IMG/VR virus record: IMGVR_UViG_3300042691_019533
Span: 1 to 64,000 of that record
Length of the DNA: 64,000 nt
Origin: a virus
Reading direction: 5' to 3' (one strand)
Below the pieces are notes generated by a model. The model made no database searches. It saw only the letters and a program-made list of their open reading frames with translations, and had not been told where the DNA came from. This document shows, in pieces, positions 1 through 64,000 of the stretch; within the stretch, counting starts at the first letter, position 1, and each line of letters opens with the position of its first letter. Both the position numbers and the translations under genes were made by a program.

Positions 1-120
1 AGCCCCTGACTGCGGCGGTGCTCCAGCATCAGCAGTTGGAGAAAATGTGCCATTAGCAGCAGTTAACCAAGTTGTTGCTGAACTCCAAAGACCAGATTGT
101 TTAGAAATATAGATTGCCAT
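1..120 (-). CDS. Partial virion/tail-associated protein (N-terminus only; runs off the window)
   Basis: ATG at 120 reads MAIYISKQSGLWSSATTWLTAANGTFSPTADAGAPPQSGA with no stop before position 1. It starts 3 nt after the stop of the upstream fibre gene. Confidence 0.6.
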   Translation of the reverse strand, partial: MAIYISKQSGLWSSATTWLTAANGTFSPTADAGAPPQSGA

Positions 121-123
121 TTG

Positions 124-804
124 TTATAAAATTATTTTTTTGGTTGCTATAAGATTACTTAGCGTAGGATTAGTGAAATTTCCATAGAAAGAATCTTCAC
201 TTCCATTGGTTGCTATGTATCTATAATATGTTTTGTCTGTTGTAGCTGTTGAATATACATATGTATATACATCTCCAGTACCTATTGTTGCTAATAGTGT
301 TGGAGTTGTTTTAGTACCTCTTACGAGTGTCATCCAATCTATTAGAGTACCTTGATAGTATTTTGCTGATACTGTATCAGTAACTGTTAAGTCATTTGTT
401 ACAAATATATTAGTAGCTGTTAAATTTACAGAGTTTGCAGCAACATAACTATAAGCAGAATCCCAATTTGCAGAATTGGATTGAGTTGTTGTGTATGTAG
501 AATCCCAGTTAGATGACAATGAACTTAATGTTGAATATGTGGATTCCCAATTTGATGTTAGTGATCGGACTTCAGTATCGGTCGAACTAGAACCAGATCC
601 AGAACCAATTTCAATCCAAGTATCTTTTGCCGTATTTAGTTGATATATTTTTTGCGTTTGTAAATCTGATACGATTTGACCCGCATATCTAAGAGGGTTT
701 GTTAAATAGGTTAGTCTATCAGATGTAGTTGTAAACACTTGATCTTGATCAAGTGGTCCGCTATACTGTCTTTCAAATTGAAGTGGAAATAGTAAACTAG
801 CCAT
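124..804 (-). CDS. Putative tail-fibre/virion structural protein
   Basis: 226 aa, Ser/Thr-rich. Has a GSGSGS linker, then a Trp-every-14-residues segment shared with the adjacent 969-aa fibre. Confidence 0.6.
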   Translation of the reverse strand: MASLLFPLQFERQYSGPLDQDQVFTTTSDRLTYLTNPLRYAGQIVSDLQTQKIYQLNTAKDTWIEIGSGSGSSSTDTEVRSLTSNWESTYSTLSSLSSNWDSTYTTTQSNSANWDSAYSYVAANSVNLTATNIFVTNDLTVTDTVSAKYYQGTLIDWMTLVRGTKTTPTLLATIGTGDVYTYVYSTATTDKTYYRYIATNGSEDSFYGNFTNPTLSNLIATKKIIL

Positions 805-805
805 A

Positions 806-3715
806 TTATATTGTTACGTTATATGTTGCTGCTTGTGTGAAAGCCGCAACTGGTGTATATTTATAAACCTTATAGTTTGTAGCACTATATCCATTTGCAC
901 CTTCAACAGAAACTGTAGTTTGCGTAAAGTTTGCTTTAACATCAGCATCAAATCCTTCTTGATATAAAACAGAATTTACATTTCTTAGTGAGCTTGGATA
1001 TGCAAATACAACATTAACTGTTCCTATCGGAATAGATATTGTAAAAGTTGATCCATTTGATGGGTTTAATAATGATCCAGCCAGACTTCTTATATCCGAA
1101 CTATTTGCTGCTGTATTATCAACACCATAAAATGCTTTTCTTCTTCCATAAACTGGAGTTGATACCGCTATTGTATTAGATGCAAGTGGTGATAGATAGT
1201 TTTGACCTTTGCTGTCAACTGGTTGAGGTCCGGTTGCATAAGTTACGCTTCCATTGAAAGTGTTTGTGCCTTCTTGTATTATTGCAGTAGCTGATGTATA
1301 AGCTGACGTTGTCCCATTATTTACACCAAGTATTATATATTGAGTTGCCGTACCAGATCTGTAATCTTGTAATGTATTTGGATCCCAAATACTAGCAACC
1401 GTTTTACCTGTTATTGCACCTCTATTAAGATTTACCGTTAATGTAATTCCTTCAGTTCCTGCTTCAACATTTGTACCAATACTGGAAGACATTGTTGCAG
1501 ATGGTGCTGTTATTGTTGGATAATATATTTTAGTTAACAATGTTTCTACAAATTGTTGGAATGATGTGTTTTGCGGAACAATTTGTGCGATTTCAATACC
1601 ACCAACTTCAACATCAGATGTTACTGCGCTTATTAAGGTAGTGTTAGATGATGTTCCCCATGTTGCCGATTGTGATTGAACTGTACTGGTTGTATTATCC
1701 CAAATTGATGATAATGAACTTAAAGTGGAATATGTAGAGTTCCAATTAGATGTTAAACTTCTGACTTCAGTATCAGTGGAATTATCTAAATTCCATGCAG
1801 CACTATTAGATTGAATTGTTGTATATGCAAGATTACCATTTATCCAATCACCAGTAAGAGCTTTTATATCTGTTCCTTGATAATTCCAATTAACGGAGCT
1901 ATTAGCAAGAACTGTGTTATATGTGGAATTCCAATCACCAGTAAGAGCTTTTATATCTGTTCCTTGATAATTCCAATTAACGGAGCTATTAGCAAGAACG
2001 GTGTTATATGTGGAATTCCAATCACCAGTGAGTGCTTTGATATCTGTTCCTTGATAATTCCAAGTAGAGGAATTAGTTTGAACATTTGTATATGTGTTTT
2101 CCCAATTTGATGTTAGTGATCTGACTTCAGTATCGGTGGAATTATCTAAATTCCATGCGGCACTATTAGATTGAATTGTTGTGTATGCAAGATTACCATT
2201 TATCCAATCGCCTGTAAGAGCTTTTATATCGGTTCCTTGATAATTCCAAACCGAAGAAGAATTGCTTTGAACGGTTGTATAAACAGAATTAGCCTTACTA
2301 GCAACATCAGTTAATCCATTAATCTTAGATTGATCAATAGCAGCATTAGCTGCAACATCAGTATTAACTAATAAAGAAGCGGGAGTCTGATAAACACCAT
2401 CAATTACTTTTAATAAACCAGAACCACCCACGCTTGGAAAAGTTGTATGAACGTGTGTTGGGGATGTTCCACCAAAGTAAATTGTAACGTTTTTGTTGCT
2501 TTGTGTTCCCTTAGCTCTTAATTCGATGTATATTCGATCTGTTGTTAAAAGTGTAGTTTGTGGAAATACAACAGAAGCAATATATTGAGAAGGTGTATTC
2601 GGATCGTATAGATATATATCACCAGAAGATGCAAGTAATGTTGGAACATTTGAACCATCGTATTTGTATACATCCAACTTTAAAATCATTTGATCTTTTG
2701 TAGTTGCTGTAGAATCTGCCCAAATATTAAAATCCCACAAACCAGCAGGAATTACTGTTGTTTGTGGACTTGCTGTTAAAGAAACAAATCCGCAAATTAA
2801 ATCATAATTTGTTGTTGATACATTGGTTAGTGTATAAGAAGAACCTCCAACAACACCCGTTATTCCAAGTTCCTTTGGTGTATTTGGAGTAGCTGGAAGA
2901 TTTGTTGTTGGTGTTTGGGCTGCATTTGCATAGTTTAAATAATAAACTAAACCGCCGCCACCGGAGCCGCCATTTGGAATTGCTCCAGGAGTCCAAGCTG
3001 TTCCTGTCCATTGTAATGTTTGACCATTGACTGGGGATTGGGTGGAAATTGGACTACCTTGAATAGCTACTACTTTTGCACTTACAGAACCAGTATTACT
3101 AACAGTTGTTGTTATATCACCATTAAATACTGGTAGTCTAGCAGCACCAAGAGTTCCACTAGTAATATCAGAAGCATTAATCTGAAATTGTCCATATATA
3201 TTACCTTGAGAGCTTAAATTATTTACATATGTAAAGTTAGCCGAATGAGAACTTAATCCAGATCCCAATATAAAACTATTTGTATGTGAAATTAAATTAC
3301 TGGATCCCGCAGCAATAAAAGAATAATCCCCATTCGCAGTTATTTTATTTTTTAATCCAGATCCGATTAATGAAAAATCTCCAGCTATGTCATTATCTTC
3401 ACCATTTATTACAGAAGAACCGCCTCCCGTAATATCATTATTATATCCATTTAAAACACTAGCAAATACTTGATTTACTGTATTATTACCATATTTAAAA
3501 TTAACAGAGCTGTAGTAATGATTTAAAGTATAAGGATAATCATTATCATTTAAAAAAGAAACGATTGATGTTAATGATCCATTAACGGTTTTAGTAAAAA
3601 TTTTACCATCAGCCGTATTCAATGATAACTCACCAACATCTATAGATGATAGCAACGGAATACTATTAGTATTGCTATTTCTTTTTATTAAAATTTTATT
3701 ATATCCCAATGACAT
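806..3715 (-). CDS. Long tail fibre / adhesin-like virion protein with internal repeats
   Basis: 969 aa. N-terminal KILIKR...GELSLNTADGKIF fibre-anchor motif, Gly/Asn beta-helix-like repeats, GQTLQWTGTAWTP motif, four WNYQGTDIKALTGDW repeats and a Thr-rich beta-sandwich-like C-terminus. Confidence 0.75.
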   Translation of the reverse strand: MSLGYNKILIKRNSNTNSIPLLSSIDVGELSLNTADGKIFTKTVNGSLTSIVSFLNDNDYPYTLNHYYSSVNFKYGNNTVNQVFASVLNGYNNDITGGGSSVINGEDNDIAGDFSLIGSGLKNKITANGDYSFIAAGSSNLISHTNSFILGSGLSSHSANFTYVNNLSSQGNIYGQFQINASDITSGTLGAARLPVFNGDITTTVSNTGSVSAKVVAIQGSPISTQSPVNGQTLQWTGTAWTPGAIPNGGSGGGGLVYYLNYANAAQTPTTNLPATPNTPKELGITGVVGGSSYTLTNVSTTNYDLICGFVSLTASPQTTVIPAGLWDFNIWADSTATTKDQMILKLDVYKYDGSNVPTLLASSGDIYLYDPNTPSQYIASVVFPQTTLLTTDRIYIELRAKGTQSNKNVTIYFGGTSPTHVHTTFPSVGGSGLLKVIDGVYQTPASLLVNTDVAANAAIDQSKINGLTDVASKANSVYTTVQSNSSSVWNYQGTDIKALTGDWINGNLAYTTIQSNSAAWNLDNSTDTEVRSLTSNWENTYTNVQTNSSTWNYQGTDIKALTGDWNSTYNTVLANSSVNWNYQGTDIKALTGDWNSTYNTVLANSSVNWNYQGTDIKALTGDWINGNLAYTTIQSNSAAWNLDNSTDTEVRSLTSNWNSTYSTLSSLSSIWDNTTSTVQSQSATWGTSSNTTLISAVTSDVEVGGIEIAQIVPQNTSFQQFVETLLTKIYYPTITAPSATMSSSIGTNVEAGTEGITLTVNLNRGAITGKTVASIWDPNTLQDYRSGTATQYIILGVNNGTTSAYTSATAIIQEGTNTFNGSVTYATGPQPVDSKGQNYLSPLASNTIAVSTPVYGRRKAFYGVDNTAANSSDIRSLAGSLLNPSNGSTFTISIPIGTVNVVFAYPSSLRNVNSVLYQEGFDADVKANFTQTTVSVEGANGYSATNYKVYKYTPVAAFTQAATYNVTI
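1741..2249. repeat. About 149-bp direct repeat (1741-1889 and 2101-2249) inside the tail-fibre gene
   Basis: Both copies encode WNYQGTDIKALTGDWINGNLAYTTIQSNSAAWNLDNSTDTEVRSLTSNW, 360 bp apart, with only synonymous differences. Confidence 0.9.
1844..2062. repeat. 87-bp (29-aa) tandem repeat, about 2.5 copies, inside the tail-fibre gene
   Basis: Unit ccaatcaccagtaagagcttttatatctgttccttgataattccaattaacgg... starts at 1844, 1931 and (partially) 2018. Confidence 0.9.
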
Positions 3716-3717
3716 AA

Positions 3718-3855
3718 TTATTTTTTAAGTTGTTTTATTTTTGATATATTTGTCGTAACTATTTCTTTGTTTTCAAACGAAATTACTTTTTTTTCCCGTT
3801 TGAAACGCTTTTTATATAAACTATAAAATATATCTTTTATTTTTTTAAAAAACAT
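3718..3855 (-). CDS. Small basic hypothetical protein (45 aa, not in the ORF track)
   Basis: Reads MFFKKIKDIFYSLYKKRFKREKKVISFENKEIVTTNISKIKQLKK*. It ends 2 nt before the fibre ATG and has a TAAGTA motif 5 nt upstream. Confidence 0.45.
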   Translation of the reverse strand: MFFKKIKDIFYSLYKKRFKREKKVISFENKEIVTTNISKIKQLKK

Positions 3856-3930
3856 GTAATTACTTATACAAAAAATATAAATTTCAAACCTATATTTCTT
3901 TATAATTAGTTTGTTTTTAATTTAGATGTA

Positions 3931-3968
3931 AAAAAGAAAACTCTAGATTTATAAATCTAGAGTTTTCT
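3931..3968 (-). terminator. Intrinsic terminator / perfect 34-bp palindrome
   Basis: agaaaactctagattta|taaatctagagttttct (3935-3968) is followed on the minus strand by a T-run, 20 nt after the stop of 3989..4945. Confidence 0.7.
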
Positions 3969-3988
3969 AATTTTATTTAGTTTATTTT

Positions 3989-4933
3989 TTAGAATGAACC
4001 ACCATCAACAATAAACCCTATGATTGAAGATGTTACATAATTACCGGATAGGTTATTATTTAAAGTTACTGTAGAATCTACATATAAGGTGCCTGTTAAA
4101 TTAGCACTTACTCCATATAAATTTCCAGTAGCAGAAATATTACCACTAACTGTTAACTTTTCATTTGGGGTTGCGGTATTAATACCAACATTACCACCAT
4201 CTTTAATGATTAATGCTGTAGTAGAATCATCTAAAAAGGTAGCAATATCATTAGCACCGGTCTGAGTAATTGTTAATGCTGGACCGGAACCACTATTAGT
4301 GACTGAAAATGCACTTGTTGCGGTTACGGTAGTTTCTATTACTGAACTAGCACCATAGACTTTAAAATCACCTTGAACAGTTAAATTACCAGAAGCATCG
4401 ATATTTGCGAAACTTGCATTTTTATCGTTATCAATGACTACGGTGCTATCTATTTTATATGCACTAGTAGAAACGTAGTCGGTTACGTCTATGTACTTTT
4501 GGAAAATTGCATTATCAAAAAAGGTTTTAACTCCGGAAATAGTTTGTGCGGTAGTACGATCAACGAAATCGGCATTAATGTTAGCGGCTAAATCGTCTAC
4601 GTATACTTTCGAAGCTGCGTCATTGTTCGCGCTTGGATATGCAACGTTTGTTAATAAATTACCTCCAACATCAATTAATGAATTAGTTGAAAATGTTGTT
4701 GATGATAATGTGGTATATCCTAAGAATACTTTATCACCAAGAATATTTTGATTTAGGGTTCTACTAACGAATGCTCCATCGCCCCCGATAGCGAGCGCAC
4801 CCCCAGTTGCTCCATAATATAGAGTGTTATTTTTTTCGCTGAAAGCTAATTCACCACCAGACAGTACTGGTAAGGAGTTTAATACGCTATCCGCAAGACG
4901 ACGTTTGATTAAGATTGTATTGATAGTAGACAT
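3989..4933 (-). CDS. Tail fibre-like structural protein
   Basis: Likely start is the ATG at 4933 (MSTINTILIKRR...GGELAF). Contains DAASKVYVD, QTISGVKTF and GNVGINTATPNEKLTVSGNI fibre motifs and a C-terminal DGGSF. Confidence 0.7.
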   Translation of the reverse strand: MSTINTILIKRRLADSVLNSLPVLSGGELAFSEKNNTLYYGATGGALAIGGDGAFVSRTLNQNILGDKVFLGYTTLSSTTFSTNSLIDVGGNLLTNVAYPSANNDAASKVYVDDLAANINADFVDRTTAQTISGVKTFFDNAIFQKYIDVTDYVSTSAYKIDSTVVIDNDKNASFANIDASGNLTVQGDFKVYGASSVIETTVTATSAFSVTNSGSGPALTITQTGANDIATFLDDSTTALIIKDGGNVGINTATPNEKLTVSGNISATGNLYGVSANLTGTLYVDSTVTLNNNLSGNYVTSSIIGFIVDGGSF

Positions 4934-4985
4934 AAATGTATGCAAAAATACTTACCTTTAATTTATTCCATTTTTATTTTTTTTA

Positions 4986-5339
4986 TTAAAAATAACCAGC
5001 ATCAATAATTCCTTTATTGATATATTCTGTCGTTTCTTGCCATCCCCCACTGAAGCCAATCTGTAAAGTGTCTAGCTCTAAAGCGGTTTCTATCCATTTA
5101 GCCGTTGTTGCGTCTTGCAAAGTATCCATTTCTAAAGCAGTTTCTATCCATTTACCTGATAATATCATCATATTATTAGTTGCGTTAGAAATATTACTAT
5201 AATTTGAACTTAAATTCGATAGTATTGCATAATAAAATCCTAAGTTTGGACTTTTATCATCTATTATGACGCTTATATTTTGTATGTTGTCGTTTATAGT
5301 GATATTACTCATCTGGTTATGCTTGGTAATATTTCCCAA
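4986..5339 (-). CDS. Small structural protein with an 18-aa repeat
   Basis: KWIETALE(M/L)DTLQ occurs twice, 54 bp apart. C-terminal IDAGYF resembles the neighbour's VDGGSF. True start may be the ATG at 5312. Confidence 0.5.
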   Translation of the reverse strand: MGNITKHNQMSNITINDNIQNISVIIDDKSPNLGFYYAILSNLSSNYSNISNATNNMMILSGKWIETALEMDTLQDATTAKWIETALELDTLQIGFSGGWQETTEYINKGIIDAGYF

Positions 5340-5653
5340 TCTCCTTTTAGATACGTTTTAATATTTCCTGTTGGAAATTTAACTTTTAAATCATATTTGT
5401 ATAAACCAGTAGGAATATCAACTATTTGAGGTGGGATATTTATAGTTCCATTATTTGGTTGTATAATTAATATGCTATTATTTAAATTTGAAAACTCAAA
5501 AAATACCGGAGATGCTAAATTTTGCCAAGATCTAACTTGTATTGATACTTCACAATTATTTAAATTAATAGCGGACCCCTGAGAAAGTATCGTTATAGTC
5601 GATATTCCATCCCATGTGTCTCCAGCTATATGTTTAGGAAAATTATAAGTCAT
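5309..5653 (-). CDS. Small beta-sandwich virion protein (BppU-N-like)
   Basis: GDT motif near the N-terminus and G-x-Y-x-YDL...TYLKG pattern typical of small fibre-associated Ig-like proteins. Confidence 0.5.
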   Translation of the reverse strand: MTYNFPKHIAGDTWDGISTITILSQGSAINLNNCEVSIQVRSWQNLASPVFFEFSNLNNSILIIQPNNGTINIPPQIVDIPTGLYKYDLKVKFPTGNIKTYLKGDWEILPSITR

Positions 5654-5665
5654 ATTTTAAAGAAA

Positions 5666-7507
5666 TTAAACTGGTGTTGGAGTTTCTCCTCCAGTGGGTT
5701 GTTGTTCAGTCTCGGCTCCTTCTGGGGTTTCTTCTGATGCTGTTGCTGTTTCAGCTGTTCCAAATTCTGGGATTGCTGAAGCTCCACCTCCTCCAGCCCC
5801 TCCAAATTCGCTGGATGGTGCTGATGGTGCTTCACCGCCCATAGCTTGTTCTGCTGCGTTTTCTGTAGCTTCTATTTGTTCTCTCCAATTTGGTCCTAAT
5901 TGAGCTATCTTATCAAGTTCCCATTTAAATGCTGCGTCTTTTCTAAGCCACTCCATGTTTTCGCTAATTTTACTATCTCCAAATGAAAGATAATGTCTTT
6001 GTGCAAAAGTTTTAGATATAGAATCGGTCTGTGATATATCAGAAAATATTTTATATTTTAACTCAAATTCTTGATTTTTTCTAATTGCAAAAAAATTAGA
6101 GGGTGGATTAAATTCTAAATTAAACATTATTTCATTTAATTTAAATTCTTTCCAAATATTTTTTAATTTTAAATGTGTAATAAATGAATTTTTAAACGCT
6201 TCAGCAAATTGATTTTGTATTCTAATTACAAATTTTGCAAATTTTAATTCTTCTCTTAGTATTTCAGCCCCATCTTTAAATCCAGATTCCGGATTTATTC
6301 TAGTTAATGGAACTTTTAATGCTTTATATAATTTATTTACGAAATACATTAAATCTTCCAGTTTTCCTAAATTTTGTCCTCCCTGCAACATTTCCACATC
6401 AGAACCAGTTTCTCCTGTTCTTTTAGCAAACCAAAAAGAATCAAGCATTGATTGTGGATCGTAAACGTTTCCTGCTCCTTGCGTAGATCCCGAATCGTAT
6501 GTTTTCTTTGACCAATATGCTTGCATTAGTTGTTTTAAATATGCTTCTGCTTTTGCTGGCGGCATATTACCAACGTCTATTTTAAATTTAAGTCTTTCTG
6601 GTGCTCTAACCATTCTATAAATAACTATAGCATCTTCTAGAAGCGATAATTGTTTATATGCTCTTCTTGCTTGTTCTATAAATGGAGTTCTTATAGTTAG
6701 ATCTTCACTCCATGATCCCGAATGAATATATGTTACTTGATTGCCTTCTAATGTAATTAATTGTTGCTGTAAAGTATTTGCTGGATTTTGTTGATTATTA
6801 ATATTTTTTCTATCTTTATCTTGTAAATTTATAGGTTTTTGAAATATAAAATTTTGAATTATTTCGTTTTGGATATTATCATATATAGGATTAATTAACT
6901 CTCCCGGTATAGTTAATGCTCCAATTATACCTAGTTCTTTTTTTTCTTCATGTACGATATTTTCAAAAAATAATTCTCCTTCGGTTAAGAATTGTCTACA
7001 ATAACCCCATCCACGTGATTCTAAATCGAAATTTTTTATAAATTTATAAAATTCTTTTTCTATAGTGGTTCTAGTTTCAGAATCCGTTTTTCCAATTCCA
7101 GTAAAATTAATTTTAATTATTTTACCATTTTCATCTTTTGTTAAGAACTCATCGCAAATCTCATCCAAACAATCTGATATTTCAGCATAAGATGCCATTC
7201 TTCTATATTCTGATAATCTTCTTGTTTTATCTGAATCCACATTTGCATAAATATATTTATGATATGCTTTATCTGATGCGAAAGTTCCCGCTGATGCATC
7301 ATCTTGATAGAAAGGTCCGGTTATTACGGACTGTTTCATTACTCTTAACTGTCTATTCTTTGAAATTCTTTCAAACAACTCATATTTTGGATTATTAACG
7401 TCTGCTTCTGTAGTAGCTTGTACATATGGAAGTTTTTGCAGTATAGATGATACGAAACTTCTACCTGTATCTAATTGTTTATTTGGAGTTGGAATTATAG
7501 AAGGCAT
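5666..7507 (-). CDS. gp20: Portal vertex protein (T4 gp20-like)
   Basis: YRRMA, LEDAIVIYRMVRAPERLKFKIDVGNMPPAKAEAYL, GGQNLG, KLYKALKVPLTR and ILREELKFAKF are gp20 signatures. Confidence 0.95.
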   Translation of the reverse strand: MPSIIPTPNKQLDTGRSFVSSILQKLPYVQATTEADVNNPKYELFERISKNRQLRVMKQSVITGPFYQDDASAGTFASDKAYHKYIYANVDSDKTRRLSEYRRMASYAEISDCLDEICDEFLTKDENGKIIKINFTGIGKTDSETRTTIEKEFYKFIKNFDLESRGWGYCRQFLTEGELFFENIVHEEKKELGIIGALTIPGELINPIYDNIQNEIIQNFIFQKPINLQDKDRKNINNQQNPANTLQQQLITLEGNQVTYIHSGSWSEDLTIRTPFIEQARRAYKQLSLLEDAIVIYRMVRAPERLKFKIDVGNMPPAKAEAYLKQLMQAYWSKKTYDSGSTQGAGNVYDPQSMLDSFWFAKRTGETGSDVEMLQGGQNLGKLEDLMYFVNKLYKALKVPLTRINPESGFKDGAEILREELKFAKFVIRIQNQFAEAFKNSFITHLKLKNIWKEFKLNEIMFNLEFNPPSNFFAIRKNQEFELKYKIFSDISQTDSISKTFAQRHYLSFGDSKISENMEWLRKDAAFKWELDKIAQLGPNWREQIEATENAAEQAMGGEAPSAPSSEFGGAGGGGASAIPEFGTAETATASEETPEGAETEQQPTGGETPTPV

Positions 7508-7560
7508 TTTTATTAATTTATTTATTACTTATTAGAATTAAAAATAAAATCATTATATTT

Positions 7561-8094
7561 TTATATATATATTCTATCATCATTTTCTTGTAAAAGATAC
7601 CCTTCATAATTTTGCAAGATAATAAACGGAAATATTAAATTTATATATATTCCAGAAATTGTAGGATTAAAATATTCAAATTGCTGAACACATGTTGTTT
7701 TTAATATAGAATCATTTGTTAATTTCGTATATCCCGCTTCGTTTTCTATTATTATATCTACAAATCCACTCGAATTAATAGATTGTGGAATGTCGAATAT
7801 TAAAAAATTATCAGTAAAACTAAAATTTTGTATTTTTTTAGCATAAAACATTAAATTTTTAGCTGATAAATTTTGTACTCCAGAAAAAGGGTTATAAAAA
7901 GTAGCATCTAAAAACATGTTTATTTCAGAAGAACTTAAATATACATTTGAAATATTTAAAAAACTACCATCTAATATTATTTCAAAACTGTTTTTAGAAG
8001 ATAATTCCGATTTAAATATAGTTAATTTATTTTTATTAACTTTATATATTTTGGGTTTTGCTGATATTGTTTTTGTTTCTTTTTTACATTTCAT
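7561..8094 (-). CDS. Hypothetical protein (possible virion Ig-like protein)
   Basis: 177-aa ORF directly downstream of gp15. DIIIENEAGY motif and C-terminal YLLQENDD. Confidence 0.5.
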   Translation of the reverse strand: MKCKKETKTISAKPKIYKVNKNKLTIFKSELSSKNSFEIILDGSFLNISNVYLSSSEINMFLDATFYNPFSGVQNLSAKNLMFYAKKIQNFSFTDNFLIFDIPQSINSSGFVDIIIENEAGYTKLTNDSILKTTCVQQFEYFNPTISGIYINLIFPFIILQNYEGYLLQENDDRIYI

Positions 8095-8095
8095 A

Positions 8096-8860
8096 CTATT
8101 CGCAACATTTTTCTTCTTCTGTACTATTTTCTATTAATTCATCTATATCTATGAATGGATTTTCGTTTAAATTTTTTTCTATGCAATTTAAATCTAAAAA
8201 TTCTGAATCTATAGTATAAATTTTTTTGTATATATCATTAGTGTTTTTAAACATCCAACCTTTTATTATAAAAGATGTATCAGCCACTACTCTAAATGGT
8301 TGATTTCCTTGTAAATCTATTGGGTATTGCATATTAATATCTCCTGTCCATAATATTTCAGTTCTTATTTCATAATCTATATTAGATTTATCTAAAGCTG
8401 GAATTTTCCAAGATATTATTATATAAGGATCGCAATATGGAACAAAATTTGTTATTATTTGATCCATGTCAGATTGATATTTTGTCAAAATTGACATATT
8501 TATGCCTATATTAATTGGTATTGGTGGTGGAATTCTTTTAACTAATTGTTCAGTGTTTATTTTTGGGTTATAATTTATGTTAAACCCTTCAATTTTATTA
8601 AAAACTCTAGTTTGATCTCTAGATATTCTACTAATATTAATAGATACTATGGGTAAAGTTAATCCTCCGGGGGCTTTATTAGTTAGAGACGAAAATACTC
8701 TTTGTTTTGGAGCATAAACAAAAGATACTTTATGTTGAGATATAGCAGAATCTGATGTTTTTTTATTAGGTTCGTATCTTTTTATTATTATATCATTAAA
8801 TGCAGACGTAAATTGTTCTACAAGAGTTTGTATTTCCCAATTATAAGTATATCTTTTCAC
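8096..8860 (-). CDS. gp15: Tail sheath stabiliser/terminator (T4 gp15-like)
   Basis: F..AFNDI.IKR, V.FVYAPKQR, LP..S, P.PINI...MSILTKYQSDMDQI...F.P and F.IKGW match the gp15 pattern. Confidence 0.8.
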   Translation of the reverse strand: MKRYTYNWEIQTLVEQFTSAFNDIIIKRYEPNKKTSDSAISQHKVSFVYAPKQRVFSSLTNKAPGGLTLPIVSINISRISRDQTRVFNKIEGFNINYNPKINTEQLVKRIPPPIPINIGINMSILTKYQSDMDQIITNFVPYCDPYIIISWKIPALDKSNIDYEIRTEILWTGDINMQYPIDLQGNQPFRVVADTSFIIKGWMFKNTNDIYKKIYTIDSEFLDLNCIEKNLNENPFIDIDELIENSTEEEKCCE

Positions 8861-8903
8861 GGCTATTATATTTACCGAAAAAAATATTCTTATTGGTTAG
8901 TAT

Positions 8904-9140
8904 TTAATTTTTAATTAAATTAAAATCTATATTTTTTTTAATGCAATTACATACAGTAAAAGTAAAATTATTAGAATCTCTTCCGCAATGTCCTCTACCG
9001 AAACATTTTTTGCAGTTTTGTTTTGGTTTATTTAAAAGAGGAATTTGTCCTTGATTTAATAACGGAAAATCTTTTTCCGGTATAGAATAAAAAGTTCCAG
9101 AAAATGCACTATATATAAATTTTTCGTTTTTAGTTTGCAT
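8904..9140 (-). CDS. Small zinc-finger protein
   Basis: CKKCFGRG...C-x-C motif in 78 aa. Confidence 0.55.
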   Translation of the reverse strand: MQTKNEKFIYSAFSGTFYSIPEKDFPLLNQGQIPLLNKPKQNCKKCFGRGHCGRDSNNFTFTVCNCIKKNIDFNLIKN

Positions 9141-9483
9141 AAATTGTTAATATCGTATTCCAAAATTTATTACCTGATAATTTTTGAGGATAAGACAATA
9201 AATTTGGTTCTATCTCAGGAGTTTGTTTACTTAAAGTTTTAATTCTATAATCAAAATATATCAACTTATCGTCTATGTGAGTTTCAACATTATAAGGTAT
9301 TGGTATCTCCACTTTAATATTACTCTTTTTTTCGTTACTAATAATAAAAGTTATATAAAAATTTTTTTGATGAAAAATTATTAATTTTCCTCTTTTAAAA
9401 ATTTTATTATTAATTTCAAATGAAATATCTTTTTGTAAAAGATATTTGCAAATATTTTCTAATTCTGTTCCTGCTATAGACAT
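9130..9483 (-). CDS. Hypothetical protein
   Basis: 117-aa ORF translationally coupled to both neighbours. Confidence 0.6.
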   Translation of the reverse strand: MSIAGTELENICKYLLQKDISFEINNKIFKRGKLIIFHQKNFYITFIISNEKKSNIKVEIPIPYNVETHIDDKLIYFDYRIKTLSKQTPEIEPNLLSYPQKLSGNKFWNTILTIYAN

Positions 9484-9947
9484 TATTTAACTTTGTAAAA
9501 TTTACCTCCATAACTTCTTATGTTATAGTATTTTTGACCTGTTGGTTTAGTTCCATATGAAGTAGTTTGTGCTTCTTTAATAAAAGAATCTTTAGCTGAA
9601 GATGTCATTGGTCTTATTTTTAGATCAAACCATTTCCAAAATCTTGTTTGTGGTTCTACTGGAACTGCCATTATAACATTACATGATTCTGCTGGTAAAT
9701 TTCTCCAATCTTGCATTAAAATATCCCAAGCAGTTACTAATCCTCTACTTGCAGCATTATATGGGTGTGCCATTGTTGGTTTTTTAAAATTTAAAATTTC
9801 TTTTCCGAGAGTAGAATTTAATAAACTTTCGTTTCTGGTGCATAGAATTCTTCTTTTAGGTGGATACCCTAATTTTAAATTTCTTCTATTGAAATTTATT
9901 TCAACTACATGAGTATTGCATATTTGCTCTAAAGAAGAAACTGTCAT
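9483..9947 (-). CDS. SH3/Sm-like beta-barrel protein (WYL_2/DUF2693-like)
   Basis: VVEINF.RR...R.ILCT.N...V.AWD....WR pattern of this T4-like phage family. Confidence 0.55.
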   Translation of the reverse strand: MTVSSLEQICNTHVVEINFNRRNLKLGYPPKRRILCTRNESLLNSTLGKEILNFKKPTMAHPYNAASRGLVTAWDILMQDWRNLPAESCNVIMAVPVEPQTRFWKWFDLKIRPMTSSAKDSFIKEAQTTSYGTKPTGQKYYNIRSYGGKFYKVK

Positions 9948-9954
9948 TTAAGTA

Positions 9955-10332
9955 TTATTTAGGTTCGCAAACTCCAAAAATTCTTGATTCGTTTAAAAAT
10001 ACTATATTTTTTAAATCATTTAAGTTTGCAATTTGTATACCTTTATCGTTAGGAAATATTATAATATCTCCTTCTTTGACTGTTTTAGCGTCTGGACCAG
10101 CGAGCAATACTTTAGCTAGTCTCCAAGTAAAATTAACAGTATTAACTGGAACCCATATACTTCCCCTTTTTACTTCTGTTCCGTCATCGTTAACATCTAT
10201 ATATTGGCACATTAGAATATCATCCAATACTTTAGTTAATTTCCAATCCTCTAGATTCATAGTGCTTCCTATGTAATGATCTAGTTGAACTTTTCCGCCG
10301 ATTTTATCTTCTTGTGGTGGTCTTGGTATCAT
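9955..10332 (-). CDS. GroES/Cpn10-like co-chaperonin (T4 gp31 analogue)
   Basis: AKVLLAGPDAKTVKEGDIIIFP and FLNESRIFGV match Cpn10 motifs. Confidence 0.8.
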   Translation of the reverse strand: MIPRPPQEDKIGGKVQLDHYIGSTMNLEDWKLTKVLDDILMCQYIDVNDDGTEVKRGSIWVPVNTVNFTWRLAKVLLAGPDAKTVKEGDIIIFPNDKGIQIANLNDLKNIVFLNESRIFGVCEPK

Positions 10333-10341
10333 ATATTTTTA

Positions 10342-10704
10342 TTAATTATTTTTTTTACCTAAAAAATCAATCATCTCTTCGTATTGTTCTACTTCTCTAG
10401 TTGAGAGTTCTAAGTTATTTGCTAATTTGTATACGTCTACGTTTTTTTGTTCTTTATTTTTCTTTTTAATATATTGAAATTTTTTATTATTTTTAGGTAA
10501 AAATATTCTATAAAAATTTAAAATGTTTATGTTATTATTTTTTAATAACCATCTATTTGCTAATGAATTAATTATAATGCATATATTATTATCAGTCATA
10601 GATAACCATCTATTAAAAAGATAATAATTTTTAATATTAATTTCGGATATATCTATATCCTTTTTCTTTAAACAAAAATCAATAAGTTTATATATATTAT
10701 CCAT
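10342..10704 (-). CDS. gp62: Clamp-loader small subunit (T4 gp62-like)
   Basis: Likely ATG at 10704. YLFNRWLSM...N...FY...LPK...F.YIKK pattern and size fit gp62. Confidence 0.6.
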   Translation of the reverse strand: MDNIYKLIDFCLKKKDIDISEINIKNYYLFNRWLSMTDNNICIIINSLANRWLLKNNNINILNFYRIFLPKNNKKFQYIKKKNKEQKNVDVYKLANNLELSTREVEQYEEMIDFLGKKNN

Positions 10705-11377
10705 TAGTATAGTTTTTTTTAAAAATATGAGATGATATCTCCCATTCTTTTGACCGCATACTATCTCCCAATCCAAAATGTATTACTCGTATTGGATATA
10801 CTCCCATTTTTAATTTATTTTTATTAGCATTCAAGCAAAAAGATATATCATAATGATGAAAATCAAAATTTTCATCAAATTTTGTTCCTGTATCAAGTAA
10901 TTTTGATACGTTAACTGCCAAGAAAAGACCATCTAATATCAATGCTCTAGAATCAGTTTCTCCGAAACATGTGGTCCATACCTTTTTGTCTTTACTGTGT
11001 GCGACTTCCCCAATCATATCTTGTTTATCACACATTAAATGCCAAGCTGGTATGTGTGAATTTATTTTACATTTTTTAGATCCTGCTAATCCTATAATAT
11101 CATATTTTTCAAATGCTACATCTAGTTTTTCAAAAATAAAAATATCTTCAATTAAAACGTCATCATGAATGAAAATTATTTTTTTGTTTCTATTTTCTTC
11201 AGTTAGAAAAGAATTGTATATTTTAGGTAATCCAGTTTTATTATCATAGATAATATTTGAAATATCATTAAAATTGCCTTTATCTAAAAATAATCCTAAT
11301 TGACTTTTTTCTTTAAAAGAATCTTTTGTATGTGTAGTTGCAGAAACTATTTTATAAGTATTGTTGTTATTTGACAT
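10697..11377 (-). CDS. Glycosyltransferase family 2-like (GT-A)
   Basis: IIFIHDDV (DxD-type), IIGLAG, LDGLFLAV and FDENFDFHHYDISFC motifs. Confidence 0.8.
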   Translation of the reverse strand: MSNNNNTYKIVSATTHTKDSFKEKSQLGLFLDKGNFNDISNIIYDNKTGLPKIYNSFLTEENRNKKIIFIHDDVLIEDIFIFEKLDVAFEKYDIIGLAGSKKCKINSHIPAWHLMCDKQDMIGEVAHSKDKKVWTTCFGETDSRALILDGLFLAVNVSKLLDTGTKFDENFDFHHYDISFCLNANKNKLKMGVYPIRVIHFGLGDSMRSKEWEISSHIFKKNYTNG

Positions 11378-11407
11378 ATCTAAAGGTAAATAATACTATA
11401 TATTTGT

Positions 11408-12010
11408 ATGAAAAGCAACAATTTTAAAGCTAAAAACATTTTAAATAAAAATTTAAAAAAATGCAATATAAAAGAAGATACAGAAATACCTTATATTTCT
11501 AGATTTTTATATTGTCTTCTGAAAGAACAAGAAGATTTACCAAAATCTGAAGATGTTACTCCCTCAGATGAGGTTTCTAGCAATATAGAATCAGAAGAAA
11601 TGAAATCTCCTGATAAATTTACTCCAGAATTAAATAAAAAAGATTTTGAAAATTCTTTAGATAAAGAAACTAAGCCTGATCAGTTTGATACTGAAGGGTT
11701 ATCTCCGGAATCGACAGCAGAAACAATAAGTACTATAAGAGAATGGTCTAAAAAATTAGATGAATTTGCTGAATTTTTAAATGATCCATCGAGCACTACT
11801 AGCGAGGGAAAACCGTCCTTACATAAAATATTATCTGATGGTGATAGATCTGGAAGTTTATTAAGAGGGGTAACGAGAAAAGCTTCCGATTCGATTACTA
11901 GAATAGCTGGTGAAGTTGAAAAATTAAAAGAAATTCTTAATACTTATATTATAACTGCTCCTAAAAAACTTAGAGACACTGAAGGTCAACCAGGCTGGAA
12001 TCAATTCTAA
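11408..12010 (+). CDS. Hypothetical acidic protein (possible internal head protein)
   Basis: 200-aa ORF with a TAAATA motif upstream (11387-11392). Confidence 0.6.
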   Translation: MKSNNFKAKNILNKNLKKCNIKEDTEIPYISRFLYCLLKEQEDLPKSEDVTPSDEVSSNIESEEMKSPDKFTPELNKKDFENSLDKETKPDQFDTEGLSPESTAETISTIREWSKKLDEFAEFLNDPSSTTSEGKPSLHKILSDGDRSGSLLRGVTRKASDSITRIAGEVEKLKEILNTYIITAPKKLRDTEGQPGWNQF

Positions 12011-12966
12011 TATAAAGAATTAAGAATAAAATCACTTTTGATTTCATCTAATTCTTCAAACATAGCCATTTCATTGAAGTCTTTATATGATCCTATATTC
12101 CATCTAAAAACCGATTCTCCTTTTTCTAAAAGTTCCTCTATCTTATTTCTGGCTGATTCATCAACCATAGGATTATCCAATACCCATATTCTTTTATGTA
12201 ATGGAAACTCCGACAATTGTACGTTTTGAGACTTTGTTAGATTTAATCCTGCGGTAGAAACTCCATTTTTAACAAACATAGAATCTATTGGACCTTCAAA
12301 TATAAAAATATAAGGAAAAGAAGAATCTAACTTATCTAAATTAAAAATTGTTTTTTCGTATCCACTTTTTCCCAAATATTTTGGATTTGAGTTATCCAAA
12401 CTTCTAGTTTGATAGAATACTATTTTCTTATTTCTATCATAAAATGGTATACATAATCTATTTTTATGTAAAAAATCAGATAAAGATATATATAAATTAT
12501 TAGGTCTATTAATAGCAGTAAAAATTCTTCTAGATTTTATATATTTTAAAGCGTTATTAAAATTTGAATTTGTAGAATAATATTTTACTTGTAATTCATC
12601 AAAAAGATTAATTGAATCGTGTGGTAAATCGGGTAATTGTTTTTTGTTTTCGGATAAAACTCCAATTAATCTTTTGTCGATATTTATGAAATTGTCGTTT
12701 GTAGATATTTCAGAATCAATTTCGTCTTTTGACATTCCACAAACTTTAGAAATCCATTTAAATGCTGACCAAGTTTTAGAACAATTAAAACAGTGAAATG
12801 TATTACTCTCAGGATAAAAAAATAACCTTTTCTTTTTCCCTAAACTCTTACCTTCTCGACAAACGGGACATCCAGCATTATATGTGTTATCTGATTTCCT
12901 ATGTGTAGGATCTATAGAATACGATAAAAATTTATTTATAACGTATTGTGTTGGTATTTTTGACAT
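12007..12966 (-). CDS. gp61: DNA primase (T4 gp61-like)
   Basis: Zinc finger CPVC...HCFNC, RLCIPF, PKY, TOPRIM EGPIDSMF, DN and KDFNE motifs. Likely start is the ATG at 12966. Confidence 0.9.
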   Translation of the reverse strand: MSKIPTQYVINKFLSYSIDPTHRKSDNTYNAGCPVCREGKSLGKKKRLFFYPESNTFHCFNCSKTWSAFKWISKVCGMSKDEIDSEISTNDNFINIDKRLIGVLSENKKQLPDLPHDSINLFDELQVKYYSTNSNFNNALKYIKSRRIFTAINRPNNLYISLSDFLHKNRLCIPFYDRNKKIVFYQTRSLDNSNPKYLGKSGYEKTIFNLDKLDSSFPYIFIFEGPIDSMFVKNGVSTAGLNLTKSQNVQLSEFPLHKRIWVLDNPMVDESARNKIEELLEKGESVFRWNIGSYKDFNEMAMFEELDEIKSDFILNSLY

Positions 12967-12976
12967 ACTAACATAC

Positions 12977-13004
12977 AATCTATATTAATTTTCTTTCGAG
13001 TCAA
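12977..13004 (-). promoter_or_regulatory. Sigma70-like promoter of the primase gene
   Basis: TTGACT-16 nt-TAGATT, 10 nt before the ATG. Confidence 0.5.
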
Positions 13005-13671
13005 GTGAATTTTTAGGAATGATTATTTTCGGTTTGGCTTGAACTATATCTGACAACAGACTATTATCATCGCCAAATGATGATCCATCTTCCTTCAGAT
13101 ACATTTCTGTCATTATAATTCTTTCTTGTTGATTTCCATATATCTCTATCAGTGCGGGAGTATCATCCGTTGGGAAAACTCTACCATCAGCTTTATTATA
13201 AGATATTTGAAATACTTTAAATAATAAATCTATTTCTTCTCTATAAACTTTATCGATACTTCTAGTGCCATTTTCTTCTATTTTTATATTCGAAAATTTT
13301 GTTAATGGTAAAAAGAAAATAATATCGTATAACTTTAAAGTTTCTTTAACTATTAATCTGGTTTTTTCAAAAAACTCATCAGAAACTCTTCCTTCTTCAT
13401 TCAACCAAGCAGTATAAGCTAAATTATCTAGTACACATCTATCGAATATTACGTTTTCGCTTTTAGAATGTTCGATTATTTGGTCCACTAAAGAATCAAG
13501 TATTAATTGTTGTGAAGTTTCATCGCCCAATTCATTACAATTAATTTTTCCTTCTTTTATTAAAGTTCTGTAGTTAGTTTCTGGCGATGAATACATCGGC
13601 CATTTTTTAATAAAATCTTTTATATAAGTACTTTTACCTATACATTGGGTTCCGGTTACTGCTATTTTCAT
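12985..13671 (-). CDS. P-loop nucleotide kinase/ATPase (AAA_28 / NadR-kinase-like)
   Basis: MKIAVTGTQCIGKST Walker A, IFDRCVLD and YDIIFFLP. Confidence 0.75.
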   Translation of the reverse strand: MKIAVTGTQCIGKSTYIKDFIKKWPMYSSPETNYRTLIKEGKINCNELGDETSQQLILDSLVDQIIEHSKSENVIFDRCVLDNLAYTAWLNEEGRVSDEFFEKTRLIVKETLKLYDIIFFLPLTKFSNIKIEENGTRSIDKVYREEIDLLFKVFQISYNKADGRVFPTDDTPALIEIYGNQQERIIMTEMYLKEDGSSFGDDNSLLSDIVQAKPKIIIPKNSLDSKEN

Positions 13672-13943
13672 TCTTCTATTTCTTCTACTACTATTTCAGG
13701 AAAAACTTTTGAAATGTCTTCTGAATGTTCATCTTCATATTTAACACCCTTAAATAATTCTAAATTTTCAAGAATTATATCAGTATTTGAGTATCTTATT
13801 TTTTTTGCTAAATTAAAAAATTCTTTACAATGACCAATATCAAACTGCCCAGTAACATCCACGCTGGATGAATATAGTAAGGATTCTAATACTAATTTTA
13901 TTTCTTCTTTGTTTAAATTTAAAATATAATCTTTTTGATTCAT
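13668..13943 (-). CDS. Hypothetical protein
   Basis: 91-aa ORF with an ATGA overlap to the kinase and its own promoter. Confidence 0.6.
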   Translation of the reverse strand: MNQKDYILNLNKEEIKLVLESLLYSSSVDVTGQFDIGHCKEFFNLAKKIRYSNTDIILENLELFKGVKYEDEHSEDISKVFPEIVVEEIEE

Positions 13944-13950
13944 ATAAAAA

Positions 13951-13978
13951 ATTATATTATAATAAAATTAAAAATCAA
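13951..13978 (-). promoter_or_regulatory. Sigma70-like promoter
   Basis: TTGATT-16 nt-TATAAT, 7 nt before the ATG at 13943. Confidence 0.6.
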
Positions 13979-13989
13979 CTTTATTTATT

Positions 13990-14427
13990 TTAAAACCTTG
14001 AATCTGGTATTTCTTTTGGAGTTTCTATTACGTTTGTATCTACTTTTTTTGTAGGATCAAATATTTGAGTTAAAGTTGTTACTATTTGAATAGCGTTGTT
14101 ATCGGAAACCGTATCGGGTAACATTTTTATCTTATTAAAAGAATCTTCATCTAAAATATCTTCTTTCTTTAAGAAATTTTTAATTTTGTCATTATCTAAA
14201 AATAGTTTAAATGATTTTAATAAAGAAACTATTTGATCATTTGGAACTATTTGAGTTTCTGATTCTAACTTATCAGAAAGTTTAGTTTCTTCAGCTGGTT
14301 TAATTTCTTGGTTTAAATCTTGTTGATTATCATTTTGATTACTAAGCAAAGGATTATAAGTGTCTTCATTTGCTTCGTTTAATTTTTTTCTTATTTGTTC
14401 ACAAATTCTTAAAAATTTACTATTCAT
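13990..14427 (-). CDS. Hypothetical protein (possible internal head protein)
   Basis: 145 aa. TAAATA motif 6 nt upstream and an N-terminal ...KKLNE motif. Confidence 0.55.
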   Translation of the reverse strand: MNSKFLRICEQIRKKLNEANEDTYNPLLSNQNDNQQDLNQEIKPAEETKLSDKLESETQIVPNDQIVSLLKSFKLFLDNDKIKNFLKKEDILDEDSFNKIKMLPDTVSDNNAIQIVTTLTQIFDPTKKVDTNVIETPKEIPDSRF

Positions 14428-14483
14428 TAATATTATTTACCTTTTTAATTTAAAAATAAATACTAAATTATGTAATTATTTAT

Positions 14484-14909
14484 ATGGTAAATAATTTATT
14501 AAAAATTTTTAAAGAAACTACTTGGTTTTTACATAGCGGTGTAGCACCTAAAAACGCTTCAAGTAGAATAAAGTCAAATCTTGAAGATATGAACCATATG
14601 ACATCTAAAAAATTTGCTATGACTATGATAGCTATAAGTGTTATAGCGTTTATGTATTTTTCTTCTGTTGCCTGTTTATTTTTATTCAAATCTGATCCTC
14701 ATGTTAGTGCATTAGTATCGATGTATAAAGATATGATTGTAGCAGTAGCTAGTATAGCAGCAACTTTAGTTGGTATTCAGGGATTAGTAGACTGGAAATA
14801 CAATTCTAATTCTGATGTAAATTTAAAATCAAATACAGAAAATATAAATGAAACATTAACATCTAATATCAAAGAAGATGATTATGATATATCAAAATTT
14901 TTATTATGA
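14484..14909 (+). CDS. Putative holin
   Basis: Two hydrophobic helices (FAMTMIAISVIAFMYFSSVACLFLF; MIVAVASIAATLVGIQGLV). ATGA-coupled to the endolysin. Confidence 0.6.
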   Translation: MVNNLLKIFKETTWFLHSGVAPKNASSRIKSNLEDMNHMTSKKFAMTMIAISVIAFMYFSSVACLFLFKSDPHVSALVSMYKDMIVAVASIAATLVGIQGLVDWKYNSNSDVNLKSNTENINETLTSNIKEDDYDISKFLL

Positions 14910-15517
14910 ATACTCCATCTCCAAAAACATTAGATTTAATTTTAAAATATGAAGTAGGCGGTGGGAAAGCATACTATGAAAAATTCTTATCGAAACCAAC
15001 TTGGCCTGGTGGAGCTAGTGGTATGACGTTAGGTATAGGAATAGATTGTGCTTATTACACTCCACAAGAATTAAAAAAAATATTTAATTTTTTACCAGAA
15101 GATCAATTATATATTATAGTAAATGCTTCCGGAAAAACTGGATTAAAAGGAAAAGAATATACCATACAAAATAAAAATGGTGGAATTTATATTTCTTGGG
15201 AAAGAGCTATTGAATTATTTAATAAATTAATATGGTTCAAATTTTCAAAAATAGCAGAAAATACATTCCCAAAATTAAATGAATTAAAAGATGATGCTTA
15301 TGGAGCCATAGTATCTTTAGTGTTTAATAGAGGAGGGTCTTTAATAGGTGATTCTAGATTAGAAATGAGAAACATAAAAAAATTAATACCATTAAAAAAA
15401 TATAAAGATATTGCTACAGAAATAAGAAAAATGAAACGACTTTGGATTGGGAAAAATTTAGATGGATTAATCTCAAGAAGAGAAGATGAAGCCAAATTGA
15501 TTGAATCATGCATTTAA
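14906..15517 (+). CDS. Endolysin (pesticin-C/lysozyme-like muramidase)
   Basis: Catalytic-type E in LILKYEVG, PTWPGGASGMTLGIGID, AIVSLVFNRG and GLISRREDEA. Confidence 0.85.
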   Translation: MNTPSPKTLDLILKYEVGGGKAYYEKFLSKPTWPGGASGMTLGIGIDCAYYTPQELKKIFNFLPEDQLYIIVNASGKTGLKGKEYTIQNKNGGIYISWERAIELFNKLIWFKFSKIAENTFPKLNELKDDAYGAIVSLVFNRGGSLIGDSRLEMRNIKKLIPLKKYKDIATEIRKMKRLWIGKNLDGLISRREDEAKLIESCI

Positions 15518-15699
15518 ATAAATTTTTAAATGGAATAGAAAAAGAAAGAGATCCATTTTTTTCAAAATTAGAAGAAAAAGTATTTTCTCAATTAAAAGAA
15601 TTAACAAAAGATGATGTATTTGTAAAAATAGAACAAAATAAATTTGTTTCTTTTGAAGAAGCAATTAAAGAACTCTTAGAAATGAGAAAAAAAAACTAA
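15508..15699 (+). CDS. Hypothetical protein
   Basis: 63-aa ORF overlapping the end of the endolysin gene. Confidence 0.5.
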   Translation: MHLNKFLNGIEKERDPFFSKLEEKVFSQLKELTKDDVFVKIEQNKFVSFEEAIKELLEMRKKN

Positions 15700-15793
15700 G
15701 AATAATATTAAGTGTATTATAGTATTTTAATATATTAGATAATTAAAATAACTTAAAAAATAACTAAAATAACACTTAAATGTTGACATTTAT

Positions 15794-15822
15794 ATCTTAC
15801 ACACTTGAGATCAAGATGTCAA
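15794..15822 (-). promoter_or_regulatory. Near-consensus sigma70-like promoter firing into non-coding AT-rich DNA
   Basis: TTGACA (15822-15817)-17 nt-TAAGAT (15799-15794), embedded in an imperfect inverted repeat at 15783-15822. Confidence 0.55.
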
Positions 15823-15826
15823 TAGT

Positions 15827-16309
15827 TTATTTTAATTTTTTAATAAGACCTTGTAAGAATTCTTCATCTTCCCCCGAAGGAATTAAGCATGGAATATCAA
15901 AAAAAGTACCTTTTTTTGTTTGAAAAGTATTTAAAATATTTTTATTTTCAATAAAATTAGGTAAATTTTTCTTACATACTTTTTTACATAAATCTAAAAA
16001 TTTAAAAGGATTATCAAAATACATTGACCATTCAGTTAAATTTTGTTTTTTAGAAAAAAAACACAGAACTGAACAATTTATTTTGTTTGAATAGGTTAAA
16101 ACTTTTTTAATATCATTTTTAATTTTATTTTCTAAAAAATTTTTAATTATTTTTTGTTTGAAAACAACTTTATCTTGATTAAAAAGATTCCATTCATACA
16201 TAAAATCTATAGTGTCAGCACCTAACTGTTCTATATATTCAAATATATCAAAAATAATAATATTTTCTTTTATATAATAAGAAAAATATACCTTATCTTT
16301 TATATTCAT
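15827..16309 (-). CDS. Hypothetical protein
   Basis: 160-aa ORF with a promoter-like TTGAAT-16-TATCAT (16343-16316) 6 nt upstream. Confidence 0.6.
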   Translation of the reverse strand: MNIKDKVYFSYYIKENIIIFDIFEYIEQLGADTIDFMYEWNLFNQDKVVFKQKIIKNFLENKIKNDIKKVLTYSNKINCSVLCFFSKKQNLTEWSMYFDNPFKFLDLCKKVCKKNLPNFIENKNILNTFQTKKGTFFDIPCLIPSGEDEEFLQGLIKKLK

Positions 16310-16332
16310 AGTAATATGATACTATATTTGAA

Positions 16333-16758
16333 TTATAATTCAATACCTATAAATGATTTTGGAACTTTTCCTATTCTTACGTTTATAATTCCGTTATAAT
16401 AATCTTCTCTAAGAAGAACATTTTGTTCCATTTGTATTTTACATTCAAAATATGCTAATTCCCATTTAGAATTACATAATTTAATTATAATAAATGTAAA
16501 ATTTTCTTTTCCGTATTTTTGTATGTCTTCATTTAATTCATTTGAAGATCCAGTATAAGATTTCCAATCGGATTCTTTAAAATCTATTCTAATTCTTTTT
16601 TTCCCTTTTAATGGTTTTCTTCTTATTTTTGATTTTATTTGTTTTTTACCTATATATTTTTTATTTGTAATATTATTTTTTATTTCGTATATAAATCCAA
16701 AAGTTTCATCTGTAATAGAAATATCTTCAGATAATAACCAATGCCCAAAATTATTCAT
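16333..16758 (-). CDS. GIY-YIG endonuclease
   Basis: GFIYEIKNNITNKKYIGKKQ, WKSYTGSS, G.ENF.F, a conserved E and YYN. Confidence 0.85.
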   Translation of the reverse strand: MNNFGHWLLSEDISITDETFGFIYEIKNNITNKKYIGKKQIKSKIRRKPLKGKKRIRIDFKESDWKSYTGSSNELNEDIQKYGKENFTFIIIKLCNSKWELAYFECKIQMEQNVLLREDYYNGIINVRIGKVPKSFIGIEL

Positions 16759-16961
16759 AATGATTTTTTTTGTAACTTTCTTTTAAATATTTTAATTTTT
16801 TTCTTTTTCTTTTTAGGAGTTCCGCTTATAGCCATGGCCATTTTAATGTTAGGGTCTGTCGCCACATTTCCAGTTGCTTGCCCTCCACTCATAAGAGCGT
16901 CTCCTACAGAATTCATATTCTCTAAAATATTATTAACTAAAGTTTGATATTTATTAAACAT
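16755..16961 (-). CDS. Small basic hypothetical protein
   Basis: 68 aa with a Lys-rich C-terminus. ATGA-coupled to the GIY-YIG gene. Confidence 0.55.
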   Translation of the reverse strand: MFNKYQTLVNNILENMNSVGDALMSGGQATGNVATDPNIKMAMAISGTPKKKKKKIKIFKRKLQKKSL

Positions 16962-16971
16962 ATGTTACTAT
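16944..16971 (+). promoter_or_regulatory. Sigma70-like promoter of the uvsY operon
   Basis: TTGATA-16 nt-TACTAT with an extended TG, 9 nt before the ATG. Confidence 0.55.
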
Positions 16972-16980
16972 ATAATACTT

Positions 16981-17379
16981 ATGGATGTTATATCAAAATA
17001 TAACGAAGAATTAATAGAAGATCTAAAATTAGATCAGATTAATATTTTAGATAAGCAATTGATGTTGCCATCTATTAAGCATAAGTGGGTAGCCAGATTG
17101 ATACATACCAAAAGAGAAAAAAATGATTTAGAAAAAAAGAAAAAGTCGTTAAGAGAAGAAGTCTTTAAAAAGTTCGAAGCAAACGGTATTCCAAAAGGAG
17201 TTCCCAAAGTTTCTATAAAAGAAAAAGTGGACGCGACTAAAACCATAACCGACATAAGTTCTTCTATTGAGGATTGTAATTTATTAATAGAATATTTAGA
17301 AAAAATTGAAAAAATTCTAAGTTCTATGACTTTTGATGTTGGAAACGCAACAAAACTATTAACATTAGAAATAACATAA
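16981..17379 (+). CDS. uvsY: Recombination mediator (UvsY-like)
   Basis: 132 aa, helical. DLKLD..N.....L.LP..KHKW and IEYLE motifs. Directly upstream of uvsW. Confidence 0.7.
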   Translation: MDVISKYNEELIEDLKLDQINILDKQLMLPSIKHKWVARLIHTKREKNDLEKKKKSLREEVFKKFEANGIPKGVPKVSIKEKVDATKTITDISSSIEDCNLLIEYLEKIEKILSSMTFDVGNATKLLTLEIT

Positions 17380-17380
17380 G

Positions 17381-18799
17381 ATGGTATCTTTAGAATTATC
17401 TCAAAATAAAAAACAAGCGCAAATATTATCTTCTGATAATAGCATTTTTCTTTTAATTCGAGAAAATTTTTCAATTCCATTTAAATCTTTTTCAAAAAAT
17501 AGAAGATTTATACCTCAAAGAAAATATGCAATAACCCCTTCGGGTAAATTTGATATAGGATTACTAAAAGAAATTAAAAATTTTTTGATTATAAATCAAA
17601 TCAAATTTAATATTAGTGAAGATTTAGAACAAAAATTTAATGTAGGATTTAAAACGCCTTATATTAAAGAATATAGCCTTATATATAGAGATCACCAAAA
17701 AAATTCTATACATCAAGCGATGATTAACGGCAGAGGCGTTGTTGTAATTCCTACTGCCGGAGGAAAAACATTAATAATGTGTTCTATAATAGAAAGTTTA
17801 AGAAAAAATATAAAGGATAACGACGCAAAAGCATTAGTTATAGTTCCATCTATACAATTAGTAGAGCAAACGGCAGAAGATTTTAAATCGTATGGTATGG
17901 ATAAAGTAACAAAATGGTCAGGAAACAATAAGCCAGACCCCGAAGCTACCACTATAATAGCGGGTTCTCAAATATTATTATCAGAAAAGACAGATTTATC
18001 ATTTTTAAGTGATGTTAAGATATTTTTAGGTGATGAATGTCACGGTAATAAAAAAGCAAACCAAATAAATAACATATTTAATTTTTTAACTACCGATTAT
18101 AGATTTGGATTTACTGGAACGATGCCATCGTGTAAGCTCGATTGTTGGAATATTATTGGAAAATTCGGACCAGTAATATATGAAGAAAAAACAGAACAAT
18201 TAAAACAAAAAAAATATATATCTAATTTTAAAATTTTTGTTTTAAATATAAAACATTTAAACGTTCCAAAAACTTATATTAATAAAAATAAACCAACTGA
18301 AGCGTACGAAAGCGAATTAACTTTTTTGATAAACAACCAAAAAAGAAATGATATAATATGCAATTTATCTAAAAAATTAATAAATAATACTATTATAATG
18401 GTGGATCGAATAGATCACGGAATTAATATTTTTGATCATTTACAAAAAACTTCCGAAAGACCATGTTATTTTATTAGAGGTTCGACCGAAATCGAAGAAA
18501 GAGAAAAAATAAGAAGCCTAATGGAAGAAAGAAATGATATTATAGTGGTCGCTATATCTAAAATTTTTAGTACTGGTATCAATATTCCAAATTTACACAA
18601 TATAATTTTCGCTACTGCTGGAAAAGCAAAAATAAAAATAATGCAATCTATAGGGAGAGCATTACGTTTACATCCAACTAAAAGTATGGCATATATTTTT
18701 GATATAGCAGATAATACTTTTTATGGTAAAAAACATTTAAGCGAAAGAGAAGAATTATATATTAAAGAAAAATACAATTATGAGAAAAAAGAAATTTAA
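17381..18799 (+). CDS. uvsW: SF2 DNA helicase UvsW
   Basis: PTAGGKT, GDECH, GFTGT, FSTGINIPNL and QSIGRALR. Confidence 0.92.
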   Translation: MVSLELSQNKKQAQILSSDNSIFLLIRENFSIPFKSFSKNRRFIPQRKYAITPSGKFDIGLLKEIKNFLIINQIKFNISEDLEQKFNVGFKTPYIKEYSLIYRDHQKNSIHQAMINGRGVVVIPTAGGKTLIMCSIIESLRKNIKDNDAKALVIVPSIQLVEQTAEDFKSYGMDKVTKWSGNNKPDPEATTIIAGSQILLSEKTDLSFLSDVKIFLGDECHGNKKANQINNIFNFLTTDYRFGFTGTMPSCKLDCWNIIGKFGPVIYEEKTEQLKQKKYISNFKIFVLNIKHLNVPKTYINKNKPTEAYESELTFLINNQKRNDIICNLSKKLINNTIIMVDRIDHGINIFDHLQKTSERPCYFIRGSTEIEEREKIRSLMEERNDIIVVAISKIFSTGINIPNLHNIIFATAGKAKIKIMQSIGRALRLHPTKSMAYIFDIADNTFYGKKHLSEREELYIKEKYNYEKKEI

Positions 18800-19382
18800 A
18801 AATGATGATGATTTTGGTTTTGAAGAATTAATTCAAGAATCACATATTGAAGAGCAAGAATTTGATGAGGATGATCCTTATTCATTATTAAATTCTTCAG
18901 TACGAGAATACGAAGAATACGAAGAATCGGAAGAAGAAGATGATATCGTCATACCAAAAAAGCAAAAAGTAGATAAAAAGAAATTTTACGTTGACCCGAA
19001 AGAATTTGACACTGAAATAATGAATTATTATGATACTGGTATTATGTCTAATAATTTAGCTGAGATGGTAAGCAAAATATCCCATAAGTTAAGTTATGCT
19101 AGTAATTTTATAAATTATAGTTATCGTGAAGAAATGGCCGGTGACGGAATCATAAGAATGATGAAAGCATTGATTTCAAAAAAATACAACAAAGAAAAAG
19201 GAACAAATCCATTTTCATATTTTACAAGAATAGCTTTTAATGCATTTAGAAATAGAATAAAAAAAGAAAAACATATACATGAAACACACGAGAAATATAA
19301 AGAAGAACTAGAACTACTATCTTCAAATTATAACAATATAGTTAAAAATAAAAATATATCAGCTAATAAAAAATATAATTGA
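18780..19382 (+). CDS. gp55: Late-transcription sigma factor (T4 gp55-like)
   Basis: YVD..EF, NFINYSYREEM..DG and NPFSYFTRIAFNAFRNRIKKEK. Confidence 0.9.
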   Translation: MRKKKFKNDDDFGFEELIQESHIEEQEFDEDDPYSLLNSSVREYEEYEESEEEDDIVIPKKQKVDKKKFYVDPKEFDTEIMNYYDTGIMSNNLAEMVSKISHKLSYASNFINYSYREEMAGDGIIRMMKALISKKYNKEKGTNPFSYFTRIAFNAFRNRIKKEKHIHETHEKYKEELELLSSNYNNIVKNKNISANKKYN

Positions 19383-19416
19383 TGTATATTATAAAAAATA
19401 TGTTATATTACCACTA

Positions 19417-20460
19417 ATGAAGTTAGACAGAAAAATAGGAATATTTTCGGATATTCACCTTGGATTATATCAAGATAATGAACTTTGGCATGATACTGCT
19501 TTAAATTTTGCAAAATGGGCTAGTCGAGTTTATTCTGAAAGAGATATCAATCAAATATTAATACCGGGTGATATATTTCATAATAGAAATGAAATAAATG
19601 TTAATACATTATCGGTTGCCAAAAAATTTTTTGATTATTTTAAAAATTTTGAGATATTTATTTCAACTGGAAATCATTGTTGTTTTTTTAAAAACAACAG
19701 CACAGTTAACTCGATATCTATTTTAGATGGGTGGAATAATATCAAAATATTTGATAATGAACCCATAATATTAACATATAAAAATAAAAAAATATCAATG
19801 ATTCCGTGGGGTACTTCAGTCGATAAAATACCAGAAACTGATATTTGTATTGGTCATTTCGAAATATCTTCATTTTATATGAATTCATATAAGGCATGCG
19901 AGCATGGAATCAACTCTGGAGACATTTTAAAGAAGTCTCCATACGTCATATCCGGTCATTTTCATAGAAAAGACCACAGAACATACTCAAACGGTCAAAT
20001 CTTGTATGTAGGTAGTCCATATCAACAAAATTTTGGAGACACTTTGGACGAAAGAGGAATATATACTTTTGATTTGGATGAAAACACTTTTGATTTCATT
20101 AAAAATGACATTTCACCACAATATTTTAAGTTTTCTGCAAAAAAAATCAAAAATAATGAACTTAATGACGATATTTTAACAGATTTAAGTAAAAATAACA
20201 TAATAAGTTTAATTATAGATGAAAAATTAACTCCAGAAGAGATTTTATCAATAAAAGACAAGATAAACAAGCTCGAACCTCAAATATTAAGAGTGGATTA
20301 TGAAGATAATGATACAGAATTAGAGTCTTCGTCAGTTGAAAATGACTATAACTTATCTAATATATTAAAATCTATTGAAGATTTTATCGAAACGTTAGAT
20401 ATAGAGCACAAAAAAGAAGTTGAAGAATATATAAAACAATTATATAATAAATTAACATGA
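19417..20460 (+). CDS. gp47: Recombination endonuclease subunit (gp47, Mre11/SbcD-like)
   Basis: SDIHLG, GDIFH, GNH, GHFE, SGHFH and YVGSPYQ metallophosphoesterase motifs. Confidence 0.92.
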   Translation: MKLDRKIGIFSDIHLGLYQDNELWHDTALNFAKWASRVYSERDINQILIPGDIFHNRNEINVNTLSVAKKFFDYFKNFEIFISTGNHCCFFKNNSTVNSISILDGWNNIKIFDNEPIILTYKNKKISMIPWGTSVDKIPETDICIGHFEISSFYMNSYKACEHGINSGDILKKSPYVISGHFHRKDHRTYSNGQILYVGSPYQQNFGDTLDERGIYTFDLDENTFDFIKNDISPQYFKFSAKKIKNNELNDDILTDLSKNNIISLIIDEKLTPEEILSIKDKINKLEPQILRVDYEDNDTELESSSVENDYNLSNILKSIEDFIETLDIEHKKEVEEYIKQLYNKLT

Positions 20461-21209
20461 ATAACGAAATAGGAATAGGAATTTTAGATTTATACGATCA
20501 AGATAGTCTGTCTAAATGTTTAGATAGTATAAATTTTCCACATAATGATATAATAATATCATCTTTAACTAAAAATAAATCATATTTGGATAATCATAGA
20601 AGTTATACATCACAAACTTCATTAGCAACATTAAGAAATCATATTATTTCTCAATTTAGACTTAAAAAAATAAAATATTTTTTTATTTTACATTCAAATC
20701 AAATAGTGATTAATAAAAATATTTGGAATGATACTATAAAAATCGCAGAAACGTTCGGAACGTGGTTTTTAAGTAAGTTTGATACTAAATCTTTATCTAT
20801 AGAAGACGATTCCGGATTGGAATTGAATATAAGTTCAAAATTAAATAGTGAATTTTTATTTTTTAACTCTGGAATCATAAAAAATAATGGATATTTTGAT
20901 GATAGATTCTTTAACGGTAAAGAACTAGACGTTATAGACTATATAATAAATTTAAGAAATAAAAAATTAACATTACCAACTGGATTTTACCCATCAATTC
21001 AAGATAAATGGTTAGAATCAACTAATTCTAAGATAGAAGCTATAGATTTTAATGATTTTCCTAATAACGATAAAATAGTTCAGATATCTTACGGTTATTT
21101 CATGCATATTCATAAGTATATTCCAAACCAAAACGAACCTAAAGCAGTATCAAATGACGAGTTACTAAAAACTGCTGAACATTTACAGAAAAATTATGCA
21201 AGAAAATAA
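20457..21209 (+). CDS. Degenerate GT2-like protein
   Basis: IGIGI start, RN..I, GYFDDRF and D-Y motifs of GT2, but FILHSN where the paralogues have LEDD. Confidence 0.5.
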   Translation: MNNEIGIGILDLYDQDSLSKCLDSINFPHNDIIISSLTKNKSYLDNHRSYTSQTSLATLRNHIISQFRLKKIKYFFILHSNQIVINKNIWNDTIKIAETFGTWFLSKFDTKSLSIEDDSGLELNISSKLNSEFLFFNSGIIKNNGYFDDRFFNGKELDVIDYIINLRNKKLTLPTGFYPSIQDKWLESTNSKIEAIDFNDFPNNDKIVQISYGYFMHIHKYIPNQNEPKAVSNDELLKTAEHLQKNYARK

Positions 21210-21987
21210 GATAGGCGTAGGCGTTATAACATATAATAGACCAGATTTCTTTGAAAAATGTTTTAATTCTATTCCAAAAGATAAAATAAAAGAACTTGTC
21301 GTAGTTAATGATGGGAAAAAAATCGATTTTAATTTTCAAAATTCACATTTAATACAACATGAAACAAATAAAAATGTAGGAGAGAGCAAAAATGACGCAA
21401 TGCGTTATCTTTTAGATAAAAATTGTGATTATATTTTTACTTTAGAGGATGATATTATCATAAAAGATCCTTTAATATTTCAAAATTATATTAATGCATA
21501 TAAAGAAACAGGAATTCAACATTTTAATTTTGGATTTTCTCAAAGAGAAAACTTAGACGAAAATTTAAAACCAATTTGGAGAAAAATAATCAATTATAAA
21601 AATACTAAATTAGTATTAAATAATAATATTTTAGGAGCGTTTACGTTCTATACTAGAAAAGCATTACAAACGATAGGGTTGCATCATAAAGATTTTAATA
21701 AAGGTCATGGAGATCATTTAGAATTAACATACCGAGCTTATAAACATGGATTTACAACCCCGTTTTGGTGGTTTGCTGATCTATACGAAAGTTGGAATAT
21801 GATTGAAAATCAAAGTGATTTTGTTACAGACTCTAAAGTTAGAGATCCAAAAACATTTAATAATAATTTTAATGACGCGAGAGCGATATTTAAAAGATTA
21901 CATGGTATAGATATATTTGAAATACCAAATTTATCAGAAGCTGAAATTATTAAAAATTTAAAAGAACTTAAAAATGGAATACATTAA
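21196..21987 (+). CDS. Glycosyltransferase family 2
   Basis: GVITYNRP, VVVNDG, SKNDA and TLEDD. Confidence 0.85.
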   Translation: MQENKIGVGVITYNRPDFFEKCFNSIPKDKIKELVVVNDGKKIDFNFQNSHLIQHETNKNVGESKNDAMRYLLDKNCDYIFTLEDDIIIKDPLIFQNYINAYKETGIQHFNFGFSQRENLDENLKPIWRKIINYKNTKLVLNNNILGAFTFYTRKALQTIGLHHKDFNKGHGDHLELTYRAYKHGFTTPFWWFADLYESWNMIENQSDFVTDSKVRDPKTFNNNFNDARAIFKRLHGIDIFEIPNLSEAEIIKNLKELKNGIH

Positions 21988-22783
21988 AGATAAAATAGGA
22001 GTTGGTATAACTACATATAATAGTGAAAACTATTTTAAAGAATTATATAACAGTATAGATAATTCAGTCGTAAACGAATTGGTAGTTGTTAATGGAGGTC
22101 AAGATTATCAAGATATTTATGATTGTGATTGGATTCAACATAGAAAAAACCATTATCCAGCACAATCTAGAAATGATTGCGTTTCTTATTTGATGAATAG
22201 AAAATGTGAACATATCTTTTTAATTGAGGATGATATGATAATTAAAAACTCTGATATATTTAATCAATATATTTTAGCATCTAAAGTGTCAGGGATAAAA
22301 TATTTTTCATATGTCAGTATGGGGGGAGAATGTGGTTCCCCCGAAAATAGAACACCTAGAACTATGGTAGATTATGGTAATAATATAAAAGTTAATTTAT
22401 ATTTGAATATGTGCAATGAGTTTACGTATCATCATTATACTACATTTAAAGAAGTTGGTTTATACGATCCAGTAAATGAGATGAGAAATGCTTTTGATGT
22501 TGATATGGCATATAGAGAAACTAAAATAAACAAATGGACTACTCCATTTTGGTGGTTTGCTGATATATATAACTCTGATCAATATATAAAAAACAACCCA
22601 AATGCTACTAGTAGATTACAGGCAGAAAGACCTGATGGATCAAGACAAGAATTAGTAATTCAAACTTTAAATTATTTCAAACAAAAACATAATTTGTCTG
22701 TAAACCAAATTCCAGATGTGGATAGAGACACGGTAATGAGCACCTTAAAAAGATTAAAAAATGAAAATAGCAATAGGAATTAA
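21974..22783 (+). CDS. Glycosyltransferase family 2 (paralogue of the preceding gene)
   Basis: GITTYN, ELVVVNGG, SRND, LIEDD and VGLYD. Shares TTPFWWFAD with 21196..21987. Confidence 0.85.
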   Translation: MEYIKDKIGVGITTYNSENYFKELYNSIDNSVVNELVVVNGGQDYQDIYDCDWIQHRKNHYPAQSRNDCVSYLMNRKCEHIFLIEDDMIIKNSDIFNQYILASKVSGIKYFSYVSMGGECGSPENRTPRTMVDYGNNIKVNLYLNMCNEFTYHHYTTFKEVGLYDPVNEMRNAFDVDMAYRETKINKWTTPFWWFADIYNSDQYIKNNPNATSRLQAERPDGSRQELVIQTLNYFKQKHNLSVNQIPDVDRDTVMSTLKRLKNENSNRN

Positions 22784-23531
22784 TATATTTAAATCTTATA
22801 AAAGACAAGATTTATGTATTAAGGTTTTAAAAAAACTTAAATCTAAATATAAAGAGATAGATTTATATAATATTACATTTCCAAACGAAAAAAACTTAGA
22901 TTGTGATTTTATACATTTACCGATATTAAAAACCAAAGCAAAAGATGTAGTATCAAATTCGAAATCTGAAAAGCCAATATCTAAAGAATTTTTTGATATA
23001 TTATCAAATCAAAACTGTGATTATTTTATATTTTTAAATAGTGATATACTATTATCTCCAAAATTTATAGATTTAATATTAAATCAAGAATATGAAACCT
23101 ATTGTGTATCTAGGCATGATACTTTACCGATAGAATCAATCGATAAAATAATTCCATTTAGAATTGAAATAGCAGGATTTGATGTTTGGGCGGTTAAAAA
23201 TAAATGGTGGAAAGAAAATAATACTTTATTCAAATCCTACATATACGCAGAGCATCTTTGGGATGTTGATTTTTCTTTAAATATGTTTAATCATAGTTTA
23301 TGTTTATTATGTAATAAAAATTTTTATGCCGCACACGAAAAACACGAATTAAATTGGAACGAAACCTCATTAGAAGCTAAATATAATTCTTTCTTATGGC
23401 AAGAAACACCATATCACAAAAAATGGCATGAATTTATATTCTCTAATTTAGTTAAGAGAAAACCATATGGTCAATTTTTAGAACCATTACCAAACGAAAA
23501 AGAATTGGAACAAAAATATTTAAAAATATGA
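22761..23531 (+). CDS. Putative GT-A glycosyltransferase
   Basis: FIFLNSDI, SR, GFD and WD motifs, plus island context. Confidence 0.55.
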   Translation: MKIAIGINIFKSYKRQDLCIKVLKKLKSKYKEIDLYNITFPNEKNLDCDFIHLPILKTKAKDVVSNSKSEKPISKEFFDILSNQNCDYFIFLNSDILLSPKFIDLILNQEYETYCVSRHDTLPIESIDKIIPFRIEIAGFDVWAVKNKWWKENNTLFKSYIYAEHLWDVDFSLNMFNHSLCLLCNKNFYAAHEKHELNWNETSLEAKYNSFLWQETPYHKKWHEFIFSNLVKRKPYGQFLEPLPNEKELEQKYLKI

Positions 23532-24214
23532 AATTATATACTGTCTTTACAGAATCTCATTATGAAATGTTTAAAGAATATTTCATAAAATCTTTTCCAT
23601 TCGAAACTGATTTAGAACTAGTAGTAAAATTCAAACCTCAAGTGTGTAAATCTTCAGAATTTCACAGTGAAGGGTGGAGAGATACTATGATGTATAAAGT
23701 TCAATGTTTCATAGATGCAGCATATGAAACAAAAGACGGAGATTGTTTTATTTTTTCAGATCCAGATATTCAATTTTTTAAACCATTTTATAAAGATTTA
23801 TTAAATCAAATAAATGGATTCGATGCTGCTTTTCAAAATGATTATATAGGAGGAGTAAATACTGGTTTTTTTATAATGAGATCTACGTCTAAAACTCGTG
23901 CTTTTTTACAAACAGTAAAAGGAAATTTGCATTTATTTCCAGAAGAACAAGTATGTTTTAATAATTTAATATCAAATTTTCACAGATACCAAAAAATAGC
24001 ATTTAATGCTAAATTATTAACTCCAAATTATTGGACTTATGGTGAAATAGCATTACAAAGACCTAGAGATGGACAACCAATGTCACATTGGAATGGTGTG
24101 GAAGATTTCGATATACCAAAAGATATAGTTATGCATCATGCTAATTGGGTTAAATGTTTTAAAGATAAAATTAAAATAATGGAAGTGGTTAAACAAAAAG
24201 TTAAACATTTATGA
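23528..24214 (+). CDS. Nucleotide-diphospho-sugar transferase (GT77-like)
   Basis: FSDPDIQFF, FQND, VNTGFFIMR, EQ..FN and HHANW...K. Confidence 0.75.
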   Translation: MKLYTVFTESHYEMFKEYFIKSFPFETDLELVVKFKPQVCKSSEFHSEGWRDTMMYKVQCFIDAAYETKDGDCFIFSDPDIQFFKPFYKDLLNQINGFDAAFQNDYIGGVNTGFFIMRSTSKTRAFLQTVKGNLHLFPEEQVCFNNLISNFHRYQKIAFNAKLLTPNYWTYGEIALQRPRDGQPMSHWNGVEDFDIPKDIVMHHANWVKCFKDKIKIMEVVKQKVKHL

Positions 24215-24912
24215 ATGTAAGTTTAGGGTTTTTAAATTATAATAGTTTTTTATATATAGAAAAACAGTTACAAAAAGATTATTTCAATCTATCAAATGGA
24301 GTTATAAACGAAATAATCATACAAGATGATTGTAGCGAAGATGATTTTGAAAAATTAAAAAAAATAGAAACTCAAAATATTAAAGTTTTTAAAAATGAAA
24401 AAAGAATTAAACCATTATTAGGAAGAATAAATTTAGTTAATAATTGCAATAACGATTGGGTTTTATTGATGGATTCTGATAATTTTTTAGATAAAAAATC
24501 TTTTGATTCATTATTTAATAATGATATTATTTTTAATTCTAATACGATTTATGCTCCAGATTTTGCTAGGCCAAAATTTAATTATAAAGCTATTTCTAAT
24601 TTTAATTTAGATTTAAATATAGTTAAAAATAATTTTAATTATTTAATTTGTTTTTTAAATATTGGAAATTATTTAATACCAAAAAAAGAGTATTTAAATA
24701 TAGCTAAAAAAATAGACAAAAAGTTTTCTGAATATACAATGGAAGTATTGTATTACAATTATTTATGGTTAAGTAGTGGAAATTTAATTAAATGTGTTAA
24801 AGATTATGAATACGATCATACCATGAGAGATGATTGCTTTTCATACGCAAACGATAAAAATTTTAATGAAATTTTACCATTAATAACAAAATTATATTTA
24901 AATAATATATGA
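24211..24912 (+). CDS. Glycosyltransferase family 2
   Basis: EIIIQDDCSED, R...V and WVLLMDSDN. Confidence 0.8.
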   Translation: MNVSLGFLNYNSFLYIEKQLQKDYFNLSNGVINEIIIQDDCSEDDFEKLKKIETQNIKVFKNEKRIKPLLGRINLVNNCNNDWVLLMDSDNFLDKKSFDSLFNNDIIFNSNTIYAPDFARPKFNYKAISNFNLDLNIVKNNFNYLICFLNIGNYLIPKKEYLNIAKKIDKKFSEYTMEVLYYNYLWLSSGNLIKCVKDYEYDHTMRDDCFSYANDKNFNEILPLITKLYLNNI

Positions 24913-25640
24913 ATTCTCCAAAATTAAAAGATTTAACAGAAGAACAAATTAAAAATTTTACTTTAGACTCTAAAATACCAATAAGAGAATGGTATTTTAA
25001 TGAGTCTGAAGTTCGAGTTTCACATTTATACGAACAAAATGTTATAATGCATCTTAAACAGATGGCCAAATATAGACAAACTAATTATTACGGACAAACT
25101 GATAATTGGTTATATCAAGCATTGACAGACTTCTCTATACGCGGTAAAGATGTCCTAATAATAGGATCATTAATGCCTTGGTACGAATCTATAGCTTTAG
25201 AATTTGGATGTAACACATGTACAGTGGTAGAATATAGAATACAAGATAAAATAGTTCCGAATGTAAAATATATACAACCACATGAATTATTAGATTTAAA
25301 ATTTGATGTTGTTTTTTCAATATCTTCATATGAACATGATGGTTTAGGTAGGTATGGAGATCCTATAAATCCAAATGCTGATATCGAAGCAATGAGAAAC
25401 ATTAAAAATAATTTAAAACCTAATGGAATTTTATATTTAGCCGTCCCAGTTGGAGTAGATGAGATAGTGTGGAATGCCCATAGGGTATATGGTAAAATTA
25501 GATTACCAATGTTAATACATTCTTGGGATTTAATTGGAAAATATGGAATAACTAAAGACATTTGGAACACCCCATACACTAATGACTGTCCGGCTCAACC
25601 AATTTTAGTATTAAAAAATAATGAAACTAAAACAATTTAA
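24909..25640 (+). CDS. DUF268-family SAM-dependent methyltransferase-like protein
   Basis: LIIGS..PWYE, FSISSYEHDGLGRYGDPINP..D, LKPNG.L.LAVPVG.D and NAHRVYG..RL. Confidence 0.8.
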   Translation: MNSPKLKDLTEEQIKNFTLDSKIPIREWYFNESEVRVSHLYEQNVIMHLKQMAKYRQTNYYGQTDNWLYQALTDFSIRGKDVLIIGSLMPWYESIALEFGCNTCTVVEYRIQDKIVPNVKYIQPHELLDLKFDVVFSISSYEHDGLGRYGDPINPNADIEAMRNIKNNLKPNGILYLAVPVGVDEIVWNAHRVYGKIRLPMLIHSWDLIGKYGITKDIWNTPYTNDCPAQPILVLKNNETKTI

Positions 25641-26511
25641 TGAATTTATATTAGAAATTGAACAATCTCCATATCCACCATATCATAAAGGATATTATTT
25701 AGAGAGATATTTTATAGACTTTTATATAAAAAATAGAAAAATTATAGACGATACGGGATATCAATTTTTACCTATAACTTGGACTGATATTTATATACAT
25801 AAACCACATTTAAGAGGTAAATTACAAGAAATAATAAATTCTTTAGATAAAGAAAAAAAATATTTTACAGTATCACAACATGACGATGCACCTTTAGAAA
25901 TTTTACCACCACATACAGTTAAATTTTCCGCAGGAGGAAACGCATCAAACTGTGTACCCATACCTTTAATATGTAGTCCAATTGAAAATATTGAAAAGAA
26001 AGAAAAAGATATATTTTGCAGTTTTGTAGGAAGTGTAAACGCTCCAGTTAATGTTTTTGGAGAAATGGGACATAATACCAGAATGAAGATGTTAAACAAT
26101 CTTAAAGATAAGCCTGAATATATATTAAAACCAAGAGTATGGCAAACTAGTATAGAAGAAAGTCGAAAAAATTTATTTCTTGATCTTACATCAAGAAGTA
26201 AATTTACTCTATGTCCCAGAGGATATGGAGCAACAAGTTTTAGATTATACGAGGCTATGCAATTAAATTCTATTCCGGTTTATATTTATTATGACAAACC
26301 ATATCTACCATATAAAGACAAAATAGATTGGAATAGTTTTTGTGTATTAATTAATTTTAATGATATTGATAAATTGGATGAAAAATTAAAATCAATAACT
26401 GAGGAAACTTATGATAAGATGTTAAATAAAATAAGTGAAATATATCAAAAATACTTTACTTTTGAAGGTATGTGCAATAGAATAATCGAAACATTACAAG
26501 AATCAATATGA
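25621..26511 (+). CDS. Exostosin-family (GT47-like) glycosyltransferase
   Basis: FCSFVG, SKFTLCPRGYGATSFRLYEAMQLNSIPV and LPY...IDW. Confidence 0.85.
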   Translation: MKLKQFNEFILEIEQSPYPPYHKGYYLERYFIDFYIKNRKIIDDTGYQFLPITWTDIYIHKPHLRGKLQEIINSLDKEKKYFTVSQHDDAPLEILPPHTVKFSAGGNASNCVPIPLICSPIENIEKKEKDIFCSFVGSVNAPVNVFGEMGHNTRMKMLNNLKDKPEYILKPRVWQTSIEESRKNLFLDLTSRSKFTLCPRGYGATSFRLYEAMQLNSIPVYIYYDKPYLPYKDKIDWNSFCVLINFNDIDKLDEKLKSITEETYDKMLNKISEIYQKYFTFEGMCNRIIETLQESI

Positions 26512-27122
26512 AAAAAATATTTTTAGATTGCGGAACTAATCTATGCCAAGGACTACAAGAAATATCAAAAAAACACAACATTACAGATGAATGGGAGGTT
26601 TATTCTTTCGAAGCTAATCCGTTAACATATAGTATAATAAATAAAAATAAATTTTCAAATGTTAAATTTATCAATAAAGCAGTATGGAATGAAAATTGCA
26701 CAAAAAATCTTACGGTAGAAATATGGCCTGGTGAAGTTAAAAAAAGCGATATTTATAATATCAAAGATGATATAGTAACTGATTTACCAATTGGTGGAGG
26801 ATGCAATATCATGGATGAAAATTTTATATTTATTCACTCAAAAGAAGAAAATATTACTAAAAAAGCTCATATAGTAGAATGTTTTGATTTCAGTAATTTT
26901 ATTTTAAATAATTTTAAAAAAGAAGATTTTATAATAATAAAATTGGATATTGAAGGTGCGGAATATCCCGTTTTAGAGAAAATGATAAAAGATGACACAT
27001 TAAAATATGTCGATATATTATATGTCGAATGGCATAACCATATGTTGATAAATAAATATGATGAAATTTCAATAATTAACGCTATAAAAAAAGAAAATAT
27101 AAATTTAAATATCTGGTTTTAA
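26508..27122 (+). CDS. FkbM-family methyltransferase
   Basis: FLDCG.N, SFEANP, NKAVW, KLDIEGAEY and VEWH. Confidence 0.85.
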   Translation: MKKIFLDCGTNLCQGLQEISKKHNITDEWEVYSFEANPLTYSIINKNKFSNVKFINKAVWNENCTKNLTVEIWPGEVKKSDIYNIKDDIVTDLPIGGGCNIMDENFIFIHSKEENITKKAHIVECFDFSNFILNNFKKEDFIIIKLDIEGAEYPVLEKMIKDDTLKYVDILYVEWHNHMLINKYDEISIINAIKKENINLNIWF

Positions 27123-27134
27123 TATAAAAAATAT

Positions 27135-27908
27135 ATGAAAAAAATATTATTCGTTATAGCAAAATATAAAGACGAAAAAGAAAAAATATTTAAAGAGATT
27201 ATCTCTCCGAAAAATAAAAATTATTGTGATAAACATGGATTTAAATATGTGGTTATAGATTCTAAAACAGAAATTCCAATATTTAGAAATAACACAACTT
27301 GGAATAAATTAACAGTAATACGAGATCTTATAGATTCTGGAAAATTACAGAACGGGGACGTAATAATCAATCAAGATGCGGATATGATTTGGTATAATGA
27401 TAATTTTTCGTATGAGCCTGCTGATAATAAAAGTTTTTCAATATCGATTGATAGCGGAAATACTTTTTGTTTCGGATCTATAGGATTTAAAATAAATGAT
27501 TGGTCTAAACGACTAATTACAGATATTTTAGATGAAAATTTGTGGAATAGTACGTTACCATTATTATATAATGATGAAAGTTTTCCAGAAAAACCTCCAT
27601 TTTCATTTGCAAATTTATTTAGAGAACAAGCGATGTTTTATTATTTATTTGGTATAAAAAAACATTCTTGGAAGCCATTTAAAGATATTGAGAATTTTGG
27701 TATACATTCAGATGTAACAGAATTTACAAAATATTCATTAGAAGAAGCGCATGAAAATCTAGATATTAAACCAACAAATTTTAATGTTACTTGTTGGGAA
27801 AACGAATCAGACTTGACGTATTACATAAATTTATTAAATAATAAATCAGATGTATATCTCAGACATTTTACTGGATGTGATTGGAATGTAGTTAAAAATT
27901 GGATTTAA
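27135..27908 (+). CDS. GT34 (GMA12/MNN10)-like glycosyltransferase
   Basis: KNYCDKHGFKY, WNKL, DAD, REQ and C-terminal RHFTG. Confidence 0.65.
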   Translation: MKKILFVIAKYKDEKEKIFKEIISPKNKNYCDKHGFKYVVIDSKTEIPIFRNNTTWNKLTVIRDLIDSGKLQNGDVIINQDADMIWYNDNFSYEPADNKSFSISIDSGNTFCFGSIGFKINDWSKRLITDILDENLWNSTLPLLYNDESFPEKPPFSFANLFREQAMFYYLFGIKKHSWKPFKDIENFGIHSDVTEFTKYSLEEAHENLDIKPTNFNVTCWENESDLTYYINLLNNKSDVYLRHFTGCDWNVVKNWI

Positions 27909-27912
27909 TCTT

Positions 27913-28983
27913 ATGAAAATATGTGTAATAGGTAATGATTATAAACAGCAATTTCCACTATGTAGTTATGGTGGAATAGAATCATGCGTTGAAAATTTAT
28001 GTATAGGTATGAGAGATTACCTACCGAAAGATAATAAATTTAGTGTTATAGTACCAAAAATTTTGACTGGAGAAAAAGACTATGGATTTAAAATAATTCA
28101 AACTAATTATATAGAGTCTTCCATCTCCGGCGTTTCTTTTTATGAATTCGGACGAGAGATTAATCAAGCAATTAGAAATTCAAAATCAAAACCAGATATT
28201 ATTTGGTCGCAAAGTGCTTGGTCTGCTAAATCTTTTTGTGATTTAAATATACCAGTTATAGTAACTATTCATGATAGTTGCGGATGGGAAGAAAATAAAT
28301 TTATTTTTAACGAAAATGTATATTATAGATTTGTTTCTAAATTTTTATACGATCATGTTTTACAAGATGCAAATAATAACGAATTCGTTGCTAAGATAAA
28401 ATCTAAAAGCTTTTGGGGTCATTCCGGATTAATAGATGATGAATATGATTTTGAACCTAATAAGGAAGATTATGTATTATGGGTAGCGGGATTTAATTGG
28501 GGAATGCATAGTAAAGGATTAGATATATTAATAGATTTAGCTAAAAAAATACCAGAACAAAAATTTGTGGTTTATGGTATGGGGGATGACAATATTGAAA
28601 ATTATTTAAAAGATTTAAATAACAAAATATTAAATTTTGAATTTAAAGGAAAATTAAATAGAGGAGAAGATCATAAAAAAGCATTTAAAAAAGCTAGATT
28701 ATTTGCGATGTTAAGTAGAGTACCAGAAGCTTTCGGTAGAACTGGATTAGAGGCTATATCTAAAGGAACTCCGGTGATTGGAACAAGTATAGGATCTATA
28801 CCAGAACAAGTAAACCACGAAAATGTTGGTTACTGCTCTAACAATATAGACGAATTAGCACAAGCTATTAAATTTAAAAAATTTGATAATTTAAAATGTT
28901 TTGAATATTCAAAATCCAACTATCATATTAAAAATGAAATTAATTTTTTACTGGAAAAAAGCAATTTAATTTTAAATAAATGA
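27913..28983 (+). CDS. Glycosyltransferase family 4 (GT-B)
   Basis: P...YGGIE, VTIH, KG.D, EAFGRTGLEAISKGTPVIG and G..PE. Confidence 0.9.
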   Translation: MKICVIGNDYKQQFPLCSYGGIESCVENLCIGMRDYLPKDNKFSVIVPKILTGEKDYGFKIIQTNYIESSISGVSFYEFGREINQAIRNSKSKPDIIWSQSAWSAKSFCDLNIPVIVTIHDSCGWEENKFIFNENVYYRFVSKFLYDHVLQDANNNEFVAKIKSKSFWGHSGLIDDEYDFEPNKEDYVLWVAGFNWGMHSKGLDILIDLAKKIPEQKFVVYGMGDDNIENYLKDLNNKILNFEFKGKLNRGEDHKKAFKKARLFAMLSRVPEAFGRTGLEAISKGTPVIGTSIGSIPEQVNHENVGYCSNNIDELAQAIKFKKFDNLKCFEYSKSNYHIKNEINFLLEKSNLILNK

Positions 28984-29978
28984 AAGCTAATATAATTGGA
29001 TGTGGATTATCAGGAATTACATCAGCTATTTTATTAAAAGATAAAGGATATGATGTAACTATTTTCGAAACTAGATCTCATATTGGTGGAAATTGTTATG
29101 ATAGTAATTTATGCGGAACATTAGTTCATAATTACGGTCCTCATATATTTCATACTAGCGATGATGAAGTATATGAATTTTTAAGTAGATATACTGAATG
29201 GATAGAATTTAAAAACAAACCTAAAGGAAATACTAAAGTTGGTCTAATATCATTACCATATAGTAAAAAAACTATAAAAGAAATAGGAAAAGAATTATCT
29301 CAAGAAGAAATAGTAGATTTAATTTTTAAAGATTACTCAGAAAAACAATGGGGAGTATCTTTTGAAGATATTCCAAAATCTATTACAAATAGAATACCAA
29401 AAACTAAAGATTGCGAAGATCCCACATGGTACGAAGGAGAAAAATATCAATGTTTACCTAAGAATGGGTATACAAAAATGATGGAAAATATGTTGAGTGG
29501 ATTAAACGTGAAGCTAAATTGTAATGATACGGATTGGAAAAACTACAATTCAGATATAACGATTTACACTGGTAAAATAGATGAATATTTCAATTGCTGT
29601 TATGGTAAATTACCATATAGATCTCTTAATTTTATACACGAAATAACTCCAAATAAGTTAGATTATCCAATAATTAATCAAAATAACAAAGAAACAAATT
29701 ATACAAGAATTTACGACCATAGTTATTTTTCGGAAAAACATAAAGGATTAACAGTAATAACAAAAGAATACCCAAAAAATTCAGAACCACAAGATGTTCC
29801 TTTCTATCCTATTCCGTTCGGAGAAGGATTAAAATTGTATTCTAAATATAAGGAATTAGCAGATAAAGAAAAACATATTGTTTTTGTTGGTAGACTTGCT
29901 ACTTATACATATTTAGACATGTGGATGGCCGTTAAACAGGCTATGATTAAAATAAAAAATATTGAAAAAACAAAATAA
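28980..29978 (+). CDS. glf: UDP-galactopyranose mutase
   Basis: GCGLSG, HIGGNCYD, HNYGPHIFHT, YSEKQWG, YTGKID.YF, LPYRSL, PFYP and GRLATY.YLDM. Confidence 0.93.
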   Translation: MKANIIGCGLSGITSAILLKDKGYDVTIFETRSHIGGNCYDSNLCGTLVHNYGPHIFHTSDDEVYEFLSRYTEWIEFKNKPKGNTKVGLISLPYSKKTIKEIGKELSQEEIVDLIFKDYSEKQWGVSFEDIPKSITNRIPKTKDCEDPTWYEGEKYQCLPKNGYTKMMENMLSGLNVKLNCNDTDWKNYNSDITIYTGKIDEYFNCCYGKLPYRSLNFIHEITPNKLDYPIINQNNKETNYTRIYDHSYFSEKHKGLTVITKEYPKNSEPQDVPFYPIPFGEGLKLYSKYKELADKEKHIVFVGRLATYTYLDMWMAVKQAMIKIKNIEKTK

Positions 29979-29990
29979 TAATAATATAAT
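29962..29990 (+). promoter_or_regulatory. Sigma70-like internal promoter of the glycan island
   Basis: TTGAAA-17 nt-TATAAT, 5 nt before the ATG at 29996. Confidence 0.55.
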
Positions 29991-29995
29991 TGTTT

Positions 29996-30751
29996 ATGAA
30001 AAAAAATAAATTAGGTATATTTATGACTTTTTTCGATGAAACAAAGGCTATAAAATATGCAATTTCATCGCTGAGACGCTTTTACCCCGAATCTCCACTT
30101 TATATAGTATATGAAAGTGATGAAGATTTTAGTTTCTTAAAAAAAGATACTAATAATGTTTATTATAAAGTTGATGATACGATGGGTTCCGTATTAGGTA
30201 TCAACGATCAAAATTTTCGAACTGAAAAAAATCAAAAAAATATTAAAATTGCAACATTAGCTGTTATAGAAAGAGTATCAAAAGCTATAGAATATTTTGA
30301 TTCTGAATATATATTACAACACTGTCCAGACTCGTTAATTAGAGGAAAATTGACAATCCCAGAAAACACTGGCCTTTTAGGTTCGAGAGTAAATCAATAT
30401 TTCTCAGATGACGTTAATAAAGTATTAATAAAGTATGGCGGAATTCCAATAACTGCTTTTGGTGCTGTACCAGCTATTTATAATAGTGATGATTTTTTAA
30501 AAGCAAAAAATATCTTTTTAAAAAATGAAACTCTATTAGATGAATTATGTAATGCGTGGTACCCAATTTTTTCTCATGATATTTTATTACCTATATTATT
30601 TTCATTAATAGGAAAAATGGAAACGTTTAATCCTGAAATTACAGAATGTGGTAGAAATCCAAATTGGACTAATTCTGGACATCCACTATTACATCAATTC
30701 CGGTTTAACTATCCACATAGAACTTCAAAATATAAAGTAAATGAAAATTAA
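29996..30751 (+). CDS. Putative GT-A-like protein
   Basis: SLRRFYPESPLYIV, EYILQHCPDS.IRG, HD and HP.LHQF resemble divergent GT2 enzymes. Island context supports this. Confidence 0.5.
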   Translation: MKKNKLGIFMTFFDETKAIKYAISSLRRFYPESPLYIVYESDEDFSFLKKDTNNVYYKVDDTMGSVLGINDQNFRTEKNQKNIKIATLAVIERVSKAIEYFDSEYILQHCPDSLIRGKLTIPENTGLLGSRVNQYFSDDVNKVLIKYGGIPITAFGAVPAIYNSDDFLKAKNIFLKNETLLDELCNAWYPIFSHDILLPILFSLIGKMETFNPEITECGRNPNWTNSGHPLLHQFRFNYPHRTSKYKVNEN

Positions 30752-30760
30752 ATTAAAATT

Positions 30761-31354
30761 ATGATAAACGAATATATAGAAAAAACAATAACAGGAACAA
30801 GAGACTCGGATAGGCATTTATTAGTACTATTCAGCATAGCGTTAGCGACTAAAGGTAAAAATTATATAGAACTAGGAGTAAGATCAGGAGATAGTACAAC
30901 TCCATTAAAATTAGCGGCTAAATTAAATTCAGGTAAATTATATTCTGTTGATATTGATGAAAACCCTTTTAAAACTAAAAAAGACGAAAATTGGGAATTT
31001 TTTCAAAGCGATGCTGTTGAATTTTTATCGAACTGGGAGGATTCAAAAAAACCTACTCCCGATTTTATATATGTTGACGATTGGCATAGTTATGATCACG
31101 TAAAAAAAGAATTAGATATTATCGATAGAATAGTAACACCGTCAACAATTATATTATTACATGATAGCATGTATGGAAATACATGTCCATATTATCACTC
31201 CGACTTAACCTTAAAGGATGGACAATGGGCTAATGGAGGCCCATATAGAGCTATTGCAGAATTGAATCCTCAATTTTGGGAGTTTTCTACGTTACCTTGG
31301 AGTCATGGTTTGACGATTTTAAGAAAAAAATATTCAAACAGGACAACTACATAA
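30761..31354 (+). CDS. Class I SAM methyltransferase (Methyltransf_24-like)
   Basis: IELGVRSGDST, LYSVDI, DFIYVDDWHSY and ILLHD. Confidence 0.85.
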   Translation: MINEYIEKTITGTRDSDRHLLVLFSIALATKGKNYIELGVRSGDSTTPLKLAAKLNSGKLYSVDIDENPFKTKKDENWEFFQSDAVEFLSNWEDSKKPTPDFIYVDDWHSYDHVKKELDIIDRIVTPSTIILLHDSMYGNTCPYYHSDLTLKDGQWANGGPYRAIAELNPQFWEFSTLPWSHGLTILRKKYSNRTTT

Positions 31355-32169
31355 TGAAAATATTAGTTTTAGGTTCAAGTGGACAGATAGGAAAACCAAC
31401 TATTAAATATCTAAAAGATAATAATCACGATATTATCGAATGGGATATTCTAAAAGATCCATCAAACGATTTAAGAATACCAAACAAGGAATTATACAAA
31501 ACAATCAACACGTCTGATTTTGTTTATTATTTAGCATCTGATGTTGGAGGTGCAAAATATTTAGAAAAAAAACAAGATTCTTTCGAATTTATTAATAATA
31601 ACATGTTAATAATGTCCAACACATTTAAAGCTCTTAAAGAATGTAATAAACCTTTCATATTTACATCATCGCAAATGGCTGATTTAAAACATTCGACTTA
31701 TGGACAATTAAAATTATTAGGAGAAAAAATTACAAATGATATTGGAGGATTAGTTGTTAGACTTTGGAATGTATATGCTGAAGAAACGGATATTGAAAAA
31801 TCACATGTTATAACCGATTTTATTAAAATGGCGAAAACTTATAATAAAATTAACATGAGAACGGATGGTATGGAATCTAGACAATTTTTATATGCTGAAG
31901 ATTGTGCCAAGTGTTTATTAACACTAACAAAAAAATACAATCAATTAGATAAAACTAAACCATATCATATTACTAGTTTTAAATGGACTACAATAAAAGA
32001 CATAGCATTAATAATATCTAAATTAACAGGATGTGAGATTATATTTAATAAAAATAAAGATAAAACGCAAATGAACGCTATGAATCCGCCTAATAAATAT
32101 ATATTAAATTTTTGGGAACCTACGATTTCTTTAGAAGAGGGTATAAAAATATTAATTGATTCAAAATAA
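31354..32169 (+). CDS. NAD-dependent NDP-sugar epimerase/dehydratase
   Basis: Likely ATG at 31354 (TAATG overlap). MKILVLGSSGQIG, LASDVGG, TSS, YGQLK (YxxxK), RLWNVY, RQFLYAED and ISLEEGI. Confidence 0.88.
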   Translation: MKILVLGSSGQIGKPTIKYLKDNNHDIIEWDILKDPSNDLRIPNKELYKTINTSDFVYYLASDVGGAKYLEKKQDSFEFINNNMLIMSNTFKALKECNKPFIFTSSQMADLKHSTYGQLKLLGEKITNDIGGLVVRLWNVYAEETDIEKSHVITDFIKMAKTYNKINMRTDGMESRQFLYAEDCAKCLLTLTKKYNQLDKTKPYHITSFKWTTIKDIALIISKLTGCEIIFNKNKDKTQMNAMNPPNKYILNFWEPTISLEEGIKILIDSK

Positions 32170-32185
32170 AATAAATTAAAAATTT

Positions 32186-32761
32186 ATGCAAAAAAAAATA
32201 TACATAGAAGCTGGAGCTAATGACGGGGTTAATGGTTCAAGAGGAATACAGTTTAAAGATAATTCTGAATATATGGGAATTCTAATAGAACCTCATCCTG
32301 TGATATTTAATTATTGTTTGAATTCTAGAAAAAACGATAATACATTATTATATAATGTAGCATTAGTATCAAGAAATCATAAAGAACCTACAATTGAATT
32401 ACAATTACATTCTTTACATCATCCTATGAATTCTATTAAAAAATCCATAGGACAGGCTTATAATAATTCGATTACAGTTCAAGCTAGAACTCTACAATCT
32501 ATCGTAGATGAAAATAATATATCTGAGGTGGATTATTTATATTTAGATGTTGAAGGTTATGAAAATGAAGTTTTAATGGGGATAGATTTTAATAAGACTA
32601 AGTTTAAATATATAGAAGTAGAATGCCATGCAGAATTTATAGGTATGTCTACAGAAGATGAAATTAAAATGCATAGCGATCATTTAGAAAAATATAATTA
32701 TAAAGTAATTGAAAAAAATACAAATGAAGGATCTTTAAAGTTAGTTTTTATTCAAAATTGA
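32186..32761 (+). CDS. FkbM-family methyltransferase
   Basis: IEAGANDG, GILIEP, NVALV, VQARTL and LDVEGYE. Confidence 0.88.
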   Translation: MQKKIYIEAGANDGVNGSRGIQFKDNSEYMGILIEPHPVIFNYCLNSRKNDNTLLYNVALVSRNHKEPTIELQLHSLHHPMNSIKKSIGQAYNNSITVQARTLQSIVDENNISEVDYLYLDVEGYENEVLMGIDFNKTKFKYIEVECHAEFIGMSTEDEIKMHSDHLEKYNYKVIEKNTNEGSLKLVFIQN

Positions 32762-32786
32762 AAAATTTAAATTTATATGTTATAAT
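32758..32786 (+). promoter_or_regulatory. Sigma70-like promoter of gp46
   Basis: TTGAAA-17 nt-TATAAT with an extended TG, 7 nt before the GTG start. Confidence 0.65.
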
Positions 32787-32793
32787 ATAAGTT

Positions 32794-34587
32794 GTGAAAA
32801 AAATAATATTTAATTCCGTTAAAATTCAAAATTTTCTTTCTGTCGGTAAAGATCAAATAAAATTAAATTTTAATTCTGGAATAAATCTTATAACAGGAGA
32901 AAATAAAGATAATGGTGGGAAAAATGGCGTTGGTAAAAGCACTATAGCCGATTCTATATATTGGTGTTTATTTGGAAACACAATTAGAGAACTTAAAAAA
33001 GATAAAATAATACATTCTAAAAGTAGTGGAAATTGTGAGGTAAGTTTAGATGTTAATATAGAAACAGAAAATGATAATAAAAATTATATTATCACTAGAA
33101 CGATAGATCCATCAAAAATAAGTTTATTATGTGATAATGTAGACATAACACCATCTACTATACCAGCTACCGATGATTTAATTAAACATTTAATTGGAGG
33201 AACAGAAGAAGTATTTCAAAATTCAGTTATAATGTCTTCTAATAATACCTTGCCTTTCATGGCGCAAAAAAAGATAGACAAAAGAAAATTTGTAGAAGGA
33301 ATTTTAAAACTTAATATTTTTAGCGAGATGCTTCTAAAAATAAGATCTGATTATAACGATTATAAAAAAGAAAATGACTTATTAAGTAATGATTTTATAA
33401 ATCAGCAAAAAAATTTAGAAATATTCGAAAAACAAAAAGAAAACGGAGAAGAAATTAAAAGTTTAAAAATAAAGACCATAAATGAAAAAATAGAAACAAA
33501 TAAAAAAACTATTTCAGATTTAAAAAATATAAATTTAAATTTTAATAAAATTAAAATTGACGTTAAAAATATAGAAAATAAATTAAAAATTTTAGATTCT
33601 GGATATAAAAAATTACAATCTGAAAATTTAAAAATAGTAAATGCTAAGGCTGAAATATCAGCCGAAATAAATCAATTTAAAAAAGAAAAACAAAAATTTT
33701 TAGATAAAGGGAATACATGTCCAGTTTGTAACAGAGATTATTGTAAAGAAGATTTAGAAGTTTTAAATGAAAAACTGAAAGAAATAGACATTAACATACG
33801 AAATCATTCCAAATCTTTAGAGGATATCTTGAATAAGAAAGAAGATAATGATAAAAAAATAAATGATGTAAATTCGGGGATTACAAAATTAAAAAATAAA
33901 CATAAAGAACTTTTAGCGGAATCTACAAAAATAGAAATTACAAACGAAAAAATTAAAAATCTAATAGATAAAAATAAAGAATATGATGATGATATTCTAA
34001 AGATTAAAAATGAAAAATACGATTATGATAAAAATATAATAGAGTGTAATAAAAAAATCAAAAATCTAAACGAAAAACTTATAAATATTAAAAAATATTT
34101 ACAAATACTTGATTCTTGTAAGTTTATAGTGTCAGAAGATGGAGTAAAAACCTATATAATAAAGAAAATACTGAAAATTATAAATGAAAGATTAAATTTT
34201 TATTTAAAAACTTTTGATGCTCCATGTAAATGTGAGTTTAATGAATTGTTTGAAGAAACTATATATAATGAACAAGGTAAAGAATGTTCGTATCACAATT
34301 TTAGTGGTGGAGAAAGAAAAAGAATAGATGTTGCTATTTTGTTTATGTTTCAAGATGTTTTACGATTACATTCAGGGATATCATATTCTTTAAATATTTA
34401 TGACGAATTATTTGATTCTGCATTAGATGATAATGGTATTGATAAAATTTTAAATATTTTAAGATTAAAAGTTGAAAAATATAAAGAATCGGTTTATATT
34501 ATATCTCATAAGACATCAACTAAATCAAATATTGATAATGTTATTTTTTTGGAAAAAACAAACGGCGAAACCAAAATGATTAATTGA
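32794..34587 (+). CDS. gp46: Recombination ATPase subunit (gp46, Rad50/SbcC-like)
   Basis: NFLS.G, NGVGKST Walker A, coiled coil with a CPVC hook, FSGGE signature, YDE.FD and ISH. Confidence 0.93.
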   Translation: MKKIIFNSVKIQNFLSVGKDQIKLNFNSGINLITGENKDNGGKNGVGKSTIADSIYWCLFGNTIRELKKDKIIHSKSSGNCEVSLDVNIETENDNKNYIITRTIDPSKISLLCDNVDITPSTIPATDDLIKHLIGGTEEVFQNSVIMSSNNTLPFMAQKKIDKRKFVEGILKLNIFSEMLLKIRSDYNDYKKENDLLSNDFINQQKNLEIFEKQKENGEEIKSLKIKTINEKIETNKKTISDLKNINLNFNKIKIDVKNIENKLKILDSGYKKLQSENLKIVNAKAEISAEINQFKKEKQKFLDKGNTCPVCNRDYCKEDLEVLNEKLKEIDINIRNHSKSLEDILNKKEDNDKKINDVNSGITKLKNKHKELLAESTKIEITNEKIKNLIDKNKEYDDDILKIKNEKYDYDKNIIECNKKIKNLNEKLINIKKYLQILDSCKFIVSEDGVKTYIIKKILKIINERLNFYLKTFDAPCKCEFNELFEETIYNEQGKECSYHNFSGGERKRIDVAILFMFQDVLRLHSGISYSLNIYDELFDSALDDNGIDKILNILRLKVEKYKESVYIISHKTSTKSNIDNVIFLEKTNGETKMIN

Positions 34588-34624
34588 TTTTTATATTATA
34601 AAAAATAAGTTTAAATAAAAAATT

Positions 34625-35923
34625 ATGGCTTTAAAAATAAAAGAAGATATTAGTAATAGTATTGTATATAAAACAATACCGGTAAATATTGGTATTCCAC
34701 ATCAACCAAACGGTTTACCTATAGGAAGTCCAGTATATAGTTACATGAATCTACAGCCTATCAGCATACCGAAAGCTCCAGCGTTAGATATGCCAGAAGC
34801 ATCATTACCTAGAGCACTTAACTATTATGCTGATTATGGTGGATGTGGATTTTGGAGAATGATATGGCCAGAATTTTTATTAAATGGTTATCAAAAAGCG
34901 TGTATATCTGGACTTACATGTATGGTATTAGATCCTAGATTTTATAGAGATATAAAAGCAATTAGAGTTCAAAGACAAGCCACTCCAGCACAAAGAGATT
35001 TTATTAAAGAATTAAGAAAACTTAGTCACGAATTAAAATTTAGAATGATTTATGAAGTTGATGATATTGTTTTTAAGGATGATATTCCAGACTACAATAG
35101 ATGTAAGGAACCATTTTGTGATAAAGCTATAACCGAAAGCATAGTCGATATAATGAAAAATATGGATGAAATTACTGTTACTTGTAATTTCATGAAAGAA
35201 TATTATAAAGACAAAATAGGAACAGATAGAGTAACTGTAATTCCAAACTACGCTCCAAAATTTTGGTTGGATCGTTTTTATGATATAGATAAAATTAAAA
35301 ATAATTTTGAAAAAAATAAGAAAAGACCAAGAATTTTATATGCAGGATCGGGAACTCACATAGATGTAATGAATAAAACAAACGGAAAAGATGATTTCGG
35401 ACATGTTTTAGAATCTATAATAAAAGCTAGAAAGAAATTTAAGTTTGTATTCAAAGGTTGCTATCCTATAGCACTAAAACCATTTATAGATTCAGGAGAA
35501 ATGGAATTTATACAATGGTCACAGCTTTTTGATTTACCAAGAGGTCTTTATGAAGCAAACTGTAATGCAGTTTATGCTCCATTAGCTGATAATACTTTTA
35601 ATAAATCAAAGAGTAATATTAAAATGATAGAATCTGGAGCATTGGGAATTCCTGGAGTTTTCCAAGATCTCTGCACTTATGAAACAGCAGATTTAAAGTT
35701 TAAATCTGGAGATGATCTTATAAATCAGTTAGAGTATTTAACTTCTGATTTTGATAAATATATTAAATTATCTGAAAAATCTAGAAAATACGTCGAAGGA
35801 ATGTGGTTAGAAGATCATATCGACGAGTACGAAGCAATTTATTTTACAGAGTGGGGATCTAAAGAGAGAAAAGAAAAAGCTCCAAATCTTATAAATTTAA
35901 ATCCTGAGCAAAATAAATCTTGA
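34625..35923 (+). CDS. GT-B fold glycosyltransferase adjacent to the DNA polymerase
   Basis: D.GGCGFWR..WP, QR, IYEVDD, VIPNY, ILYAGSGTH and APLADNTFNKSKSNIKMIE. Confidence 0.8.
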   Translation: MALKIKEDISNSIVYKTIPVNIGIPHQPNGLPIGSPVYSYMNLQPISIPKAPALDMPEASLPRALNYYADYGGCGFWRMIWPEFLLNGYQKACISGLTCMVLDPRFYRDIKAIRVQRQATPAQRDFIKELRKLSHELKFRMIYEVDDIVFKDDIPDYNRCKEPFCDKAITESIVDIMKNMDEITVTCNFMKEYYKDKIGTDRVTVIPNYAPKFWLDRFYDIDKIKNNFEKNKKRPRILYAGSGTHIDVMNKTNGKDDFGHVLESIIKARKKFKFVFKGCYPIALKPFIDSGEMEFIQWSQLFDLPRGLYEANCNAVYAPLADNTFNKSKSNIKMIESGALGIPGVFQDLCTYETADLKFKSGDDLINQLEYLTSDFDKYIKLSEKSRKYVEGMWLEDHIDEYEAIYFTEWGSKERKEKAPNLINLNPEQNKS

Positions 35924-35948
35924 TATAACTATCAACGCATATTAAAAT
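35920..35948 (+). promoter_or_regulatory. Sigma70-like promoter of the DNA polymerase gene
   Basis: TTGATA-17 nt-TAAAAT, 7 nt before the ATG. Confidence 0.6.
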
Positions 35949-35955
35949 ATAATAG

Positions 35956-38535
35956 ATGTGGAGAAATATCTATTATGATTATAAAAAGTCCATAATTCAC
36001 TTGTGGACTTGGAATGAATTTGGAGAAAGAGTAAAGGCGGAAGTAGATTTTGAGCCTTTTCTTTACCTAGAAGATAAAAATGTTCACGATGCTACATCTA
36101 TTTTTAATACGAAATTAAAAAAATTATCTTTTCCTAACAATTTTAGGAGAATGTCTTTTGTAAAGGACTCTCCAAACAAAAGAATATTTTTCAACTTAAA
36201 TACAGAACAACAATACCTATTAACTACCTTTAAAGATTTTTCTGGTTCAGATTATAATATCCAAAATCCATTAAGAATATTCTTTTTGGATATAGAAACA
36301 TATAAAGCTAATGAATTAGATCCATTCTCTAGTGCTGAAGAGGCAAGAGATATGATAAACGTAATAACGGTATATGATTCTTTACTTCAAAAATATTATG
36401 TTTGGGGATTAAAGCCTTATTCTACTATAGAAGAAGACGTAACGTATGTTAAATGTTTTTCAGAAAAAGAATTGCTTTCTACGTTTCTTAAATTTTGGAG
36501 AAAGAATACTCCAGATATAGTATCCGGATGGAATTTCCACGGATATGATCTTCCGTATATAATGAATAGGTTAACTATTCTATTTGATGAAGAAAAAAAT
36601 AAAAAAATGTCTCCGATAGATAGAGTAGAATATAGAGTTGGAGTGTCAGTAAACAAATTAGGACAAAAGAAAAATCAATGGATACTTCACGGCATTAGTT
36701 GTTTGGATTATATGGATATATATAAAACTTTCTCTATGGGAGAAAGGGAATCATATTCTTTAGGGTTCATAGGTGAATATGAATTAGGAGAGTCCAAATT
36801 AACATATAATTCTTCATCTTTAACTAAATTAGCTGATGAAGATTGGACTACTTTTGTAGATTATAATATTCAAGACGTAAGATTGTTGGTTAAACTTGAT
36901 GATAAATTAAAATATATGGATCTTATAAGAAATTTATCATATAAAGGATTTATTCCTTTTGAAAAATCTTTAGGAAAAGTATCAATGATTACTGGAGCAG
37001 TTGCACATCAAGCATTGTTACAGAATTTAATTATACCTACATTTACTTACGAGAATATAAAACAAAAATTTGAAGGTGGTTATGTACTACAACCAAAACC
37101 TAATCTGTATGAAGATGTCGTAACATACGATGCTAATAGTCTATATCCAAACACTATCATCACGCTTAATATTTCTCCAGAAACAAAAATAGGAAAAATT
37201 ATAGAAATAAAGGATAATATTTTTAATTTAAAGTTAGTTAATGGTAAAATTGTTTCTTTATCAAAAGAACAGTTTTTAAAATTTATTAGAGATGAAGATA
37301 TAGCAATAACAAAAGCTAATATATTATATACTCAAAAATTTAAAGGTGTAGTTCCAACCTTGATTGATAAAATCTATAACCAAAGAGTTTTATGTAAAAA
37401 TAAAACATTAGAAGCGAATAAAAAATTACAAGAATGCACAGATAAAGATGAAAGGAAAAAATTATTAACTATAGCAAATGATAACGATTCATTATCTAAT
37501 GTTTATAAAACATTAATTAATTCTATTTATGGAATTTTTTCACAGCAATATTCTCCGTTTTTTGATATCGATCATGCAAAAAGCGTAACATTAACTGGGC
37601 AATCAGTAGTAAAAAGAGGTTCCCAGCTATTTTTTGAATATCTAAAAAATAAAGGATTTACCGGAGATTATGAAGATATAGTTAAATATATAGATACTGA
37701 TAGTGCATTCTTATCATTCAGCGATTTTTTTAAACAAAACAGTATAAAATTAAAAGATGAAAAAGGAAATATTTCAAAAGAAGCTAAAACGTTTATTAAA
37801 GATTTAGGAGATTCAGTAAATATTGAAATTAATATTTGGGCTAAACAAGAATTAAACTCTAAAGATCCTAGATATCATTTTAAGAGAGAAAAAATATGTG
37901 ATGTAGCATTATTACAAGCAAAAAAGTTTTATATATTACATGTATTAGATAATGAAGGCATTAAGAAAAACGATTTTATATATAAAGGAATAGAAATAGT
38001 AAAGGCGGCAATGTCTAAAGAAGTTAAAAAGTTAGTTAAAAACGTTATAGAATCAGCTATTCTCGCAAAAGATAGAAAAAAGGCTACAGAATTATTTCAT
38101 AAGGCATATGAAGAATATTGCAATATGCCAACTGAATCTATCGCAGTTAGAAAAAACGCAAAAAGTTATAGCAAATGGAGTTCTTTATTTGATGATGGTA
38201 AATTCGGAAAGGGAACGCCAAATCATTATCAAGGAGCATTATTTTATAATAAACTTCTAGAAGATGAAAATATAAAACATTTATATTCTAATATTCAAAA
38301 TGGAACCAAAATAAAATATTTTTATTGTGAAAAAAATAAATTCAATATAAAAACTATGGCTTTTATAGATGAATATCCAAAAGAATTTAAAAAGTTTATA
38401 AAGATGGACTATAAAATGATGTTTGAAAAAAACGTAGTTCCAGTTATAAGTAGAATTTATTATATAATTGGTTGGCCTTTACCTGAAATTGGTTGCGAAC
38501 AAGTTACAGATTTAATGGAATTATTTTCAAAATAA
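35956..38535 (+). CDS. gp43: Family B DNA polymerase (T4 gp43-like)
   Basis: Exonuclease motifs DIET, GWN...YDLPY and YN..DV. Polymerase motifs DANSLYP, K...NS.YG and YIDTDS. Confidence 0.96.
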   Translation: MWRNIYYDYKKSIIHLWTWNEFGERVKAEVDFEPFLYLEDKNVHDATSIFNTKLKKLSFPNNFRRMSFVKDSPNKRIFFNLNTEQQYLLTTFKDFSGSDYNIQNPLRIFFLDIETYKANELDPFSSAEEARDMINVITVYDSLLQKYYVWGLKPYSTIEEDVTYVKCFSEKELLSTFLKFWRKNTPDIVSGWNFHGYDLPYIMNRLTILFDEEKNKKMSPIDRVEYRVGVSVNKLGQKKNQWILHGISCLDYMDIYKTFSMGERESYSLGFIGEYELGESKLTYNSSSLTKLADEDWTTFVDYNIQDVRLLVKLDDKLKYMDLIRNLSYKGFIPFEKSLGKVSMITGAVAHQALLQNLIIPTFTYENIKQKFEGGYVLQPKPNLYEDVVTYDANSLYPNTIITLNISPETKIGKIIEIKDNIFNLKLVNGKIVSLSKEQFLKFIRDEDIAITKANILYTQKFKGVVPTLIDKIYNQRVLCKNKTLEANKKLQECTDKDERKKLLTIANDNDSLSNVYKTLINSIYGIFSQQYSPFFDIDHAKSVTLTGQSVVKRGSQLFFEYLKNKGFTGDYEDIVKYIDTDSAFLSFSDFFKQNSIKLKDEKGNISKEAKTFIKDLGDSVNIEINIWAKQELNSKDPRYHFKREKICDVALLQAKKFYILHVLDNEGIKKNDFIYKGIEIVKAAMSKEVKKLVKNVIESAILAKDRKKATELFHKAYEEYCNMPTESIAVRKNAKSYSKWSSLFDDGKFGKGTPNHYQGALFYNKLLEDENIKHLYSNIQNGTKIKYFYCEKNKFNIKTMAFIDEYPKEFKKFIKMDYKMMFEKNVVPVISRIYYIIGWPLPEIGCEQVTDLMELFSK

Positions 38536-38834
38536 AATTTTTTAAAACTTTCCATTTTTAATTTATTTCTTAAATCGGATAAATGTTTTATAATTTCTTC
38601 TGCGCTCAAATAAGAATTATTTCTTTTATTTTTAACAATATTTGAAATTTTTTCGTTTCCATTTTTAACTCTAGATTTGATAATTGAATTTATTATATTA
38701 TCTACATTTAAGTCTGTTATTTCTTGATTAAATGTATCATTGTCAAATCTTATACTATCATCTTCAATTAAAATATATTCATTACTAAACTTATTATATT
38801 TAAAATAATAATTTCCTTTTTTAAAAATTTTCAT
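38460..38834 (-). CDS. Hypothetical protein overlapping the polymerase 3' end
   Basis: 124-aa ORF filling a 300-bp gap, with a TAAGTA motif 9 nt upstream. Confidence 0.5.
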   Translation of the reverse strand: MKIFKKGNYYFKYNKFSNEYILIEDDSIRFDNDTFNQEITDLNVDNIINSIIKSRVKNGNEKISNIVKNKRNNSYLSAEEIIKHLSDLRNKLKMESFKKFYFENNSIKSVTCSQPISGKGQPII

Positions 38835-38890
38835 ATTTTCTTATACTTACAATGTTGCTTTTTATTAAATATATGATAATATATTTTCTG

Positions 38891-39277
38891 ATGAGTAATA
38901 CTAATCAAAAAATAGCTGTGTTTTTAGACTATGTAGGTAGAACCGTGTTTGGTGAAATCGTAGAGTCTAACGACGTTAACGAATTGAAAATTAAAAATCC
39001 TGTAATTCTCCACGTACCACCAGTGGATCAATCTGGAAGAATGGCAGTACAATTATTTCCTTTATTTTTTAGGGAATTTTTAGCGGATAAATCCGAAGAT
39101 GTCGTTTTCGCATATCAAAAGGATAAGATTACGCTTACGAATATCGAGTCTATCGATTTTAGATTGTTAGCTCAATATGGTCAATTATTTAATAAAAATA
39201 ATGTAATCGTAAACTCAGAACAACAAGCGCAAAATAATCAATCGTCAGATGCGGTTATAAACCTTTTTGACGAATAG
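38891..39277 (+). CDS. Hypothetical protein (possible Sm-like fold)
   Basis: Likely ATG at 38891 (MSNTNQK). GRTVFGE...LKIKNPV pattern. Confidence 0.55.
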   Translation: MSNTNQKIAVFLDYVGRTVFGEIVESNDVNELKIKNPVILHVPPVDQSGRMAVQLFPLFFREFLADKSEDVVFAYQKDKITLTNIESIDFRLLAQYGQLFNKNNVIVNSEQQAQNNQSSDAVINLFDE

Positions 39278-39298
39278 TATAAATTAAAAACAACATTC

Positions 39299-39332
39299 AA
39301 GCCTCAAAAGTTTTGACTTTTGAGGCTTTTTT
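39299..39332 (+). terminator. Intrinsic terminator overlapping the uvsX promoter
   Basis: 13-bp stem aagcctcaaaagt / acttttgaggctt, 4-nt loop and a T-run. Confidence 0.8.
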
Positions 39333-39340
39333 GTTATCAT
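39313..39340 (+). promoter_or_regulatory. Sigma70-like promoter of uvsX
   Basis: TTGACT-16 nt-TATCAT with an extended TG, 6 nt before the ATG at 39347. Confidence 0.6.
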
Positions 39341-39346
39341 ATTTTT

Positions 39347-40468
39347 ATGGCTAAAAAAACAAAAGACACACAAGACACACAAGACACACAACTCGGAAAC
39401 ATAGATGAAGCATTCAAAATTTTAGATGAGCTAAATCCAGATGCTGCGTTTCTAGATGAAAATACATTATCTACAGTAGACGAATGGGTAGACACAGGAT
39501 GTATGGCATTAAACGCTATTATTTCAGGTTCTCTATACGGTGGTATTCCTATGGGTAGGATTACTGGTTTTGCTGGACCGCAAGCATGTGGAAAAACATT
39601 AATGGTTAATAAAATAATGGCAAACGCCCAAAAGAAAGGAATGCATGTTGTATATTTTGATACTGAAAATGCTCTTGATAGAGATACCGCAAAAAATTTA
39701 GGTTGCGATCCATCTAAAATTAAACACTGCCCAACAGAAATTATAGAGGAATGTAGAAATCAAATTGTAAAATTTTTAAAAACTATTATAGAAAAAGGAT
39801 TGCGAGGAAAAGTATTGTTAGCGATTGATTCTTTAGGAAATCTCATTTCAGCTAGAGAATCTAAAATAATAGACGACGGAAAGGATAGTGCGGATATGGG
39901 TGCTAGAGCAGTAGCTCTAAAAAGTATGCTTAGAGCTATTACACATACAGCAGCAAAAGCAAATTGTCCAATAGTTTTCACAAATCATATATATGAAAAT
40001 CCAGGTGCTATGTATCCAACATTGATTAAGAGTCAATCTGGTGGATCTGGTCCGTTGTATATGTCTTCAGTACTAGTTCAAATGTCAACAAAACAAGAAC
40101 GAGTAGGTAAATCTGATAATAAAAATGCTTCTGATGAAGTTACTCCTCTATCTAAAGATGTTAATGGATTAACCATGAGGGCTTTAACTACTAAGAATAG
40201 ATTTGTTCCGCCATTTTTAGAATGTGAAATGTATCTTAATTTTAGAACTGGACTATCGAAATACTCTGGCTTATTAGAAATGGCAGAAGGATATGGAGTA
40301 ATAACAAAGCAAGGTCATAGATATGTATTGGGCGAGGAAGTGTTAGGGTTCTATAAAGATTTCAAAGATAATGATCAAGTATGGAATAAAATTCTACCGG
40401 AATTAGAAAAGAAACTAAAATCACATTTGAAATTTAAAAACGAAACTTCACAAGAAGTAAATGAATAA
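39347..40468 (+). CDS. uvsX: RecA-like recombinase UvsX
   Basis: DTG..ALN..ISGS..GGIP.GRIT, GPQACGKT, YFDTENA, IDSLGNL, DMG.RA, TNH.Y, SGG.G and KNRF..PF. Confidence 0.93.
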   Translation: MAKKTKDTQDTQDTQLGNIDEAFKILDELNPDAAFLDENTLSTVDEWVDTGCMALNAIISGSLYGGIPMGRITGFAGPQACGKTLMVNKIMANAQKKGMHVVYFDTENALDRDTAKNLGCDPSKIKHCPTEIIEECRNQIVKFLKTIIEKGLRGKVLLAIDSLGNLISARESKIIDDGKDSADMGARAVALKSMLRAITHTAAKANCPIVFTNHIYENPGAMYPTLIKSQSGGSGPLYMSSVLVQMSTKQERVGKSDNKNASDEVTPLSKDVNGLTMRALTTKNRFVPPFLECEMYLNFRTGLSKYSGLLEMAEGYGVITKQGHRYVLGEEVLGFYKDFKDNDQVWNKILPELEKKLKSHLKFKNETSQEVNE

Positions 40469-41885
40469 TAATTTATCTATAGATTTTGAATTGTTTGAAA
40501 AAATTATTTTCTATAATTCTATTATGGATAATGATTATTTAGAAACAATTCTTGAATATATAAAACCTTCTTTTTTTAAAGATAAAAAGATAAAAAGGCT
40601 GTTTGAAGTTTTAAAGGATTATTATGAAGAATTTGATTGTGCTCCGAATTTAACAGAATTAAAAACTCATTTAATTACAGAGGATGATAAACAAGCTTTT
40701 AAGGAAACTGTATTATCTTTTCAGTCTTTGGATAAAAAATATAATAAAGACGTTCTTTTAAAAAACACCGAGAGATTTTTAAAAGAAAAGTCAGTTATAG
40801 ATACAGTACAAAAAACATCTCTTAATTTACAGTCTGGAAATATAGACAGCACAAAAATATTAGATGATTTTGAAAAAGCTTGCAGTATCTCGTTAATTGA
40901 GAATATAGGATTTGATTATTTGGAATCCATAGATGAGCATTGTGAAGATTTGCAAAAAGTTTTCAAAGTTATTCCTACTGGTTGGAAGTGGCTTGATAAT
41001 AAAATAGGCGGCGGCTTCATGTCAGAAGGACGAGCTTTGTATGTATTTTTTGGAGTCACAAACGTTGGAAAATCTATATTTTTAGGTAATATAGCAACTA
41101 ATATTTTGAATCAAGATAAAACAGTACTATTAATTACTTTAGAAATGCCAGAACAAGTTTACGCTAAAAGAATATCTTCGCAGTTGAGTCAGATACCTTT
41201 TGATGGTCTTAGTTCTAGTTTAGTAAAATTAAAAAATACTATAAACGAATATAAAATTAAAAATAGAAAATCTAAATTAATAATTAAAGAGTTTCCACCA
41301 AAAGGAGTTTCCGTTTTAAATATTAAAACGTATATAAATAAATTAGTTAAAAAAGGTATAAAACCTGATGCTATTGTTGTTGATTATATTAACTTGATAT
41401 CACCAAATACTTCAGCGTCTACTAATTCTTACGAATCAATTAAAACTATAACAGAAAGTTTAAGAGCTTTATCGTATACTTTTTCATGTCCTGTAATTTC
41501 AGCAACTCAAGCTACTAGAAGTGCAGTAAATTCTGGAGAATTAGATCTGGATAAAACCAGTGAATCTATGGGGTTATCGCATACTGTAGATGCTCAATTT
41601 TCAATATGGACTGAAGACGGAGATACTGATTTAGGAATCATCCATATGGGAATAGTTAAAAATAGATTTGGTCCTAGAAAACACACTACTATTTTAGGAA
41701 TTGATTATCCAACGTTAACATTAAAAGAAATAGATGAAGATGGTATTTTGAAAGATAATTCTGATTCTAAAATGCCAAATATAACGGATGACATCGAAAA
41801 AGCTTTATTATGTGAAGAATCATCGGATTCTAATGATATAAGTCAAACTTTAAATAAATTAAATTTTTTATCTGATAATAATTAA
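40461..41885 (+). CDS. gp41: Replicative DnaB-like helicase (T4 gp41-like)
   Basis: IPTGW..LD, TNVGKS, ITLEM.E, IKEFP, VDYINL, SATQ.TR, SES.GL and KNRFG. Confidence 0.92.
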   Translation: MNNNLSIDFELFEKIIFYNSIMDNDYLETILEYIKPSFFKDKKIKRLFEVLKDYYEEFDCAPNLTELKTHLITEDDKQAFKETVLSFQSLDKKYNKDVLLKNTERFLKEKSVIDTVQKTSLNLQSGNIDSTKILDDFEKACSISLIENIGFDYLESIDEHCEDLQKVFKVIPTGWKWLDNKIGGGFMSEGRALYVFFGVTNVGKSIFLGNIATNILNQDKTVLLITLEMPEQVYAKRISSQLSQIPFDGLSSSLVKLKNTINEYKIKNRKSKLIIKEFPPKGVSVLNIKTYINKLVKKGIKPDAIVVDYINLISPNTSASTNSYESIKTITESLRALSYTFSCPVISATQATRSAVNSGELDLDKTSESMGLSHTVDAQFSIWTEDGDTDLGIIHMGIVKNRFGPRKHTTILGIDYPTLTLKEIDEDGILKDNSDSKMPNITDDIEKALLCEESSDSNDISQTLNKLNFLSDNN

Positions 41886-41919
41886 TATAGTGACTTTTTA
41901 ATATGTTAGTGTAAATAAT

Positions 41920-42813
41920 TTGGTGCATAGTAAAGCATATCATATTTTTACACATAAAGATTTAGACGGGGCGGTTAGTTTATTAACTTTTATCTGGTCG
42001 CATCCAGATAGTATTATTTCGTATGAAGAAATAACAAATCTGGAATTAAATAAGATAAAAGATTTTATTAAAAAAACTATTAACCCTCCTAATATATTAA
42101 TATTAGATTTATCTATACGAGAAGAATTTATAAACGATTTAGATCATAGTTTCGTATCTATAATAGATCATCACGAAAGATCAATTCCATTAGCTAATAA
42201 ATTTAAAAAAGCTAAAGTGTTTTTTAAAAATTTAACTTCTAATTCTTTATTAGTTAGAAAATTATATCAAAATTCTTCTCCAGAATTAACTGAAAACCAA
42301 AAAAAATTAATTTTATATGCGGATGATTATGATTGTTTAAGATTAAAATATGAACAATCTTTTGATTTAAATATTATTTTTTGGAATGAATTTAAAAACG
42401 ATTTTTCAAATTTTATTAAAAAATATAAAAATGGATTTTTTGATTTCGAAGAAAAACAAAAAAGAATAATTTCAGAAATTAAACAAAAAATAAAAAAAGA
42501 AGTTAATAATTTAAAAATTTTTAAAGGTGAAATAAAAATAAATTCCGAGTATAAAAAAGCTTTGGCTATTTCCATAGAAAACTCAAATCCTTTACTGGTT
42601 GATTATTTAATATATAAATATGATTATGAGTTATTTATAATCATAAATACTAAAAATGAAAAGGTAAAAATAAGACAAAAAATAACAGATACCCCAATAG
42701 ATTTAAAAAACTTTTGTGAAAAATATTGTGATGGTAACGCAACAACATTTTTAGGTGTAGGAAAACTAACACCATTATTTTTAGAATTGACTAAAAACTT
42801 TACTCCATTATGA
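41920..42813 (+). CDS. DHH-family phosphoesterase
   Basis: FTHKDLDG, ILDL, IDHH and DDYD. Confidence 0.8.
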   Translation: MVHSKAYHIFTHKDLDGAVSLLTFIWSHPDSIISYEEITNLELNKIKDFIKKTINPPNILILDLSIREEFINDLDHSFVSIIDHHERSIPLANKFKKAKVFFKNLTSNSLLVRKLYQNSSPELTENQKKLILYADDYDCLRLKYEQSFDLNIIFWNEFKNDFSNFIKKYKNGFFDFEEKQKRIISEIKQKIKKEVNNLKIFKGEIKINSEYKKALAISIENSNPLLVDYLIYKYDYELFIIINTKNEKVKIRQKITDTPIDLKNFCEKYCDGNATTFLGVGKLTPLFLELTKNFTPL

Positions 42814-43136
42814 TAATAACATCTTCACAACAATTAGAAGAACTTTATAATCCGTCCGAAAAAATAAATATGGATGAATTTGAAGAATTAACACTTAAAG
42901 TTGGATCTTTTATATGCATTTCAAAAAGAAAAAAAATTAATTTTTTAAATCTATTAAAATTGATAATAGACGACAAAAAAACTCAAAAAATTTATTTCTC
43001 AATATTAGGAGAAAATAATTTACATTTAGTTTTGAAAGCGTATTTAAATTCTACTCCAAATTGTTATAAAAAAATATTCAGATCTAAAATGAATAAAAAT
43101 GCAAAATATAACAGAACACCAAAAGAAAATATATAA
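42810..43136 (+). CDS. Hypothetical protein
   Basis: 108-aa ORF, ATGA-coupled to the DHH gene. Confidence 0.55.
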   Translation: MIITSSQQLEELYNPSEKINMDEFEELTLKVGSFICISKRKKINFLNLLKLIIDDKKTQKIYFSILGENNLHLVLKAYLNSTPNCYKKIFRSKMNKNAKYNRTPKENI

Positions 43137-43755
43137 CATATATTTAAAAAACTCTAGACAAGGGAAACCATACAAATATAGAAAAGATTTTGATGAAATA
43201 TCAGAGTATGTAAGTTTAAATTTAAAAAAATTAGATACTTTTTTTTCTAAATTTAAAAATATTAAGATAGAAGATTTTTTCGAATCTCCTAATTTAATAT
43301 ATGATAATCAACCATATCCAAAATTAGATTATTTCAATACTAGATCTGCTATAAGAGCTTATTCTATAAGTAGTAAACAAAAAGAAGATCAAAATCCAGA
43401 AAAACAATTTGATGATATTAAACAAAGTTTTTTGTTTATAATGAAATTTTGTTTACATCAAAAAATTGAAGTCGAAAATTATATAAATTATAAAACCGGA
43501 TTAGTATATAGCTGGATGAATCACTATAGAGAAAGACAAATAAACATATATAGTTTAATGGAATTTTCTAATCTAATTAAAACTATAGACGAAACTCAAA
43601 TAGATATTCTGGATATGTTTTCTAGTGACTTATCAAATAAAATAATAAAATTTAAAACTAGATATAATTCATCTCCTAAAACTATAGAGTTTGTTAAAAG
43701 GGGAACAGAGAAAATAAAAGATTACGTAAAAAAAGAGTTGCAAAAAAACAAATAA
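43099..43755 (+). CDS. Hypothetical protein, possibly gp59-like helicase loader
   Basis: 218 aa, immediately upstream of gp32 as gp59 is in T4. Only weak IYNIYL/FF.K resemblance. Confidence 0.4.
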   Translation: MQNITEHQKKIYNIYLKNSRQGKPYKYRKDFDEISEYVSLNLKKLDTFFSKFKNIKIEDFFESPNLIYDNQPYPKLDYFNTRSAIRAYSISSKQKEDQNPEKQFDDIKQSFLFIMKFCLHQKIEVENYINYKTGLVYSWMNHYRERQINIYSLMEFSNLIKTIDETQIDILDMFSSDLSNKIIKFKTRYNSSPKTIEFVKRGTEKIKDYVKKELQKNK

Positions 43756-43765
43756 TTGATATCAT
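43738..43765 (+). promoter_or_regulatory. Sigma70-like promoter of gp32
   Basis: TTGCAA-16 nt-TATCAT with an extended TG, 10 nt before the ATG. Confidence 0.55.
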
Positions 43766-43775
43766 TAATTTCGAT

Positions 43776-44621
43776 ATGAGTAAATACACATCAACATTGT
43801 TCGAATCCTTGAAGGATTCGTTAAGCGCAAAAACAAACACGGAATCATCTTTTAAGGATTTCTTAAAATGTGAACCAGATAAAACATACGTAGTTCGACT
43901 ACTTCCAAACCTAGAGGATAATTCAAAAACTAGATTTCATTATTGGCAGCATATTTTCGACAGCTGTGTAAGCGGGAAGAAAATTTCTATCCTCTGTCCA
44001 AATACATATGGAGAAAAATGCCCAATTGATGAATATAGATCCAAGGTTTGGGCTTCCAAGAATCAAGCATTAATTGAACAATCGAAACCACTAAGGAAGA
44101 CTGAGAAATGGCTTTATAACGTTTACGTAATAAGCGATCCTACAAATCCAGAAAATAACGGAAAGGTTAAGATTTTGAATTCAGGAACACAGCTACAGAA
44201 AATAATTCAAAGTGCAATCGACGGAGACGATAGTCAAGAGTTTGGATTTAGAATTTTTGATTTATCTGAAAATGGTTGCAATTTAAGAGTTAAAGTTGAG
44301 AAGAATGAAGGTGGATATCCAACTTATGTAAGCTCTAGATTCATGTCTCCTTCAAAGATCGAAGGACTCGATGACGTAGATTCTATTTATGAATCCGTAA
44401 AACCACTAGATTCTTTCTTTCAGAGAAAGACATATGATGAGATTAAAAAACTCATGGATTTACACTTCTTCGGTAAAGAAGAATCAGAATCTACATCTTC
44501 TGTCATCGAAGAAGTCGAAGAAGACGAAGAACAGAATATCACCAAGTCATCTTCTGACGTTGAAGATAATAATCTATCAGATGAAGATCAAAGAATGCAA
44601 GATATTCTAAAAGATCTATAA
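43776..44621 (+). CDS. gp32: Single-stranded DNA-binding protein (T4 gp32-like)
   Basis: VRLLP, H, CP.T.GE.CPI, NVYVISDPTNPENNGKV, FDL..G.N, Y..S.F and an acidic tail. Confidence 0.92.
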   Translation: MSKYTSTLFESLKDSLSAKTNTESSFKDFLKCEPDKTYVVRLLPNLEDNSKTRFHYWQHIFDSCVSGKKISILCPNTYGEKCPIDEYRSKVWASKNQALIEQSKPLRKTEKWLYNVYVISDPTNPENNGKVKILNSGTQLQKIIQSAIDGDDSQEFGFRIFDLSENGCNLRVKVEKNEGGYPTYVSSRFMSPSKIEGLDDVDSIYESVKPLDSFFQRKTYDEIKKLMDLHFFGKEESESTSSVIEEVEEDEEQNITKSSSDVEDNNLSDEDQRMQDILKDL

Positions 44622-44624
44622 TAT

Positions 44625-45026
44625 ATGACTGAATCACAAGAAGACGCTTTGCAAGCAGCAATGCTTGCAAAGTTCGTCGGCTCAAGCCTCAATCAAATAG
44701 ACTCTTTATCAATAGATAGAAGATCTGTACCAGCAAATAGATTAAACGTTAATGATTTTGTATCTAAAGTAACAAATTCTAATCCAAATCAAAATAGAAA
44801 TAACGTATATAATCAACATCAAGCTAATAGCTCTGGATTTGCTGCTCCGCCACCGGAAGAAGTAATTCAAAGATTGATACCTGATCCGATTCCTAGATCA
44901 TATTCTGATAATCAGCCGCAGATATCTAATCCGAATACAGTTCAAAATTCAGAAAAAATAGAAAATATTTTAGAAAATATTAATAAAAATTTAGAGCTAT
45001 TAATTTCTCTCATAAAAAATGGATGA
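44625..45026 (+). CDS. Hypothetical protein
   Basis: 133 aa, with an Asn/Gln/Pro-rich middle and a C-terminal coiled coil. Confidence 0.6.
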   Translation: MTESQEDALQAAMLAKFVGSSLNQIDSLSIDRRSVPANRLNVNDFVSKVTNSNPNQNRNNVYNQHQANSSGFAAPPPEEVIQRLIPDPIPRSYSDNQPQISNPNTVQNSEKIENILENINKNLELLISLIKNG

Positions 45027-45774
45027 CATTATTATACCCATTCCAAAAACATCATTAGAAAAGTTTTTAAAACCTATAAATAGAGCCTCAGACTCTTGTG
45101 TATTGAAAACTTATAAAAATTCAATGTATACAGTATGCACATCAGACGATAAATCTGTTATATTGTATGCATCATGTGATTTACCAGTAGAGATTTCAGA
45201 TTTAAAACTTAATATAATTAGTATTAAAAAGTTTCTAACTGGTTTAGAATGTTTGGGTGATAATGGAGAATTTTCAATAGTTTTAAATAAAAACCATCTA
45301 AGATGCCAGAGTAAAAGCGATTTAGAAACAGAAAATATATTTTTTAAATATCATTTAGTTGATGATGGGATTATCACAGAATCAAGTGTTAACGTAGATG
45401 CTATTAAAAAATTAAATTTTGATACTGAGTTTGAAATACCAATACCCAAATTAAAACAAATAATGTCAGCATATTCATTTTCTACTGATGTTTCTAAAAT
45501 ATATTTTTATAGTAAAAATAATAGTATCTATGTAGATATAGATGATAAAACGATGAGTAACGTAGATAATATGACATTTTCAATTAATGATAAGTTTATA
45601 GGTGATCTTTTACATAAACCTATAGCTATTAAAATAGAAGTTTTTAAAAATTTAATATCTAGTAAACTCCCAGTTAAAGTAAAAATAAATAATTCTCATC
45701 AAGTTTTTGTTTTTCAGACTAAAGAACATCAAGACGTAGAAATAAAATATATAGTTTCCGCACTTGTTAAATAG
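45019..45774 (+). CDS. gp45: DNA sliding clamp (gp45/PCNA-like)
   Basis: 251 aa with two repeated alpha/beta halves and a C-terminal KYIVSAL typical of clamps, in the replication operon. Confidence 0.6.
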   Translation: MDDIIIPIPKTSLEKFLKPINRASDSCVLKTYKNSMYTVCTSDDKSVILYASCDLPVEISDLKLNIISIKKFLTGLECLGDNGEFSIVLNKNHLRCQSKSDLETENIFFKYHLVDDGIITESSVNVDAIKKLNFDTEFEIPIPKLKQIMSAYSFSTDVSKIYFYSKNNSIYVDIDDKTMSNVDNMTFSINDKFIGDLLHKPIAIKIEVFKNLISSKLPVKVKINNSHQVFVFQTKEHQDVEIKYIVSALVK

Positions 45775-45797
45775 AATATAAAATATAAATTAATTAT

Positions 45798-46118
45798 ATG
45801 GGTATTAATAAAATCACATCACTAAGTTATTTCATTAAACGTCTAAGGGATTCTGGATACGTAACTGATAAGTTATATTCGGATTATTCCAATTCGGATG
45901 CTAGATCATGGACCGTAATAGTAGATCCTAAAGGACTTTCTGTGTTTATAACATGTTTTAATAATCATAATTTTTTTGGAGAAGAATATTTTGCCATATA
46001 TGATGGTGGACAATATATCCCAGACAATTTTAAACTAAAAACAAGTTCTATAGAAGTTGTAGTTGAATATCTTTCAAAATTTAACATAAATAATAAATCT
46101 CCATCATATTCTAAATAA
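45798..46118 (+). CDS. Hypothetical protein
   Basis: 106-aa ORF. Confidence 0.6.
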   Translation: MGINKITSLSYFIKRLRDSGYVTDKLYSDYSNSDARSWTVIVDPKGLSVFITCFNNHNFFGEEYFAIYDGGQYIPDNFKLKTSSIEVVVEYLSKFNINNKSPSYSK

Positions 46119-46119
46119 A

Positions 46120-46509
46120 ATGGAACCAAAAAAACAAAAATATAAAAGTAAAAAACAAACTAATATAAATTCATTATCTGGAGACAATAAAAATGATATT
46201 ATTAGTGTTTCTACTATGATGGAAATACAACAAAAAGTTTTCGAAGAAATAGATAATTTAGAACTACAAAAAAGTTTATTAGATTGGGAAAAAAAACTTA
46301 AACAAAAACAAAAAATAGGAAAAAGAGATTTGTCAATACTAAAAGATACCATAAGTGAATATATGAATACATTTTTACTTTTTGGTTACAATTTAGATGA
46401 TGACAGAGTTATAATTCAAAAATTTGAAAATCCAAGAGATAGAGATGCTATGATGGAATTTTTAAAAAATATATTTATAAAACAACAAAGTGAAAATTTT
46501 TTAGATTAA
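46120..46509 (+). CDS. Hypothetical protein
   Basis: 129-aa ORF, 1 nt after the previous stop. Confidence 0.6.
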   Translation: MEPKKQKYKSKKQTNINSLSGDNKNDIISVSTMMEIQQKVFEEIDNLELQKSLLDWEKKLKQKQKIGKRDLSILKDTISEYMNTFLLFGYNLDDDRVIIQKFENPRDRDAMMEFLKNIFIKQQSENFLD

Positions 46510-46510
46510 T

Positions 46511-47572
46511 ATGGACATAGAAGAAATTTGCAAACAAAAAATATTTAATTCAACGGTATTTAAATCAAATAGTTCTAAACTTTTAGATCCCGATTTTGAT
46601 TTAAAGGGATTCGTTTGCGAAGTACTAAAAGTAGTAAACATACCAAATATAGATCCAGTTTTAAATGATCCGGAACCATTTTATACACCATCTCAAGATT
46701 TTTCAACATTATTAACTGTTGGTGATCCTAGAATGCCTTTAGGATTAGTGTTATCTGCATCATATATAAATTTCTTACCTAGAAATATAGTTAAAGTTGA
46801 AGCTATTAAATTAGGAGGAACTCAGATAATAGAAGGTATTATTTGTAATAGTGATGGAATACCAGTTAAAGAAACGACTTTAGATTCTTTTGCTGATAAA
46901 GATCCAAAACAAAAAGAAATATACGTAAGAGGAATTTTAGAAAATCCGGATCTTAAAAAAATCTATCCTCAATATAATTTTTACGAATCTATATGTTTTG
47001 AACAACCCCCAATTACAATAGCACCTTTACTAAAAACAATAGATCAAATCGAAAATCTACCCCCGTTAAATATTATTGCACATAGCAAAGAATATAATGA
47101 TTTATTTTCATACTCATATCAAGTTGATATGTGCTCAAAACCACTAGATTTTAATACTATATTAGATATAGAATCAACAGCACAAGAATATCAAAATTTT
47201 ACAAATGAAATGTTATCTTTTGGTAAAAAACAAAATACATTATATTTTATAGAGTTCTTAAAAAGATTTTTTATAACAAGAGGTTGGAAAATATATTTAA
47301 ATAAATTTGAAGTTCCTCCGGTATTTTTTATAGTTGCATCTAAAAACAATTCAAAAATTTATTTAAAATATTGGTATGATCAACTTGATAATATATCTGT
47401 GTTATTAGGAATTGATACTATAACTTCAAATATTTCTAAAACTGGAATATCAATGGATGCTAAATTAGCAAGAACTGTGGTTGATCCATTACCAGATTAT
47501 AGAAAGATAATGAAAAGTTCGGAATTACAAGAAACATTCTATAAGTACGTTTTAGAAAATTATTTATTATAG
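46511..47572 (+). CDS. Hypothetical protein
   Basis: 353-aa ORF with no recognised motif. Confidence 0.65.
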   Translation: MDIEEICKQKIFNSTVFKSNSSKLLDPDFDLKGFVCEVLKVVNIPNIDPVLNDPEPFYTPSQDFSTLLTVGDPRMPLGLVLSASYINFLPRNIVKVEAIKLGGTQIIEGIICNSDGIPVKETTLDSFADKDPKQKEIYVRGILENPDLKKIYPQYNFYESICFEQPPITIAPLLKTIDQIENLPPLNIIAHSKEYNDLFSYSYQVDMCSKPLDFNTILDIESTAQEYQNFTNEMLSFGKKQNTLYFIEFLKRFFITRGWKIYLNKFEVPPVFFIVASKNNSKIYLKYWYDQLDNISVLLGIDTITSNISKTGISMDAKLARTVVDPLPDYRKIMKSSELQETFYKYVLENYLL

Positions 47573-47586
47573 TATCTTATAATAAA

Positions 47587-49710
47587 TTATTCGCATTCAA
47601 ATAAATTAAATGTAGGTTCTGGTATTAATTCTCCATCTGGAGTAAACTTAACTGGTGCGTCTACATAATCCTTATCACCAAAAGCATTATCAGAATTTAT
47701 ACCATATGATTGATTTCTTTTTATTCTAGCAGCTCTAATTCTAGATGCATTTCCGAATGGAGATCCTCCACCTCCACACGGTCCTAAATCTCCCAAGCTA
47801 GGATAGTTACCAGTTTGATTACCCATACCAGTAGCTCTAGCAGGAGTAGGAATAACGGAAGGTTCATCCCGTGAAGCCGTCGCCGCCGCAGCACTATCAT
47901 AACCAAGCATTCTAGGCATTATATAACTATGAGAATGTTGATCCCCCGGAGATCCATGATTATGAGTGTATGTATAAATCGGTATCATAGAAGGTGTTAC
48001 GAAAGCAGTACCATTTAATGAACTTATTCCTCCATAACTACATGTTCCAAATCCATAAACCGTAATTGGCATATATGTAGTATAATCATATATCATCGCA
48101 TATCCAGTCGGTAAAAAAGTATTATCAACAACTTGACTTATTTGTGCAGTTGAATATGTTTCTTCAGTAATAGTTTTAATAAAATCTGGACGCAATATTG
48201 CCAATAAAAGACTAACAACTGGAATTCTTTCTATATTTTTCCAAATTTTATCGAACACATCCATCGTAGTAGCATCCGGTTTTATTGGATTATTCCAATT
48301 TGATCCGGAATGTACATTATGTGGAGAACTAGATAATGTGGTTTGTGTATTTTCAATTGGTGTTATTAAATGATTACATTGAATACCCCCATCCATTACG
48401 ATTGAACCTTTAACTGCTAGATCTGCTTTTACGCTTAATTTTCCTCCAACCCAAACTCTATCAGATTCTAAACATATCGCATCACCATCTGCTTGCCTAG
48501 CTTCTATGACTACGTTTGCTCCGGATATTATAGTTTTATTTTTAGATGCCATCACTAATTCACCTTCAGTCGCATTAACTAAAGTTGTAGCTCCTACCAA
48601 TGCAGCTTTTCCAGATGTTTCTATAGTATAACCTCCAGACCCAACCGTTACATTATAACGCTGTCCTATATCCCAAGTTTTACTTCCGGCCAATAAAGTA
48701 GGAGGACTATATATAGCTCTTTTACATGCTCCAGCTGATGATGGAATTAAACACCAGTCTGGCTTCCCCTTTACTAATCCTGTAATTATAGGATTCTTTT
48801 CTCCAAAAGAAATTACTTTAGATTCGTTTCTAACTAATCCAATTTTTGTTATATAATCTGAAGAATAAGTTTTGATATGACTTTCTGCTGGTATTTGTTT
48901 TTGTAATTTTTCAATTTGTTTTTTATTTTTTTCGTATTCATCAGCAGCTGCTTTATTTCCTTGTTGTATTGCATAAAGAGGAGATGATATGGATCCATTT
49001 TTACAACCACTACATCCGCACGAACCTCCAGTTAATGCGGCTATTATTATATCATCAAGAAAAAACCCCAATACGGTTCGCAATACTGCTTGCGCCTTTT
49101 CCATTAAACTACCAAATGAAGAATTTGGTTTTATATTAAAAAGTGCATTTATATATTTAAACGCAGTATTAACCATTGTGGAAGCTCTATCTATGTCAAC
49201 TTTATTTGTTCCACAAACAGGGCATACAATTTTTTCATCATTCTTTGCGTTTTTTTCTATTTCTTCTACGCATTTATTATCTATCTGACTTGTTATTTTT
49301 TGTAATTTTTGAGCTGCTTCTACAGTTTTTTTATCGTGCGTTCCACTAATATAGTGATGAGATCCTCTTATAGTTTCATATTTGTCTCCGTAATAATAAT
49401 ATTGGGCGTCATTACCTACAAACTTATAATAATTAGCGGTAATATAATCAGATTTATCACTTGTTGTTTTGGATATTATTTTTCCTCCTCTAAAACTAAT
49501 AAAAGATTTATTTTTATCCTGTAACTGAATGAATGAAGTATCTTCAGGGATAAAAGATCCGAACTCGTCTTTCCTTACTTTATTACAAAATACTAAAGCT
49601 CCAGCTTCATTTCCTAATCTACTTTTTTCATATGACACATCTTGAGTTATTGTCGGTGGAACCAAACCTCCACTTAAATTTTGAAAAATACTAGTATCAA
49701 CTGCAATCAT
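47587..49710 (-). CDS. Baseplate central spike, C-terminal moiety (gp5-C-like beta-helix)
   Basis: Follows the gp5 OB gene. VGND..../GDKYETIRG-type and VTVGSGGYTIETSG beta-helix repeats, and an HNH...HSH tip motif. Confidence 0.55.
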   Translation of the reverse strand: MIAVDTSIFQNLSGGLVPPTITQDVSYEKSRLGNEAGALVFCNKVRKDEFGSFIPEDTSFIQLQDKNKSFISFRGGKIISKTTSDKSDYITANYYKFVGNDAQYYYYGDKYETIRGSHHYISGTHDKKTVEAAQKLQKITSQIDNKCVEEIEKNAKNDEKIVCPVCGTNKVDIDRASTMVNTAFKYINALFNIKPNSSFGSLMEKAQAVLRTVLGFFLDDIIIAALTGGSCGCSGCKNGSISSPLYAIQQGNKAAADEYEKNKKQIEKLQKQIPAESHIKTYSSDYITKIGLVRNESKVISFGEKNPIITGLVKGKPDWCLIPSSAGACKRAIYSPPTLLAGSKTWDIGQRYNVTVGSGGYTIETSGKAALVGATTLVNATEGELVMASKNKTIISGANVVIEARQADGDAICLESDRVWVGGKLSVKADLAVKGSIVMDGGIQCNHLITPIENTQTTLSSSPHNVHSGSNWNNPIKPDATTMDVFDKIWKNIERIPVVSLLLAILRPDFIKTITEETYSTAQISQVVDNTFLPTGYAMIYDYTTYMPITVYGFGTCSYGGISSLNGTAFVTPSMIPIYTYTHNHGSPGDQHSHSYIMPRMLGYDSAAAATASRDEPSVIPTPARATGMGNQTGNYPSLGDLGPCGGGGSPFGNASRIRAARIKRNQSYGINSDNAFGDKDYVDAPVKFTPDGELIPEPTFNLFECE

Positions 49711-49743
49711 AATATATATTTAGTTTTTATATAAAAAATACAA

Positions 49744-50895
49744 CTATATATAGGTATTAGATGGTTCTATAAAAGCACCAATAACTATAGGACTTAAATG
49801 ATTTCCATCCAAAAACATAACATATGCTTTTGCTCCCACTTGAGGAGCACTTATAAATCCAATAGAGCTTCCCGCATTTCCAATATACGACGACCCATCC
49901 CCTGAGGAGCCGTTAAAATCTGTACATATTCTTGGTACTAGTTCTGGTGGTTTGGTTACTACTATGGGATCAGTAGATGGTTGCATTTCCGGAAGAGGAG
50001 TTTCAAAATCAATTCTCTCTATTTCAGATGAAAGAGTCCCTTGGCGATTATTAATACCATTAGCTTTTTGAGCTAATTTTTCAGATTCTATATTGTTTTT
50101 AGCTATTGTAAACCATTTTGGTTCAGAAACTAACGATTTAATTTCTGGTTTATCAGTAACTTCATCTGCTGATCTTGGCCATCCAACGTGAAGATGATCG
50201 CCTTCCCAGTATATTTTAGAAACCCCAGGCTGGTTAGCAAACCAATTAAGATATGCAGCCTTAGTTTGGTCTGTTATTGGGTTTTTATTTTTATCTAGAG
50301 CACTAATGTCTAATGCAAGACCACCTTTAGCGTAAGGACCACTTTCATTTTTATTATTATCGGGATAATGAGCACTACCAGCACTATGACCAGTTGATTC
50401 AGCCGCGCCGGATATCCTAGCATCCGGAAAATTAGAAAGAAAATGCGTTGCGTTATTATATACAGATGAATTTAAATTAGCTACATTTGTTCTATTTGGA
50501 TCGGGAGTATTTAAATTTTCTAATGGAATTTCATCAGTTGGTGTACTTGGTGATTCTCCATCAAGATTCAAATACAATGTATCTGATTCTGATTCTACTT
50601 CTGTAGGTATTGGGGTTGGATTGTTGTTATTATCAACCGGAGCACCAGTTCCACCACCAAAAAATGGCATAGCTACTTCAGCCCAAGGTAATACATCAAT
50701 TAATCTTTGAGTTATTTCAGGTGTAAAAACATCAGAATCCAAAGTTCTAAATCTTATATTTTTATTAGATTCATTCCAACCGGAATATAAAGTATTTGTC
50801 AAATGAGGAATATATACTTGAACTCTTCCTTTTTGCTTTGGGTCTTTATTATTTACAACAAGTCCTATATAAATATTATTTAAAGATGTAGTCAT
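49744..50895 (-). CDS. gp5/VgrG N-terminal OB-fold protein with an inserted M15-like peptidase
   Basis: YIGLVVNNKDPKQKGRVQVYIP, WAEVAMP and PQVGAKAYVMFLDGNHLSPIVIG flank SAHY...ALDI...DHLHVG. Confidence 0.75.
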   Translation of the reverse strand: MTTSLNNIYIGLVVNNKDPKQKGRVQVYIPHLTNTLYSGWNESNKNIRFRTLDSDVFTPEITQRLIDVLPWAEVAMPFFGGGTGAPVDNNNNPTPIPTEVESESDTLYLNLDGESPSTPTDEIPLENLNTPDPNRTNVANLNSSVYNNATHFLSNFPDARISGAAESTGHSAGSAHYPDNNKNESGPYAKGGLALDISALDKNKNPITDQTKAAYLNWFANQPGVSKIYWEGDHLHVGWPRSADEVTDKPEIKSLVSEPKWFTIAKNNIESEKLAQKANGINNRQGTLSSEIERIDFETPLPEMQPSTDPIVVTKPPELVPRICTDFNGSSGDGSSYIGNAGSSIGFISAPQVGAKAYVMFLDGNHLSPIVIGAFIEPSNTYI

Positions 50896-50900
50896 TTATA

Positions 50901-52460
50901 TTATGTAGCTGGAAGTCTTTGTTGATTAGGATTTATGCTATCCGTTAATCCCTCATCTTCATCTGGCTTTGCACTATTAATATTTTTATTAGATTTAAAT
51001 GGATTTATAGAATTTAAAAAATCACCAGCACCAGCTAAATCTTTTGGTAAATCAGTTTGTAATCCTTTGAATTCTTTAGTTAATATTTTGAAGTTTTGTT
51101 TTAAATTAGCTCCTATATCATATGGATCTTTTGGATTTCCTAAAACATCTTCTGTTCCACCATTGTAATAATTAGCATCCATCAAATCATTAACATCCGG
51201 TATACTAGAATCATCTGAATTGTATCTCTCCCAAATTGATTTAGCTTTACTCATCACATCACTTAGAGGAGTAACGCCAGAAGAATATTTAGAACCATAT
51301 TTTTCAACTAAAGCTCCGACAATATCTCCTTGTAGAGCAGTATTTATATAAGATAATCCAAAATTAGCCAAATTATCAGATATAAATCCTTCGGGATCTT
51401 CCCCGATACTATTAAAATTATCTATATATTTTTTAACGTCTTCCGGAAGAAATGCTGCTAATGTAGTAAATGGATTTTGTATAAAATTAGAAGTAGTATT
51501 TACATAGGTTTGAATGGTATTTAAATAATTTAACCACGGACCACTTGCGTTAAATAAAGAAGTAAAGAAATTTATATCATCTAAAACGATTTGAACTGTA
51601 TCTAGTATTAAACATAACAAATCTAAAGGGATGATTTGATTTATGAGATTTAAAAGAAATAATTTTATATTATTTATTATTATATTTATAGTGGCGTAAA
51701 CTTTTCTTATTAGTTTAGTTAACTGTTTATAAAAATCATTTATTAAAGTGTTTAAAGTTCTAACTACACCATTTATTAAATTCATAACTCTTCTGATGGA
51801 ACCAAAAGCACCAGTAGGCATTGATAAATAAGATCTAGTTCTTATAGTATTACAAAATTTTTCCAAGCTATTAACAGATCCGGGTGCTATTTTTTCCATA
51901 GCATTAGTAACTAAACTTGGAGTAAACCTATTAGGTCCAGTCATAGCGTTATTATCTCTCCTATCTCCATTAGCTTCGATGTTTCCAAATTGTCCAATAC
52001 TATCAAAAGATCCTTTACTATACGCTGGAGTTTTTTTTAAAATTTCAGTTAATTGTGGTATATTTATCATTCTTTGAAAATCTTTTATAAAGATTTCATC
52101 CGCTACATATTTTTCACCATTAACTTGTACTGTCATTACATTATTATCAAATCCTTCAGTTAAAAAATGTAAAAGAAGAAGATATTTTAATCTATTTAAA
52201 TCAGTAAATTGATGCTTTATTCTAGCTAATTCTCCACCTAAAATGTAAGGTAAAAGATTTAAATTTGTTTTTGATTCTAATGATCTAATTTCTTTTTTTA
52301 ATTCATTTAATTCTTCTTTTGATTGTATTACTTTAGAAGAAGGTGGTTCGACGCGAGATTTTTTAACTTTAGGTAAACCTGTTTCTTTAATGTCTTTCCC
52401 TACTGACTTAGGAGTAGTTTCTTTTTTTGTATTTTTAGCCGAAACTTTTTGAATTGCCAT
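50901..52460 (-). CDS. Hypothetical virion-associated helical protein
   Basis: 519 aa with long amphipathic helices, in the same operon as the gp5-like genes. Confidence 0.55.
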   Translation of the reverse strand: MAIQKVSAKNTKKETTPKSVGKDIKETGLPKVKKSRVEPPSSKVIQSKEELNELKKEIRSLESKTNLNLLPYILGGELARIKHQFTDLNRLKYLLLLHFLTEGFDNNVMTVQVNGEKYVADEIFIKDFQRMINIPQLTEILKKTPAYSKGSFDSIGQFGNIEANGDRRDNNAMTGPNRFTPSLVTNAMEKIAPGSVNSLEKFCNTIRTRSYLSMPTGAFGSIRRVMNLINGVVRTLNTLINDFYKQLTKLIRKVYATINIIINNIKLFLLNLINQIIPLDLLCLILDTVQIVLDDINFFTSLFNASGPWLNYLNTIQTYVNTTSNFIQNPFTTLAAFLPEDVKKYIDNFNSIGEDPEGFISDNLANFGLSYINTALQGDIVGALVEKYGSKYSSGVTPLSDVMSKAKSIWERYNSDDSSIPDVNDLMDANYYNGGTEDVLGNPKDPYDIGANLKQNFKILTKEFKGLQTDLPKDLAGAGDFLNSINPFKSNKNINSAKPDEDEGLTDSINPNQQRLPAT

Positions 52461-52502
52461 ATATAAAAACTTATCAAAATGTTCTATTTTTTCATTCTTT
52501 TG

Positions 52503-52531
52503 TTGATTTAAATAGTTTTATATAATATAAT
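52503..52531 (+). promoter_or_regulatory. Sigma70-like promoter of the dNMP kinase
   Basis: TTGATT-17 nt-TATAAT, 15 nt before the ATG. Confidence 0.55.
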
Positions 52532-52546
52532 TTTATATAAACAAAT

Positions 52547-53152
52547 ATGAAATATCCATTAATTGGAATATCGGGAGCAGCCAGATCAGGAAAAGATACT
52601 TTATGCAGAGCTTTAATTAGATTTTTTAAAACTAAAGAAATAAACTCTCGAAGAGTTTCTATAGCTGGAGATATAATTAAAAATGATTTAAAAAATTTAA
52701 TATTCAAAAAGATAGGATTAGATACATTTACTGAACATACAAATGATAAAAAAATACTAAGACCGCTTCTAGTGGAGTATGGAAAACTAATGAGAACGAG
52801 TAGTGAAGGAAGATATTTTATAGATAAATTTCAAGAAAAAGATAATATAATAACTATTATACCAGATATAAGATATGCAGAATTTAAAAATGATGAATTA
52901 GATTGGATTAAAAACGAGAATAATGGATTTTTAATTTTTATAAATCACGAATATATTAAAGATGCTAATATAACAGAAAAAGTTAACAATAAAATTATTA
53001 AAAAACAATCAGATTTTAAATTAAAATGGTCAACATTAAACGAAAAAAATCCAATAGATATGCAAAAAATAAATGATATAGCAGAAAAAATTGGAAGTTT
53101 ATATCTTAATAATTACCATTTACCAATCGGACAAACCGATGCCTTTAAATAA
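52547..53152 (+). CDS. Deoxynucleoside monophosphate kinase (T4 gp1-like)
   Basis: IGISGAARSGKDT, K..LRPLLVEYG..R and IIPDIRY...NE. Confidence 0.85.
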   Translation: MKYPLIGISGAARSGKDTLCRALIRFFKTKEINSRRVSIAGDIIKNDLKNLIFKKIGLDTFTEHTNDKKILRPLLVEYGKLMRTSSEGRYFIDKFQEKDNIITIIPDIRYAEFKNDELDWIKNENNGFLIFINHEYIKDANITEKVNNKIIKKQSDFKLKWSTLNEKNPIDMQKINDIAEKIGSLYLNNYHLPIGQTDAFK

Positions 53153-53421
53153 GTTTTTATAGCCATGTTACAACCACATTTTGAACATTTCTGAGAATCT
53201 TTTATAAAGAACTCACAAGAATTACATATATTTTTTCTACTTTCTATTTCAGAATTTTCAGATGTAATGGGATTACCTTCAGAAAAGCTTTTTACGTTTT
53301 TTATAAGATCTGATCCTAAATTTTTTGCCATCTGAAATGGAGAAGGTAACCTCTTATTAGAGGATTCTAATGTTCTAATTTTATTTTGCTGTATCATTTT
53401 TCTAAGATTATTTTTATCCAT
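53113..53421 (-). CDS. Small Cys-rich protein (DUF6171-like)
   Basis: R..IC..C...C.KCGC....K......CP.GKW. Confidence 0.7.
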   Translation of the reverse strand: MDKNNLRKMIQQNKIRTLESSNKRLPSPFQMAKNLGSDLIKNVKSFSEGNPITSENSEIESRKNICNSCEFFIKDSQKCSKCGCNMAIKTYLKASVCPIGKW

Positions 53422-53436
53422 ATTAATATATTTAAA

Positions 53437-55026
53437 CTAATAGTTTTTATCTTCAATATCCCAAAGCTTAGAAAAAGTATCAATTTTATTTGCTACCACT
53501 TCTGTTTTATAATCATTTTTTGTAAAAAGATGAGTTACAGAAGTTATTAACCATTGACCCAAAAACCTATCATTAAATGGATTTAAATCTCCAGAATTTA
53601 TACTATCAACAAATATAAACTTTCCGGGTGTTCGGCACGTTAATCCTTTTTGCTGAAAAGACAACGTTTGATTTAAAAATAAAAAATCTCTAATCATTTG
53701 AATTGATGGTACATTTTCATCTATATAAGGATCAGCTGAAAATTTATTATTAATCATTAACCCGCTTGATTTTGTTTTATTTATATTTGTTAATATATGA
53801 GGTTTATTATTAACATTTTGAGGTGTAAAATTATATAAAGTTGCTTTTGACATTTCTTCAATTTTTTTTATGGTATTTTGTATTGAATTTGGTTCAAAAA
53901 CTATATTAAATTGTCCATTTATAGTATCAAAATAATGTAATGGAGAATTTATCATTCTACTAGTATCGTCTACTGGAGCCATAGGAGAAAATTTATAATT
54001 TGAAATTCTAGAATATCCAGATATTAAATTATTTCCTTCTTCTTCATCTTTATTTTCATCTAAATACGCTCTAGGTACATATGGTAATATATTGTCGTTA
54101 TTAGCAGAATTTTCATCCAATATAAGTCTTTCTATTTGTTTATTAGAATTTTCTAATATTTCAGTTAATGAAATTAATTCAAAATATTTATTTACACTAC
54201 TTCTTCCAAATTCTAAAAATACAGGATCATTATTATCACCAACGCAACGTGAAAGTAAAAAATTTATATCATCGATTACGTTAAATTGCGCAGGAGAAAC
54301 ATAAAATTTATTTACTGCATCTTTTGGTCCTAGATTCCAATTATAAATATCTCCAAGTTTTATATTAGGTTTATCTATACTTGATTCTTCAGTAAACCCT
54401 ACCGTTATTGATTTTTCATTATTCTGAGAAGCAAACTTTATTAATTCAAATAATGCAACATTTGCACTTAAATTTCGAAGGGACTCATCTCTTTCTATAT
54501 CTTCTCTTTTTATTGTGGTTCCTTCCATGTTTAAAGCGGCATACGTAGTAGACCATTCTATATTTTTTTCTAAAAATATTTGATATCTCTCATCTACAAA
54601 ATAATATCTTTTTAATTTATTTTGCATATTATCGGAAGGGAGATCTTCTACATCATATATAACTAAATCATAAGACATTTCCCATTTTAATTTATCTTTA
54701 AATTCATCATCATTTTCATCTACTGGTATTATTCTTATGTGAATTTTATTTCTACCATCATTTCTATCTATATATAGATGTTTTGTTTTTTTATTATTAT
54801 TATTTAAAAAATCTCTTTGTGTTATTTCAAACGTATTATTTAAGACGATATTTCCAGTAACCCACCAATTAATTAATGTTTCGTTTATAGTTAAAGAATC
54901 AACTATAAAAGCTGGAATTGGAACTGGATCCTCTATTAAATTATAAAAATATATTTCAATAATATATTTTTCATTATTTATTTGATGTGCAAAAAAACTT
55001 TTGTCTAATTTTTTCTTATCAGCCAT
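53437..55026 (-). CDS. Baseplate hub protein (gp27/gpD-like)
   Basis: SLTINE.L...G.I.L at the N-terminus and G...RTPGKFI...GQWLITSVTHLF at the C-terminus, typical of hub proteins. Confidence 0.6.
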   Translation of the reverse strand: MADKKKLDKSFFAHQINNEKYIIEIYFYNLIEDPVPIPAFIVDSLTINETLINWWVTGNIVLNNTFEITQRDFLNNNNKKTKHLYIDRNDGRNKIHIRIIPVDENDDEFKDKLKWEMSYDLVIYDVEDLPSDNMQNKLKRYYFVDERYQIFLEKNIEWSTTYAALNMEGTTIKREDIERDESLRNLSANVALFELIKFASQNNEKSITVGFTEESSIDKPNIKLGDIYNWNLGPKDAVNKFYVSPAQFNVIDDINFLLSRCVGDNNDPVFLEFGRSSVNKYFELISLTEILENSNKQIERLILDENSANNDNILPYVPRAYLDENKDEEEGNNLISGYSRISNYKFSPMAPVDDTSRMINSPLHYFDTINGQFNIVFEPNSIQNTIKKIEEMSKATLYNFTPQNVNNKPHILTNINKTKSSGLMINNKFSADPYIDENVPSIQMIRDFLFLNQTLSFQQKGLTCRTPGKFIFVDSINSGDLNPFNDRFLGQWLITSVTHLFTKNDYKTEVVANKIDTFSKLWDIEDKNY

Positions 55027-55027
55027 A

Positions 55028-55636
55028 TTAACAATTTCTAGAAGAACTATTTATTAACATATCTATATGCAATTGATTAAATGAAAAAGTAGCGTTACAC
55101 GTAATCTCGTTTCCTTCTTGATTTGAAAAAATAATTTCACTTAAAGATGTAGGGAAAACATCTTTATAATTAAAACTTATTATTTTATTATTATATTCAT
55201 CCAATCCAAATATAGAAAATCTAGTAGTAAAATCTGACATAGGAGATGTTATGTTTGGTATCTCATCTCTTAGTATCGGAACGTTTGTAGCGTGAGTTAA
55301 CTCACTACCACCTTCTTTATAATCATTAAATAAATTTAACCAATTCCAAATTAACCAGTAGTTATAATAAGAATTATCAATTAAAAATTTTACAGTTAAT
55401 GGGTTATATGCTGGTCTACTTAAACTAGATGCTTTATATACTTGTCCACCATATGGTATATCAAGATCTGGAATTTTTACGTCTGGAACTGGAGAACCAT
55501 ATATTGTTATCTGTAAAGGATCTACTAAAAATTTACCTTTAAAATCATTATCATATTTATTTTTTAATGCTTTTGGTATATCTATAATTAATAGATATTT
55601 ATCATTTCTGGATCTATTCAATGATGATTGATACAT
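55028..55636 (-). CDS. gp3: Tail tube terminator/completion protein (T4 gp3-like, gp19 fold)
   Basis: YNPLTVKFLID..Y.NY..IWNWL, F.YKDVFPTSLS.I.F and C.ATF.F. Confidence 0.7.
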   Translation of the reverse strand: MYQSSLNRSRNDKYLLIIDIPKALKNKYDNDFKGKFLVDPLQITIYGSPVPDVKIPDLDIPYGGQVYKASSLSRPAYNPLTVKFLIDNSYYNYWLIWNWLNLFNDYKEGGSELTHATNVPILRDEIPNITSPMSDFTTRFSIFGLDEYNNKIISFNYKDVFPTSLSEIIFSNQEGNEITCNATFSFNQLHIDMLINSSSRNC

Positions 55637-55638
55637 AA

Positions 55639-57495
55639 TTAAAAAACAATAGGATAAAAAGTTTCACTTATATTTACTTTTTCTTCACTTGGTTTTATGT
55701 CTGTTTGCTTATGTTTATCTCCCCATTTTAATAACCAAGACATTAATTCGTTAGAATCTTCTGTAGTTGGTGCTTCAGGATTAAATTTTCCAACGTGGGA
55801 ATAATTAGTGTTAACTTGAGTATTAGTTTTTTTAAAAGAAGTTGTTTTACCTTCAAATAATGGACTTTTTTTAATTAATTCTGAATTATCAGTTAATGGT
55901 GTAATTTTTAAAGGTCTACCTTGATCATCGACATCTCCAATTATATAATATTTTTCAGCAACAGAAGGATCTAATATAAATAAAGCCCAAATCATTGACA
56001 TTACTCTATCGTCTCTATCAGTATCTTTTCTTTTACTAAAAGTAAAATTCGGAAGTTTAACAAACGTTTCAAGTTCTAATAAGGTATCTAAATCATTATA
56101 ATTTACTGCATTTAAACTATTCGACCAATATCTAAAATTTACAACTCCTTTATATTTTGTATTAGTATGATTATAAATACCTAATCTATTTTCTTTATTG
56201 TAAAATTTACTACCTTGTATATCGTATGAAACGATAGATTCATAATTGTGAGTATGATGTAATACATCCAATACTTGTTGTCCATTATTATTATTCTCAA
56301 CCAATACAGGTGGTCTACCCCAATCTTCTAAAATACCCATTAATCTAGTTCCAAAATGATAAGGACTTATTGAGTTAGATGCGAATACTGCAACTTGTTC
56401 TATTTTAGTTAAATCCTGTATGTTTAATATTTGAGCAACTGTATTACTTCTTCCTATTCCTTCTCCAACATCCACTCCAACTACATACACACCATCTGGA
56501 GATGGAGTAGAATATATCTTATAATATCCATCATCCATTACGTATATAGGATCTCGACATTGCGATTGTAATGATTTTAAAAGATCAGCATCTATAGCAG
56601 TTTTACCCGGTTCATGGAATTTATTACAATATTCTTGTTCAAAATCATCCATGTTATTATTCAATAGACTTAAAGTTTCCTTTTTCCATTCTTCATCTCT
56701 ACCGGGAACATCATACCAATTAACAGTTTCTAAATGCCAAGAACTTTTTTCTTTTTGAGATTCTTTATATAATTCATAGAATTTATTGTCAGTTCCATTT
56801 GGAGTCGATATAACTACAATTTGTGATTTTTTAGATGATGAAATAATTGGGATAGCAGATTTCCAAAGTTCTTGCATGACTTCATTTGGACAATGTGCCA
56901 TCTCATCAATAATTAAAAGATTTGATGTACTTCCTCTAGGACCAGAAGAAGAAGAAGTACTGACTTTTATTTCTGAATCATTTCCAAGTTGAAACCCGTC
57001 TTTTCTCCAAGACTTAACACTAGGCTTCATCCATACTGGGAGTTCTTCAAACGACATTCTTATTCTTGAAAATATTTCTTTTGCGGTTGATTCTTTGTTA
57101 GCTACAATAGTTATTCTCTTATCGGCTTGAAAACAAACCATCCATAAAGCATAAATAGTTATCGTTGTAGTTTTTCCAGATTGTCTACTCGAAAGGATAA
57201 TATTAAACCTATTATCTCTAAACGCTCTTAATAATTTTTTTTGATATTTATATAGCTCTATTTTTTTCTTTCCATCATCTATTGTATTTATAAAGAAATA
57301 ATTCTCAGCAAAATGTAATATATTTTTTGCGCATTTTTCAAACTCCTCTATTAACTCTGGAGTCCATTTAATTTGTGCTTCATTTTTTAATAAATTTTCA
57401 TTTCCTTTATAATAAGAAGCATCAACTACAATATCCTTCTCATCTATTTTTGAAAAATCAATTCTATTATTTTCTTCTTTTTTCTTTCTTCCCAT
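55639..57495 (-). CDS. gp17: Terminase large subunit (T4 gp17-like)
   Basis: LYKYQ, SRQSGKTT, LLIIDEMAH, STPNG, VPGRDE.W, FEQEY, GVDVGEG, VENN and DDRVMS. Confidence 0.95.
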   Translation of the reverse strand: MGRKKKEENNRIDFSKIDEKDIVVDASYYKGNENLLKNEAQIKWTPELIEEFEKCAKNILHFAENYFFINTIDDGKKKIELYKYQKKLLRAFRDNRFNIILSSRQSGKTTTITIYALWMVCFQADKRITIVANKESTAKEIFSRIRMSFEELPVWMKPSVKSWRKDGFQLGNDSEIKVSTSSSSGPRGSTSNLLIIDEMAHCPNEVMQELWKSAIPIISSSKKSQIVVISTPNGTDNKFYELYKESQKEKSSWHLETVNWYDVPGRDEEWKKETLSLLNNNMDDFEQEYCNKFHEPGKTAIDADLLKSLQSQCRDPIYVMDDGYYKIYSTPSPDGVYVVGVDVGEGIGRSNTVAQILNIQDLTKIEQVAVFASNSISPYHFGTRLMGILEDWGRPPVLVENNNNGQQVLDVLHHTHNYESIVSYDIQGSKFYNKENRLGIYNHTNTKYKGVVNFRYWSNSLNAVNYNDLDTLLELETFVKLPNFTFSKRKDTDRDDRVMSMIWALFILDPSVAEKYYIIGDVDDQGRPLKITPLTDNSELIKKSPLFEGKTTSFKKTNTQVNTNYSHVGKFNPEAPTTEDSNELMSWLLKWGDKHKQTDIKPSEEKVNISETFYPIVF

Positions 57496-57517
57496 GATAT
57501 AAATATTTAGTAGTAAA

Positions 57518-57916
57518 ATGAAAAAAATAAATGATTCTCAAGAATTTAAAAAAATTAAAAACGGAGATTCGATATATAAATATGCATCAACTTGGTTAAT
57601 ATATAAAACTGATATTATAAATAAAAAAAGTATTTGGAATAAAATACAAAACATTTTTAAAATCATACAAAGTAATAATGAATTCAACGCGTTAACCGCA
57701 GAACAAATAGATAAATTTTTCTTCAAAAGACCGGAAATAGATTTTGAAATTAATTTTTTTTCAGATTTAATGTCTAAATGTTTAGTTTTTAAATATAAAA
57801 ATAAAATATATTGTTACACTTATAGTTTATTAAAAAGAAAAAACGGAAGAAAAATTTTCGTTAGATTTTATTTTGATTATGAAAAATTTATAAATGAATT
57901 TGAAATTAATTATTAA
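57518..57916 (+). CDS. Hypothetical protein
   Basis: 132-aa ORF inserted on the opposite strand within the structural block. Confidence 0.5.
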   Translation: MKKINDSQEFKKIKNGDSIYKYASTWLIYKTDIINKKSIWNKIQNIFKIIQSNNEFNALTAEQIDKFFFKRPEIDFEINFFSDLMSKCLVFKYKNKIYCYTYSLLKRKNGRKIFVRFYFDYEKFINEFEINY

Positions 57917-58265
57917 ATTGTCTATTTAATTCATTAATTATAAACCATATATATTCAGATTTTAAAAGTTTCAACTTAGTACCCGGATTTGGTATTTTAG
58001 TCGCATCTTTAATATTATTATATTCGCAAACTATCCACCACAAATCAATTGTATTATAATATTTATAAGATATATATAACCATGTATCTTTTGGTTTAAC
58101 TATATATTCTTCTTCTATAGATGTATCATTAGCAGGAATTATATTTATATTTTTTAAAAGATTATAAAATTTAAATTTATTATCGTCTTCATATAAATTG
58201 AAAAATCTTTCATATCTATATATAGACATATTTTTTATATTTGGATTTTCTATTTTATTACTCAT
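57906..58265 (-). CDS. gp53: Baseplate wedge LysM protein (T4 gp53-like)
   Basis: YIVKPKDT...ISYKYY...DLWWIV...NNI.D...PGTKL. Confidence 0.8.
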   Translation of the reverse strand: MSNKIENPNIKNMSIYRYERFFNLYEDDNKFKFYNLLKNINIIPANDTSIEEEYIVKPKDTWLYISYKYYNTIDLWWIVCEYNNIKDATKIPNPGTKLKLLKSEYIWFIINELNRQFNN

Positions 58266-59414
58266 TTATTCTATTTGGATAGGTTCAGTTTGCGTGGGTG
58301 CGTTTGGATTATAATTTCTTGGAGGTAATGTTCCGGACACATCGCCTTGTATCGGAACCCTTCGTCGATCGGATTCATCGAAAGCTTGTTGTGCTGCTGA
58401 ATTATCGGTTTGTGGTGCAGTAGAATTTTTATCTTTAGCTTCTCCTCTAACAGAACTGGAACCAGAGTTTGAAGTTACTTTTATTTTATCTCCACCCATA
58501 GCCCCTAAAAAAATATTTGCGCTTTGTGGTAGTAATTCAGTAAAAGATATTGTTACTTTGTATGCTTCTGGAATCAAAGCGTTATCTATTCCATATTTTT
58601 TAAGTTCGGAAACTCTTCTTGTTGTTCCTATACTTTCAACTTTTAAATCTGAAACATAAGCAACTGGCATATATATACCACCTATTGCTTTAGCATCAAC
58701 CGTATAAATTTTTGGAGGTATATACGTCATAATAGAAGTTCTATTTTTTAAATTTTGATATGTAAAAACATTTATAAAACTTAAATTTGTATATATATCT
58801 TCTATATCACCAGTATTATATAACGGAAAAGTAATAGGTAATGTTTGTCTTGCAGTATTATCGAATTTAAATAATTCTTCTAAACCCCAACCGGGACTTA
58901 AATATCCCATTCCAGTATTTATTCCAATTCCAACTAAAGAAGAAATTAATCCACCATCATTATTATTAGAACTGTCTTTTTTATTACCGGAAGACACTAA
59001 ATTATTAATAGCTTCATTTACTCCACTTTGAACTGAACTCCATTGATTTTGTACTTGCCTTATAGTATTTCCATTGGATACTAAATAAGGAAATACATAA
59101 TTAAATCCGGTTGGTTCAGATTTGTATAATTGAGAATATATATCCAATCCTTCATTCGAAAATAAATTTTTACCTTGCTCTAATAAAGTTAAAATTGAAT
59201 TCGTAAAAACGCTATATGAGAGTTCTCTTTCTTGAGCATATATAGCTGGAACTTCTTCTGCCTTACCCCAATTTTTCCATTTAAAATTATTTAAAATATC
59301 TATAACTGAAGATTTTGAACTCAGTTTGATATAAGAACCTGATATATTAAGTTTTCCGAACTTAATACTTTTAGAAAAAGTTCCCGCAAATTTATTAGAT
59401 GCTATTCCATTCAT
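58266..59414 (-). CDS. Baseplate tail-tube cap (gp48-like)
   Basis: Lies between the tape measure gene and gp53. PP.IY.V, AYVSDL.V and IPEAYKVTISFTEL tube-fold-like motifs. Confidence 0.5.
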   Translation of the reverse strand: MNGIASNKFAGTFSKSIKFGKLNISGSYIKLSSKSSVIDILNNFKWKNWGKAEEVPAIYAQERELSYSVFTNSILTLLEQGKNLFSNEGLDIYSQLYKSEPTGFNYVFPYLVSNGNTIRQVQNQWSSVQSGVNEAINNLVSSGNKKDSSNNNDGGLISSLVGIGINTGMGYLSPGWGLEELFKFDNTARQTLPITFPLYNTGDIEDIYTNLSFINVFTYQNLKNRTSIMTYIPPKIYTVDAKAIGGIYMPVAYVSDLKVESIGTTRRVSELKKYGIDNALIPEAYKVTISFTELLPQSANIFLGAMGGDKIKVTSNSGSSSVRGEAKDKNSTAPQTDNSAAQQAFDESDRRRVPIQGDVSGTLPPRNYNPNAPTQTEPIQIE

Positions 59415-59415
59415 A

Positions 59416-61704
59416 TTATACTACTTTTAGTTGGTTTGCCGATGAATAATAATTCATTCTATTTATCCAATTACTATCTCTTACTGGAGACATTAAATAT
59501 TCTTTGTTTGAATTCCCAGATTGAGTTACTGTGGAATTATTTACAACAACAGAAGATTGATTATTTTGATTTTTTATTAAAACAGATAATTTACTGTCAA
59601 CGCTAGACATGACATCAAAAAGATTTTTTAATCCTTTATCTAAAAATCCATTTGGTTTAGCACTAAAAGTTACATCTTCTGGATTTGTAGATTTTACAGT
59701 TTTACCATTAAAAATTTTAACTTCTCCTCTTTCTTCATTATCATCAACCTTTTCTTCTGGCCATTCGAGTTGTCCGCCTCGTGGATTTATTTTCCCGCTT
59801 TCATCGTATTTCGGAATAATTCTAGGAGTTGGTTCTTTTGGGCGATTTTTAAAATCTTCATCTAATTTTTTAGCGCGGTCCAATTCAGCTTGTACTCTCT
59901 CCTGACCTCTTTTTGTTGCTTTTTCTCCGCTTTCTTGTGCATAGGTATCTTGAAGTTTTTCTAGTTCTTTTTGTCTTTTATTTAAAAATTCTAAATCTTT
60001 TTCGGCTTGCATTCTATCCGAATCGAGTACGCCACCAGAATTTAATTGTTCTGTTTTTTTGCGCATTAAATGTTTATTCTCAAAAATTTTATTTTTTAAA
60101 TCTTTGCTAGATTCTATAGCTGGTATTTCTTCTACAGCAGAATCTATTCCAAAGAAAGGAGCAACAATAGATTTTAACCAATCAGGCATACCAGAAATTA
60201 TTTTCTTACCTAATGCTTTATATAAATTACCGAATGTTATTTTTTTATTTCCGCGAGAATCTGTAGATACTCCTTGTTCATAAAAAGGTAATAAAAATGA
60301 AGATAAAATGGAAAACGGAGTTCCTTCCATAGCTTTTAATGAGCTTATAACATCTCCCGCATTACCACCTGACATCATAGCATAAGAAAATTTAACATAC
60401 GCTTCTGCTCCTTTAACTATAGAACCAATTAAAGGTATTTCTTTTATAAAGTTATAAATTGCTGGTCCTATATTTTTTAATATATTTAATTTACTTTTTT
60501 GTTGTTCTTCTGGTGTTTTACCTTCTGCTTTATAATCTAAAAAACCATTTAATACTGCCGCACCAATAGAAAGTCCTATTCCTAAAGGTGCTAGAGGACT
60601 AAACTGTAAAAGGCTGCCTATACCACCAACTACGTCTATTAAAGATCCTATATAATCTCCTTTTGTATATCTATCATAAGCAAAATAAAAACTAATTAGT
60701 GCGCCTATTCCCGGAGCAGCTTTTAATGCTACTAATCCTAAACCTCTAAATAAATTTCCAGCTATACTAGGTAGTAATGTTTTAATTCCTACTTTTGAAG
60801 CTGCTTCAGCCCCGCTTCCTATTACTGCACCAACTCCACCTTTAAAAAATATACTTAATGATGTTTCTAAGAAGTTACCAAAAGTTTTAGAAACAATACC
60901 AAAAAGACTCAATCCACTAGTAGTAAAAAATTTACCTATTCCTTCTACTATACCCATAAATTTATCTAAAAAATCAAGTTTAGTCCCAAAAAAATCTTCT
61001 AACCAAGGTTTTACATTATCACTCCAATTAGCAGCTAATAAAGTAGCTCCAACACCACCTAATAATATAGTAGTTAGAGTACCAAGAAGACCATCAAAAA
61101 AACCACTACCCGTTCTTTTATCTAAAATAATATTATTATCTTTAGAAATCTCTTCTGCTTTATTATTTTTTTCTACTACTTTATTTAAATATGTATCAAA
61201 TAATCCGTCTACATATGAAGACGTTTCTTCTGAAAATTTTATAGTAGTTGTTTTTTCACCTAAAGTTTTCTGCTCACTTAAATTTTCATCCTTTTTAGTT
61301 GTAGAACTTTCTTTAATATTAGAAGTATTTTCATCGTTTTTAACTGTTGAAGTTTCTCTAAGATTAGAGATTGAAGATAGGTTGCTTAAATCATCTATAT
61401 CTTTATTTGCTTTTTTTAAAGATTGTTTTAGTTTTGATTTATAATCTTGTAAATCTTTTTTTAATTCATCTACGTTTCTAACTGTTTTTGATAATCCTAA
61501 AGGATCAAAAATTCTTTTAATATCTTCTGTTTCTAAAGATCTTAATTCCTTTTCAAATTTATTTAAGAATTTAGATTTAAACGTTTTTCTTAAATCATTT
61601 AAATAAGTTTCATCTTGCCCAAAAAAGATTTGATTAATAAATGATTTTGCATCTACCGTTCCGTTAAATTCTAATTTAGATAAAACTTCTAAAATATCAG
61701 ACAT
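59416..61704 (-). CDS. Tape-measure-like protein (gp29 position)
   Basis: 762 aa with coiled coils, Gly/Ala-rich hydrophobic helices (KAAPGIGALIS...GDY.G.LID) and a C-terminal VVVNNS. Confidence 0.65.
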   Translation of the reverse strand: MSDILEVLSKLEFNGTVDAKSFINQIFFGQDETYLNDLRKTFKSKFLNKFEKELRSLETEDIKRIFDPLGLSKTVRNVDELKKDLQDYKSKLKQSLKKANKDIDDLSNLSSISNLRETSTVKNDENTSNIKESSTTKKDENLSEQKTLGEKTTTIKFSEETSSYVDGLFDTYLNKVVEKNNKAEEISKDNNIILDKRTGSGFFDGLLGTLTTILLGGVGATLLAANWSDNVKPWLEDFFGTKLDFLDKFMGIVEGIGKFFTTSGLSLFGIVSKTFGNFLETSLSIFFKGGVGAVIGSGAEAASKVGIKTLLPSIAGNLFRGLGLVALKAAPGIGALISFYFAYDRYTKGDYIGSLIDVVGGIGSLLQFSPLAPLGIGLSIGAAVLNGFLDYKAEGKTPEEQQKSKLNILKNIGPAIYNFIKEIPLIGSIVKGAEAYVKFSYAMMSGGNAGDVISSLKAMEGTPFSILSSFLLPFYEQGVSTDSRGNKKITFGNLYKALGKKIISGMPDWLKSIVAPFFGIDSAVEEIPAIESSKDLKNKIFENKHLMRKKTEQLNSGGVLDSDRMQAEKDLEFLNKRQKELEKLQDTYAQESGEKATKRGQERVQAELDRAKKLDEDFKNRPKEPTPRIIPKYDESGKINPRGGQLEWPEEKVDDNEERGEVKIFNGKTVKSTNPEDVTFSAKPNGFLDKGLKNLFDVMSSVDSKLSVLIKNQNNQSSVVVNNSTVTQSGNSNKEYLMSPVRDSNWINRMNYYSSANQLKVV

Positions 61705-61741
61705 ATATTATATACTTATATGTCTTAATCTTTTTTGATTA

Positions 61742-62554
61742 TCAATTCAAAAACAATAAGCTGTCAATGTTTATTATTTTTGAATAGTCTTCAAACTCAA
61801 CCTTTAATATATCATCCGATAATGTTTTCCATTTAGAAACATTTTCTAATATTTTTTGCATTATATTACTAGGTAATTTTTCTATTATTTGAACCTTTTG
61901 TTTTGGAATCAAAGCCATAAAAGATATTTCCTTATCACAAATCCAAATTTCATTTATATATTTTGTGGTTTCTGAAATAAATGCTTCAGTAATAATATCT
62001 TGAACATCCTCTTGAGTTTTAACTTGGTCTGCTTTTTTATTATTTTTAGTAAATTCTTTATCAAATTCTAATTCAGTTTTTATAGTAGGATATTTTAATA
62101 ATATTTTTATACTATTTTTTTCATTTTTAACTTCTACTATTTCATCTTTTGGAATATTGCATATTTTAAACTTTTCTAAAATTTCATTCAAATCAAAAGA
62201 TTTATTTATTTTATTTTTAGAATCAAATACAATATTTAAAGTTTCAGATATTTGTCTTCTTAATGTTATGGCTATAGACGCTTTATCTAATATATAAAGA
62301 TTGTCTATAAAATTTTCTTCTACGTCGTCTATTATATTATTTTTTAAAATTTCATAAAACGAATTAGTAAATCCCGTATTATATACAGAATTATCTATAG
62401 CAACTCCCAATAATTTTTTTTGTTGCTTTGCATCCATTTCTTTAAATTTTATTGTTTTTTGTTTTGATGGTATCCAAACATCAACAGTAAAACTTTCAGA
62501 TACAGAATTTACTAGATTTAATGCTTCATTAAAATTAATTATATTATCGTTCAT
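61742..62554 (-). CDS. Baseplate hub assembly protein (gp26-like)
   Basis: IPS.QKTIKFK....QQK.LL, L...D...I...LR, LKYPT and IEKLP. Confidence 0.7.
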   Translation of the reverse strand: MNDNIINFNEALNLVNSVSESFTVDVWIPSKQKTIKFKEMDAKQQKKLLGVAIDNSVYNTGFTNSFYEILKNNIIDDVEENFIDNLYILDKASIAITLRRQISETLNIVFDSKNKINKSFDLNEILEKFKICNIPKDEIVEVKNEKNSIKILLKYPTIKTELEFDKEFTKNNKKADQVKTQEDVQDIITEAFISETTKYINEIWICDKEISFMALIPKQKVQIIEKLPSNIMQKILENVSKWKTLSDDILKVEFEDYSKIINIDSLLFLN

Positions 62555-62559
62555 TTTTA

Positions 62560-63528
62560 TTATTTATTTGACATTTCGTTGAATTCAATCGCTAAATCTT
62601 CTAATGACTTATTGTTACCAACTTGTGATTCTTCAGAATTATTAGATTTATTATTTTCACTTATTATAGAAAAATATATTTTTCTTTCGTTTGGAGACAT
62701 ATTTAATATATAAGACGCATCCATTCCACTTCCGGATAATGTGTATATTTCTTTATATATAGATTTTATATCAAATGAGAAAAATATTTTAATAAACATT
62801 ATAAAATTTAAATTGTAAAAATTAAATTTATAATCTTTAAAAAAATCTATAGATAAAAAATCTTGATCTATTAATAAGTTTGATATTTCTAAAATTTTAT
62901 TTTCTATTTTATTTACAACTCTAGATGTTAATGAGTTTAAAACTTCTTTTTTTTCTTCTATTGAAAAATTTTTAAATGAAATTTTATTATTATTTATTTC
63001 TATAAAATCTATAAATTCATACATTATTTCATTTATAAAATTATAATTTAAATTACTTTTATTTAAAGCATTAAAAAATAATTCTATAGAACTTATAGAT
63101 GGCCATTTTAAAAAAACTTTAAAGTTTTTTTCTTCTATTATATTATTTTTAGTGCTAAAAATATATTCATTAAAATCCAATAATTTCTTTATAAAATTAT
63201 TTAGATTTAAAATTATTTTTTTCTTAGAAAAATTCTCATCATCCTGATTTATAGTCAATTCTAAAATATTACCATTACTAATACATCTTAATTTTGTCAT
63301 AAATAAAACATATTCAATAATATCTATAGTTTTAAAATCTTCATAATTTTTAACACAATTAGATATTACATCTAACGTTGATAGATAAAATTCATACAAA
63401 TCAGAATGAGAAGTTTGTAACGTTAAATTAACTTTAGATAAATATATTTGTTGTTCCGTAGTAATTTCTTTAAATTTTAAATTTATATTACTATAAGGAA
63501 GATATAGTATATGATCAAAATATATCAT
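62560..63528 (-). CDS. gp26-like protein with a gp51-like C-terminus
   Basis: LPYS...LKFKE, LR..S.G and LKWPS (gp26-like), followed by ILNMSPNERKIY (gp51-like). Confidence 0.6.
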   Translation of the reverse strand: MIYFDHILYLPYSNINLKFKEITTEQQIYLSKVNLTLQTSHSDLYEFYLSTLDVISNCVKNYEDFKTIDIIEYVLFMTKLRCISNGNILELTINQDDENFSKKKIILNLNNFIKKLLDFNEYIFSTKNNIIEEKNFKVFLKWPSISSIELFFNALNKSNLNYNFINEIMYEFIDFIEINNNKISFKNFSIEEKKEVLNSLTSRVVNKIENKILEISNLLIDQDFLSIDFFKDYKFNFYNLNFIMFIKIFFSFDIKSIYKEIYTLSGSGMDASYILNMSPNERKIYFSIISENNKSNNSEESQVGNNKSLEDLAIEFNEMSNK

Positions 63529-63535
63529 TAACTAA

Positions 63536-64000
63536 TTATTTAAGATTTAACATAAATCTAGTATTTGAATCTGATATACTATAGTTATCATAACAGAAAG
63601 AAACGTTACTATATTTCATTCCATCCTCTGCATATGAATATGTCTCGCCTTCAATAGAAATAGGAGCAACATTAAAAAATCTATAAACTTTTCTTATTTG
63701 CATTTTATTATATTGTCCAGCTTTAGCTAACATTACAATATCAACATTATCTAATTTAACTCTTTTTGGTGAGTTTTTTTCTCTAGCCATTAATCCGTAA
63801 TATCCTACAGAAATTATCCAAGGTCTAATAACTAAATCTAAAAAAGAAGCATTTGTTTCTAACATAGTAATGCTTAAATTATCTGGCTGAGATCTAGCTG
63901 ATGCAGTAGTAGGAGCTTGATATCCACCATAAGATAAACCATCATGCGATGCCGATATCGTTTCTTTAGGTAAAACGACTTGTTTTGCAAAAACACAACC
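63536..64000 (-). CDS. Partial tail-tube-fold protein (gp54/gp19-like); runs off the window
   Basis: Frame is open from 64000 (GCVFAKQVVLPKE...LSITMLETN...RPW...YRFFNVAPISI...VSFCY). Confidence 0.6.
   Translation of the reverse strand, partial: GCVFAKQVVLPKETISASHDGLSYGGYQAPTTASARSQPDNLSITMLETNASFLDLVIRPWIISVGYYGLMAREKNSPKRVKLDNVDIVMLAKAGQYNKMQIRKVYRFFNVAPISIEGETYSYAEDGMKYSNVSFCYDNYSISDSNTRFMLNLK

Follow-up and report, generated by a model that had tools for sequence, protein, structure and literature searches.

A variable island of predicted glycan enzymes between gp47 and gp46 in a freshwater clade of T4-like phages

Islands rich in glycosyltransferase (GT) genes have been described in aquatic T4-like phages, namely the host-recognition cluster of pelagimyophages and the clusters of cyanomyophages, which combine many GTs with NDP-sugar epimerases and dehydratases (PMC7029224, PMC12801897). 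These islands occupy the VrlC-gp14 stretch of the structural region, intermingled with tail fibres. Virion O-glycosylation by phage GTs was reportedly established in the mycobacteriophages Che8 and Corndog by Freeman and colleagues in 2023; the operons concerned comprise 2-4 genes located with structural or late genes. Among giant eukaryotic viruses, methyltransferases take part in the glycosylation of chlorovirus and mimivirus particles, and the gene clusters differ between mimivirus clades. The GTs of the chlorovirus PBCV-1 are mostly soluble and early-expressed, include the exostosin-annotated A075L and have the capsid protein as their substrate (PMC9614988), and a conserved central glycan core is common to chlorovirus isolates (PMC7826918). 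T4 itself carries GT genes in its 55-47-46-43 neighbourhood: its gene order confirms that the DNA alpha-glucosyltransferase gene adjoins gene 47, as the preliminary description of the present locus had stated, and beta-gt lies near gene 42/43.

The window analysed here is a stretch of 64,000 nucleotides (positions 1 to 64,000 of IMG/VR record IMGVR_UViG_3300042691_019533) from an uncultured T4-like lake phage. At 20457-32761, between gp47 and gp46, it encodes exactly 16 co-oriented plus-strand ORFs (o1 to o16; Table 1) at ~100% coding density, and no free reverse-strand ORF was found within this island. The stop of gp47 and the start of o1 share 4 nt and, this junction counted in, 10 of the 17 ORF junctions overlap by 1-23 nt, a count that rests on the original ORF starts (likelier starts are ATG 31354 for o15 and ATG 29996 for o13). 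The ORF list and the Pfam matches of the flanks thus bear out the 16 genes and the many overlapping start and stop codons first noted there. Upstream of gp47 are uvsW and gp55; a promoter-like TTGAAA-17-TATAAT precedes gp46 at 32758-32786, and gp46 is followed by a GT-like gene, a family-B DNA polymerase, UvsX, gp41 and gp32. Relatives encode a Gp23 capsid protein. The GT-like gene after gp46, outside the island, is 62-82% identical clade-wide, is also found in an island-less outgroup and may serve the same glycosylation as the island. The island is not an assembly chimera, since short contigs from four other lake runs are exact matches to it and span both junctions.

Table 1. Island ORFs and flanking genes of the window.
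Feature	Position	Strand	Evidence
gp47, SbcD/Mre11-like nuclease, left flank	19417..20460	+	Pfam Metallophos 7e-08
o1, core GT-A glycosyltransferase	20457..21209	+	AF2 pLDDT 91, fold matches, phrog_2456
o2, core GT2-like glycosyltransferase	21196..21987	+	Pfam Glycos_transf_2 4.7e-06; phrog_2456 8e-25
o3, core GT2-like paralogue of o2	21974..22783	+	33% identity to o2, E 1e-43
o4, GT-A-fold glycosyltransferase	22761..23531	+	AF2 pLDDT 84
o5, Nucleotid_trans (GT77-like) transferase	23528..24214	+	Pfam PF03407 1.6e-08
o6, GT2 glycosyltransferase, variable part	24211..24912	+	Pfam PF00535 1.4e-06
o7, DUF268 protein	24909..25640	+	Pfam PF03269 1e-31
o8, GT47/exostosin-like glycosyltransferase	25621..26511	+	Pfam PF03016 5.5e-18, RXYLT1_C 2.8e-09
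o9, FkbM-family methyltransferase	26508..27122	+	Pfam PF05050 1.2e-09; TIGR01444 1.2e-13
o10, tentative GT34-like transferase	27135..27908	+	Pfam PF05637 E 0.0011, below cut-off
o11, GT4 (GT-B) glycosyltransferase	27913..28983	+	Glycos_transf_1 3.4e-18, Glyco_trans_1_4 1.1e-16
o12, UDP-galactopyranose mutase	28980..29978	+	Pfam GLF 4.2e-54 + NAD_binding_8
o13, GT-A-fold candidate, lead only	29996..30751	+	atlas model
o14, class I methyltransferase (Methyltransf_24/CmcI-like)	30761..31354	+	PF13578 4e-13, PF04989 6.3e-06
o15, extended-SDR NDP-sugar epimerase/reductase	31354..32169	+	Pfam Epimerase 3.7e-22
o16, FkbM-family methyltransferase	32186..32761	+	Pfam PF05050 1.8e-16; TIGR01444 5.7e-17
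gp46, SbcC/Rad50-like, right flank	32794..34587	+	Pfam SMC_N 1e-11, AAA_23
GT-like gene between gp46 and DNA polymerase	34625..35923	+	phrog_7162 'glycosyltransferase' 6e-21

Comparison of the gp47-gp46 interval across relatives, which had been suggested as a way to separate core from variable genes, does separate them. An island of 6.2-16.7 kb, ~100% coding and co-oriented, fills this slot in each of the nine related IMG/VR phages whose interval is complete, with o1 first and o2/o3-type paralogues next. The remainder turns over almost completely: the 141 island proteins drawn from 13 related loci fall into 83 clusters. Their Pfam tally is almost wholly made up of glycan enzymes: GT2 (14), FkbM (13), Methyltransf_24 (7), epimerase (6), GT1/4 (5), GT47 (5), GT25 (5), GDP-mannose dehydratase (4), as well as GT7, GT10 and GT11, and Polysacc_synt_2 is present in relatives' islands. 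The content is also mosaic: of the window's distal genes, the closest relatives (gp46 79% and 71% identical) have none or one, and those further away (gp46 56-57%) have four. Across the nine related loci gp47 is 51-86% identical, and gp46 is 47-79% identical to that of the relatives; the gp46 and polymerase of the clade are only ~28-30% identical to those of cultured phages. A more distant outgroup contig (L042) has no island, its gp47 and gp46 overlapping by 4 nt; the two genes were therefore ancestrally coupled, and the insertion between them is specific to the clade. The whole lineage uses this slot, with three core genes that are kept and a remainder that is exchanged, an architecture that the preliminary description had missed, as it had the earlier accounts of GT-rich variable islands in aquatic T4-like phages. 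Like the pelagimyophage and cyanomyophage islands, the present island is non-syntenic between relatives and without experimental function; unlike them, it is placed precisely between gp47 and gp46 within the replication module, away from structural genes and tail fibres, has a fixed core of three paralogous GT-A genes and is very rich in methyltransferases.

The core begins with o1, the first gene of every related island, which has no Pfam match and is homologous to the o2/o3 family (hhalign 99%); its predicted fold matches B4GALNT1, POMGnT1, TarP and GnT-I in Foldseek, as well as the mimivirus R699 and megavirus GTs. Orthologues of o2 occur in all related islands, and 220 of the 252 cultured-phage records matched by o2 are mycobacteriophages, whose GTs (cluster C genes) are only ~25% identical. 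o3, also without a Pfam match, belongs to the same cluster in relatives, where it is at times apparently fused with o2. The semi-conserved o4, found in 4 of the 9 complete islands at an identity of at least 35% (L019 adds a relative at 34%), has orthologues at 60-70% identity in L006/L004, G003 and G004; it has no Pfam match and its predicted fold resembles TarP, TarS and RmlT.

Among the variable transferases, o5 (orthologues 72-74% identical), o8 (55-57% identical) and o10 form a module common to G003 and G004, and o6 is a singleton cluster. A D-A-D motif (D81-A82-D83) of o10 is invariant across three orthologues, and a PDB profile search with o10 gave no match. o13, without a match in Pfam, PHROG or PDB, is probably a GT-A-fold protein according to an atlas model, which scores TM 0.70 against a GT2 cluster and 0.63 against a Nucleotid_trans/GT8 cluster. 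Of the roughly ten GT-like genes counted earlier, seven are upheld by a Pfam match or by paralogy and another two by their predicted fold, whereas o13 is an atlas lead and the o10 match is sub-threshold; of the families named, GT2, GT4, GT47 and GT77-like are recovered by Pfam, but GT34 (o10) only at E 0.0011.

The mutase recognised at the outset is confirmed: o12 aligns over both domains with solved UDP-galactopyranose mutases (UGMs; 1.7e-64 to Deinococcus radiodurans UGM 3HDQ), with motifs including GPHIFHT, KQWG, LPYRSL and GRLATY, which supports its assignment as a genuine UGM; the island would thus be able to make UDP-galactofuranose (UDP-Galf), as the proposed furanose content implied. 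o15, recognised there as an epimerase, is a predicted SDR sugar epimerase/reductase whose NCBIfam matches are all far under equivalog cut-offs. Three of the four supposed methyltransferases (o9, o14, o16) are assigned as such by Pfam; the fourth, o7, is a DUF268 protein without a match among PDB sequences.

None of the 16 island proteins has a transmembrane helix, as no 19-residue stretch in them reaches Kyte-Doolittle 1.6; the 141 proteins of the 13 related loci include no multi-pass membrane protein, and nothing like Wzx, Wzy, WaaL or a PGT is encoded by the 236 ORFs of a 92%-complete relative. The gene content is therefore that of a soluble, cytoplasmic glycan-building set, and the reported lack of a flippase, polymerase, initiating transferase or membrane protein holds well beyond the window. 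The claim that the pathway is self-contained is nevertheless not supported: no initiating enzyme or acceptor was found, and the UDP-Glc/Gal precursors must be host-derived.

From this gene content we infer an order of action, a timing, a glycan and, above all, an acceptor. Because o1 overlaps the gp47 stop, the island is probably co-transcribed with early/middle replication genes. Its soluble enzymes would act in the cytoplasm of the infected cell on host UDP- and GDP-sugars, the UGM supplying UDP-Galf and the SDR enzyme converting another NDP-sugar. The core GT-A paralogues o1-o3, joined in some genomes by o4, would assemble an inner glycan on an acceptor, both of them conserved; to this the variable transferases (GT2, GT77-like, GT47, GT34-like, GT4) would add a strain-specific outer glycan, and three to four methyltransferases would partially O-methylate the latter. 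The acceptor would most likely be at least one phage virion protein, glycosylated before or during assembly and freed by lysis.

Our best reading, held tentatively and at a little under even confidence, is thus that the island is one allele of a hypervariable, serotype-like cytoplasmic glycan cassette of an uncultured freshwater, low-GC T4-like clade, most likely decorating virion proteins. With no export route encoded, a product without need of export would be the most economical, and the retention of o1-o3 while flanking proteins have diverged by ~50% suggests one conserved acceptor. Such decoration would be analogous to that of mycobacteriophage, chlorovirus and mimivirus particles: Che8 and Corndog likewise encode soluble GT-A/GT2-type transferases able to act on cytoplasmic virion proteins, and the chlorovirus and mimivirus machineries consist of virus-encoded, mostly soluble cytoplasmic GTs, exostosin-type included. 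The analogy has limits. The matches to mycobacteriophage GTs are distant (~25% identity), and the 16-gene island in a replication module differs from small operons with structural-gene neighbours, which counts against virion proteins. The giant-virus genes are scattered or clustered elsewhere instead of forming a single swappable operon and show no orthology beyond family level. No sequence feature ties any island enzyme to a protein substrate, and functional assignment is weak or absent for o10, o13 and o7.

The main rival, which we consider somewhat less likely, is host envelope remodelling, in which soluble phage enzymes alter host lipid-linked O-antigen, capsule or core intermediates that a host flippase and ligase export, so that superinfection is blocked or progeny are not wasted on debris and on cells already infected. 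Undecaprenyl-linked intermediates of the host may be substrates for soluble GTs at the inner face of the membrane, O-antigens often contain Galf and terminal O-methyl groups, and the likely early/middle expression agrees with such a role. The island resembles O-antigen and capsule loci and phage gtrABC in the serotype-like swap of transferase sets between conserved flanks and in Galf, fucose and O-methyl chemistry; relatives' islands hold families typical of LPS/LOS (GT25, GT10/11 fucosyltransferases, GDP-mannose dehydratase, Polysacc_synt_2), and strain-level variation would match host glycan diversity. The GT-rich islands of pelagimyophages have been interpreted as modifying host O-antigen/LPS (PMC7029224), as have the 'LPS' or cell-wall clusters of P-SSM2, S-SCSM1 and S-SCSM2R (PMC12801897), but such a function has never been demonstrated experimentally for any of them. 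Unlike O-antigen, capsule and gtrABC loci, the 13 islands and the 92%-complete relative lack an initiating phosphoglycosyl transferase, flippase, polymerase, ligase, ABC transporter and GtrA/B/C-type protein, and about ten phage-specified sugar additions would need to pass the host export machinery. The conserved o1-o3 would fit a phage protein acceptor more easily than variable host glycans, and the core was not recently copied from LPS genes of a host, as 185,579 prokaryote species genomes yielded no relative of o1.

We give a low probability to another cytoplasmic product or acceptor, i.e. a free or lipid-anchored methylated oligo- or polysaccharide, a small molecule, or non-structural phage or host proteins (for example, inactivation of a host defence or receptor protein). 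All island enzymes are soluble, FkbM and CmcI-type methyltransferases also act on secondary metabolites according to family descriptions, and soluble GTs and methyltransferases of mycobacteria make cytoplasmic (poly)methylated polysaccharides; yet we know of no phage precedent, no polyketide, NRPS or aglycone gene occurs in any island, and outer enzymes that are replaced rapidly, in the manner of serotypes, suggest a product under outside selection instead of an internal metabolite.

Hypermodified DNA, the other acceptor first proposed, with an oligosaccharide on a modified base evading restriction or CRISPR, is very improbable: the T4 gene order, the conserved GT-like gene that separates gp46 from the polymerase, and the mono- to trisaccharides that phage GT clusters place on 5hmC (bioRxiv 10.1101/2023.12.21.572611) speak for it, but, unlike T4 and the MT + 5mYOX + GT clusters, the 92%-complete relative and four fragments lack a ThyA-family (dCMP/dUMP) hydroxymethylase (the same search finds T4 gp42), C5 DNA methylase and TGT/DpdA, give no match to TET/JBP, AGT or T4 beta-gt families (weak negatives, as the controls were silent too), the relative encodes an ordinary ThyX, and no known DNA glycan comes close to requiring ten transferases and four methyltransferases.

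As to whether such a locus was already described, GT-rich hypervariable islands themselves are known in cyanomyophages and pelagimyophages, sited elsewhere (PMC7029224, PMC12801897); what is new is the clade-wide gp47-gp46 slot.

The window DNA (about 25% GC) was recovered from lake and freshwater metagenomes in at least 14 studies, and makes up the first 64 kb of an IMG/VR fragment of 78 kb, for which CheckV estimates 36% completeness. It encodes, in this order, a uvsW helicase, a gp55 sigma factor, gp47, 16 ORFs (o1-o16), gp46, a protein of 432 aa, a family-B DNA polymerase, UvsX, a gp41-type helicase and gp32. No capsid gene is present in the fragment; a Gp23 capsid protein is encoded by its relatives. 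This T4-like order of replication genes and the Gp23 of the relatives point to a T4-like phage, and with the lake and freshwater holders they place it among the aquatic T4-like myophages, as a distant member; gp46 and the polymerase share about 28-30% identity with those of the best cultured phages. The gp55 ORF overlaps the end of uvsW and is conserved in relatives only over its C-terminal 92-130 residues; its true start may lie further downstream. Both junctions of the 16-ORF island are bridged, and the island is tiled, by exact contigs from four other runs; these contigs are short and of low depth, and the read evidence is limited to the exact pieces spanning the two junctions. Many apparent joints in read-derived contigs were rejected as unreliable (sides of 21-30 letters, 85% likeness).

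Coordinates of the island, its surroundings and the features discussed in related records
Feature	Record	Position	Strand	Remark
Three fibre-like ORFs	window	124-4945 and 5666-7507	-	226, 969 and 318 aa; 23-30% Ser+Thr
gp55 ORF	window	18780-19382	+	200 aa
AT-rich element, two copies	window	19385-19404 and 34592-34611		20 nt, near-identical; TATATTATAAAAAATA[T/A]GTT
gp47	window	19417-20460		
Island, o1-o16	window	20457-32761	+	
Sigma-70-like site	window	32758-32786		TTGAAA-17-TATAAT; ends 8 nt before gp46 start
gp46	window	32794-34587		
432-aa GT-like gene	window	34625-35923	+	
Island-less T4-like stretch (gp47, gp46, GT-like gene, polB)	L042 (CAZIJP010000021.1)	3100-7149		contig of a bacterial MAG
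PQ-loop protein	G001 (= L031:18732-18998)	37732-37998		88 aa
Glycan-type genes outside the island	G001	122009-122827, 187552-188199; 29053-29625		

All 16 island ORFs are plus-strand; there is next to no non-coding DNA and no free reverse ORF, and 10 of the 17 junctions overlap, including that of gp47 and o1 (by 4 nt). The preliminary description had counted about ten transferases and four methyltransferase-like genes besides a mutase and an epimerase, and this inventory is borne out by Pfam matches, folds and paralogy, with o7, o10 and o13 as soft calls. Indeed, Pfam identifies (i) glycosyltransferases (GTs) of families GT2 (o2 and o6), GT4 (o11) and GT47 (o8, an exostosin), a Nucleotid_trans/GT77-like protein (o5) and, below threshold only, a GT34 (o10), (ii) a UDP-galactopyranose mutase (UGM, o12) and an NAD-dependent epimerase (o15), and (iii) two FkbM methyltransferases (o9 and o16), a Methyltransf_24/CmcI-like protein (o14) and a DUF268 protein (o7). 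The assignment of o12 as a mutase is convincing: an FAD-binding Rossmann N-terminus (NAD_binding_8, 1.7e-18) is followed by a GLF domain (4.2e-54), and the protein resembles solved UGMs over its full length (E 1.7e-64 to 3HDQ, both domains aligned). Four ORFs have no Pfam match. The model of o1 (pLDDT 91) has a GT-A fold resembling B4GALNT1, POMGnT1, TarP and GnT-I, and the o1 family profile aligns with that of o2/o3 along its entire length (hhalign 99%, E 2e-18); o3 is a paralogue of o2 (33% identity); o4 (pLDDT 84) also has a GT-A fold, resembling TarP, TarS and RmlT; and o13 has an atlas lead only (TM 0.70 to a GT2 cluster). The o4 and o13 profiles gave no significant hhalign match to the o2/o3 profile, and sequence and profile searches of the PDB returned nothing usable for o1, o2, o4, o7, o10, o13 or the 432-aa gene. 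None of the ten island proteins tested hit an NCBIfam equivalog, which means that no named bacterial enzyme has a close copy among them. The region is also free of Rfam families, tRNAs and meaningful repeats. Neither the island (megablast) nor o1 (tblastn) matched any of 50,697 phage records, and no o1 relative was found among 185,579 prokaryote species genomes scanned; o1 relatives do occur on NCBI/ENA contigs of up to 216 kb.

Related IMG/VR loci (n=19) were fetched with gp46 and gp47 queries and then extended. Every relative with both genes carries an island in the gp47-gp46 slot, the sizes being 6.2, 7.3, 7.8, 9.4, 9.6, 10.0, 12.3 (window), 15.6 and 16.7 kb. In each island an o1 orthologue directly follows gp47, and is itself followed by one or two o2/o3-type genes, sometimes apparently fused. 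The 141 island proteins of 13 loci group into 83 clusters when a minimum of 35% identity is required, and only o1-o3 are universal while the remainder turns over; the o4 cluster, at the same threshold, occurs in four of nine islands, with a 34%-identical relative in a further locus, L019. Both this variable, non-syntenic content and the clustering of several GTs with NDP-sugar-modifying enzymes are those of the GT-rich islands of aquatic phages. Pooled over the islands, the Pfam matches are nearly all to enzymes of glycan chemistry (GT2, FkbM, Methyltransf_24, epimerases, GT1/4, GT47, GT25, GDP-mannose dehydratase, GT7, GT10 and GT11 fucosyltransferases, C-methyltransferases); the alleles would therefore specify different sugars, galactofuranose (Galf) in the window and fucose-type sugars elsewhere. 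Among the island proteins of relatives (alignment A1; loci L025, L026, L027, L003 and others), three match transaldolase (TAL_FSA, 1.7e-35) and two others a sugar C-methyltransferase domain (6e-44); transaldolase is a classic auxiliary metabolic gene of cyanophages and pelagiphages.

The window shares none or one of its distal genes with its two closest relatives (gp46 79% and 71% identical), and shares the o4-o5-o8-o10 set with two more distant genomes (gp46 56-57%). Such gene sharing out of step with relatedness is the mark of cassette or module exchange. Moreover, divergence is faster in the core enzymes than in the flanks: identities to G001 (IMGVR_UViG_3300032315_001604), a 92%-complete relative of 195 kb, are 44% (o1), 36% (o2) and 31% (o3) versus 56% for gp47 and 52% for gp46. 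In the island-less contig L042, a more distant T4-like phage sequence binned in a bacterial MAG, gp47 and gp46 overlap by 4 nt and are followed by a GT-like gene and polB, and in T4 the pair is separated by two tiny ORFs only; thus, the island is an insertion into an ancestrally coupled gp47-gp46 pair. The 432-aa gene of the window (phrog_7162 'glycosyltransferase', 6e-21), conserved at 62-82% identity, above its neighbours, occupies the same place between gp46 and polB in the outgroup and is hence older than the island; it may have an acceptor of its own. A further T4-like sequence, the 128-kb contig L043 of a 'Chlamydiae' MAG (43% GC), contains only the GT-like gene in the stretch fetched.

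The gene set supports a cytoplasmic glycan pathway, as previously suggested, the GTs, methyltransferases, mutase and epimerase being soluble and membrane export proteins being absent from the island. Indeed, none of the 16 proteins has a hydrophobic 19-mer scoring 1.6 or more, in line with the earlier impression that no transmembrane protein is encoded, and there is no multi-pass membrane protein among the 141 island proteins of the relatives and only four marginal single segments. Wzx/Wzy- and ABC-dependent O-antigen or capsule loci and gtrABC cassettes differ in this respect, as they encode membrane proteins; the 16 island proteins include none of the initiating phosphoglycosyl transferases, flippases, polymerases, ABC transporters or GtrA/B/C proteins of such systems. 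Among the 236 ORFs of G001, 26 encode proteins with hydrophobic segments, which are small and have one to four segments (three to four in the largest). Ten of these were run against Pfam, namely all those of at least 80 aa with at least two segments except an 858-aa ORF in the polymerase position and ORFs of 784 and 141 aa, and the ten include no flippase, polymerase, ligase or initiating transferase. As predicted from its genes, the phage would be unable to export a glycan by itself. G001 also encodes a small PQ-loop protein (domain match 3.9e-12; three hydrophobic segments) that resembles SemiSWEETs in size and repeat and is possibly a phage-encoded sugar transporter. Outside its island it has further glycan-type genes, for an FkbM methyltransferase, a Methyltransf_24 protein and a Glyco_tranf_2_5 protein whose N-terminus has hydrophobic segments.

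With regard to expression, the gp47 stop and the o1 start overlap, the leaders are very short and no island gene is preceded by a Shine-Dalgarno-like sequence. No RNA data set was among those listed as containing the island. Sigma-70-like hexamers lie in the short gaps upstream of gp46, the 432-aa gene and the polymerase, and the plus strand of the island has no TATAAATA. Neither sigma-70-like sites nor TATAAATA are enriched over shuffles in this 25% GC DNA, so the timing rests on gene coupling and a few well-placed sites, which weakly suggest early/middle expression of the island with the replication genes. One copy of the AT-rich element precedes the gp47 start by about 13 nt, and the other precedes that of the 432-aa gene by about as much.

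Glycosylation of phage virion proteins in the cytoplasm is plausible and has a precedent in mycobacteriophages. Alternatively, the phage enzymes could edit lipid-linked glycans of the host, which the host would then export; this guess is the published interpretation of the pelagimyophage and cyanomyophage islands (PMC7029224, PMC12801897). Early/middle timing does not discriminate between the two. We modestly prefer virion proteins over host glycans as the acceptor because this is mechanistically economical, with no export needed, because a core kept in phages about 50% diverged implies a single acceptor that is conserved too, and because o1 lacks relatives in the prokaryote genomes. Chloroviruses offer a second precedent for glycosylation of virus proteins in the cytoplasm; their transferases are mostly soluble and expressed early, and include an exostosin-annotated enzyme (PMC9614988). 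The Ser/Thr-rich fibre-like ORFs, which have no PHROG function, and the Thr/Pro/Glu-rich C-terminal tail of the portal protein (phrog_213) were considered as acceptor hints and rejected as non-specific.

Hypermodified DNA, also put forward in the preliminary description, is an unlikely acceptor. DNA-modification genes were searched in five records (G001 and four fragments): no ThyA-family dCMP/dUMP hydroxymethylase, as in T4-type DNA glucosylation (gp42 with alpha/beta-gt), was found by a search that recovered T4 gp42; no C5 cytosine DNA methyltransferase (PF00145), as in post-replicative 5hmC clusters (C5-MT, 5mYOX/TET and GT), was found, the control matching in nine genomes; and no TGT/DpdA was found. 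TET/JBP (PF12851), AGT (PF11440) and T4 beta-gt (PF09198) gave no match either, but were silent in the controls too, and are weak negatives. These absences, the presence of ThyX among the relatives searched, and the fact that known DNA glycans require 5hmC or 5hmU and have three sugars at most (bioRxiv 10.1101/2023.12.21.572611) argue together against DNA.

To return to virion proteins, a possible but decidedly tentative picture is that this widespread freshwater T4-like clade coats its own with a complex glycan whose conserved inner core would be built by o1-o3, perhaps primed by the 432-aa gene product, and whose outer part, O-methylated and containing Galf or fucose, would be strain-specific; the island would then be a serotype-like locus exchanged by recombination between the gp47 and gp46 flanks.

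GT-rich variable islands of aquatic T4-like phages are already known, and the kind is not new. What is new relative to the islands described is the gp47-gp46 site in the replication module, a paralogous GT-A core that is fixed, the abundance of methyltransferases and the phage clade itself. The actinobacteriophage system, which places O-glycans on capsid and tail-tube subunits, uses GT-A/GT2 transferases, as does the window (o1-o4 and o6), and o2 matches mycobacteriophage GTs at 24-27% identity. The pelagimyophage island lies in the structural region, from VrlC to gp14, with tail fibres (PMC7029224), whereas the window island lies in the replication module and has no fibre genes. The 'moraphage' paper deals with a different lineage of jumbo phages, whose core genome includes GT families, and not with the gp47-gp46 locus (PMC12619734), and a full-text literature search returned no description of a GT island between gp46 and gp47 in a T4-like phage.

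To our knowledge, actinobacteriophages are the only phages in which particle glycosylation has been demonstrated to date, and Freeman et al. reportedly found little evidence of it elsewhere; nor do we know of any target assigned to the 'LPS-like' GT genes of aquatic myophages. If the tentative picture is true, virion glycosylation would for the first time be known outside actinobacteriophages, and phages would have their own equivalent of O-antigen switching in bacteria and of the glycan clusters of giant viruses. The clade is a clean test case: its slot is fixed, its cassettes occur in dozens of natural variants, it lacks export genes and the prerequisites of DNA modification, and its conserved three-enzyme core should recognise one conserved acceptor. 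Once this acceptor is found, the islands would provide a large set of soluble, compact GTs and sugar methyltransferases with new specificity, and its identity would reveal the purpose of abundant phage genes, either the shielding or adhesion of particles or the editing of host surfaces.
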